Assembly (NCBI GenBank): GCA_964647865.1
Contig: CAZYJK010000002.1
Location: forward strand, 1 to 39,267
From: an uncultured Veillonellaceae bacterium
GTDB lineage: Bacteria > Bacillota > Negativicutes > UBA1444
Direction: 5' to 3'
DNA: 39,267 nucleotides
A program made the position numbers and the translations under genes. Below the pieces are notes generated by a model that did not search any database, was not told the DNA's origin, and saw only the letters and a program-made list of their open reading frames with translations. This document shows, piece after piece, positions 1 to 39,267 of the stretch. Every line of letters starts with the position of its first letter. The first letter of the stretch is position 1.

Positions 1-94
1 AACCCGGATTTCACTTCCATCAACTACTTTTATAAAAATGGCATAGGGACCTTTCATTTTGGTGTGGGCTGACAGCCATAACAGGAGGGGCGCT

Positions 95-856
95 GTGAAG
101 AAAGACAGTAAACTCGTTCGATTCATTGAAGAACTCACCGCAAACAGTTGGCCTTCACACGTCCAGCAAACGCTTGGCGAGTGGCGGTTGCGGGCAAATT
201 TGAATGTTTCCAAACGGTCGAATTCGGTATATACCTGCGGCGCATTTCCTGAGTACGAAGGTTGGATGGAAGTTGTGGAGGACTTCTATCGGCGGCGTTC
301 GCTATTGCCTTGCTATTATGTTTGCGAAGCGTCGCCGGCAGAATTGGATGGGCTGCTGGAGTCCAGAGGCTATCGCAAGATTTTTGAATGCTACACGATG
401 GTTGCATCCTGTGCTGAAGTGCTGGCGCGCCCTGCGGAGCCGGGGCGGTTTTCGCCCGAGTTCGCGGAAGAAGCAAATAGCGAGTGGATTCATGACTTTA
501 TCAGATTGGAAGAGTATTCGCCCGATCGGTATGAAGGGTATGTCAATATTTTTTCCGCGATTGGTCCGCGAAAATCGTTTGTTAGTCTGCGTGACCAGGG
601 GAAGCTAATCGCGCTGGGGACGGTAGTTGTAGAGCGAGGCTGGGCCGGCTTGAGCAATATCGTTGTTGACCCGGAACACCGCGGAAAAGGAGCGGCGACC
701 TTCTTGCTCGACGCTCTTGTCAGGTGGTCTATGTGCAGCGGGGCGGAGCAAATCTATTTACAGGTCGTAAAAGATAACTTGCCTGCATTATCGCTTTATC
801 GAAAGCATGGATTTATCCCTCTCTTAGAACACCATTTCCGATTAGCCGATCGGTAA
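95..856 (+). CDS. GNAT-family N-acetyltransferase with an extra N-terminal domain
   Basis: ORF 59..856. C-terminal acetyl-CoA motif VVDPEHRGKGAATFLLDAL and YLQVVKDNLPALSLYRKHGF. I prefer GTG at 95 because AGGAGG (83-88) lies 6 nt upstream; TTG at 59 has no SD. Confidence 0.8.
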   Translation: MKKDSKLVRFIEELTANSWPSHVQQTLGEWRLRANLNVSKRSNSVYTCGAFPEYEGWMEVVEDFYRRRSLLPCYYVCEASPAELDGLLESRGYRKIFECYTMVASCAEVLARPAEPGRFSPEFAEEANSEWIHDFIRLEEYSPDRYEGYVNIFSAIGPRKSFVSLRDQGKLIALGTVVVERGWAGLSNIVVDPEHRGKGAATFLLDALVRWSMCSGAEQIYLQVVKDNLPALSLYRKHGFIPLLEHHFRLADR

Positions 857-896
857 GATTTTTTCTGAGGTAGCATTACGTGCAGGAGGAAACGGA

Positions 897-977
897 ATGA
901 AAAAAATGCGCTTTTGGTTCACCGCGGTTGTTGGGTTTATGCTCCTTCTATCGGAAGTGGCAGTAGCTTCAACCTGA
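897..977 (+). other. 26-codon signal-peptide mini-ORF ending in an in-frame TGA; probable severed 5' end of the 1068..1790 gene
   Basis: ATG 897 follows AGGAGG (884-889) with a 7-nt spacer. It encodes MKKMRFWFTAVVGFMLLLSEVAVAST, then TGA at 975-977. Same frame as 1068..1790, with no further stop between them. Confidence 0.55.
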
Positions 978-1067
978 CGACTGAATATACCTCCCGGTTC
1001 GGTTGAGGTTATAGCATTAACTAATGTTTACAAGGTTGGCGAAGTCTTTCGTACTCACGATGTTGGC

Positions 1068-1790
1068 ATGAATATTTATTACGCCAAAAATCGTTCCAAG
1101 TATCATGGACACAAAGAGTTGCAGTACTTGGCCAATGGGGTGCCGATTTCTGAGGGTTACCAGTTCAAGACTCCCGGTAGAAAGATTATCACTTTAAAAT
1201 ATCAGGGCAAGCAAGGGCAATATGATTTGCAGGTTGTTCCTGCCAACCTCAGCGCGAACACCAAAGAATGCCATATACTAAAAGCTCCTTCAGACCTTTC
1301 TTACAGGCAAACATTTGATTTGTTCGACCCTGCCGATTTTGCGCTGCGATGTTTGAAGACCAATGGGGCATATGATGACTTTGGCGCTGGCGACTTGGAG
1401 TTTTATGCTAATGGAGTAAAATTAGCCAAAGGTTACAAGTTTAAAGAGGCGGGCAATAAAAACTTTGTCATTCGCCTGGGGCGACACAGCGTTCAACAGT
1501 CTCTCACAGTGGTGCCTGCCTTTGACAAGGCCGTAAGCCGTTTTGAACTGCTCAATGAACCAGAGCAAACCCAATACAACGTGGGAGATGCTTTTCATAC
1601 CTGCAAATATACTGTTAGGGCTTTCTTTGAAGACGATACGACAGCCGATTATAGCGGTGATCAGCTTGCGATAACTGCCAATGGCGTTCAGATGTATGAA
1701 AACTATACCTTTGTCAGCCCGGGCGAGAAAAAAATAATCGTCGCGCTTGGCGATTTCAGGAAAACTTCCACGATAACAGTAGTAAAGTAA
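1068..1790 (+). CDS. Hypothetical protein with three ~85-90-aa beta-rich tandem repeats, probably extracytoplasmic; ORF as called lacks a signal peptide and SD
   Basis: Each repeat carries ANGV-x4-(G/N)Y-x-F...G-x-K and ends VVPA or TVVK: LANGVPISEGYQFKTPGRK..LQVVPA, YANGVKLAKGYKFKEAGNK..LTVVPA, TANGVQMYENYTFVSPGEK..ITVVK. No SD before ATG 1068. AT-richer than neighbouring genes. Confidence 0.7.
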   Translation: MNIYYAKNRSKYHGHKELQYLANGVPISEGYQFKTPGRKIITLKYQGKQGQYDLQVVPANLSANTKECHILKAPSDLSYRQTFDLFDPADFALRCLKTNGAYDDFGAGDLEFYANGVKLAKGYKFKEAGNKNFVIRLGRHSVQQSLTVVPAFDKAVSRFELLNEPEQTQYNVGDAFHTCKYTVRAFFEDDTTADYSGDQLAITANGVQMYENYTFVSPGEKKIIVALGDFRKTSTITVVK

Positions 1791-1807
1791 TTTGAGGAGG
1801 CCCCTTG

Positions 1808-2266
1808 ATGAAAACTGATGTAACCATCCGTCCGGCGCGCCAGGACGACATTGCCGCCATGGCCGAACTGCTTTCCATGTTGTTTGCGGTGGAGGAGGAT
1901 TTTGCCGTCGACACAGACAAACAGCGCGCCGGACTCGAGATGTTTTTCCAGTATCCAGACGGGCGGTATCTGGTTGTGGCCGAAAAGCAACAACAAGTCG
2001 TAGGCATGTGCTCGGCGCAGCTGCTGATTTCCACTGCGGAAGGCGGCTGGAAGGCGATCATTGAAGATGTGGTGGTTGCAAAGCAGCTTCGCGGTCAAGG
2101 CATCGGCAAAAGAATGCTTGACGAACTGGCCGACTGGGCCGGGCTGCAGGGCGCGTCACGAAAGGATTTGCTGGCCGATCGCGACAATATCGACGGCCTG
2201 AAATTTTACGACCGGTTGAACTGGCGCAGAACCAATTTGATTGCGTTGCAAAAGCGGGGCATTTGA
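1808..2266 (+). CDS. GNAT-family N-acetyltransferase (~152 aa)
   Basis: Motif A VVVAKQLRGQGIGKRMLDEL. GGAGG (1796-1800) lies 7 nt before ATG 1808; the ORF track starts at the TTG one codon earlier (1805). Confidence 0.85.
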   Translation: MKTDVTIRPARQDDIAAMAELLSMLFAVEEDFAVDTDKQRAGLEMFFQYPDGRYLVVAEKQQQVVGMCSAQLLISTAEGGWKAIIEDVVVAKQLRGQGIGKRMLDELADWAGLQGASRKDLLADRDNIDGLKFYDRLNWRRTNLIALQKRGI

Positions 2267-2287
2267 GCTTGGCTTAGTTGTAACTGA

Positions 2288-3457
2288 TCAGCTTGTTTCC
2301 TGCAAGAAATCGAGTGCGAATTGGGCGTGCAATGCAGCGCCAATCGGCAGCACATCTTCGTCGATGTTGAATTTGTCGCTGTGCAGCGGGTAATCGGTGA
2401 GTTTTTCTTTGTTGCCGATGCCGACAAACGCCAGGGCGCCAGGCGTGTTTTCGCAGAGGAAGGCAAAATCCTCGCCGCCCATCACTTTTTCGATGGTTCC
2501 GGCAATTCCGTCTCCATACAGCTTGTGCAGCGAAGAGGCGGCGATTTGCGCGATCTGCGGATCGTTGATCAGGGGCGGCGCGATGGCGATGTATTCCATC
2601 TCAGCCTGGGCGCGGAAGGTGGCGGCGGTGTTCTTGATGATCCGCTCGATGGCCGCCGGCAGAACTTTGCGGACCTCATGGCTGAAGCAGCGGGTGGTCC
2701 CTTCCAGCGTCACTTCGTCGCAGGTGATGTTCCAGCCGGTTCCACCGGCCAGTTTGCCGATCGTGACGACTGCGGGCTCGAGCGGAGCGATTTCGCGGCT
2801 GCTCACCGACTGGAGGTTCATGATGATGGCGGAAGCGGCCAGGATGGCGTCGATCCCCTGGTGCGGCATCGAGCCGTGGCTTGCTTTTCCCCGAACGGTA
2901 ATCTTCAATTTATCGGCGGAAGCCATGCGGGGCCCGGCCACCATCGACACTTTGCCGCTGGGCAGATCGGGCCAGAGGTGAAGCCCCAGAATCGCATCGA
3001 CATCCTGCATGATTCCGGCTTCCAGCATTTTTAATGCCCCAAGGCCGATTTCTTCAGCAGGTTGGAACAAGAATTTTATCGTACCGCAAAACTCATGCCG
3101 CAATTCCGAACAGATTTTTGCCGCGCCGAGCAGCATGGCGGTGTGGCCGTCGTGACCGCAGGCGTGCATGGCGCCGGGCTTGGTCGATTTATAGGGCAGA
3201 TCGCTCGCTTCGGCAATCGCCAGCGCGTCCATATCGGCCCGCAAGGCGACGGTTTTGCCCGGCCCCTTGCCGGAGAGAACTCCGATCACGCCGCTTGGCG
3301 AAAGCCGCGTTACCGTCAGGCCCATGCTTTGCAACTCGGCGGCTACCTTGTCGCTGGTTTCCGTTTCTGTCCAGGCGACTTCGGGGCAGGCATGGATTTC
3401 CCGGCGCCAGGCAATGATTTGCTGTTTGTGTTGTTCGGCAAGGGTTCGTACATTCAT
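2288..3457 (-). CDS. M20D-family amidohydrolase (N-acyl-L-amino-acid amidohydrolase / hippurate hydrolase type)
   Basis: 389 aa. Metal-site motif MHACGHDGH, then FQPAEE and the dimerisation-lid region typical of M20D enzymes. Confidence 0.88.
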   Translation of the reverse strand: MNVRTLAEQHKQQIIAWRREIHACPEVAWTETETSDKVAAELQSMGLTVTRLSPSGVIGVLSGKGPGKTVALRADMDALAIAEASDLPYKSTKPGAMHACGHDGHTAMLLGAAKICSELRHEFCGTIKFLFQPAEEIGLGALKMLEAGIMQDVDAILGLHLWPDLPSGKVSMVAGPRMASADKLKITVRGKASHGSMPHQGIDAILAASAIIMNLQSVSSREIAPLEPAVVTIGKLAGGTGWNITCDEVTLEGTTRCFSHEVRKVLPAAIERIIKNTAATFRAQAEMEYIAIAPPLINDPQIAQIAASSLHKLYGDGIAGTIEKVMGGEDFAFLCENTPGALAFVGIGNKEKLTDYPLHSDKFNIDEDVLPIGAALHAQFALDFLQETS

Positions 3458-3573
3458 TTTCTGCTGCCGCCCTTCATTTTTTATGGAAGTATATCCCTAT
3501 CATAGCTGCTGGGGCGTTATAATGAAAGGAGCAAATCCACAACGTTGTTTGCTGGGGAGGGGGAGACGACCGG

Positions 3574-4209
3574 ATGAACAGGGAAAGATTGCAGGCCGCC
3601 GAAGCGAGGTTTTTGGCGCGTTATCCTGAAGGATTCGCCAGTCCGCAAATGCTGGAAATCGCCAAAAAACACAAGGTGGAAAAAATGAAAAAAATGGCGC
3701 AAGATAGTTTTGCGCCGGAGCAATTCGGCAGCGCCGACCAGATTGCCGCTGCGTTAGTTAAAGTGGTCAGTCAGTCGTCGTTGGTTTCGGTATTTGAAAA
3801 ACCGAAATTCCGTGACGCGGTCCTGTCGATGAACGATGCGGAAAAAATCCACCTTGCGCAGGGGTTGCACGATTTTTTGCATGGCGACCAGGCGCGGGGC
3901 TTTGGCCAAATGACGGGATTGCTTGAAGAATATAAAATTGCCAAATGGCCGATATTGACGGTGGCTCCGATTTATCTCCGGCCGCACGAAGAGGTTTTTA
4001 TCAAGCCGACCACCGCGAAAAACATCATCGCGCATTTTGAATTGACCGGACTCCACTACCAGGCCAAGCCGACCTATGAATTTTACCGGGCGTACCGGGA
4101 ACAGATCCTGTTGATGAAACGCACGCTGAGTGAGCCGTTGCAGGTAGATAATGCCGCATTTTGCGGATTTTTGATGATGGTGATCGAAGAAAAGGAAAGC
4201 AGGGTGTAA
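3574..4209 (+). CDS. Hypothetical protein (211 aa), no motif recognised
   Basis: ATG 3574 preceded by GGGGAGGGGGAG. Clean ORF. Its stop lies 3 nt before the next gene's start. Confidence 0.75.
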   Translation: MNRERLQAAEARFLARYPEGFASPQMLEIAKKHKVEKMKKMAQDSFAPEQFGSADQIAAALVKVVSQSSLVSVFEKPKFRDAVLSMNDAEKIHLAQGLHDFLHGDQARGFGQMTGLLEEYKIAKWPILTVAPIYLRPHEEVFIKPTTAKNIIAHFELTGLHYQAKPTYEFYRAYREQILLMKRTLSEPLQVDNAAFCGFLMMVIEEKESRV

Positions 4210-4212
4210 CAA

Positions 4213-5664
4213 GTGTGGAATAAGGATGCAATGGATAATTTCATCGACAATCAGCAAGCCGATTTTATCGCGCTCAGCAACAAAATATGGGATTTCGCCG
4301 AGATGCGGTTTCAGGAGTTCCGCTCGAGCGAGCTGCTGATTGATGCGTTGACCCGCGAAGGATTTCAAGTGGAGCAGGCGGTGGCGGGGTTGCCTACCGC
4401 GTTTGTCGCCAGCTTTGGCAGCGGCGGGCCGATTATCGGTTTTCTTGGTGAATATGACGCGTTGGCGGGGCTGAGCCAAAAAGCAGCGCTGGCGCGCAAA
4501 GAAGCGGTTGCATCGGACGGAAACGGGCATGGCTGTGGTCATAACCTGCTGGGGGCCGGTGCATTGGCAGCGGCGGTGGCTGTGAAGCGGTTTATTGCCG
4601 AAACCGGCTTGGCAGGGACGGTTCGCTATTACGGTTGTCCCGGCGAGGAAGGCGGTTCTGGCAAAGCTTTCATGGCGCGGGCCGGCGTCTTCGATGCGCT
4701 GGATGTCGCTCTCACCTGGCACCCGTTCGGGCACAACGGCGTCATGTCGGTTCGCACGCTGGCCAATTTTCAGGTGTATTTTCGTTTCCACGGCCGCAGC
4801 GCTCATGCCGCCGCTGCGCCGCATCTGGGCCGCAGTGCGCTGGATGCGGTGGAACTGATGAATATCGGCGTCAATTATTTGCGGGAGCATATCATTCCGG
4901 AGGCGCGGGTCCACTATGCGATCACCAACGCCGGAGGCGGATCGCCCAACGTGGTTCAGGCGGAGGCAGAGGTGCTGTACCTGATCCGGGCGCCGCAGCT
5001 TGACCAGGTGCGCGAAATCTACGAGCGCGTTTGCCAGATCGCACGCGGGGCGGCGATGATGAGCGGCACCGAATGTGAAATCGTCTTTGACAAAGCCTGC
5101 TCCAACTGTGTACCCAACCAGACGCTGGAAAGTTTGCTGCACGCCAATTTTCAGGTAGTCGGCGCTCCGGCCTTCGATGCGGATGATTTGCTATTGGCGC
5201 AGGAGATCCGGCGCACGCTTTCGGCGACCGACATCGAAAATGATCTGGCGATGGGGGCCGGCTTCATGGGCGGACAACATCCCGACGTCGTTGCCCGATT
5301 GCGCGAGTGCGAGTTGTCGGAGTTGATCCTGCCGTACGTGCATAACGCATCGCTACTGCCAGGGTCCACCGATGTAGGCGATGTCAGCTGGATCGTGCCC
5401 ACCGCGCAGGTCATCGCAGCATGCCAGGCACTGGGCACGCCGGGGCATTCCTGGCAGGCGGTGGCGCAGGGCGCGACGGGGATCGCGCATAAAGGAATGC
5501 TCGCCGCCGCCAAGGTTTTGGCGCGTACCGCAGTCGATCTGCTGCAGGACCCTTCGATTGTCGTAGCCGCCAAAGCCGAATTGCGCAGCAAGCTCGGCGG
5601 CGCAGCCTATGTAAGTCCGATTCCGCCAGACATCCAGGCAAAGCCAGCGGTCGCCAAGAGATAG
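4213..5664 (+). CDS. M20-family metallohydrolase, AbgB-like (aminobenzoyl-glutamate utilisation protein B type)
   Basis: 483 aa. GHGCGHNLLG metal motif and GCPGEEGGSGK, with length typical of AbgB-type M20D proteins. Start is uncertain: GTG 4213 or ATG 4231. Confidence 0.85.
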   Translation: MWNKDAMDNFIDNQQADFIALSNKIWDFAEMRFQEFRSSELLIDALTREGFQVEQAVAGLPTAFVASFGSGGPIIGFLGEYDALAGLSQKAALARKEAVASDGNGHGCGHNLLGAGALAAAVAVKRFIAETGLAGTVRYYGCPGEEGGSGKAFMARAGVFDALDVALTWHPFGHNGVMSVRTLANFQVYFRFHGRSAHAAAAPHLGRSALDAVELMNIGVNYLREHIIPEARVHYAITNAGGGSPNVVQAEAEVLYLIRAPQLDQVREIYERVCQIARGAAMMSGTECEIVFDKACSNCVPNQTLESLLHANFQVVGAPAFDADDLLLAQEIRRTLSATDIENDLAMGAGFMGGQHPDVVARLRECELSELILPYVHNASLLPGSTDVGDVSWIVPTAQVIAACQALGTPGHSWQAVAQGATGIAHKGMLAAAKVLARTAVDLLQDPSIVVAAKAELRSKLGGAAYVSPIPPDIQAKPAVAKR

Positions 5665-5704
5665 AAAGCTGCTTGCAGGTCTATTGATTGAGTATGATCG
5701 AGGC

Positions 5705-6577
5705 TCAGTAACGCAGTTGGCTGCGCTGCGACAGCAACATGCCGGCAAGCATCAGGCCGGCACCGGTCAGTTCGCGTGCGCCGAGGATTTCACCGAGCAG
5801 CAGGAAGCCGCCGATGGCGGCAAAAACCGTCTCCATGCTCAGTATTAGGGCCGCGTGAGCCGGCGAGGCGTTTTTTTGGCCGATGATCTGCAAAGTGTAT
5901 GCGATGCCGACCGAGCCGATGCCGCCGTAGAGGATCGGCACGCCAGCCTGCAGGATCGATTCTAGCGAAAAAGTTTCGATGGCCAGCGCCACTGCCAAGC
6001 TTAGCGCTGCGCAGGTGGCGAACTGTATCGCCGCTAGTTTCAAGCTATCGACCTTGCGGGAGATGTGGTCGATTAGCAGGATATGCGCAGTCCAGAACAA
6101 CGCGCCGGCGAGTTCCAGCATATCGCCGAAGGCAATCGAGAAATCTTCCTTGACGCACAAAAAATAAAGCCCGACTAAAGCCAAAAGGCAACCGGCCCAG
6201 GTATGGAAAGAAATCCGGTGCCTCAGCCAGAGTCCGGCCAGCGGCACCAATACGATGTAGAGGCAAGTGATGAATGCCGCCTTGCCTGCTGTCGTGTAAA
6301 CGATGCCGATTTGCTGCAGCGAGGCCGCGATGAACAGAACTAACCCTGCCAGCAGTCCCATGCGGGTTGCCGACAGGGTGTTTTTTTGAGAAGTTGCTCC
6401 CTGAGGGTAGCGATGGAAAAACCAAATCAGCGGCAGCAAGGAAAAACTGCCCAGTGCGAACCGGATTCCATTGAAGGTAAATGGACCGATAAAGTCCATG
6501 CCGACGCGTTGTGCGACGAAAGCCAGCCCCCAGATGGCGGCGGTGGTCAGGAGAAGAACGTTTGCTCTAGTTTGCAT
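5705..6577 (-). CDS. EamA/DMT-superfamily transporter (10 TM)
   Basis: 290 aa, very hydrophobic, two EamA-like halves (AIWGLAFVAQR... and FWTAHILLIDH...). Confidence 0.85.
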   Translation of the reverse strand: MQTRANVLLLTTAAIWGLAFVAQRVGMDFIGPFTFNGIRFALGSFSLLPLIWFFHRYPQGATSQKNTLSATRMGLLAGLVLFIAASLQQIGIVYTTAGKAAFITCLYIVLVPLAGLWLRHRISFHTWAGCLLALVGLYFLCVKEDFSIAFGDMLELAGALFWTAHILLIDHISRKVDSLKLAAIQFATCAALSLAVALAIETFSLESILQAGVPILYGGIGSVGIAYTLQIIGQKNASPAHAALILSMETVFAAIGGFLLLGEILGARELTGAGLMLAGMLLSQRSQLRY

Positions 6578-6628
6578 AATGGATATATTGTATGCTTGCG
6601 CGCAAATTTGCGCAAGAGGCTGCGGTGC

Positions 6629-8287
6629 TTACCAACCGGCTGCCTTTAACAGGTCGATTGCTGCCTGCGGCGCAAACACCTTGCCAGTTTTCGGGATTTG
6701 AACCACGATGCCTGGCAGGGAATGTGTTTTGGCGCCAATAATCAACTGATTGCTGTCGACAGGCAGCTGCGCCCTCCGCAGTCCTTTTTCAATCAACAAC
6801 ACCGGATGGTTCGGATCGTCGAGATCCAGGCGGGAAACTGCGCCAAGCGCCGCAAGTGCCGCCGCTGTATCGACGAACAACTGCCGCGAAGTGTCGCTGA
6901 GTATGAATCCGAGCGACTGGGCGGTGATTTTGGCGATATCGGTGTTTTCGATCAATCCGGTCGGCTTGTTGGGACCGAACGCGTAAAGGAACAGATCTTC
7001 GCCGGTGTGGCCGGTATAGATCCAGCCGATGGCGGCCCGTTTGCTAAGGATCGGGCCGACGACGGTGGCGAAGGCTCTTTTGCGCGGCGCTTTCTGAATC
7101 GCGATGATTTCTTCGGCGGTCAGATCGTCCACAGCAAAGTTCTGCATCATTTGAATGCGGATGTTGAACTCGGAGCGGTCCGTGCCGATGACCCGGTCCA
7201 TGCCTTCGCCAGTGAAGGCTGCCTGTTTCAGCGGGGCCAATACGGTTGCATAGGGAAGTTTGTCGTAATTCTTGTAGAACTCCTTGCGGCCGATCGACAT
7301 GCCGCCGGTGCCATGATCGGCAAAAGCGATGACTAAGGTGTTGCGATCGTTCTTGGCAAATTCCAGCGCCACATCGACAGCCTCATCATAGGCAAGCAAG
7401 TCACTGATCACGCCCATCGGATCATTGGCATGGGCGGCCCAATCCACTTTGCTTGCTTCGACAAACAGGAAAAAGCCTTTTTCATTTTTCGACAAAGTTT
7501 CGATGGCTTTGGCTGTCATTTCCGCCAGCGAGGGTTCTTGTGGCCCCAGTGTCTGGCGGTCGAGATCGTACATCATCGCTTCCGGCGCGAACAAGCCCCA
7601 GGCTTTTTTGCCGCTGAATTTCAGCAGTTCATCACGGGTTTCCAGCACCGGGTAGCCTTGTTGTTTAAGCACTTCAACCAGATTGAGCGAATCAGTCCGG
7701 GTACCGCCCTGTTCCTTAGGAAGCAGATACTGACGACCGCCGCCGAATACGACGTCGATGTTGCCATGAACCTGTTGCTTGGCAATCAGGTCATAGCGGT
7801 CACGGAATGGCGTATGGGCTGAAAAGCCGGCAGGGCTGGCATGCTGCACCTGCGAGGTTGCGACCAGGCCGACCGATTTGCCGAGCAGGCGGGCCCCCTC
7901 CAAAACTGTGGCGACGGGCTTATTTTCATCTCCCGGTGCAATGGCGCTAACGCCGGGCACGGTTGTTTTTTCCGGCAACACGCCGATGAACTTGCTGTTG
8001 GATTTGTAACCGGTGGCAAATGCTGTGGCGGCCGGCGCGGAATCAGTGATGATTGACTCTGCGCTATAGGTTCGCAGGCCGCCGACCAGGATGCTGTCCA
8101 GCGCCAACGGAGCGCCTTTGTACCAGCGGGTTAGCGTGATGTGAGTCGAGGATGTGCCATCCGTCATCAACAGGATGACATTCTTGGCCGGCGCTGCATC
8201 AACCGGGCAGGGTAGCGCCGAAAGCAGCAATGAACAAACGAGCAGAATCAACCCCAAGCAATTGATTTTACGAAGGGATGATTTCAT
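6629..8287 (-). CDS. phoA: Secreted alkaline phosphatase (PhoA family)
   Basis: 552 aa. N-terminal signal peptide MKSSLRKINCLGLILLVCSLLLSALPCPVDA. Metal-ligand Asp in LLMTDGTSSTH. Active-site Ser motif TDSAPAATAFATGYK. ADHGTGG and GHTGED near the C-terminus. Confidence 0.9.
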   Translation of the reverse strand: MKSSLRKINCLGLILLVCSLLLSALPCPVDAAPAKNVILLMTDGTSSTHITLTRWYKGAPLALDSILVGGLRTYSAESIITDSAPAATAFATGYKSNSKFIGVLPEKTTVPGVSAIAPGDENKPVATVLEGARLLGKSVGLVATSQVQHASPAGFSAHTPFRDRYDLIAKQQVHGNIDVVFGGGRQYLLPKEQGGTRTDSLNLVEVLKQQGYPVLETRDELLKFSGKKAWGLFAPEAMMYDLDRQTLGPQEPSLAEMTAKAIETLSKNEKGFFLFVEASKVDWAAHANDPMGVISDLLAYDEAVDVALEFAKNDRNTLVIAFADHGTGGMSIGRKEFYKNYDKLPYATVLAPLKQAAFTGEGMDRVIGTDRSEFNIRIQMMQNFAVDDLTAEEIIAIQKAPRKRAFATVVGPILSKRAAIGWIYTGHTGEDLFLYAFGPNKPTGLIENTDIAKITAQSLGFILSDTSRQLFVDTAAALAALGAVSRLDLDDPNHPVLLIEKGLRRAQLPVDSNQLIIGAKTHSLPGIVVQIPKTGKVFAPQAAIDLLKAAGW

Positions 8288-8317
8288 CAGTCACACCTCA
8301 CTTCTCTCGTATACTAC

Positions 8318-8986
8318 TTAGGCAAAACGGGCATCCCATTCACGCAGCAATTCTTCGCCAGCGCTGACGCCGATGCGATTGGCGCCTGCTTCCAGCATCG
8401 CCAGGGCCTGGTCGAGAGTGCGGATGCCGCCGGAGGCTTTGACTCCCATGACCGGACCGACCGTGTCGCGCATCAGCTTGATATGCGAAGCATCGGCTCC
8501 TTTGCTGGCAAAGCCGGTCGAGGTTTTGACGAAATGAGCGCCGGCCTGCTGCACCAACCGGCAGGCAGTAACAATTTCATCCGGCGACAACTCGCAGGTT
8601 TCCAGAATCACCTTGACGGGTGCACCGGCTGCCGCCTTCACAACGGCGGCGATATCGGCGATCACCTTCGTATGGTCGCCGGCCTTGAACGAGCCGAGAT
8701 CAAGCACCATATCCAGTTCATCAGCGCCGAGATCTCGCAGGCGGGCGGCTGAAAATGCCTTGACTTCGGTCAAATCCGTGCCGTGAGGAAAGCCGAGAAC
8801 CGCGCCAACCAACACGCCACTGCCTTTCAGATGGGTGACTGCCAGTTCCAGATGACAGGGCTGGACCATCAGTAATTTGAAACCGTGTTTTTTGGCGACT
8901 TCGCAGCCAACCAGGATATCTTTGGCGGTAGCGGTAGGCTTTAGAATCGAATAATCAAAAGTCTGGACAAATTCATTACGCGTCAT
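8318..8986 (-). CDS. deoC: Deoxyribose-phosphate aldolase
   Basis: 222 aa. Schiff-base lysine motif HFVKTSTGF and VKASGGIRT. SD GAAGGAGG upstream. Confidence 0.9.
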   Translation of the reverse strand: MTRNEFVQTFDYSILKPTATAKDILVGCEVAKKHGFKLLMVQPCHLELAVTHLKGSGVLVGAVLGFPHGTDLTEVKAFSAARLRDLGADELDMVLDLGSFKAGDHTKVIADIAAVVKAAAGAPVKVILETCELSPDEIVTACRLVQQAGAHFVKTSTGFASKGADASHIKLMRDTVGPVMGVKASGGIRTLDQALAMLEAGANRIGVSAGEELLREWDARFA

Positions 8987-9026
8987 TTAGCAAGATTCCT
9001 CCTTCAATTAGGCGGTTGCCGCCTGC

Positions 9027-10109
9027 TCAGTCCGGTAAGGCCACGATATCGGGCGCCGAGACGATGACGCCGACCTGGTCGCCTTCGTTCCAGACCGGGG
9101 TATTGGTCATGTAGGGTTCTTCCACATGAATCATCCGGCCGTCCGGTAAAGTGACTTCATATTCCAGCCGATCACCGACAAAGGTGCGTAACTGGACGCA
9201 ACCGGCAATGCTGTCGCCGCCGACCGGACCCAGGCGTAGACTTTCCGGTCGCACGACCAGTGAAACGAGTTTGCCTGCTTGGTAGCGGATATCCGGTAAA
9301 GCTCGGACGGCATAGGTCTTTTCAAACAAGTCAACTGTTACGGATTTTTCCGTTGAGTCGCGGACGATTCCCTGCAGCACGTTGGCCTGGCCGATAAAGT
9401 CGGCCACAAATAAAGTAGCCGGGTTGGCATATAGCCCGAACGGACTATCCACCTGCTCCACCCGACCCTTATTCATTACGACGATACGGTCGGCCAGTGT
9501 AAGGGCTTCTTTTTGATCATGGGTCACATACAGGCAGGTTAGGCCGAGTTGTTTTTGAATCCGGCGGATCTCGATCCGCATCTGGATCCGCAGCTTGGCG
9601 TCGAGATTCGACAACGGCTCATCCATCAGCAGAACCTGCGGTCCCATCGCCAGTACCCGGGCCAGTGCAATGCGCTGCTGTTCGCCGCCGGACAATTGGT
9701 TGGGATAACGGGCGGCAACAGTGGGCAACCCGACTAGAGCGAGACTGTCGTTGACTTTCTGCTGTATTGTTGCTTCTGCCAGCTTGCGGGCCCGTGGTCC
9801 ATAAGCAACATTGTCAAAAATCGTCATGTGGGGAAACAAAGCGTAATTTTGAAACACAAACCCGATGTCCCGCTTATTGACCATAATTTCCGTGACATCG
9901 CGGTCATCGAACCGGATCCGGCCGGCAGTAGGCGTCTCAAATCCGGCGATCATCCGCAGCAGGGTAGTTTTGCCGCAACCGGAAGGGCCGAGAAACGTCA
10001 CCAACTCTCCCTTGTTGACGCTGAGGTGAACATCGTCTACGGCACGGAATTGATTCTTATCTTTGACGAAGACTTTCGTCAGATGTTCGATGGAAATACC
10101 AACCGACAT
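9027..10109 (-). CDS. ABC importer ATP-binding protein (FbpC/AfuC/PotA type), system II
   Basis: Walker [10 protein letters not shown], signature LSGGEQQR, Walker B LLMDEPLS, ~120-aa C-terminal regulatory extension. Confidence 0.92.
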
Positions 10110-10121
10110 GAATAAGCCTCC

Positions 10122-11759
10122 TTAGCGCGAATAACGGGGGTAAGCCAGGCGAAACATCAGTGAGATCAAGCCGCTGGCAGCAAAAACGATCAGGATGAGC
10201 ACGACGGAAAATGCCGAAGCCTGGGCAAACTGAAGTTCGGTCATGCATTCCAGAATGCGGGTGGTGAGCAACGTCCAGTGGACCGAAATCAGGAAAATGG
10301 TGGCGCTGATCGCCGTCATTGCCCGGATGAACAGAAACTTCATCCCGGCGGTTACGGCAGGGATGATCAGCGGCAGGGTGACTTTGCGAAACGTGCCGAA
10401 GGCTGATTCGCCGAGCGACAGCGACGCTTCCTCCAGCGACAGGTCAATCTGTTGCAGCGAGGCAACTGTCGAACGGATACCGGTGGCATCATAACGGAAC
10501 ACATAGGCGGCCACAATGATCGCCATCGTACCGGTCAGCACCAGCGGGCCGGTATTAAAGGCGATAACATAGGAAATGCCGACAACCGTACCTGGCAGGG
10601 CATAGTTTAACAGGGCTGCGAACTCCATGACCCGTCGCCCGGGGAACCTCATCCGCGAAGTGATGTAACCGAAAGCGGTGCCGAGAATCGCGCCAATCGG
10701 GGTGACGACCAGTGCAATCAGCACCGTGTCCTTGATCGCTTTCATGCCCCGATTGAATACGTAGTCATAATGCTCGAAGGTGGGGCTATAGTCGACTCCC
10801 CAGACTTTGACCAATGAACCGAGGAAGATGATCGCATACAAAAACAGAATAAAAGCCGAAACGAGCAGGCAAACCGAAACCACACCGATTTCCGGCGCCA
10901 GACCCAGACTGCGGATGCCGGTGTGTGGACCGGATTTGCCGCTGATGGTGACATAACTCTTTTCGCCGATCCAGTAGCGCTGCAGGAAATACACAATCAG
11001 CGCCGGGATCAGCAGGATGAACGACAGCGAAGCGCCGCCGCGCAAGTCGTGCAACCCGGTGATCTGCAGATAGGCCTGGGTGGGCAGTACCGGAAACGAA
11101 TGACCGGCCAGCACTAGCGGCGTGGCAAAGTCGGCCAGCGAGCTGGCGAACAGCAACAAAAAAGCATTAGCCAGACCCGGCGTGGTCAGTGGCAGGGTAA
11201 CGGACGCGAAGGTGCCGAGACGTGAACGTCCCAGACTGAGCGAGGCATCTTCCAGATTCGGGTCGATTGCTGCCAGTACGGCAGACAGCGTGAGAAAGGC
11301 CACCGGAAAAACGGTCAGCGTCTCTGACAGCCAGGTGCCCCAAAAGCCGTAGATGGTGAATTCCGGCAAACCGAACCAGCGGAAGAACATACCGTTGGGA
11401 CCCAGTGCCAGGGTAATCGCAATGCTGCTGGTAAACGGCGGCGAAATCAGCGGCAGCACCGGCACTGCGCCTAAAAACCACTTGACCGGTCGCGGCAGGT
11501 TCATTCGGGTCACGGCAAAGGCAAAGATAAAACCGAGCAAGACCCCAGCCAGCGCTACGGCAAAGGCAAGATACAGGCTGTTGAAAACAGCAGCCCGGTC
11601 ATACCAGTTGGTAAAGACCCGCTCCAGACTGGCCAGGCTGAAATAGCCGTCGGCAAAAAAAGTCACCTGTAGCAGGCGGGCGAAGGGGTATAGCACAAAT
11701 ACCCCCAACGCCAGCCACAGGGTCGCGATTGCAGAAACCAGGGCAGGGTCGCGTTTCAT
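10122..11759 (-). CDS. ABC importer fused two-domain permease (FbpB/AfuB type), system II
   Basis: 545 aa, ~12 TM. Two EAA loops: EDASLSLGRSRLGTFASVTLPL and EEASLSLGESAFGTFRKVTLPL. ATGA overlap with the upstream SBP gene. Confidence 0.9.
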   Translation of the reverse strand: MKRDPALVSAIATLWLALGVFVLYPFARLLQVTFFADGYFSLASLERVFTNWYDRAAVFNSLYLAFAVALAGVLLGFIFAFAVTRMNLPRPVKWFLGAVPVLPLISPPFTSSIAITLALGPNGMFFRWFGLPEFTIYGFWGTWLSETLTVFPVAFLTLSAVLAAIDPNLEDASLSLGRSRLGTFASVTLPLTTPGLANAFLLLFASSLADFATPLVLAGHSFPVLPTQAYLQITGLHDLRGGASLSFILLIPALIVYFLQRYWIGEKSYVTISGKSGPHTGIRSLGLAPEIGVVSVCLLVSAFILFLYAIIFLGSLVKVWGVDYSPTFEHYDYVFNRGMKAIKDTVLIALVVTPIGAILGTAFGYITSRMRFPGRRVMEFAALLNYALPGTVVGISYVIAFNTGPLVLTGTMAIIVAAYVFRYDATGIRSTVASLQQIDLSLEEASLSLGESAFGTFRKVTLPLIIPAVTAGMKFLFIRAMTAISATIFLISVHWTLLTTRILECMTELQFAQASAFSVVLILIVFAASGLISLMFRLAYPRYSR

Positions 11760-12802
11760 TTGATTACTTCATTGATCCAGCGGTCGACGAGACGCTGGCG
11801 GTCTTTGCCTGCTTTCAGGATATCGACTTCAATAAGCTTGACCTTGCCCATGTCCAGGGCCGGATCCTGCACTTTCACATCCGGGTTGGTAGGGATGAAG
11901 AAGATTTTGTTGGTTTCATAAAGTTTCTGCATATCGGCGGTGGAGGCCCAGTCAAGGAATTTTTTGGCCAGCGCCGGTTGTTTGGCTCCCTTGATCAGCG
12001 CCATCGCTTCGACTGCGTAGGCTACGCCTTCTTTGGGGTAGCTGATCACGACATCATGGCCCTGCGCTTTGATTTCCAGTGTGTCAACCAGGAAGAAAAT
12101 GCCGCCGGCTGCTTGTCCGTTAGCTACCGGCAAGGCGCCGCCAGCGCCGCTCTTGGTATACATCTGGATGTTCTGGTGCAGTTTTTTCTGGTAATCATAG
12201 GCTTTATCCTCGCCCATGGTGTAGGTCAGGCTGAGGATCCGTGAGATGGCTGTGCCTGATGTGCGGGCATCCGCTGTCTGCAGGCCATTCTTGAAGGCCG
12301 GATTCAGCAATTCATCCCAAGAAGTGGGGGCGGGCAGGTTCTTTTGTTTGAGAACCTTGTTGTTGAACATGAAGCTGATTGGATTGACAGCAACGCCGAC
12401 CCAGTTGTTCTGAGGGTCTTTGAACTTGGCCGGGATCTTGTCGGCGCCTTTGGGGGCGTAGGGTTCAAACACGCCTTTTTCGACGCCGGCGGCAAATGTG
12501 TCAGCCGGTCCACCGAACAGGACATCGACCTGCGGATTGCCTTTCTCGGCAACTACACGGGCCAGCGCCTCGCCTGAGGAGAAACGCAGGAAATTGACCT
12601 TGACGCCGGTTTCTTTGGTAAAGGCGGCAAATACCGCCGAGGAGTATTTTTCCGGCCAGATGGTGTAAATATTGATCGTTTCAGTTTTTGCCGGAGCTGC
12701 CGGTTTGGCGTCGGGCTTTTTGTCAGCGCCGCCGCAGCCTATGAGTAGCAAAGACAGTGAAAACACCAGGAACAAGAGCACGAACGAGCGTTTTGCTTGC
12801 AT
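11756..12802 (-). CDS. ABC importer lipoprotein substrate-binding protein (SBP3; FbpA/AfuA-type fold family), system II
   Basis: Start chosen at MQAKRSFVLLFLVFSLSLLLIGCGG (lipobox) with GGGAGG upstream. The ORF-track start at 12880 adds 26 residues with no SD. Paralogous to SBP1 (16818..17858). Confidence 0.88.
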   Translation of the reverse strand: MQAKRSFVLLFLVFSLSLLLIGCGGADKKPDAKPAAPAKTETINIYTIWPEKYSSAVFAAFTKETGVKVNFLRFSSGEALARVVAEKGNPQVDVLFGGPADTFAAGVEKGVFEPYAPKGADKIPAKFKDPQNNWVGVAVNPISFMFNNKVLKQKNLPAPTSWDELLNPAFKNGLQTADARTSGTAISRILSLTYTMGEDKAYDYQKKLHQNIQMYTKSGAGGALPVANGQAAGGIFFLVDTLEIKAQGHDVVISYPKEGVAYAVEAMALIKGAKQPALAKKFLDWASTADMQKLYETNKIFFIPTNPDVKVQDPALDMGKVKLIEVDILKAGKDRQRLVDRWINEVIK

Positions 12803-12821
12803 GAGTTTTGCCTCCCTGTTG

Positions 12822-13877
12822 TTATTTTTCCAGCATCGTTTTGCGGAAGGTCTCCTTAACGATTTCGGCTTCTTTGGCAAACTTGCCCCAATCCAGCATC
12901 GGTGAATTTTTGGTGATTACAGCTTTGTCAGGCGCACCCTTGGGTGGCGGCACATCGTTGCGGACCGAATGCATCCATCCTTTCGTGACAATCGCCTGCT
13001 GGCCTTCTTTGGACAACCACCAGTCGGTTACTGCCTTGGCGGCTTCCGGGTTCTGGCTGCTGGCAAAGATGGCGATCGGGCTGGGCAGAATGACTGCACC
13101 GTCAGTCGGGTAGGCAACCTTGAGCGGTTCGCCCTTGGCGGAGACTTTCAGGATGTTCTCTTCGCCGATGATCCCGACAAAATATTCGCCGGTAACCAGT
13201 TTATTCTGCACTGCCGTGTTGCCACCTTCAATCTTCATGCCGTTTGCTTTCAGTGCTTTGAAATAATCCCAACCATAGCGCTGCGACAAGTCGGCGGTGA
13301 CGGTCAGGATCGAACCGGAGAGAAGAGGATTGGCCATCGCCAGCTTGTTGTTCCATTTGGGATCAAGTAAATCTTTGAATGACTTCGGCGCTTCTTCAGG
13401 TTTTACCTTCGTCGTATTGTAAGCCATCAACATATAGCTTAAACGGACGCCGGTCCAGTATCCTTCGTTGTCTTTATACTTGGCGTCGACGAACTGACGG
13501 TTCGGCGCGTCAAATTTCAGTAACAGATTTTTTTCTTTAAGCGTGATGTAATAGCCTGGATCAGAGACCATCAGCACATCGGCTTGGACTTTTTTGGCTT
13601 CGATTTCACCGGCTAATTTGGTCATGACTTGTTCGGAGCCCGCCTGAAACCACTGCACGTCCAGGTTTGGGAAAGCCTTCTTCAGTTCAGGTTTTACTGC
13701 TTCGATAATATCCGGGAACATTGAAGTATAAATCATCAGTTTGCCGGACGGGCCAGCGGGTTTGGCTGGGGCAGCCGGTTTTTCGGCGGGCTTCTTGTCC
13801 GAACCGCCGCAACCGGCGATCAGTGTGGTCAGCATGGCCAGAATCATGAGAATGGCAAACATTTTCCCCTTTTTCAT
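12822..13877 (-). CDS. Orphan ABC lipoprotein substrate-binding protein (SBP2), close paralogue of SBP4 at 19664..20701
   Basis: Start at MKKGKMFAILMILAMLTTLIAGCGG with AGGGAGGGG upstream. No permease or ATPase of its own. 28 of the first 40 aligned positions from PSG(K/T)LMIYTS onward are identical to SBP4. Confidence 0.88.
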   Translation of the reverse strand: MKKGKMFAILMILAMLTTLIAGCGGSDKKPAEKPAAPAKPAGPSGKLMIYTSMFPDIIEAVKPELKKAFPNLDVQWFQAGSEQVMTKLAGEIEAKKVQADVLMVSDPGYYITLKEKNLLLKFDAPNRQFVDAKYKDNEGYWTGVRLSYMLMAYNTTKVKPEEAPKSFKDLLDPKWNNKLAMANPLLSGSILTVTADLSQRYGWDYFKALKANGMKIEGGNTAVQNKLVTGEYFVGIIGEENILKVSAKGEPLKVAYPTDGAVILPSPIAIFASSQNPEAAKAVTDWWLSKEGQQAIVTKGWMHSVRNDVPPPKGAPDKAVITKNSPMLDWGKFAKEAEIVKETFRKTMLEK

Positions 13878-13978
13878 TGTTTCAAACCCCTCCCTCTCTT
13901 TGTGAAAACAAAACCGAGATGCCCATATGGACGCAAATCCACACAGACATCCCGGATTTTCTCTCAATTCTCTGTCCC

Positions 13979-14007
13979 GCAGATGCTTTTATGCTGAAAT
14001 TATGCAG
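13979..14007 (-). promoter_or_regulatory. Candidate response-regulator (Pho-box-like) site: 8-mers in 11-bp phase
   Basis: Plus strand has TTATGCTG (13989-13996) and TTATGCAG (14000-14007), start-to-start 11 bp. Minus strand reads CTGCATAATTTCAGCATAA, loosely like CTGTCATA-type Pho boxes. Lies in the 147-nt gap upstream of SBP2. Confidence 0.25.
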
Positions 14008-14024
14008 TTAGGCGCCTTGTTTGC

Positions 14025-15098
14025 TCACTTGACAATATGGAGCTTGTTCGGTGCGATGACCAGGAACACCTGCTCGCCGGCTTCGAAGGTCTGGTGGTTT
14101 GCCGGGTCGGCATCTACCAGCAGCAGGTTTTGGCCATGCGAAGAGATGACGTAATCCTGGTAAGAGCCCATGAAAACCGAGGACGCTATCGTTGCCGGGA
14201 TCCCCGCATCACAGGAAAGCGTAATCGCCTCCGGGCGGACGATCAATTTGACGGCATCACCGGGTTGCAGCGCGAGGCCGGTCTTTACATGAAAACTGGT
14301 TCCCAGGGCCGATACCTCGGTACGGTCGTCGTTTACGGCAACCACCTGACTGGGGATGATGTTGGCGGTGCCGATGAAATCGGCGACAAACTGGCTGGCC
14401 GGCGTGGCGTAGATTTCCCGCGGCGTGCCGATCTGTTCGACGACGCCTTTGTTCATGACGATGATCCGGTCGGACATGCTCATCGCTTCGGCCTGGTCAT
14501 GCGTGACATAGATGCTGGTGATGCCAAACTGACGCTGGATTTTGCGGATTTCCCGCCGCATGTGAATGCGCAGCTTGGCGTCCAGATTGGACAGCGGTTC
14601 GTCAAACAGCAATACTGACGGTTCCATGACCAGCGCCCGGGCCAGGGCGACCCGTTGCTGCTGTCCGCCGGAGAGCTGATTGGGCGAGCGGGTTTCCAGT
14701 TCGCTCAGTCCGACCAGGCCCAGGATTTCTTTGACTTTGGTCCGAATATCGTCGGATTTCATTTTTTTTATCTTCAGTCCGTAGGCGATGTTTTCAAAAA
14801 CGTTCAGATGGGGAAACAGGGCGTAGCTCTGAAACACCATCGCCGTGTCGCGGCGGTCTGGAGTCAGCGTGTTGACCCGTTCATCACCGATCAGGACATC
14901 GCCTGACGTCGGGATTTCAAAACCGGCGACCATTCTGAGGATCGTTGTCTTGCCGCAACCGGAAGGACCGAGCAACGTGACGAACTCTCCCGGTTCGATC
15001 CGTAGCGAGACATTGTCGACCGCGGTCACTTTTTTGCCGCCGGAGCCGTCGAATACTTTGACGAGATTCTTTACACTGACGCTTTTGGATGCTGACAA
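14025..15098 (-). CDS. ABC importer ATP-binding protein (FbpC/AfuC/PotA type), system I
   Basis: Walker [10 protein letters not shown], signature LSGGQQQR, Walker B LLFDEPLS. TTG start with AAGGAGG upstream. Confidence 0.92.
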   Translation of the reverse strand: MSASKSVSVKNLVKVFDGSGGKKVTAVDNVSLRIEPGEFVTLLGPSGCGKTTILRMVAGFEIPTSGDVLIGDERVNTLTPDRRDTAMVFQSYALFPHLNVFENIAYGLKIKKMKSDDIRTKVKEILGLVGLSELETRSPNQLSGGQQQRVALARALVMEPSVLLFDEPLSNLDAKLRIHMRREIRKIQRQFGITSIYVTHDQAEAMSMSDRIIVMNKGVVEQIGTPREIYATPASQFVADFIGTANIIPSQVVAVNDDRTEVSALGTSFHVKTGLALQPGDAVKLIVRPEAITLSCDAGIPATIASSVFMGSYQDYVISSHGQNLLLVDADPANHQTFEAGEQVFLVIAPNKLHIVK

Positions 15099-15111
15099 AG
15101 CAAATGCCTCC

Positions 15112-16794
15112 TTAACCGCCCTGCACGTCAGAAACTTCGACGCCCATCCGGTTCAGTATGAATTTCAGAATGCCGGTAACGACCAGGACAATGAAGATCA
15201 GAATCGTCGAATAAGCGGCGGCCACGCCAAGTTTTCCCACATCGACCTGTGACATGATCGATACCGTCAACAGGTTGTAGCTGGCCGATACCAGGAAGAT
15301 GACGGCGCTGACGGCAGTCATGCTACGCACGAAACAGTACACCAAACCGCTGAAAAAGGCTGACTTGATCAAAGGAATCGTTACGGAGGTAAAGACCTTG
15401 AATGAGCTGGCGCCGAGATCCTGGGCGGCTTCTTCGATGGCCGGATCAATTTGTTGCAATGAAGCGATACCGGCACGGATTCCGACCGGCATGCTGCGAA
15501 AAACGAACGACAGGACGATGATTGCAGCGGTACCGGTCAAGACAAGCGGTTCCTTGTTGTATGCCAAGACATAGCCAACGCCGATGACCGTGCCGGGAAT
15601 CGCCATCGATAGCAAGGAAGAAAACTCAATCAGGCTGCGACCGAGAAACTTTTTGCGCACAATCAAAAAAGCGATGACCATGCCCAGAATCCCGGTGATC
15701 GGCATGGACAGCAGCGAAAGCCAGGTCGTGTCGAGAATCGGTTTCATGCCGATGTCCAAGACGTACTGGTAGTGCTTGAGCGTCGGCGTGTAGTCGATGC
15801 CCCAGAGATTGACCAGCGATCCATACGGAATCAATGCATACAGTATGAGAATAAACAGGCTGATCAGCAGGCAGGGAACGCCGACGAAGAACAGGGGAAT
15901 CGGGTCGGCTGTCAGTTCCCGCGCGCGCGACGGTTTGCCGGTTACCGTGACGTAGGATTTGTCGCCGACCCAGTATTTTTGGACGACGAACATCAGGACG
16001 GAGACGCTCAGCAGGATGGTCGCAAGTGCGGTGCCGCCCTTCATGTCGTAGTTTCCCATCGCCTGCATGTAAATCTGGGCAGCAAGCGTGTTATAGTTGC
16101 CGCCGATGACCATCGCATTGCCGAAATCGGCTACGCTTTGGATGAACACAAGTAGGAAGGCGTTCGCAATGCCGGGCCGCACCAGCGGTAGGATGATGGT
16201 CCGGAAAATGTGACCGCGCGAAGCGCCCATATTGCGGGCGGCTTCTTCCAGCGCCGGGTCGATCTGGCGTAGCAGTCCGGCCAGCACCAGATAGGCTACT
16301 GGGAAGAAGGTCAGCACCTGGACGGTTGCCAGGCCTTCGAACCCATAGATGTTTGTTTCCTTTAGGCCGAGCAGGCTGCGGGTGACAAAACCCTGCTGAC
16401 CGAACAGCATGATAAAGGACATCGATAGCGCGAACGGCGGTGAAATGATCGGCAGGATTGCCAGGGTATTGAAAACGCCTTTGAAGCGGATCTTGAGAAA
16501 TGCATCGGCGTAAGCGAACAGAAACCCGACAATCGTTGACACGGCGCTGACAAAAACGCCAAGCCAGATCGTATTCCCCAGCGTCCGGAGGTTTTCTGCA
16601 TTGGAAAGCGCTTCCCGGTAAAAACTGACGGTGAAGGAACCGTCGGCGGCGCGAAAGCCTTCCTGCAGGATTTCATACAGGGGCCAGAGGATAAATAAAA
16701 CCAGAGAAGCCGCCACGAACAGTATCGTGGCGGCAAGAATCGGATCGCGCGTAATCAGGCGCAGTTCGTCAAGCTTTCGTCGAACGGTATTCAC
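15112..16794 (-). CDS. ABC importer fused two-domain permease, system I
   Basis: 560 aa, ~12 TM. EAA loops EEAARNMGASRGHIFRTIILPL and EEAAQDLGASSFKVFTSVTIPL. Confidence 0.9.
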   Translation of the reverse strand: MNTVRRKLDELRLITRDPILAATILFVAASLVLFILWPLYEILQEGFRAADGSFTVSFYREALSNAENLRTLGNTIWLGVFVSAVSTIVGFLFAYADAFLKIRFKGVFNTLAILPIISPPFALSMSFIMLFGQQGFVTRSLLGLKETNIYGFEGLATVQVLTFFPVAYLVLAGLLRQIDPALEEAARNMGASRGHIFRTIILPLVRPGIANAFLLVFIQSVADFGNAMVIGGNYNTLAAQIYMQAMGNYDMKGGTALATILLSVSVLMFVVQKYWVGDKSYVTVTGKPSRARELTADPIPLFFVGVPCLLISLFILILYALIPYGSLVNLWGIDYTPTLKHYQYVLDIGMKPILDTTWLSLLSMPITGILGMVIAFLIVRKKFLGRSLIEFSSLLSMAIPGTVIGVGYVLAYNKEPLVLTGTAAIIVLSFVFRSMPVGIRAGIASLQQIDPAIEEAAQDLGASSFKVFTSVTIPLIKSAFFSGLVYCFVRSMTAVSAVIFLVSASYNLLTVSIMSQVDVGKLGVAAAYSTILIFIVLVVTGILKFILNRMGVEVSDVQGG

Positions 16795-16817
16795 AAGCTA
16801 CCCTCAATCTGCAAGCG

Positions 16818-17858
16818 TTACTTGATCGCTTTGCTCCACTTTTCCACCAGGGCGCTGCGGTTTTTGCCAGCCCAGTCGAGGTTGTAGTCAATCAGTTTTG
16901 TGTTTTTTATCGGTTCGGCCTGTTTGGGCGGAGCGGCCTCAGGATTGGTCAGGAATTGATAGGAACCGACCAACTGGCCGAATTCCTGTCCTTTCTTGGA
17001 CAAGGCCCAGTCTACCCATTTCTTGGCGGCTTCCTGATCGGGTCCTCCCTTGATGATCGCGACAGCGCCGATTTCATAACCGGTGCCTTCGGACGGTGCA
17101 GATAGGACAAGATCTTTCATGCCTTCTTCCTGATACTTGATCCCGTCATGCAGGAACGTCAATCCGACGGTCACTTCGCCCTGACCGGCCATTCGGGCCG
17201 GCGCGGTTCCCGATTTTTGATAGACCTTGATCTGACCGTTGAGTTTTTTCATGTAGTCCAGGCCTTTTTCCTCGCCCATCAGCTGGACAATCGTTGCCAG
17301 CATCGTATAGGCGGTTCCGGAAGAACCCGGGTTGGCCATCGAAACCTGTCCCTTCAGTTCGGGGCGCAGCAGATCCTGCCAGGACTGCGGTACAGGGATG
17401 CCTTTTTCCTTCAACAGCTTCGCATTGGAAGAAAAACCGAGATAACCTACGTAGATTCCGGTCCAGTACCCTTCGGCGTCTTTGAACTTGGCCGGAATTT
17501 TAGCGGCTACCGGCGATTGGTATTTTTCCAGCAGCCCTTCATTTTTGGCTGCGATAAAGGCATCAGCCGGTCCACCCCACCAGACGCTGGCCTTGGGGTT
17601 GTTCTTTTCGGCCCGGATCCGGCCGAGGACTTCGCCCGAACTCATCCGGACCGCGTCGACCTTGATGCCGGTATCTTTTTGAAACTCCTGGATCGCTTTG
17701 GCCATGTGGTCTTCCATGAGGCCGCAATATAATGTCAGTCGTAACTGTTTAGTCTCGGTTTTGGCCGGCGCACCGCCACCGCAGCCCGCCAGGGCCAATG
17801 AGGCGACAAACAGACACAGGATCAGCAGACTGGAGAATTTAAGAGTGCTTCGTTTCAT
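16818..17858 (-). CDS. ABC importer lipoprotein substrate-binding protein (SBP1), system I
   Basis: Start at MKRSTLKFSSLLILCLFVASLALAGCGG (lipobox) with GGAGGGG 9 nt upstream. The ORF-track start is 6 codons earlier. Confidence 0.88.
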   Translation of the reverse strand: MKRSTLKFSSLLILCLFVASLALAGCGGGAPAKTETKQLRLTLYCGLMEDHMAKAIQEFQKDTGIKVDAVRMSSGEVLGRIRAEKNNPKASVWWGGPADAFIAAKNEGLLEKYQSPVAAKIPAKFKDAEGYWTGIYVGYLGFSSNAKLLKEKGIPVPQSWQDLLRPELKGQVSMANPGSSGTAYTMLATIVQLMGEEKGLDYMKKLNGQIKVYQKSGTAPARMAGQGEVTVGLTFLHDGIKYQEEGMKDLVLSAPSEGTGYEIGAVAIIKGGPDQEAAKKWVDWALSKKGQEFGQLVGSYQFLTNPEAAPPKQAEPIKNTKLIDYNLDWAGKNRSALVEKWSKAIK

Positions 17859-17903
17859 AATAGAAAACCCCTCCATCTTCTTTGTGGACCGTAACGCACA
17901 GCG

Positions 17904-17927
17904 TATACTAAATTCACCATTAGTATA
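17904..17927. repeat. Inverted repeat TATACTAA-N8-TTAGTATA, candidate operator
   Basis: Arms at 17904-17911 and 17920-17927 are perfect reverse complements. The right arm contains the -10 hexamer of the minus-strand promoter. Confidence 0.5.
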
Positions 17928-17951
17928 GCGCTAAGAAATGCCGCAAGTCAA
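17922..17951 (-). promoter_or_regulatory. Sigma-70/SigA-type promoter for the minus-strand ABC operon
   Basis: Minus strand reads TTGACT-18 nt-TATACT, with -35 at 17946-17951 and -10 at 17922-17927. About 65 nt upstream of the SBP1 start. Confidence 0.6.
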
Positions 17952-17966
17952 TCGAGAATCCCTTGT

Positions 17967-17995
17967 TTGACGCCTTGGTGAATCCAAGTTATAAT
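17967..17995 (+). promoter_or_regulatory. Sigma-70/SigA-type promoter for the phoU operon
   Basis: TTGACG (17967-17972), 17-nt spacer, TATAAT (17990-17995). Back-to-back with the minus-strand promoter; the two -35 boxes are 15 bp apart. Confidence 0.65.
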
Positions 17996-18061
17996 AGTTT
18001 TAATATTTAGATAGGCTACATATTCTCGGCAGCAATGGGGAGAGAGAACGCAAGAGAAATT

Positions 18062-18107
18062 CCCGGCATGTTGGTGATTTTTGTCACCCGTCCGGGGTTT
18101 TGTGTTT
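18062..18107 (+). terminator. Terminator-like hairpin plus T-tract inside the phoU leader (possible attenuator or 3' end of a short RNA)
   Basis: CCCGG(18062-66)/CCGGG(18092-96) and GGTGA(18073-77)/TCACC(18084-88) form a two-part stem with an internal loop, followed by GTTTTGTGTTT. About 45 nt before the phoU ATG. Confidence 0.35.
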
Positions 18108-18151
18108 CTAGTTTATTGAAGCAAAATCATCGATGAGGAAGGGTGGCATGA

Positions 18152-18823
18152 ATGGAAAGAAAACTTTACTCGAACGAACTGGCCGGCATTAAACAACTAA
18201 CGCTAGAAATGGGCCAGAAAACCGTTGACGCGGTTAGGTTCGCCACGCAGGCGCTTATAAGCAATGATGCGGATATCGCCGGTAAGGCGCGCAGTCTGGA
18301 GAAAGAAGTCGATGTGTTATATCGGCAGATAGATGACAGGTGCATCGTCAGTATTGCCACCCAGCAACCGATGGCCGGCGATTTGCGGTTTCTTGTCTCA
18401 ACGCTTAAAATCGCTACTGAAATCGAACGAATTGCCGATTACGCTAATAATATCGCCAAAATGGTGCAACGAAAGTTTTGTAGCGAAGACATGTCACCGA
18501 CCGAATCACTGAAACCGGCCGTCGATATCATGTCTCGCGAAGCAATCAGCATGCTGACGGAAGCGCTGACGGCGTATGAGAAGAATGATGCGGATCTGGC
18601 GATGTTGGTTCCTCAGCGGGATGCGCTGGTCAATCGGCTGAACAAGGACTTGTTCCGCAATATCCTGGCAATGGCCACCGTCAAGAAATATGCCAATGAA
18701 CTGGCGATGGACTTTCATACAGCGGTGCGCTATATCGAGCGGGTGGCCGACCGATCGGGCAATATCGCGGAATATGTGTACTATGCCGTAACCGGCTACC
18801 GTTTTCCGGATAACAAAAAGTAA
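18152..18823 (+). CDS. phoU: Phosphate-signalling regulatory protein PhoU
   Basis: 223 aa. Two PhoU repeats with the E/D-x3-D-type motifs ATEIERIADYANNIAKMV and IERVADRSGNIAEYV. Confidence 0.92.
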   Translation: MERKLYSNELAGIKQLTLEMGQKTVDAVRFATQALISNDADIAGKARSLEKEVDVLYRQIDDRCIVSIATQQPMAGDLRFLVSTLKIATEIERIADYANNIAKMVQRKFCSEDMSPTESLKPAVDIMSREAISMLTEALTAYEKNDADLAMLVPQRDALVNRLNKDLFRNILAMATVKKYANELAMDFHTAVRYIERVADRSGNIAEYVYYAVTGYRFPDNKK

Positions 18824-18870
18824 GCAATTGCAGTGAACATTTGAATCGGGGGGAGGCAGCGGCCTTGCCT

Positions 18871-19542
18871 ATGGAATGGATCCTTAGTGAATTGACAGAT
18901 GTCATGCGCCTGGTGATTGCGGCGTTTCTCGGCGGCGTTGTCGGACTGGAACGCCAGCAACGGCATAAGTCGGCAGGACTGCGGACCCATATTCTGGTGA
19001 GTCTGGGGTCTTGTCTCGTCATGGTGATTTCAATCAAAATCTATACCGGCGTTCAGGGACTGACCAATGCCGACCCGGCACGTTTGGCCGCGCAAGTGGT
19101 CAGCGGGATCGGTTTTCTTGGCGCTGGCACGATTATGAAAGAAGGCTTGACGATCAAGGGCCTTACAACCGCAGCCAGCCTGTGGGTGGTTGCAGGGGTC
19201 GGACTGGCGGTGGGTGGCGGATATTATGTCGGGGCTGTGGCGACGACGGTGTTGTCAGTACTTGCACTGACATATTTGCCGCGCTACGAACGTCTTTACG
19301 GTTGTGGACCGTCGCAGGTCGCGATGATTATCAAGTCGGTGGACAAGCCGGGGCAAATCGGCCGGGTCGGTTCTTATCTCGGCACCAAGAATGTGGCAAT
19401 CTGCGATATCAAAATCGACGAGGTCGGCAAGAATGAAATCCATATTTCGGTGATTTTAGACATGACAGACCGGCGAATGTTGCCGGATATCCTGGAAGGG
19501 CTGAAAGCAATCGAAGGAGTAAACGACGTTTGGCAGGAGTGA
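18871..19542 (+). CDS. MgtC/SapB-family membrane protein with C-terminal ACT-like domain
   Basis: FLGGVVGLERQQRHKSAGLRTHILVSLGSCLVMV is the MgtC-family signature region, followed by 4-5 TM and a soluble tail. Start is uncertain: ATG 18871, or TTG 18865 which sits 8 nt after GGAGG 18852-56. Confidence 0.85.
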   Translation: MEWILSELTDVMRLVIAAFLGGVVGLERQQRHKSAGLRTHILVSLGSCLVMVISIKIYTGVQGLTNADPARLAAQVVSGIGFLGAGTIMKEGLTIKGLTTAASLWVVAGVGLAVGGGYYVGAVATTVLSVLALTYLPRYERLYGCGPSQVAMIIKSVDKPGQIGRVGSYLGTKNVAICDIKIDEVGKNEIHISVILDMTDRRMLPDILEGLKAIEGVNDVWQE

Positions 19543-19663
19543 TTGTTGCAGGAATTGGCCGGAGTAGGGCGAACAGTACATGGAGGAACAGATTTGCAGG
19601 GTTTTACGACCGCTGAGCCGGTCGATAGGATAGAGCGAAAAGTTGAAAGGATGGGGTAGTGGA

Positions 19664-20701
19664 ATGAGAAAAGCAACAGTTATCTTGGCACTGACGATGT
19701 TTGTCATTGCGGCAATGGTCACGGGCTGCGGCGGCGGCGACAAGAAACCGGCAGAACAGCCGAAAGCCAAAGGGCCCTCCGGGACCTTGATGATTTATAC
19801 CTCGATTTACCCGGACATCGTCGAACTCGTCAAGCCGGCGATCGCCAAGAAATTTCCCGACTTAAAGGTAAACTGGTTCCAGGCAGGTTCCGAGCAGGTC
19901 ATGGCTAAACTTGCCGGTGAAATCGAAGCGAAAAAAGTGCAGGCCGATGTATTGCTTGTGGCGGATCCGGCCTATTATCTGACGCTTAAGGACAAAGGCC
20001 TGTTGATGAAATATGATTCGCCGATGCGCAAAGACATCACCGGCAACAAAGATACCGAAGGGTTCTGGACCGGCGTACGGATCAATGCCATCGTAATGGC
20101 CTATAACACAAAGAAAGTCAAGCCGGAAGAAGCGCCGAAGACTTGGCAGGAATTGTTGGACCCGAAATGGAAAGGCCGCATCGCCATGCCCAATCCGTTG
20201 TTGTCGGGAACGGCATACGTCGGTGTAGGTGCGTTGGCGCAAAAATATGGCTGGGAATACTTTGATAAACTGAAAGCAAACGGCATCAAGGTCGAATCCG
20301 GCAACACCGCGCTGCAGAACAAATTAATCCAGGGCGAGTATGATGTCGTAATCATCCTGGAAGAAAACATCCTCAAGATGGGCGCCAAGGGTGAACCGGT
20401 AAAAGTTGCTTATCCTGCCGACGGCGCGATTATCAACCCGAGCCCGATCGCCATCTTCTCCAGCGCCCAAAATCCGGAAGCCGCCAAGGCGCTGACGGAC
20501 TGGTGGCTGTCGAAGGAAGGCCAGGAAATGGTGGTCAAAGGCTGGATGCACTCGGTGCGTGACGATGTGGCCGCGCCCAAAGGCGCGCCTGCTCTGAAGA
20601 CATTGATGCCGACCGCACTCAAAATTGACTGGAACCAACTGGCGAAAGAAAATGAAAAAGTGAAAGAACAATTCCGGTCCCGGGTATTGGAAAAGAAATA
20701 A
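19664..20701 (+). CDS. ABC importer lipoprotein substrate-binding protein (SBP4), system III
   Basis: Start at MRKATVILALTMFVIAAMVTGCGG (lipobox); the ORF track starts at TTG 19643. Close paralogue of SBP2. Confidence 0.88.
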   Translation: MRKATVILALTMFVIAAMVTGCGGGDKKPAEQPKAKGPSGTLMIYTSIYPDIVELVKPAIAKKFPDLKVNWFQAGSEQVMAKLAGEIEAKKVQADVLLVADPAYYLTLKDKGLLMKYDSPMRKDITGNKDTEGFWTGVRINAIVMAYNTKKVKPEEAPKTWQELLDPKWKGRIAMPNPLLSGTAYVGVGALAQKYGWEYFDKLKANGIKVESGNTALQNKLIQGEYDVVIILEENILKMGAKGEPVKVAYPADGAIINPSPIAIFSSAQNPEAAKALTDWWLSKEGQEMVVKGWMHSVRDDVAAPKGAPALKTLMPTALKIDWNQLAKENEKVKEQFRSRVLEKK

Positions 20702-20725
20702 CTGACGTTGTTATGTCAAAGCAGG

Positions 20726-20753
20726 CGGAGGTGGAGCAACTGCTCCACCTCCG
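20726..20753 (+). other. Strong intercistronic stem-loop after the SBP4 gene, no T-tract
   Basis: GGAGGTGGAGC (20727-37), loop AACT, GCTCCACCTCC (20742-52), extended by the C20726:G20753 pair. This gives 12 perfect base pairs 25 nt after the stop codon. Confidence 0.7.
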
Positions 20754-20782
20754 TATAATGCCAGTATGCAGGGGGTTTGTTC

Positions 20783-22465
20783 GTGGGAAAAAAATGGCTT
20801 CCCCAGTGGGACACCAAATGGATCATGATTCTTTCGGCAGTAGCGTCTTTGGTCGTTTTTGTCGTATTGCCGATGCTTTATCTGGTCTACAAGAGCTTCA
20901 TCATCAATGGAACTCTGGACATACATCATTATCAAACGGTATACAGCAAGGCTGTCAACTGGAATGCGCTGAGCAATACGATCAAGGTTTCGCTGTACTC
21001 GACAGTGCTGGCCATATTGATCTCTTTTCCGCTCGCCTGGTTGATCGGCCGGACAGATTTGCCCTGGAAAGGATTCTTTAGAACGCTGTTTGTCGCAACC
21101 TATATGATTCCTCCCTATGTAGGCGCAATCGCCTGGATTCAACTGCTAAATCCGCGGGTGGGCTATGTCAATAAATTCTTGGTCGAGACGTTTCATTTGG
21201 CCGATGCCCCGTTCAACATTTACTCGATGACTGGCATGGTCTGGTGTTTGACCCTGTTCTATGCGCCTTTCGCCTTTATCACGATTTCTCGGGCGATGGA
21301 AAAGATGGACCCGACACTGGAAGAAGCTTCCCGCGTTTCCGGCGCCTCGCCGCTGCGGACGCTCTGGAACGTGACGATACCGCTGATGTATCCGAGCATT
21401 TTGGCTGGCGGCATTCTGGTATTCATCGGCGTCGCTTCCGCTTTCGGCACACCCTCGATTATCGGTATGCCGGCTAATATCGAAGTGCTGACGACCCGTA
21501 TCGTCACCTATATCTATATGGGCGATACCAAAGGGATCCAGGAGGCGACCGCTTTGGCGGTGTCACTGATGTTGGCGGCCAACGGACTATTGTATCTGTC
21601 GATGTTCGGTCTGGGCAAAAAAGAGTACGTAACCATCGGCGGCAAAAGCACCCGCCCCAATCTGGTGGAACTCGGCAAATGGAAGTGGCCGGCATTTTCC
21701 GTCGTGATGGGCTATGGCGCGATTTCAGTTTTCCTGCCGATCGGCTCGGTGCTGGTGACATCGCTGATCAAATCGATGTCCCGACCGGTGACATGGGACA
21801 ATCTGACGCTGGCAACCTGGAAAGCGGCGCTGGAAAACACCCAGTACACGGAACCACTGATGAACAGCTTCATCCTGGCGATCACCGCCGCGACGGTCGC
21901 CACCATCATCGGTATCTTCATAGCGTACCTGTTGATGAAAACAAAAGCAAAAGGCCGCAAAATCCCCGACGCACTGGCCACGCTTGGCGGAGCCACACCG
22001 GGTATCGTTATCGCACTGGCGCTGATCATTACTTTTTCCGGCAACTTTGGTCTGAACCTGTATTCCACGATGACGATTCTGGTGGTAGGCTACATTGTCA
22101 AGTATCTGACGATGTCGGTCCGTACGATTTCTGCCTCGCTTAGCCAGGTTCATCCCTCACTGGAGGAAGCGGCGTTAAACTCGGGTGCCAGCTGGCTGCA
22201 GTCATTGCGCGATATCATGTGGCCGTTGATTCGGCCTTCGGTCGTGGCAGGCTGGTTCCTTGTCTTCATGCCTTCCTTTTATGAATTGACAATGTCAATT
22301 ATTCTCTACGGTTCACAGACAAAAACCATCGGCGTGTTGCTGTATGAACTTCAGACCTATGCCGACCCGCAGGACGCATCGGTGTTGGCCGTAATCATCC
22401 TCTTGATCGTTCTGGTCGGAAACCTAGCCTTGCGCAAGGTTTCACGCGGCCAGATCGGGATTTGA
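20783..22465 (+). CDS. ABC importer fused two-domain permease, system III
   Basis: ~560 aa. EAA loops EEASRVSGASPLRTLWNVTIPL and EEAALNSGASWLQSLRDIMWPL. GTG 20783 lies 7 nt after AGGGGG (20770-75); the ORF-track TTG 20777 is only 1 nt from it. Confidence 0.88.
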   Translation: MGKKWLPQWDTKWIMILSAVASLVVFVVLPMLYLVYKSFIINGTLDIHHYQTVYSKAVNWNALSNTIKVSLYSTVLAILISFPLAWLIGRTDLPWKGFFRTLFVATYMIPPYVGAIAWIQLLNPRVGYVNKFLVETFHLADAPFNIYSMTGMVWCLTLFYAPFAFITISRAMEKMDPTLEEASRVSGASPLRTLWNVTIPLMYPSILAGGILVFIGVASAFGTPSIIGMPANIEVLTTRIVTYIYMGDTKGIQEATALAVSLMLAANGLLYLSMFGLGKKEYVTIGGKSTRPNLVELGKWKWPAFSVVMGYGAISVFLPIGSVLVTSLIKSMSRPVTWDNLTLATWKAALENTQYTEPLMNSFILAITAATVATIIGIFIAYLLMKTKAKGRKIPDALATLGGATPGIVIALALIITFSGNFGLNLYSTMTILVVGYIVKYLTMSVRTISASLSQVHPSLEEAALNSGASWLQSLRDIMWPLIRPSVVAGWFLVFMPSFYELTMSIILYGSQTKTIGVLLYELQTYADPQDASVLAVIILLIVLVGNLALRKVSRGQIGI

Positions 22466-22484
22466 CCTGAAAGGAGCCAGGATT

Positions 22485-23528
22485 GTGGCAGATGTAAAAA
22501 TCACTTCCGTAACCAAGAAATTCGGCGATGTTTTTGCAGTAAACAATTTCAATGCTTTGATCAAGGATGGCGAATTTGTCTCGATTTTAGGACCATCCGG
22601 CTGTGGCAAGACCACCATGTTGCGGATGATTGCCGGTTTTGAGCGGGCAACCGAAGGTGAAATCGCCATCGGTGACCAGATTGTCAGCAAATCGGACGCC
22701 GGGATCTTCGTGCCGCCGGAAAAACGTCATATTGGCATGGTGTTTCAATCCTATGCCGTCTGGCCGCACATGAATGTTTTTGACAATGTGGCTTATCCGC
22801 TCAAAATCCAAAAAGTGCCGGCAGATAAATTGAAGGAACGGACGGAACAGGCGCTTGATTTGGTTCACCTGGCCGAGTATGCGGCGCGGTTCCCCAATCA
22901 GCTGTCAGGCGGACAGCAACAACGCGTTGCGTTGGCACGGGCGCTTGTCGCCGAGCCGAGCTTACTGCTGCTGGACGAACCTCTGTCCAACCTCGACGCC
23001 AAGCTGCGGGAAAGCATGCGGTTTGAAATCAAGGACCTGCAGAAAAAACTCGGCATCACCGTTGTGTATGTTACGCATGACCAGGCAGAAGCGATGGCGA
23101 TGTCGGACCGGATCGTCGTCATGCACAAAGGGGTCATTCAACAAGTTGACGAACCGATCCGCGTCTACGAGCATCCTGCGAACCCGGTCGTAGCGGACTT
23201 CATCGGCCTGGTCAACTTCCTGGAAGGGGAGGCCGCTGCAGGACAGATCAGATTCAAGGCACTCGACTGTTCTATTCCGGCGAAGGTTTCTTTTGAAGGA
23301 CCGGCCCGGGTCGCCGTTCGACCGGAGCATATCCGGATTTCCAAGACCGATGGTTATTTGCGCGGAAAACTGGTCAACAAGTTTTACCTGGGCGATTCCA
23401 CAGACTGCCGGGTATTGGTTGGCGACACAGAGTTGCGGGTGATTGACCGCGGCGCAGCGTTTGCCGAATATAGCGACGGCGAAGATGTATTCCTCAGCTT
23501 CGGGCATGTGATGGCATTTCCGAAATGA
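22485..23528 (+). CDS. ABC importer ATP-binding protein, system III
   Basis: GTG start 8 nt after AAGGAG. Walker [10 protein letters not shown], signature LSGGQQQR, Walker B LLLDEPLS. Confidence 0.92.
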   Translation: MADVKITSVTKKFGDVFAVNNFNALIKDGEFVSILGPSGCGKTTMLRMIAGFERATEGEIAIGDQIVSKSDAGIFVPPEKRHIGMVFQSYAVWPHMNVFDNVAYPLKIQKVPADKLKERTEQALDLVHLAEYAARFPNQLSGGQQQRVALARALVAEPSLLLLDEPLSNLDAKLRESMRFEIKDLQKKLGITVVYVTHDQAEAMAMSDRIVVMHKGVIQQVDEPIRVYEHPANPVVADFIGLVNFLEGEAAAGQIRFKALDCSIPAKVSFEGPARVAVRPEHIRISKTDGYLRGKLVNKFYLGDSTDCRVLVGDTELRVIDRGAAFAEYSDGEDVFLSFGHVMAFPK

Positions 23529-24331
23529 GTTCACTCGCTGACATCCGGTTGTTTTTGCTGGACATGGATGGCACTGTATATCTGGGGAGCCGGCTGTTGC
23601 CCGGTTCCCTGGATTTTTTACGCTATCTGAGAGAGACCTCGCGGGATCACCTGTTTTTGACCAACAATTCATCACGCAATGCGAATTACTATGCCGAAAA
23701 ACTGACCCGTCTCGGCTGGCCGGCTAAACCGGAAGAAGTGCTTACCTCCGGCGAGGCGACTGCTCTGTACCTGGGCGGACTCAAGCCGTCCGCACGGGTT
23801 TACCTGCTGGGCACGCCGGATCTGGAACAGGAATTTATCGAGCATGGGTTTGTCTTGACGAATGAAAAGCCGGATTACGTAGTGCTGGGGTTTGACATGA
23901 CGCTGACCTACGAAAAATTGGTGCAGGCCTGTGATCTGGTTCGTTCCGGCGTTCCATTCATAGCCACGCATCCCGACTTCAACTGTCCGACCGAAACCGG
24001 CTATATTCCTGACTGCGGTGCGATGATCGCCCTGATTACGGCGTCGACGGGAGTTAAGCCCCAGGTAATCGGCAAACCCAATCGAGAAATCATCGATGCA
24101 ATGTTCCGCAAGAAACCGGTGGCGCGATCGCAGGTGGCGATGGTCGGTGACCGGCTTTACACCGATATCGTGATGGGACACAATGCCGGAGTAGCTTCGA
24201 TTTTGGTCCTTTCGGGCGAAGCGAAGCGCGAAGATATCGAAACTGCACCGGTCAAACCGGATTATGTGATGAGCGGGCTGGCGGAACTGCATGCAGCATT
24301 GCGTCAGGCGGATGAGAACCGTCAGAAGTAA
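23525..24331 (+). CDS. HAD-IIA phosphatase, NagD/sugar-phosphate phosphatase-like
   Basis: Motif I FLLDMDGTVY, motif II LTNNSS, GKP, motif IV GDRLYTDI. ATGA overlap with the preceding ATPase gene. Confidence 0.88.
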   Translation: MSSLADIRLFLLDMDGTVYLGSRLLPGSLDFLRYLRETSRDHLFLTNNSSRNANYYAEKLTRLGWPAKPEEVLTSGEATALYLGGLKPSARVYLLGTPDLEQEFIEHGFVLTNEKPDYVVLGFDMTLTYEKLVQACDLVRSGVPFIATHPDFNCPTETGYIPDCGAMIALITASTGVKPQVIGKPNREIIDAMFRKKPVARSQVAMVGDRLYTDIVMGHNAGVASILVLSGEAKREDIETAPVKPDYVMSGLAELHAALRQADENRQK

Positions 24332-24365
24332 TATTTATCCGAGACCTTGGTTCGACAATGAAACA

Positions 24366-24402
24366 AGCCGTACAGAGGAGCTGAGAGCTCCGCTGTACGG
24401 CT
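24366..24402. terminator. Bidirectional rho-independent terminator between convergent operons
   Basis: AGCCGTACAGAGGAGC-TGAGA-GCTCCGCTGTACGGCT gives 15 bp with one mismatch. U-rich flanks on both strands (TTCTGTGTT on plus, TTGTTTCATT on minus). Confidence 0.8.
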
Positions 24403-24457
24403 TCTGTGTTGCCAGGGAAATTTGTCGAGAAAGGATAGCGCCTGCTTTTTTAATCTG

Positions 24458-25735
24458 TTATTTCTTCAAATAGTTCGGCAACCAGGTCGCCAGGTCGGGT
24501 TGCCAGGCAACGATGGCAATCGTAAGCACCATCAGCAGGGCAAAAGGCAGTACGCCGCGCAGAATTTCCGTCATTCTGGTTCCCGGCGAAATCCCCTGGA
24601 TTACGAATAGATTCATCCCGACCGGTGGCGTAATCAGTGCCAGTTCAAGATTGATCACCATGATCACGGCAAACCAGATCGGATCGAAGCCGAGTTTTAA
24701 AATCAAGGGGTAGAGTAGTGGCACCGTGATCAGGATGATCGAGATCGATTCCAGAACGCAGCCCAGGAACAACAACAAGGCGTTGATGGCCAGGAACACG
24801 ACCCAGCGACTGACAGCCATTCCTGTCACCAACTCGGTGAGCTGCTGGGGAATCTGCATGATGGTCAGGATAAAACCGTACTGCATGGCGCCGATAACGA
24901 TGGCCAGCACCATGGCGTTGCTTTTGGCCGTTTCGACCAGAATACCTGGCAGATCACGCAAAGTCAGGGTCCGATAGATGAAGAACGTGATGAACAAACT
25001 GTAAATGGTGCCGACCGCAGCAGCTTCCGTCGGTGTGAAGATCCCGGTGTAAATGCCGCCGATAATCAGCACAGGCAGGAACAGGCCCCAACTGGAATGC
25101 CGCAGTGCGGCGATTCGCTCGTCCCAGGTTGCGGGATCTTGCGACGGAACTTTTTTTGATACGAACAAAACCACATACAAGATGAACAGTCCGGTAAGCA
25201 GAATCCCCGGCACTACACCGGCCATGAACAGTTCGCCCACCGATTCGCTGGTGATGGCGCCGAACAGGATCATCGGGATGCTTGGCGGAATCAGGATGCC
25301 CAGTGTACCGCCGCCGGCAACCAACCCGAGCACCAGCTCCTTTGGGTAGCCGCGTGAAACCATCTCGGGAATCGCCACCATGCCGATCGTGACGGCCGTG
25401 GCGACGCTGGAACCGGAAATCGCCGCAAATGCGGCGCAGGCGAGGACCGTTGCAATACCAAGACCGGCAGGCAGATGGCGGACCCATTTGCTGGCGACTT
25501 CGTACAAATCATTGCCGACCCTGCCGGTAAGCAGGATTTGACTGAGCAGGATATAAAGCGGGATGGAGGACAGCACAAAGTCATCCAGCGTCTTATAGGC
25601 GATGATTGGAATCTGCGTCAACGACTGGGGGCCCATCAATACAGCGAACCCGGCCATACCGGTCAACCCGAGGCTGAATGCGACCGGCAGCCCGATTAGC
25701 AGTAGGAAAAACAACGAACCGACAATCGTAAGCAT
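24458..25735 (-). CDS. dctM: TRAP transporter large permease (DctM family)
   Basis: 425 aa, ~12 TM. Typical DctM N-terminus MLTIVGSLFFLLLIGLPVAFSLGL. One-nt overlap (TGATG) with the dctQ stop. Confidence 0.9.
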   Translation of the reverse strand: MLTIVGSLFFLLLIGLPVAFSLGLTGMAGFAVLMGPQSLTQIPIIAYKTLDDFVLSSIPLYILLSQILLTGRVGNDLYEVASKWVRHLPAGLGIATVLACAAFAAISGSSVATAVTIGMVAIPEMVSRGYPKELVLGLVAGGGTLGILIPPSIPMILFGAITSESVGELFMAGVVPGILLTGLFILYVVLFVSKKVPSQDPATWDERIAALRHSSWGLFLPVLIIGGIYTGIFTPTEAAAVGTIYSLFITFFIYRTLTLRDLPGILVETAKSNAMVLAIVIGAMQYGFILTIMQIPQQLTELVTGMAVSRWVVFLAINALLLFLGCVLESISIILITVPLLYPLILKLGFDPIWFAVIMVINLELALITPPVGMNLFVIQGISPGTRMTEILRGVLPFALLMVLTIAIVAWQPDLATWLPNYLKK

Positions 25736-26187
25736 CAGTGGCCTCCCTTCTCTGCGGCTGCAGAGTCAGGATCCAGCAAGTTGGCGATGAACTGCAATGA
25801 AAGCAATGCAAAGCCGACTGGCAGGGCCATCTGCGGCAGATAAAGCGGAACGCGCAGGGTGCTTACCGAAAGCATGTTCAACCGATAAGAGTTGAGGACC
25901 ATTTCGGCGCTGGTATAGAGAAAAACCAGGCTGAACAGCAAGCCCAGCAGGGAGACGAGAAGCTTAAGCGCCTTGTTTGCTGCGGGCGACAGATTGCTGA
26001 CGACCAAATCCACGCTGATATGTTTGCCGGCGGCCAGTGCCGGGGCAAAACCGAGGAAGGCGCTGACCATGACCAGATACACCGAGGTTTCATTGACCCA
26101 TTCGGTCGGTGCATTGAAGACAAAGCGCAACACCACTTCATAAGCAACAATAATGGCGGTCGCGAGGATGCAAATCCCCGCGATCAC
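25735..26187 (-). CDS. dctQ: TRAP transporter small permease (DctQ family); the N-terminus may extend to 26238
   Basis: 150 aa from GTG 26187 with no SD. The in-frame upstream stretch IRTFIVRLATWASRVSG is open back to an ATT at 26238, which lies 5 nt after GGTGG. Confidence 0.8.
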   Translation of the reverse strand: MIAGICILATAIIVAYEVVLRFVFNAPTEWVNETSVYLVMVSAFLGFAPALAAGKHISVDLVVSNLSPAANKALKLLVSLLGLLFSLVFLYTSAEMVLNSYRLNMLSVSTLRVPLYLPQMALPVGFALLSLQFIANLLDPDSAAAEKGGH

Positions 26188-26250
26188 GCCACTGACACGA
26201 CTAGCCCAAGTAGCCAGCCTGACAATGAATGTTCTAATTTAAACCACCGC

Positions 26251-27291
26251 CTACTTTAGGTTTTTGCAGAACTCGACCATTTGTTTGCCGACTTCGCCAG
26301 TGCGCTTGATGAACAGGGCATGCACAGATTCAGTAGCTTTTTGCCAGGCGGCGATTTCATTTTCGGGAACGACATGAACCTGCATGCCTTTTTCCTTGAG
26401 GCCTTTCAATGCCTTATCCTCTTCGTTCTTAACCTGAGCGCGGATGTCCTTTTCCACTTCTTTGGCAGCTTCCTGCACCGCTTTCTTTTGGTCGGCGGAC
26501 AGCTTGTTCCAGGATTTCAGATTCATGCTGGCGATGAATTCTGGGAAGGCGTGATTGGTAATCGTCAGGTATTTGCTGACTTCATACATTTTACGGTCCA
26601 TCATCGCTGTCGTGCCAGAAGTCTGGCCGTCGATGGTATTGCGTTGCAAGGCCATGTAAACTTCGCCTGCCCCCATTGTGACCGGCGCTGCGCCGAGCGC
26701 TTTAATCGTTTCCGAAGGCAGCTCGCCATAGCCGCGGAGTTTGAGCCCTTTGAAGTCTTCCGGCTTGGTCAGCGGGCGCTTATTGTTGGCAAACTGGACA
26801 AAACCATAGTCAACCCAGATTAGCGGTTTGACGCCCTTTTTCTCCATTTCGGCGGCCAGTTTTTCACCAACGCCGCCCTCAAGAGCTTTGGCGACCTTTT
26901 CATAGCTGGGGAACAGGAACGGAACGTCGAAGATCTCCATGACCGGGATGACCGAAGCCCACATCGCGGTGGAGTTGAGTCCGATGTCAATACCGCCGGA
27001 CATCAACGCTTCATTCATGCTCTTATCATTATATAGCTGACCGGAAGGGTAAATTTGCACGGTAACGGAGCCTTTGGATTTTTCGCTGACCTTTTTGGCG
27101 AAGTTGTCCATGCCGCGAGCCATGTGGTTGGTGATCGGCAGGTTGTGGGCAAATTTCAGGGTGACTTTTTCCGCGGCAGCCGGAGTGGACGGTGAAGCGG
27201 GCTTTGCGCCGCCGCAACCGGCGACAAAGGCGAGCAAGAAGATGGCGGCGAGTGCCGGGACAAACCAACGGGTGAATCTGCTGTTTTTCAT
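26251..27291 (-). CDS. dctP: TRAP transporter lipoprotein substrate-binding protein (DctP family)
   Basis: 346 aa. Lipobox AFVAGCGG. DctP-type body (FAHNLPITNHMARGMDNFAKKV...). Confidence 0.9.
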   Translation of the reverse strand: MKNSRFTRWFVPALAAIFLLAFVAGCGGAKPASPSTPAAAEKVTLKFAHNLPITNHMARGMDNFAKKVSEKSKGSVTVQIYPSGQLYNDKSMNEALMSGGIDIGLNSTAMWASVIPVMEIFDVPFLFPSYEKVAKALEGGVGEKLAAEMEKKGVKPLIWVDYGFVQFANNKRPLTKPEDFKGLKLRGYGELPSETIKALGAAPVTMGAGEVYMALQRNTIDGQTSGTTAMMDRKMYEVSKYLTITNHAFPEFIASMNLKSWNKLSADQKKAVQEAAKEVEKDIRAQVKNEEDKALKGLKEKGMQVHVVPENEIAAWQKATESVHALFIKRTGEVGKQMVEFCKNLK

Positions 27292-28163
27292 GGGGAAACC
27301 TCCTCGTTCTTTTTGTTGATGCCATATTTCTTTTCCAGAGCCGCGTAGTCACTTAAGCCGATCAACTGGTTGAAATGAGAGAAAGAGTGAAGACGGTCGC
27401 CAACCCCAGTGGTGGTTCCCGTGCGATGCAGTTCCGAAAACACTTCTTCCAGAGATTTCAATACCGCATATAGCGCCGTGCATGGCCAGAATACGACTTT
27501 AAAACCGAGTTTCTGCAATTGTTCAGGCGCAAGAATCGGCGTTTTGCCGCCTTCAATCATGTTGGCGAGCAGGACTTTTCCGGGAAAAGCATTGCCGATC
27601 GCAGCCAGTTCACTTTCGTCCTGCGGTGCCTCGATGAACAAGGCATCCGCACCGGCGTCAAAATATTGCCGCCCGCGGCGGATCGCTTCGTCAAGTCCCA
27701 ACACGGCCCGTGAGTCGGTTCGGGCAATGATGACCGTGTCCGGATTGCTGCAGGCATCTTTGGCAGCGCGAATCTTCGTCGCATGTTCATCGGAAGAGAT
27801 GACTTCCTTGCCCTGCATGTGTCCGCAGCGCTTCGGCCAGACCTGGTCTTCAAACAATATCGCAGCGGCGCCGGCTTTTTCATATTCAATCACGGTGCGC
27901 TGAACGCTTAGTGCATTTCCGTAACCGGTGTCGCCATCGGCGAATAGGGGAAGCGGCGCTGCATCGCAGATGGTTTTGACAGCTTGCGCCATCTCGGTCA
28001 TGGTCAGGTAGCCGACATCGGGTTGACCGAGCCGTGAGGCGGCAATGCTATATCCTCCCATGACGAGACATTGAAAACCGACACGTTCGGCGATTTTGGC
28101 CGTTAATGCGTCATAGACTCCCGGCAGCACCAAAAAATCGGGACCGGACAACAGACGGCGCAA
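27288..28163 (-). CDS. Isocitrate lyase / PEP mutase-superfamily enzyme (2-methylisocitrate-lyase / carboxyvinyl-carboxyphosphonate phosphorylmutase-like)
   Basis: LPGVYDALTAK, FADGDTGYGN, FEDQVWPKRCGHMQGK (KRCGH lyase-type loop), IIARTDS. The TTG start at 28163 has no SD; see the finding on a possible ATC start. Confidence 0.82.
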   Translation of the reverse strand: MRRLLSGPDFLVLPGVYDALTAKIAERVGFQCLVMGGYSIAASRLGQPDVGYLTMTEMAQAVKTICDAAPLPLFADGDTGYGNALSVQRTVIEYEKAGAAAILFEDQVWPKRCGHMQGKEVISSDEHATKIRAAKDACSNPDTVIIARTDSRAVLGLDEAIRRGRQYFDAGADALFIEAPQDESELAAIGNAFPGKVLLANMIEGGKTPILAPEQLQKLGFKVVFWPCTALYAVLKSLEEVFSELHRTGTTTGVGDRLHSFSHFNQLIGLSDYAALEKKYGINKKNEEVSP

Positions 28164-28206
28164 TACTGAGGCTTGCGGGTTATAGATGATCGATCACTCC
28201 TTCCAA

Positions 28207-29280
28207 CTAAAGCGCGGCCAGCACTTTTTCCGCCATTTCGTTCGTCGAGCAGCGGGTCAGGCCTTCCTGCATCATGTCACCGGTACGATAACCGGCAGCC
28301 AGCACTTTTTCGACGGATTTCTCAATCAGCACGGCAGCCGCTTCGTTCGCCAATGAATGACGGAACATCATGGCGACCGAAAGAATCGTGCCGAGTGGAT
28401 TGGCAAGCTGCTTGCCGGCGATATCGGGCGCGGAGCCGTGAATCGGTTCATACAAGCCGGTACCGCTGCCGAGACTGGCAGAGGGCAGCATGCCGATCGA
28501 TCCGGTAATGACGGCCGCTTCGTCGGTGAGAATGTCGCCGAACAGATTGCCGGTGACAACCACATCGAGCGCCTTCGGCGCCATAACCAGCTGCATGGCG
28601 CAGTTGTCTACATACATGTTTTCCAGCTGAATGGCCGGGAACTCCGAAGCGATTTTGCCAGCGGTGCGCCGCCAGAGACGAGAAGAGGCAAGCACGTTGG
28701 CCTTGTCGACGGAAGTCACTTTGCCGCGCCGGCCTGCAGCAGCCTGAAATGCCATGCGGACAATCCGCTCCACTTCAGGAATGCTGTATTGTTCTGTATC
28801 CCAGGCGTGTTCCACGCCATCGATCAGTTCCGATTCGCAGCGTTTGCCAAAATAAATGCCGCCGGTCAGTTCGCGCAGGATTAAAATGTCTACACCAGAG
28901 ACCCGTTCCGGTTTCAATGGCGAATAGGCCGACATGGCGTCCGTGACTTTGACCGGGCGCAGGTTGGCGAAAAGTCCAAGCTCTTTGCGCAATCCAAGGA
29001 TCGCTTTTTCCGGCCGAATTTCCGGGGTAACGGAGTCCCATTTGGGTCCGCCGACCGCGCCAAGCAGCACGGCGTCAGCTGCGCGAGCCGCTGCGACGGT
29101 TTCTGCCGGCAGCGGGATGCCGTGAGCGTCAATCGCTGCGCCGCCGGCTAGGTGGGTTGCGCAGTTACACTTCATGCCGGTGCGCTCGGCTGCGGCATGA
29201 AGGATGGTTAAAGCTGCCGAGGTGACTTCCGGGCCGATTCCGTCGCCGGGAATCACAACGATGTTTTTTTCCTGTATCAT
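28207..29280 (-). CDS. leuB: 3-isopropylmalate dehydrogenase
   Basis: 357 aa. [14 protein letters not shown]-terminus, [36 protein letters not shown]. Confidence 0.93.
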
Positions 29281-29764
29281 TGCGCCGATCCTTTCACGTA
29301 GTTGATCAATCCGCCAGCCCTGGCAATATCCTGAATGAAGCCGGGCAACGGAGTGGCCTTGATTGTTTCGCCGCTGGTGGTATTGACGATTTCGCCGCTC
29401 TCCAGGTCAACCGACAGGACATCGCCCGCCTTGATCTTTTTCACATCATCGCCCACTTCTAAGAGCGGCAAGCCGATGTTGATCGCGTTGCGGTAGAATA
29501 TCCGGGCGAAGGTGGCGGCAATCACGCAGGTGATGCCGCTGGCCTTGATCGCGACAGGCGCATGTTCGCGCGACGAGCCGCAGCCGAAATTGTTGTCGGC
29601 TACCATGATATCGCCCGCTTTCACACCGGGAACGAAGGATTTGTCGATGTCTTCCATGCAGTGCAGGGCCAGTTCCTGCGGATTGGACGTGTTCAGATAA
29701 CGGGCGGGAATAATCACGTCAGTGTCAATATTGTCGCCGTAGCGCCAGACTTTGCCGGTGAATT

Positions 29765-29768
<4 letters not shown>
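29277..29768 (-). CDS. leuD: 3-isopropylmalate dehydratase small subunit
   Basis: 163 aa, short LeuD type. [12 protein letters not shown] motif. ATGA overlaps on both sides. Confidence 0.92.
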
Positions 29769-31027
<1,259 letters not shown>

Positions 31028-31032
31028 TGCGT

Positions 31033-32586
31033 TTATATCCCTCCTGCTACCTGGTTTTCTGAAGGCAGTCCGCAGACCGCCGTCATTTTATTGACTGCAT
31101 TGACAAAGGCGCGGGCGCTTGCTTCCACCACGTCGGTGCTTAGGCCGCGACCGATGAAGATCTGTTTGTCCCGTTCCAGCCAGACAGTTGCTTCGCCAAG
31201 AGCGTCCTGCCCCGATGTGACGGCCTTTAATTGATAATCTTTCAGCGTAACGGAAAATCCGATGGCGGTTTCAATCGCATTGAAGATGGCATCCACCGGC
31301 CCATCGCCGACTGCAGCCTGTGACAGCGGGGTTTTCAGGCCGACGCTGGAAAGACGGACCGAAGCCATGGCCGGCCCCTGCGTGCCGCTGACGACATGGT
31401 GACCGATGAGTTGATAATGTTCGGGGCCGGCGACCGGTTTTTGATCGACCAGCGCTTCGATGTCCCGGTCGAATACGGTTTTTTTCTTATCGGCCAGTTC
31501 CTTGAATTGAGCGAATAGTTCGTTGACTTTGGTTGCAGGCAGTTCGTGCCCCAGAGCCCGTAATCGGTCCTCGAACGCGTGGCGTCCGGAGTGTTTGCCA
31601 AGCACCAATGCGTTGCGGGGAACGCCAACGCTTTCCGGGTTCATGATTTCATAGGTCAGCGAGTTGTTGAGGATTCCGTGCTGGTGGATGCCTGACTCAT
31701 GGGCAAAGGCGTTGTCGCCGATCACCGCTTTGTTCGGCGGCGGATTGAAGCCGGTCAGGTTTTGCACCAACCGTGAAGCGCGATAAATTTGCCGGGTATC
31801 CAGGCCGATTTCCACCCCGAAGTGTTCACGACGGGTTGCCAGCGCCATGGCGATTTCTTCGAGCGCCGCGTTGCCGGCCCGTTCGCCGATGCCGTTGATG
31901 GTGCATTCGACTTGTCCTGCGCCGGCCATTACCGCAGCAATCGAGTTGGCCGCCGCCATGCCGAGATCGTCATGGCAATGTACGCTGATGATCGCCTTTT
32001 CGATGTCCGGTGTATTATTTCGCAGATGCGTAATCAACCGGGCAAATTCGTCCGGCATAGCGTATCCGACCGTGTCAGGCACGTTGATTACACTGGCGCC
32101 TTCGCGAATCACCGCGCCAAAGATTTCCGTCAGGAAGGCCCAGTCGCTGCGTGAGGCGTCTTCGGCGGAAAACTCGACGTCCGGCGTAAGGCTGCGGGCG
32201 TAACGGACAGCTGCGACAGCCGCCTCCAGCACCTCAGCCCGGCTCATTTTCAGTTTGTACTCCAAATGGATGTCGCTGGTCGCAATGAAAGTATGAATAC
32301 GCGGCCGTTCCGCCTTGCGGACGCCTTCCCAGGCCAGATCGATGTCTTTGCGGTTGGCCCTGGCCAAGCCGGCGATTGCCGGACCTTTCACCCTGGACGC
32401 CACCGCCTGGACTGCCGCGAGGTCGCCGGGAGAAGCTGCGGGGAATCCGGCTTCGATTACGTCTACTTTGAGACGCGCCAGCGATAGGCCGATTTCAACC
32501 TTCTCTTCGATTCCCAGACAGATGCCGGGGCTTTGTTCGCCATCGCGAAGGGTGGTGTCAAAAAATTGGATGCGCCGGTTTCCCAT
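31033..32586 (-). CDS. leuA: 2-isopropylmalate synthase
   Basis: Start at [21 protein letters not shown] with AAGGAGG upstream; the ORF-track start at 32685 would run through the T-box terminator. HCHDDLGMA and HESGIHQ motifs, C-terminal LeuA regulatory domain. Confidence 0.92.
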
Positions 32587-32629
32587 GTTGTTTTCCTCCT
32601 TCTTTCCTGGTATTTTTGTGGCAAGATAT

Positions 32630-32669
32630 AAAAAACCGCCCCTATGGTCAAAACCGACCATAGGGGCGG
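32630..32669 (-). terminator. Intrinsic terminator of the T-box leader
   Basis: Minus strand reads CCGCCCCTATGGTC-GGTTTT-GACCATAGGGGCGG followed by TTTTTT. Confidence 0.88.
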
Positions 32670-32850
32670 ATATTCGCGGTACCACCCTACATTATAACTT
32701 TGGCCGGTTAACGCCCGGATACGCCGCATCCTTGTCAGATGAAGAGCTCATGGGTGAGTTTTCGTTGGGGGAAGCACGCCGGTTCGCAGCTAACACCGAC
32801 TCTCTGAAGTGCTTGTTTCCGCAACTTTAATCCCAGTCATCGCCGTCGTA
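32630..32850 (-). promoter_or_regulatory. T-box riboswitch leader, leucine specifier (CUC)
   Basis: Minus strand has the T-box core AGGGTGGTACCGCG (32675-32688) directly 5' of the terminator. Stem I elements: GCGATGA, CAGAGAGTCGGTG...GCTGCGAACCGG. Specifier loop GAAAACUCA with CUC at 32756-32758, followed by the conserved purine. Confidence 0.88.
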
Positions 32851-32860
32851 AGATAAATTT

Positions 32861-32879
32861 TCCTCACGATTCGTGAGGA
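32861..32879. repeat. Perfect 9-1-9 palindrome TCCTCACGA-T-TCGTGAGGA at the predicted 5' end of the leu leader
   Basis: Arms at 32861-32869 and 32871-32879 are exact reverse complements. Begins 3-4 nt downstream of the predicted transcription start. Confidence 0.6.
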
Positions 32880-32889
32880 TTATGTATAC

Positions 32890-32918
32890 ATTATCGCAGC
32901 GGAAATGTGTTGTGTCAA
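32890..32918 (-). promoter_or_regulatory. Sigma-70/SigA-type promoter of the leu operon
   Basis: Minus strand reads TTGACA (32913-32918), 17-nt spacer, GATAAT (32890-32895). Confidence 0.65.
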
Positions 32919-32933
32919 GCAAAAGTGTATAAT

Positions 32934-32962
32934 TTAGCTTGAGTGTGCGATACAATTATAAG
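32934..32962 (+). promoter_or_regulatory. Weak candidate promoter for the vWA-FHA cluster
   Basis: TTAGCT (32934-39), 17 nt, TATAAG (32957-62). A second TATAAT at 32928-33 has no credible -35 box. AT-rich ~135-nt leader before ATG 33097. Confidence 0.3.
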
Positions 32963-33096
32963 TAGTGATTGTGATGAAAAAATATTTGATGATAAAAAGC
33001 GGACCAACTGACAGGAATTCGCCGACGGATGGCTAATTATTACAAAAACACGAAGTGGAACCGAGAGACGATGTTGTTGCGGAGGATGTTGCTGCG

Positions 33097-34605
33097 ATGA
33101 GGGAATGGCGTCGAGGTTGGCATTGGTTGATTGTTTTGTCAGTCCTGTCATTGTTGTCGGGCTCGTGCCTGTCGCTGGCTTTTGCCGCTCCGCCGACAGT
33201 CTATGATTTCAGGCTGGTGCAGGGAACAGCGGCATTGCCTGCTGTCAAGCTATACGTCGATATCATCGGTAACGGCGATGTGCCGGCCAAAGGGTTGCGA
33301 CTAGAAGATTTTAAGGCTGCAGTCGGCGGGACGCCGGCTAAAGTGACCCGCGTGACTCCGTTTGAAGACGCCAAAGAAGGCGTTGGCTTCGTGTTGCTTG
33401 TTGATATTTCCAAGTCCTTGTCGCCGGCGCAGTTTTCGCTGATGAAAAATACGCTTGCTGCTTTTGTCGATTCGATGGCGGAATCAGACAGGGTTGCACT
33501 GGCAACCTTTGGCCAGGCGGTCAAAGTGATTCAGGATTTTACCGCAAATCGCAGCAAGATCAAGGAGCATATCGCCGCCTTGTCGCCGACAGATGAAGAA
33601 ACTGCATTTTATGGCGGGATCGACAAAGCGATTGCGCTGGCCAGAGCCGGCGGTGAAGATATTCCCGGTCGCAGGGTTGTCATCACATTGACTGACGGGG
33701 TAAACGACCTGACAGGCGGTGTTAACAAAGGTGATATCGCGGAACGGTTGAAGGCCGACCCGGTTCCGTTATACCTGATCGGTTTTGTGCCAGGCAAGCC
33801 GTCCGCCGAAGAGGAAAGCGCCATTGGCGTGATGAAGACTTTTTCCCGCCTGTCGGGCGGTCGCTACTACGATGGTCGCGGCGGTGAGTGGCGAGGTATT
33901 TATTTTGCTATTTCCCGGGCAATCCGCAGTGCGTTCGTGATTGAAGCGGAGGCGACCAATCTCCGTTCGGAAGGCGCGGTTTTCCCGGTTTCGCTGACGC
34001 TTTCGGCAGCGAATAAGGTCTGGACTGAAAAGCTGGACCTGACGATTCCGGCTGGCGGTGCGGTAGTTAATTCACCGACACAACAACCGGATGCTAAGAC
34101 CGCTTCGGGTGGCAAGGCTGCTGCAAAAGATGCTGAGTCGGGTGGAAATCAGTGGCTGTGGATCGCAGCGGGCCTGGTCGTCGGTCTGTGTGCCGGTGGG
34201 ATACTGCTGTTGCGGCGACGTTCAAAATCGCCGGCAAAGTCGGTCCCGGCACCGTCGGATCCTTTGCCGCCGCCAGTGCAATCCATGCGGCAGCCTGGCG
34301 TCTTGGTCCGGTTTACGCGTTTGGATGCCGGGGCACAGTCAGAGCCGTTCGATGTGGAGATTGTTGACAGGGTGGTTATTGGTAGCGATCCCCGCGTCAG
34401 CCATCTTGTGTTTGAACAGGACGACGCAATTGCCGCTGCGCACTGCGAGATCGTTTTCGAAGCAGGACTCCTTTATGTAAGCGATCTGGCATCGCCTGGC
34501 GGAACGTATCTAAACGGGGTAGCCATCAGCGACCGCCAACGGATCGACGAACAAGATATCCTTCACTTGGGCCGCACCGAAATGAGAATTGCGTTTCCGA
34601 CCTGA
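33097..34605 (+). CDS. Signal peptide + extracytoplasmic vWA domain + single TM + cytoplasmic divergent FHA domain
   Basis: Start ATG 33097 follows GGAGG 33081-85. Signal WHWLIVLSVLSLLSGSCLSLAFA. vWA MIDAS VLLVDISKS...ALATFG...ITLTDG. TM WLWIAAGLVVGLCAGGILLL followed by RRRSKS. FHA-like VVIGSDPRVSHLVF...AAAHCEIVF...GGTYLNG. Confidence 0.88.
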   Translation: MREWRRGWHWLIVLSVLSLLSGSCLSLAFAAPPTVYDFRLVQGTAALPAVKLYVDIIGNGDVPAKGLRLEDFKAAVGGTPAKVTRVTPFEDAKEGVGFVLLVDISKSLSPAQFSLMKNTLAAFVDSMAESDRVALATFGQAVKVIQDFTANRSKIKEHIAALSPTDEETAFYGGIDKAIALARAGGEDIPGRRVVITLTDGVNDLTGGVNKGDIAERLKADPVPLYLIGFVPGKPSAEEESAIGVMKTFSRLSGGRYYDGRGGEWRGIYFAISRAIRSAFVIEAEATNLRSEGAVFPVSLTLSAANKVWTEKLDLTIPAGGAVVNSPTQQPDAKTASGGKAAAKDAESGGNQWLWIAAGLVVGLCAGGILLLRRRSKSPAKSVPAPSDPLPPPVQSMRQPGVLVRFTRLDAGAQSEPFDVEIVDRVVIGSDPRVSHLVFEQDDAIAAAHCEIVFEAGLLYVSDLASPGGTYLNGVAISDRQRIDEQDILHLGRTEMRIAFPT

Positions 34606-34630
34606 TATACTGGACTTATATACTGGACTT
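34605..34630 (+). repeat. Perfect tandem duplication, 2 x 13 nt ATATACTGGACTT
   Basis: Copies at 34605-34617 and 34618-34630. Starts on the last base of the vWA-FHA stop codon, in the 111-nt gap before the protease-FHA gene. Each copy contains TATACT. Confidence 0.9.
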
Positions 34631-34716
34631 CCGGCTCAAAAAATGCCCGGTAATTCGTGTTCGTATCCATTTCACAGTTAGGCAGGTATCGACTAATGAT
34701 TGGGAAGGTGGTAAAA

Positions 34717-36078
34717 ATGTTGAACCAAAGACCGGGGACACTGCAAAGACCATTGAAAAAAATGGTGGCAATCATTCTGGCGTTCATGGTTTTGTCGGTA
34801 GCCGCCATCATGCCGGTTGTTGCGGCAGCAACCGACGCAGACATTGAAACGATGAAGAACAGCTCGGTCCGGGTGCTGATCACACAGGGCGGCCGCCTGC
34901 TGGGCAAAGGGAGCGGGTTTGTCATCGATGACGGAAAACACATCGTGACAAACTATCACGTCATTGAGGCGGTAGAAAAACAAGGAGCGCAAGCCTGGGT
35001 GGCGCTCGGCCGCGGCCGGGACTTACTGCGGGCCCTGGAGATTCGCGCCACCTCGCAGGCAAATGATATCGCCGTATTATCGGTCGATCAAAAGCTAGCC
35101 AAACCCAGTGTGAAACTGGTGCGAAGGGAAGACATCAAAGCGGCGGAACAGGTGATCGCCGTCGGCTTCCCCGGGACCAGCGACCGGGTTGATGAAGACT
35201 GGCTGAATGCACCTGCCACCCCGACACCGGGGCAGGTAGTACAGAAACTGCGTCTGGGCGGCGGCGCCCACATGGTTCAGATTACGGCGGACATCAACCC
35301 GGGCAACTCGGGTGGGCCGGTATTCAATAGCCGAGGTCATGTGATCGGGATGTCCACCCTTAAAGGAAGATCATCCTCTCTCAATTATGCAGTCGATTCC
35401 GATGAAATCATGGAAGTGATCAAACGGACCAATGCGGTCGCTGAAAGAGCGCCGGCAGCCGGTTCGATTTCGGGTACGAAAGAGCAGCCGGTGACCGCGC
35501 CGCCGGCGACGGACACGAAACCGGCGACTCCGCCGCCGCCCCCTCCGCCCGAACCCTTCTACCAAAATCCGATGGTGCTCGGGGGCGGAGCAGTCGTATT
35601 GATTTTGATCGGCATCATCGGCTATATGATGTCGCGCAAGAAGAGCCCGCAACAAATGCAGATGCCGATGCAACCTCACATGCAACCACAGATGCCGCCA
35701 CAACAGATTCCGCAAGGAGCGCCGCCGGCTGCGCCCAAACCGACAGTCGCCGCTGCTGTGAAACGAACGACGATTAGTGGCGTAAGTGGATTTTTTGCTG
35801 GCAAAACGATTGAAATCGCGACCGGCAGACCGATGTTGATCGGGCGTGACCCGCAACAGGCACAGCTGGTTTTCCCTTCAGAGATGAGCGAAATCAGCCG
35901 GGTGCATTGTATCGTGACCTATGATGCCGCCAGCCAGGCATTCACAGTTGAAGACCGGTCCACGAACGGCACGTTCTTTGTGAACGGCCAGAAAATAAAC
36001 GGACAGGCGCGACTGCGTTCTGGCGAACGGTTCTACCTGAGCGACCCGACGCACTTGTTCGAACTGCGTGCAGACTGA
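34717..36078 (+). CDS. Signal/anchor + extracytoplasmic trypsin-like (S1C) serine protease + Pro-rich linker + single TM + cytoplasmic canonical FHA domain
   Basis: ATG 34717 lies 5 nt after GGAAGGTGG. Catalytic triad contexts VTNYHVI, NDIAVL, GNSGGPVF. PPPPPPPEP linker. TM MVLGGGAVVLILIGIIGYMM followed by SRKKS. Q/M/P-rich segment. FHA LIGRDP...ISRVHC...RSTNGTFFVNGQKI. Confidence 0.9.
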   Translation: MLNQRPGTLQRPLKKMVAIILAFMVLSVAAIMPVVAAATDADIETMKNSSVRVLITQGGRLLGKGSGFVIDDGKHIVTNYHVIEAVEKQGAQAWVALGRGRDLLRALEIRATSQANDIAVLSVDQKLAKPSVKLVRREDIKAAEQVIAVGFPGTSDRVDEDWLNAPATPTPGQVVQKLRLGGGAHMVQITADINPGNSGGPVFNSRGHVIGMSTLKGRSSSLNYAVDSDEIMEVIKRTNAVAERAPAAGSISGTKEQPVTAPPATDTKPATPPPPPPPEPFYQNPMVLGGGAVVLILIGIIGYMMSRKKSPQQMQMPMQPHMQPQMPPQQIPQGAPPAAPKPTVAAAVKRTTISGVSGFFAGKTIEIATGRPMLIGRDPQQAQLVFPSEMSEISRVHCIVTYDAASQAFTVEDRSTNGTFFVNGQKINGQARLRSGERFYLSDPTHLFELRAD

Positions 36079-36080
36079 CG

Positions 36081-36815
36081 ATGACGGTCGATACTGCCAT
36101 GCTGTCCCATACGGGCGGACGCAGAAGCAATCAGGACTCGTTCGGTTACGAGGCGAATCAAGTCAAGGGCTGCTGGGTCGTTGCTGATGGACTAGGCGGT
36201 CATGCGGGCGGTGAAACCGCCTCTCGCATGGCCGTGGACTCGGTTTTGTCGAGATTCCGTCAGGAAACCGATGTTTCGCCGAATTCAATTGAATCGTGTT
36301 TGCAAACCGCCCATCAGGCGATTCAAGTCAAGGCAGCCGCCGAGTATGAATTGGCGGCAATGCGGACTACCTTGGTCGTTTTGGCCTGGACAGGAAAACA
36401 AGCCGTTTGGGGACACGTGGGCGATTCACGGTTATATTGGTTCCGCCAGGGAAAAATCTTTCACCAGACAAAAGATCACAGCGTGCCGCAAATGTTGGTT
36501 GATGCAGGTAAATTGGACCCCTTGCAAATTCGGGGGCATGAGGATCAGAATCGACTGACCCGGGCGGTAGGGCAAGCAGGAGCATTGAAAACTTCGGTGT
36601 TGCCGGAAGCGTTGGCATTGCAGCCTGGCGATGCGGCGTTGCTATGCAGCGACGGAATCTGGACCTATGTGTTGGAAGCTGAACTGGAAGCGGATTGGGC
36701 AAGGGCGGCTTCGGCGACAGAGTATCTGGCGCTGTTGGAACGAAGGGTGTTGGAACGCGCCGAACCGGAACACGACAACTATACTGCCATCGCAGTCCGG
36801 TTCCCGGGAGAATGA
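36081..36815 (+). CDS. PP2C-family Ser/Thr phosphatase (soluble)
   Basis: 244 aa. RRSNQDSFG, VVADGLGGH, CSDGIW, HDNYTAIAV. Start lies 2 nt after the preceding stop. Confidence 0.9.
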   Translation: MTVDTAMLSHTGGRRSNQDSFGYEANQVKGCWVVADGLGGHAGGETASRMAVDSVLSRFRQETDVSPNSIESCLQTAHQAIQVKAAAEYELAAMRTTLVVLAWTGKQAVWGHVGDSRLYWFRQGKIFHQTKDHSVPQMLVDAGKLDPLQIRGHEDQNRLTRAVGQAGALKTSVLPEALALQPGDAALLCSDGIWTYVLEAELEADWARAASATEYLALLERRVLERAEPEHDNYTAIAVRFPGE

Positions 36816-36819
36816 ATAG

Positions 36820-37953
36820 ATGACGAATGATAAGATCAAGCTGCCGACGGTGACCCCCGGCAATGCCCAACACGTGGGCGCTCGCAGCGAACAACAGGAT
36901 GCATTTGGCTTTTCGGCGTTTGATGATGCGGAATTTGTTGAACATGCCGGTGTTTTGGCGATTGTTGCCGATGGAATGGGCGGAATGGCAATGGGACGGG
37001 AAGCTAGCGCTATCGCCGTTCGGACTTTTCTTACCTCCTATGCCGCCAAAGAAAAGCAAGAAAAAATCGCCGCCGTCATGGTGCGCGGGCTGCATGCAGC
37101 CAACCGGGCGGTCAACCGTAAAGCGGCGGAAGCCGGGGTGGAAGGCGAAGCAGGCACCACATTGGTCGCGGTGGTCATCCACGAGGGAATGCTCTACCGC
37201 ATAGCCGCCGGAGATAGCCGTATCTATTTATTCCGAGAGAGTGTATTACGACAGTTGACCACGGACTTCAATTATGGACGGGTGCTTGACCGCATGGCAG
37301 AGGATGGAGAAATGAGCCGCAGTGAAGCTGCCGCGCACCCTTCCCGCGCCGCGTTGACCAGTTATCTTGGCAAGGCCGAGGTCGATGAGTACGATTCGCC
37401 GACAGATGCGCCGCTTGCCTTGCAGCCGGGCGATAAAATCTTGTTAGCGAGTGACGGGTTGTTTGGCTTCCTCGATGAAATGGAAATTGCAAGGCTGATG
37501 ACTCAAACTCCGCAACATGCGGCTGAAAATTTAATTGAAGCAACGCTTAAACAGCAACATCCCTATCAGGACAATGTCACCGTTGCCATTTTGGGCTATG
37601 AGTTGCCGCCCCCGCCGCCATTGGCAGAAACGCAGCTGCGCAAGGCAGAACCGGACAAAACGGTGGCGGAGAAACCGCGCCAGAAAAAAAAGCCTGCCGG
37701 AACGGTGCTGAAAATCGGTGTGCTGCTTTTGGTACTGGCGGTGGCGGCTTTTTGGGGCGGACGTTACTATTTTGAAAACAGCATGCGGGAACCGACGTCG
37801 GAAAATCTGACCGACAAGGCGGAACCAAAGCCAATTGAAAAATCTTTGGAGAAACCTTTGAATAAGTCATCGGAGAAGCCGCCAGAGAAGTCTGCGGAGA
37901 ATCCGGCGGAGAAAAAGGACGCACAGGGTGCAAATAAACCTAAGTCTCAATAG
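36820..37953 (+). CDS. PP2C-family Ser/Thr phosphatase with C-terminal TM anchor and extracytoplasmic E/K/P/S repeat tail
   Basis: 377 aa. RSEQQDAFG, IVADGMGGM, ASDGLF, YQDNVTVAI. RQKKKPAGT then TM VLKIGVLLLVLAVAAFWGG. Tail is EKSL EKPL NKSS EKPP EKSA ENPA EKKD. Start lies 4 nt after the preceding stop. Confidence 0.9.
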   Translation: MTNDKIKLPTVTPGNAQHVGARSEQQDAFGFSAFDDAEFVEHAGVLAIVADGMGGMAMGREASAIAVRTFLTSYAAKEKQEKIAAVMVRGLHAANRAVNRKAAEAGVEGEAGTTLVAVVIHEGMLYRIAAGDSRIYLFRESVLRQLTTDFNYGRVLDRMAEDGEMSRSEAAAHPSRAALTSYLGKAEVDEYDSPTDAPLALQPGDKILLASDGLFGFLDEMEIARLMTQTPQHAAENLIEATLKQQHPYQDNVTVAILGYELPPPPPLAETQLRKAEPDKTVAEKPRQKKKPAGTVLKIGVLLLVLAVAAFWGGRYYFENSMREPTSENLTDKAEPKPIEKSLEKPLNKSSEKPPEKSAENPAEKKDAQGANKPKSQ

Positions 37954-38024
37954 CTGGGCACCAAGGAATAGACTGTTGACACCCGGAATTACCGGAGATG
38001 CTTACATGAAAGGGGAATAATACC

Positions 38025-38690
38025 ATGGCGCTGATTCGTTGCCAACAAGGCCATTTCTATGACCCGTCCCGACATAATGTCTGTCCTTACTGCGGCAGCA
38101 TGCCTGCCGGAGGTCCCGGTGCAACGGAGGCGCAACCGCCGATGGCTCCGCCGCCAATGGTTGGCGGGCCTGCACCGGTTGGTGCAACCAGGCCGCTACG
38201 CGATAATCCTCCTCCGGTCGTAGGGCCGACCGTGCCTTTGCGCCCAGCCAGTCCGCCGCCGGTTGGCGCAAAAAAAGGACCGGAAGAAGGCAGAACGGTG
38301 GCCGTGGATATGAAGAAAGTCGGCCTTGACCCTGTTGTTGGCTGGCTGATTTGTGTCAAAGGTCCATCGAGGGGCCGTGATTATCGAATCCGTAGCGGAC
38401 GCAACGGGATCGGGCGGTCCGAAGCGATGGACGTGCAGATTGCCGGTGATGATACCGTTTCACGCGAAAATCATGCGTTTGTCGTTTATGAACCGCGCAA
38501 ACGCACATTCAGCATCCGGCCCGGCGATGGGCGCGGCTTGGTTTATCTCAATGGCGATGAAGTGATCCAGGCCTCGGATATCAAATCATACGACATTATT
38601 GAACTGGGTGAGACCCAATTGATGTTTGTCGCTTTGTGCGGCGATAAATTCAACTGGGATCAAGGCAAGGAAGAAGCAGGCGATAAGTAG
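38025..38690 (+). CDS. Zinc-ribbon + Pro-rich linker + FHA-domain protein (cytoplasmic adaptor)
   Basis: 221 aa. N-terminal CQQGH-x9-CPYCG. Linker with repeated PPPV(V)G-x-T-x-PLR. FHA GIGRSEAMDVQI...VSRENHAFVV...VYLNGDEV. Confidence 0.88.
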   Translation: MALIRCQQGHFYDPSRHNVCPYCGSMPAGGPGATEAQPPMAPPPMVGGPAPVGATRPLRDNPPPVVGPTVPLRPASPPPVGAKKGPEEGRTVAVDMKKVGLDPVVGWLICVKGPSRGRDYRIRSGRNGIGRSEAMDVQIAGDDTVSRENHAFVVYEPRKRTFSIRPGDGRGLVYLNGDEVIQASDIKSYDIIELGETQLMFVALCGDKFNWDQGKEEAGDK

Positions 38691-38722
38691 GCTTTGGCCG
38701 GTTAACCGCAGAGGGAGTGTAG

Positions 38723-39267
38723 ATGATGAACGCATGGGAGACCTTATGTCCGGGTTGTTTCGCCGAAAAAGGACCGGTTGCGGTCTGTCCCTATTGCGGC
38801 TACGATGAGTCTGAACGCCGGACGCCTCTGCTATTGCCGCATCGAACTGTTCTAAACGGCCAGTTCATTGTGGGAAAAGTGCTGGGTAAGCCTGGTGGCT
38901 TCGGCATTACTTATCTGGGCTGGGACATCAATCTGGCAACGCCGGTGGCAGTCAAGGAATACTTGCCGCGCGACTACGCCGGACGCGACTCCGATCATGC
39001 TTCTGTCATGGCGCATTCGCGGGAAGATGCCAGTCTGTTTCGCTTCGGGTTGGAGCAGTTTTTGCAGGAGGCCCGGACATTAGCCCGCTTTGACCATCCC
39101 AACGTGGTGCGTACCCGCAGCTTTTTTGAACAGAATGGAACAGCCTATCTGGTGATGGATTACCTGCAGGGCGTTAATTTGTCCGAATATCTGACGTCCA
39201 AGGGCGGTCGCCTGAACGAACAACAAGCCGGCGAGATCATGTTGCCCATACTGGACGGATTGCAGGA
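38723..39267 (+). CDS. Ser/Thr protein kinase with N-terminal zinc ribbon (5' partial, runs off the window)
   Basis: Not in the ORF track because the frame stays open to the window end. Hand translation from ATG 38723, 5 nt after GAGGGAG: MMNAWETLCPGCFAEKGPVAVCPYCG...GKVLGKPGGFGITYLG (Gly loop)...PVAVKEY (catalytic Lys)...FLQEARTLARFDHPNVV...AYLVMDYL. Confidence 0.9.
   Translation, partial: MMNAWETLCPGCFAEKGPVAVCPYCGYDESERRTPLLLPHRTVLNGQFIVGKVLGKPGGFGITYLGWDINLATPVAVKEYLPRDYAGRDSDHASVMAHSREDASLFRFGLEQFLQEARTLARFDHPNVVRTRSFFEQNGTAYLVMDYLQGVNLSEYLTSKGGRLNEQQAGEIMLPILDGLQ

Follow-up and report, generated by a model that had tools for sequence, protein, structure and literature searches.

Six genes at the end of the window (the whole analysed stretch of 39,267 nucleotides from an uncultured Veillonellaceae bacterium) appear to join outward-facing vWA and protease domains to cytoplasmic FHA domains, next to two PP2C phosphatases, a Zn-ribbon-FHA adaptor and a Zn-ribbon kinase. 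The locus raises the question of whether these genes form a single functional system and, if so, what kind of system it is likely to be. The features on which the analysis builds are the following.

33097..34605, + strand: gene A, 502 aa (vWA-TM-FHA)
33403..33417, + strand: MIDAS motif D103-I-S-K-S107 of A, read in the sequence
34153..34230, + strand: TM helix of A, residues 353-372 from the sequence (353-373 in the AF2 model)
34300..34593, + strand: FHA domain of A, degenerate at the pThr-binding residues
34717..36078, + strand: gene B, 453 aa; N-terminal signal/anchor, HtrA/DegS-like S1C protease (predicted outside), Pro-rich stalk, TM, canonical FHA (predicted inside)
35836..36039, + strand: FHA domain of B, with GR376, S394-R-V-H397 and S-T-N417-G-T
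36081..36815, + strand: gene C, 244 aa; soluble PP2C phosphatase with intact metal-binding motifs (PP2C_2, 5.1e-19)
36820..37953, + strand: gene D, 377 aa; PP2C (predicted inside), TM 296-314, Lys/Glu/Pro-rich outer tail (PP2C_2, 5.9e-13)
38025..38690, + strand: gene E, 221 aa; Zn ribbon 1-25, disordered Pro-rich linker, FHA 104-203, C-terminal CGxxFxW
38295..38297, + strand: Thr91 of E, candidate phospho-acceptor in a conserved (E)xGxT-[VI]-x-[VMLF] motif
38723..39267, + strand: gene F, 5' part, 181 of 541 aa inside the window

Domain architectures of the six gene products

The ORF listing of the window reproduces exactly the six co-directional genes of the sequence-only reading, with junctions A-B, B-C, C-D, D-E and E-F of 111, 2, 4, 71 and 32 nt, respectively. 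The VWA, protease, PP2C, kinase and FHA domains of the six proposed architectures were recovered in Pfam searches, with every match exceeding the gathering score; the catalytic motifs and the MIDAS, claimed to be intact, were read directly in the sequence, and the kinase gene F is indeed truncated at the window edge.

The product of gene A (Pfam VWA, 8.5e-15; FHA, 5.3e-9) starts with a signal peptide (residues 1-30, cleavage between AFA and AP), and the RRRSKS sequence directly after its TM helix conforms to the positive-inside pattern. In the AlphaFold (AF2) model of A (pLDDT 84.9), a beta-sandwich with an inserted vWA (37-316) is followed by a disordered stalk of 25 residues between the ectodomain and the TM helix, a disordered linker and the FHA domain (402-499). 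The best Foldseek matches of the model are ITIH1, ArnB and integrin beta, and the best hits of the A-family profile against PDB include the FHA of ArnA (5a8i, 6e-13) and the vWA of ArnB (8s05_A, 2e-10). The ectodomain of A is modelled as an outward-facing, ArnB/integrin-beta-like vWA-in-beta-sandwich; its MIDAS residues D103, S105, S107, T169 and D200 are invariant in alignments of 17 and 48 sequences, and DxSxS is present in all 57 vWA ORFs of related loci.

No part of the cluster evolves faster than the FHA domain of A (60-77% identity within Negativicutes), which contains GS428-429, AAAH446-449 and SPGGT466-470 at the positions of the canonical GR, SxxH and (S/T)xNGT. Across 54 aligned A-type FHA domains, degeneration is found in all Negativicutes, whereas the domain is canonical in most phyla. 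Because the Arg, Ser and Asn that bind pThr are missing in the window's lineage, FHA-mediated clustering by phosphorylation, as originally proposed, is doubtful for A here and plausible in other phyla; judging from these substitutions, the arm of phospho-dependent assembly that involves A cannot work canonically in this lineage.

Gene B, for which public gene calls use an upstream ATG at 34696 (460 aa), encodes Trypsin_2 (1.1e-23) and FHA (2.3e-13) domains. A hydrophobic N-terminal segment precedes a protease with the catalytic triad H81, D117 and S198 (contexts TNYH81V, ND117IAVL and GNS198GGP), which lacks a PDZ domain and by sequence matches only the protease domains of Deg5, HhoA, HtrA1 and DegS in PDB; TM 286-305 is followed by SRKKS. 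The protease domain is 92-100% identical across Negativicutes, its catalytic motif is kept in 24 of 27 cases in related loci, and the FHA domain is canonical in all 26 B-type sequences.

Genes C and D encode two active-looking PP2C phosphatases, one soluble and one membrane-anchored, with the metal motifs NQD, DGLGG, SDG and DNYT in C and QQD, DGMGG, SDG and DNVT in D, where KKK stands just before the TM segment. PP2C motifs are kept in 64 of 75 cases in related loci. C scores 163.9 bits against the Stp1/IreP-type model, under the cut-off of 230.

In gene E, the ligands of the Zn ribbon are C6, H10, C20 and C23, and the FHA domain (Pfam 4e-5; 24.4 bits vs the threshold of 20.7) has non-standard loops, SRENH and GRG. 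The AF2 model (pLDDT 80.9 overall, >92 in the FHA) has FhaA, GarA, OdhI and DgcB as its best Foldseek matches. E is soluble and highly conserved; its homologues make up 840 clusters at 50% identity at E<=1e-30. Thr91 lies in a low-confidence linker immediately before the FHA domain, its motif (TVAV) 11 residues ahead of DPVVGW; the motif occurs in E orthologues of various phyla (36 of the 38 full-length ones), and the Thr is nearly invariant in a 37-sequence alignment. The FHA domains of GarA/OdhI and DgcB bind their own phosphorylated N-terminal segments, as PDB titles also indicate. Thr91 appears to be the best candidate kinase target, and its conservation could also be structural.

The part of F inside the window (Pfam Pkinase, 2.3e-12) contains a Zn ribbon (C9/C12/C22/C25), VAVK78 and the Gly loop. 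Longer contigs, consulted for the sequence beyond 39267, complete the gene: the full-length protein of 541 aa (L003:10699-12324; Pkinase 4.8e-32, with HRD and DFG) consists of the Zn ribbon, a Hanks-type kinase, a TM segment and a Pro-rich outer tail ending in GSLW. The N-terminal Zn ribbon is found on 52 of 58 cluster kinases, and the catalytic motifs are kept in 55 of the 58 from related loci. The kinase ectodomains vary between loci (TPR, Sel1, FGE-sulfatase, MORN or Pro-rich tail), and F is a receptor-type Hanks kinase whose outer part differs between lineages.

A core shared across phyla and its extension in Negativicutes

A search for relatives of the vWA-TM-FHA protein A yielded a sample of 55 loci, gathered by one peptide pattern of A and so not an unbiased census, in which A, E, PP2C and kinase genes occur together in 37 loci from at least eight phyla; in 24 of these 37 the protease-FHA gene is present as well. 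The same gene set adjoins A-homologues so often that the arrangement is not due to chance. The core (ZnR-FHA adaptor, vWA-TM-FHA, PP2C-TM, HtrA-like-protease-TM-FHA, soluble PP2C and ZnR-kinase-TM) recurs in Negativicutes, Nitrospirota, Desulfobacterota, Methylococcales, Acidobacteriota, Actinomycetota, Rhodothermota and other Bacillota, and no other gene family recurs beside it across phyla in the 55 loci.

In eight Nitrospirota loci, a single protein has the order PP2C-TM-protease-TM-FHA, and this fusion therefore provides independent support for the predicted topology of the single-pass proteins A and B, with vWA and protease outside and FHA inside, that had been proposed from charged residues. 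The suggestion that vWA and protease make up a capture-and-cleave pair did not hold as an obligate pairing, because each FHA fusion occurs without the other: Methylomonas-type loci possess the vWA-TM-FHA protein and no protease (the minimal ones comprise the kinase, E, A and PP2C only), and protease-FHA proteins without the vWA protein always have kinase and PP2C genes alongside. Three related loci encode a fusion of a PrsW-family protease with FHA; in two of them, L023 and L060, this FHA scores best as B type.

The cluster extends past the kinase, where the sequence-only reading stopped, in Negativicutes: 3' of F come a gene for a secreted protein, G (143 aa; signal peptide, no Pfam match), one for a CsgG-like protein and a convergent MORN kinase gene paralogous to F. 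None of the three occurs in any other phylum that retains the core, so they are a lineage-specific gain. The SLW/FYW sequences conserved at their C-termini are candidates for ligands or substrates of the module. It has to be considered whether, in this lineage, the phospho-module mainly regulates the CsgG-like outer-membrane channel and its secreted client G, and so controls how a surface fibre or an envelope component is exported or assembled. G and the CsgG plus FlgT_C-like gene follow F on the same strand, with spacings of 48 and 31 nt, in every sufficiently long Negativicutes locus; G and F (in its outer tail) have the same strictly conserved C-terminus, GSLW/TSLW, and the paralogous kinase ends in GSFYW. 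However, the core persists elsewhere without these genes, no CsgA/B/E/F-type genes were recognised, and the signal peptide of the CsgG-like protein lacks a lipobox cysteine. Such a dedicated role is considered improbable.

The flanks of the cluster are housekeeping genes (the leu operon with its T-box, and transporters), and the synteny with the leu operon persists within Negativicutes even where the identity of A has fallen to 56%. Since B, E and F are also under strong purifying selection, these observations indicate a function that is probably cellular rather than mobile. They also count against a further reading, a conflict or phage-defence system such as comparative genomics has proposed for kinases, PP2C and vWA proteins, in which the protease would be the effector. 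A triad of Zn-ribbon kinase, PP2C and stand-alone vWA is attached to GAP1-N2 GTPase conflict systems (PMC7159879), the phyletic spread is patchy, and PADLOC gives domain-level hits (mad6/PD-T4-6 for the kinase, RT-protease for the protease, PDC-M21C for PP2C). However, these hits are generic domain matches, and A, E, G and the CsgG-like protein match nothing; the high conservation of the protease while other genes diverged is the opposite of an arms race; and neither an NTPase (GTPase, MoxR or other) nor a nuclease or toxin domain is encoded within 10 kb. A conflict function is thus very improbable. The same range contains no T6SS, RodA/PBP or ATPase genes, as the sequence-only reading had maintained.

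A proposed membrane phospho-signalling module

The cluster is best interpreted, with a probability of about 0.45, as this lineage's version of a self-contained Ser/Thr phospho-signalling module of the membrane that many phyla possess; we infer that its assembly depends on phosphorylation. Because the conservation of A, B and E contrasts with the variable kinase ectodomains, the kinase would be the sensor and the FHA proteins the responders. Activated via its ectodomain, the kinase would phosphorylate threonines on cytoplasmic parts of the module, with Thr91 of E (pT-x-x-hydrophobic, at the end of the disordered linker) as the best target and the kinase itself as another. The canonical FHA domain of B and that of E, and in other phyla also that of A, would read pThr, and a membrane complex would form or dissolve, changing where and when the protease and vWA ectodomains act in the periplasm. 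The signal would thus pass from outside (kinase) to inside (pThr) and again outside (protease/vWA), a direction argued only from which parts vary. Phosphatases C and D would reset the system.

Alternatively, the signal could run from outside to inside through a split PpkA-like receptor, with the vWA/beta-sandwich of A sensing a ligand or acting as co-receptor, the cytoplasmic tail of A modulating the kinase, phosphorylated E serving, like ArnA, as output adaptor for distant targets, and the protease switching signalling off or on by trimming the sensor or its ligand. The pair that varies least is that of A and E (E occurs in 39 of 55 loci, usually directly upstream of A), and both are retained in the minimal Methylomonas-type loci; the full MIDAS is invariant, E has the ZnF plus FHA layout of ArnA, the stalk of A would be protease-accessible, and PpkA, the kinase of the T6SS threonine-phosphorylation pathway, itself carries a vWA domain (PMC1262709). 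Yet the kinases own diverse sensor-like ectodomains, so there is no obvious need for another protein dedicated to sensing, and A should respond to phosphorylation rather than be its source, because FHA is a reader domain; the degenerate, fast-evolving FHA of A weakens the link to the kinase in the window's lineage under this scheme too. Outside-in sensing through A therefore seems rather unlikely.

Relationship to known systems

The closest solved relatives, archaeal ArnA and ArnB, had not been considered in the sequence-only reading. In the Sulfolobus archaellum regulatory network (ArnA, ArnB, kinases ArnC/ArnD and phosphatase PP2A; PMC6509490, PMC12852372), a ZnF+FHA protein is likewise paired with a vWA+beta-sandwich protein under a Ser/Thr kinase and a phosphatase. 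The A model superposes on ArnB and its paralogue vWA2, and E has the ArnA order of ZnF, linker and FHA. However, the Arn proteins are soluble and cytoplasmic, whereas the vWA/beta-sandwich of A is predicted to be secreted and membrane-tethered, so the Zn ribbon of E could not contact it as that of ArnA does. Furthermore, TM plus FHA replaces the phosphorylated C-terminal helical domain of ArnB, the ArnA-like FHA is on A and not on E (the FHA of which is nearest to FhaA/GarA/OdhI), the phosphatases are PP2C instead of PP2A, and the protease-FHA partner is extra.

PpkA-PppA-Fha1 of Pseudomonas aeruginosa similarly brings a membrane Hanks kinase, PP2C, an FHA adaptor and a vWA into one switch, but the vWA is on the kinase in PpkA and on a separate FHA-bearing protein here, and T6SS genes are missing from the neighbourhood; the TagH/Fha model TIGR03354 gives 18-24 bits vs a cut-off of 120. 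The actinobacterial FhaA-FhaB-PstP-RodA-PbpA-PknA-PknB operon shares FHA proteins, membrane Hanks kinases and a PP2C-TM with an outer tail, the layout of both PstP and D, and the FHA fold of E is closest to actinobacterial FhaA (Rv0020c) and GarA. In contrast, RodA/PbpA are absent here, the vWA and protease ectodomains are additional, and there are no PASTA domains (PknB_PASTA model, 53 bits vs a cut-off of 450).

The operons DRA0331-DRA0334 of Deinococcus radiodurans (vWA protein, Hanks kinase, PP2C and FraH-like FHA; bioRxiv 10.64898/2026.01.23.701218) and YegI-PphC(YegK)-YegL of E. coli (vWA protein, Hanks kinase and PP2C; bioRxiv 10.1101/819920, 10.1101/303594) resemble the minimal Methylomonas loci but are set apart by their descriptions, which report neither vWA-TM-FHA fusions nor protease-FHA. 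The protease of B is HtrA/DegS-like, membrane-anchored and outward-facing, as in DegS/RseA and PrsW/RsiW; however, B has a cytoplasmic FHA at the regulatory position and no PDZ domain, and nearby genes encode neither an anti-sigma/sigma pair nor a site-2 protease. In the triad that accompanies GAP1-N2 GTPase systems (Kaur et al., 2020; PMC7159879), genes for an active Zn-ribbon kinase, for an active PP2C and for a vWA protein likewise adjoin one another. Here, in contrast, GTPase, tubulin and HSP70 components are missing, the vWA domain is exported as part of a TM-FHA fusion, and housekeeping synteny and strong conservation take the place of diversification. Databases attach no name or characterisation to these proteins, and no paper in the literature searched for an existing name describes this architecture or gives the gene set a function; we read the cluster as a variant of Hanks-kinase/PP2C/FHA signalling with putative outward-facing effectors.

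Gene content, topology and flanks of the cluster

The six co-directional ORFs claimed in the sequence-only reading, from position 33097 to the end of the window with junctions of 111, 2, 4, 71 and 32 nt, are borne out by ORF reading, and each of the Pfam domains named there is matched above its curated threshold. Protein A contains a VWA (8.5e-15) and an FHA domain (5.3e-9) and protein B a Trypsin_2 (1.1e-23) and an FHA domain (2.3e-13), all above the gathering score; PP2C_2 also exceeds its gathering score in the soluble phosphatase C (5.1e-19) and the membrane-anchored phosphatase D (5.9e-13), the adaptor E matches FHA above the curated threshold (4e-5), and the truncated kinase F matches Pkinase (2.3e-12). 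Motif reading likewise upholds the claimed MIDAS of A and the His/Asp/Ser contexts of B: the former is intact (DISKS), and the catalytic triad H81, D117 and S198 is present in the latter. Both C and D retain all four PP2C metal-binding motifs, (N/Q)QD, DG(L/M)GG, SDG and DN(Y/V)T, among them the metal-binding Asp motifs of a kinase/PP2C/FHA module. The N-terminal Zn ribbons of E and F are of the C/H/C/C and C/C/C/C types, respectively, and the catalytic Lys of F lies within the window (VAVK78).

The signal peptide, TM segments and flanking basic residues agree with the topology proposed earlier, and on this basis the vWA domain of A, the protease domain of B and the tail of D are placed outside the cell, and the FHA, PP2C and kinase domains all inside. 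Protein A starts with a signal peptide of the cleavable type, followed by the ectodomain, a TM segment and FHA, with no helical bundle; in B, the protease domain is followed by a Pro-rich stalk, TM and FHA. In the AlphaFold (AF2) model of A (mean pLDDT 84.9), residues 37-316 form a beta-sandwich with an inserted vWA domain, the vWA (97-277) lying between strands 37-88 and 280-316; from there the chain continues through a disordered stalk and a TM helix (353-373), and a second disordered stretch links the helix to FHA (402-499). The model of E comprises the Zn ribbon (1-25, pLDDT about 91) and a confidently folded FHA (104-203).

The sequence past 39267, for which the sequence-only reading had called, is available because many public metagenome contigs carry the gene for E (1229 index blocks), and the longer of these complete F and show the genes that follow. 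In L003, the longer contig with the window's own locus, full-length F (541 aa) consists of the Zn ribbon, the kinase (Pkinase 4.8e-32), a Pro/Ala-rich linker, one TM and an outer Pro-rich tail of ~100 residues; HRDIKPQN and DFG are present, and F accordingly has the catalytic Lys, HRD and DFG motifs. In three sister contigs (L001, L002 and L004), the kinase gene is apparently truncated or length-variable and is missed by public gene calls. Phase variation was considered and rejected in favour of an assembly artefact: in L001, a run of N (scaffold gap) lies in the Pro/Ala-rich part, within about 11650-11850, and the apparent truncations in L002 and L004 probably have the same cause.

On the same strand, F is followed after 48 nt by G, a secreted protein of 143 aa with no Pfam match, and after a further 31 nt by H, which contains a CsgG domain (2.7e-25) and a FlgT_C-like C-terminal domain and has no Cys in its signal peptide. 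Beyond H lies a convergent kinase paralogue, in which the Zn ribbon and kinase domain are followed by a TM and by MORN repeats on the extracytoplasmic side, and then come a gene of the CCA/poly(A) polymerase type and genes for a polysaccharide deacetylase and a chemoreceptor. Three products of this region have strictly conserved aromatic tails at their extracytoplasmic C-termini:

L003:12310-12324, ...GSLW, end of kinase F
L003:12790-12804, ...(T/N)SLW, end of G
L003:13877-13891, minus strand, ...GSFYW, end of the MORN kinase

These tails are kept in all orthologues, although G is only 58-92% identical overall, and could serve to mark a ligand or a substrate. Only in Negativicutes can the CsgG-like protein H be central to the role of the cluster, given that G, H and the MORN kinase occur in no other group among the loci compared.

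Upstream of the cluster lies the leu operon on the opposite strand, with a T-box leader ahead of leuA that was seen only in a permissive search, there being no Rfam match in the window at the gathering threshold. The remainder of the window encodes ABC and TRAP transporters and M20 peptidases, a nutrient-uptake neighbourhood, and shows no signs of mobile elements; the ABC gene products checked are one solute-binding protein (352 aa) and three permeases (545-562 aa).

32659-32849, minus strand, T-box leader (RF00230, 87.4 bits vs the gathering score of 93)
32918-32890, minus strand, near-consensus sigma-70 promoter-like site of the T-box leader
32669-32636, minus strand, terminator hairpin of the T-box leader (15-bp stem, then a T-run)
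6629-23528, several apparently similar ABC transporter gene sets
24458-27291, TRAP transporter
2288-5664, M20 peptidases

Distribution and conservation of the module

The closest genome is a Sporomusaceae MAG, in which A is 84% identical, and the database names are generic ("VWA domain-containing", "trypsin-like peptidase domain-containing", Negativicutes bacterium). Alignment of A homologues against one genome per species yielded 54 loci; ORFs were mapped with HMMs made from the domains in the window, giving 55 loci with the window locus counted once (L003). PP2C is encoded in 42/55 loci, the kinase in 41/55, an E-type adaptor in 39/55 and the protease-TM-FHA protein in 26/55; A, E, PP2C and kinase occur together in 37/55. 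The conservation search proposed in the sequence-only reading thus recovers the gene set in many phyla, and the cluster is both real and broader than could be seen from the window. Its carriers include Negativicutes and other Bacillota, Desulfuromonadales, Desulfobacter, Syntrophales, Nitrospirota (Candidatus Magnetominusculus), Methylococcales, Chromatiaceae-like bacteria, Acidobacteriota, Solirubrobacteraceae and Roseithermus. Outside Negativicutes, the usual order is E, A, PP2C-TM, protease-TM-FHA, PP2C, kinase. The core is self-contained in that no other family recurs across phyla in an all-against-all clustering of the flanking ORFs of the 55 loci.

Catalytic motifs are kept in 24/27 proteases, 57/57 MIDAS sites, 64/75 PP2Cs and 55/58 kinases, and 52/58 kinases carry the N-terminal Zn ribbon. 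The outer domains of the kinases are unrelated across loci (TPR, Sel1, FGE-sulfatase, MORN, or a Pro-rich tail only). In eight loci of magnetotactic Nitrospirota, D and B form a single protein of ~700 aa (PP2C, TM, trypsin-like protease, TM, FHA), which implies that the two are functionally tied and supports the in-out-in topology:

L019:9526-11640, D-B fusion; also in L021, L022, L026, L027, L031, L032 and L051

The protease domain of B (window 34909-35352) is 92-100% identical across Negativicutes MAGs, and in the same MAGs the vWA domain and the soluble PP2C are 67-93% and 63-88% identical, respectively, indicating unusually strong constraint for a domain predicted to face outward.

Such purifying selection on the protease is among the observations that speak against a conflict (anti-phage) function. 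Kaur et al. 2020 (PMC7159879) describe a Zn-ribbon-kinase/PP2C/vWA triad joined to GTPase conflict systems. The conflict systems of that paper, MoxR-vWA ternary or GTPase-centred, have an AAA+ MoxR or a GAP1 GTPase and a third component beside the vWA gene, whereas no effectors and no NTPase genes are found in the neighbourhood here; T6SS, RodA/PBP and NTPase genes, as the sequence-only reading had stated, and also Tad genes are absent from the Pfam-annotated neighbours within 10 kb. Furthermore, in contrast to the conflict systems, no third component recurs across the 55 loci, and the flanks consist of syntenic housekeeping genes. PADLOC returns generic kinase, protease and PP2C domain matches only, and none for A, E, G and H, and identity with a defence system was rejected accordingly. 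We consider the conflict reading very improbable.

The two outward arms had been proposed to act as a "capture and cleave" pair. The protease-FHA is present in 24 of the 37 loci that encode A, E, PP2C and kinase. Each arm also occurs without the other, which limits this pairing: A lacks the protease in Methylomonas loci, and trypsin-TM-FHA proteins are found in Hanks-kinase/PP2C/FHA clusters with no vWA-TM-FHA gene, in one of which a PASTA kinase adjoins:

L061:7044-8486, trypsin-TM-FHA
L062:9001-10275, trypsin-TM-FHA
L063:9001-10530, trypsin-TM-FHA

A second protease-FHA theme consists of PrsW-family intramembrane proteases with a C-terminal FHA, which scores best as the B type in L023 and L060. 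The suggestion that the "multi-TM-FHA" proteins of other phyla are generally of this kind was rejected, the HMM search backing only the three listed below; given so few cases, the idea of two site-1 protease families is recorded as a side note.

L023:15050-16369, PrsW-FHA fusion in a kinase/PP2C/FHA cluster
L036:14734-16029, PrsW-FHA fusion in a kinase/PP2C/FHA cluster
L060:4137-5561, PrsW-FHA fusion in a kinase/PP2C/FHA cluster

FHA domains and the direction of signalling

FHA domains are readers of phosphorylation, and the canonical residues for binding phospho-threonine are complete in B but not in A of the window. The B-type FHA is canonical in 26/26 sequences (GR, SxxH, S-T/K-N-G-T). The A-type is canonical in most phyla according to the alignment; the Arg, Ser and Asn that contact the phosphate are substituted throughout the Negativicutes sequences, that of the window among them (GS, AAAH or A/SPxH, SPGGT-like), and A of the window itself (GS, AAAH, SPGGT) has none of GR, SxxH and T/S-x-N-G. 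No segment of the cluster evolves faster than this domain (60-77% identity vs 92-100% for the protease). The FHA-mediated clustering of A proposed earlier is doubtful in this lineage, which limits the pairing idea. The FHA of E has GR and SR, but its loops read SRENH and GRG; it is strongly conserved across phyla (DPVVGWLVC...GRDYR...IGR...ISRENHA...GRGLVYLNG...CGExFxW).

An A-type clade with degenerate FHA (L041, L046, L049, L050, L052, L053, L055 and L057-L059; Acidobacteriota and "Multivoraceae") shows no detectable kinase, PP2C or E gene in most loci, with one kinase adjoining the vWA gene in each of L046 and L057; these vWA-TM-FHA proteins may have departed from the phospho-module.

The orthologues of E share a Thr 11 residues ahead of the FHA core, in the motif (E)xGxT-[VI]-x-[hydrophobic] (36/38 sequences), which is nearly invariant in a further alignment of orthologues. 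In the model of E, this Thr91 is placed where the disordered Pro-rich linker ends, immediately ahead of FHA. No convincing conserved Thr was found in the linkers of A and B.

Beyond the parts list, topology, intact active sites and co-inheritance, which are shown here, the model that we infer is as follows. Given that the outer domains of the kinases vary, that A, B and E are conserved and that FHA domains are readers, we favour a sensor role for the kinase and a responder role for the FHA-bearing proteins. Kinase activity would create pThr sites, the best candidate being Thr91 of E, in a pT-x-x-hydrophobic context, and a further candidate the kinase itself; FHA of B and of E, and in other phyla that of A, would dock on these sites; the docked complex would determine at which places beyond the membrane the protease and the vWA ectodomain are active; and the soluble and membrane-anchored PP2Cs would reverse complex formation. 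We put the probability of this model as a whole at roughly 0.45. Signalling in the opposite direction, the main rival, with A as a ligand sensor or co-receptor (a split PpkA) and E as the output, is rather unlikely; PpkA carries a vWA domain (PMC1262709).

A bolder reading is a bacterial inside-out switch, in which intracellular phosphorylation would gate adhesion, capture and proteolysis outside the cell. Single-pass proteins with FHA "tails" would read the cytoplasmic pThr marks that a receptor kinase writes, and through these tails they would direct a vWA ectodomain of the integrin-beta/ArnB kind and an HtrA-like protease across the membrane; in Negativicutes, the conserved SLW C-termini of the kinase tail and G would be MIDAS ligands or protease substrates. 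In this full form, SLW ligands included, the proposal is doubtful.

To our knowledge, an output is known for few of the Hanks-type kinases, PP2C phosphatases and FHA readers that are so common in bacteria. The present module is a compact and well-defined wiring diagram; it is widely conserved, and its only non-signalling parts are an outward vWA domain and an outward protease, each joined to a cytoplasmic phospho-reader. If the model is correct, bacterial Ser/Thr phosphorylation can govern periplasmic or surface events as well as cytoplasmic targets. A function found for the E-type adaptor would annotate thousands of genes, since this family alone comprises 840 clusters at 50% identity with E<=1e-30 (3722 at 1e-10); culturable carriers of the module include Methylomonas, Methylovulum and Roseithermus.

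Relationship to known phosphorylation systems

The literature searched does not describe vWA-TM-FHA or protease-TM-FHA proteins. The module differs from the T6SS threonine-phosphorylation pathway in that no T6SS families surround it and its FHA domains score 18-24 bits against the TagH/Fha1-type model TIGR03354 (cut-off 120), and from the actinobacterial FhaA/B-PstP-PknA/B cluster in having no RodA/PbpA genes. F is unlike PASTA kinases (PknB_PASTA_kin 53 bits vs 450), with no PASTA match at full length. The protease domain of B matches Deg5, HhoA, HtrA1 and DegS in the PDB and shares with the S1C family HtrA/DegP/DegS the trypsin fold and the His-Asp-Ser triad; however, B has no PDZ match in Pfam, whereas that family has one or two C-terminal PDZ domains, and the NCBIfam HtrA/DegS/DegP equivalog models give at most 76 bits against cut-offs of at least 250. 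The curli secretion system consists of the CsgG lipoprotein with CsgA/B/E/F; H, by contrast, lacks the signal-peptide Cys, and no other curli genes are annotated within 10 kb. Related modules are a Deinococcus operon encoding a vWA protein, a kinase, a FraH-like FHA protein and an FHA-PP2C (bioRxiv 10.64898/2026.01.23.701218) and YegI/PphC/YegL of E. coli (bioRxiv 10.1101/819920, 10.1101/303594).

In Sulfolobus, ArnA (ZnF-FHA) and ArnB (vWA, beta-sandwich and a phosphorylated helical C-terminus) regulate archaellum expression in a network with the kinases ArnC/D and the phosphatase PP2A (PMC6509490, PMC12852372). Single-sequence PDB searches with A and E gave no matches, and profiles were needed: the best matches of the A-family profile include the ArnA FHA (5a8i, 6e-13) and the ArnA/ArnB complex chains 8s05_C and 8s05_A (vWA, 2e-10). 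Foldseek with the model of A retrieves ArnB (8s05_A, 2e-12), its paralogue vWA2 (5a8j), 4fx5, the inter-alpha-inhibitor heavy chain, a Catenulispora vWA protein and integrin beta headpieces, in all of which a vWA domain is joined to a beta-sandwich. Like ArnB, A is predicted to combine the two in one protein, and E, like ArnA, consists of a Zn ribbon and FHA, but its FHA is nearest to FhaA, GarA, OdhI and DgcB, with ArnA at rank 42. The archaeal proteins are both cytoplasmic, whereas A has a signal peptide and TM; and where the C-terminal helical domain of ArnB bears the phospho-sites for the ArnA FHA, A has TM and FHA instead. If the model proposed above holds, the archaeal pair would be linked to a large bacterial family. 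The module is a variant of Hanks-kinase/PP2C/FHA signalling that is conserved in multiple phyla, has outward vWA and protease arms and is related to ArnA/ArnB in its parts.
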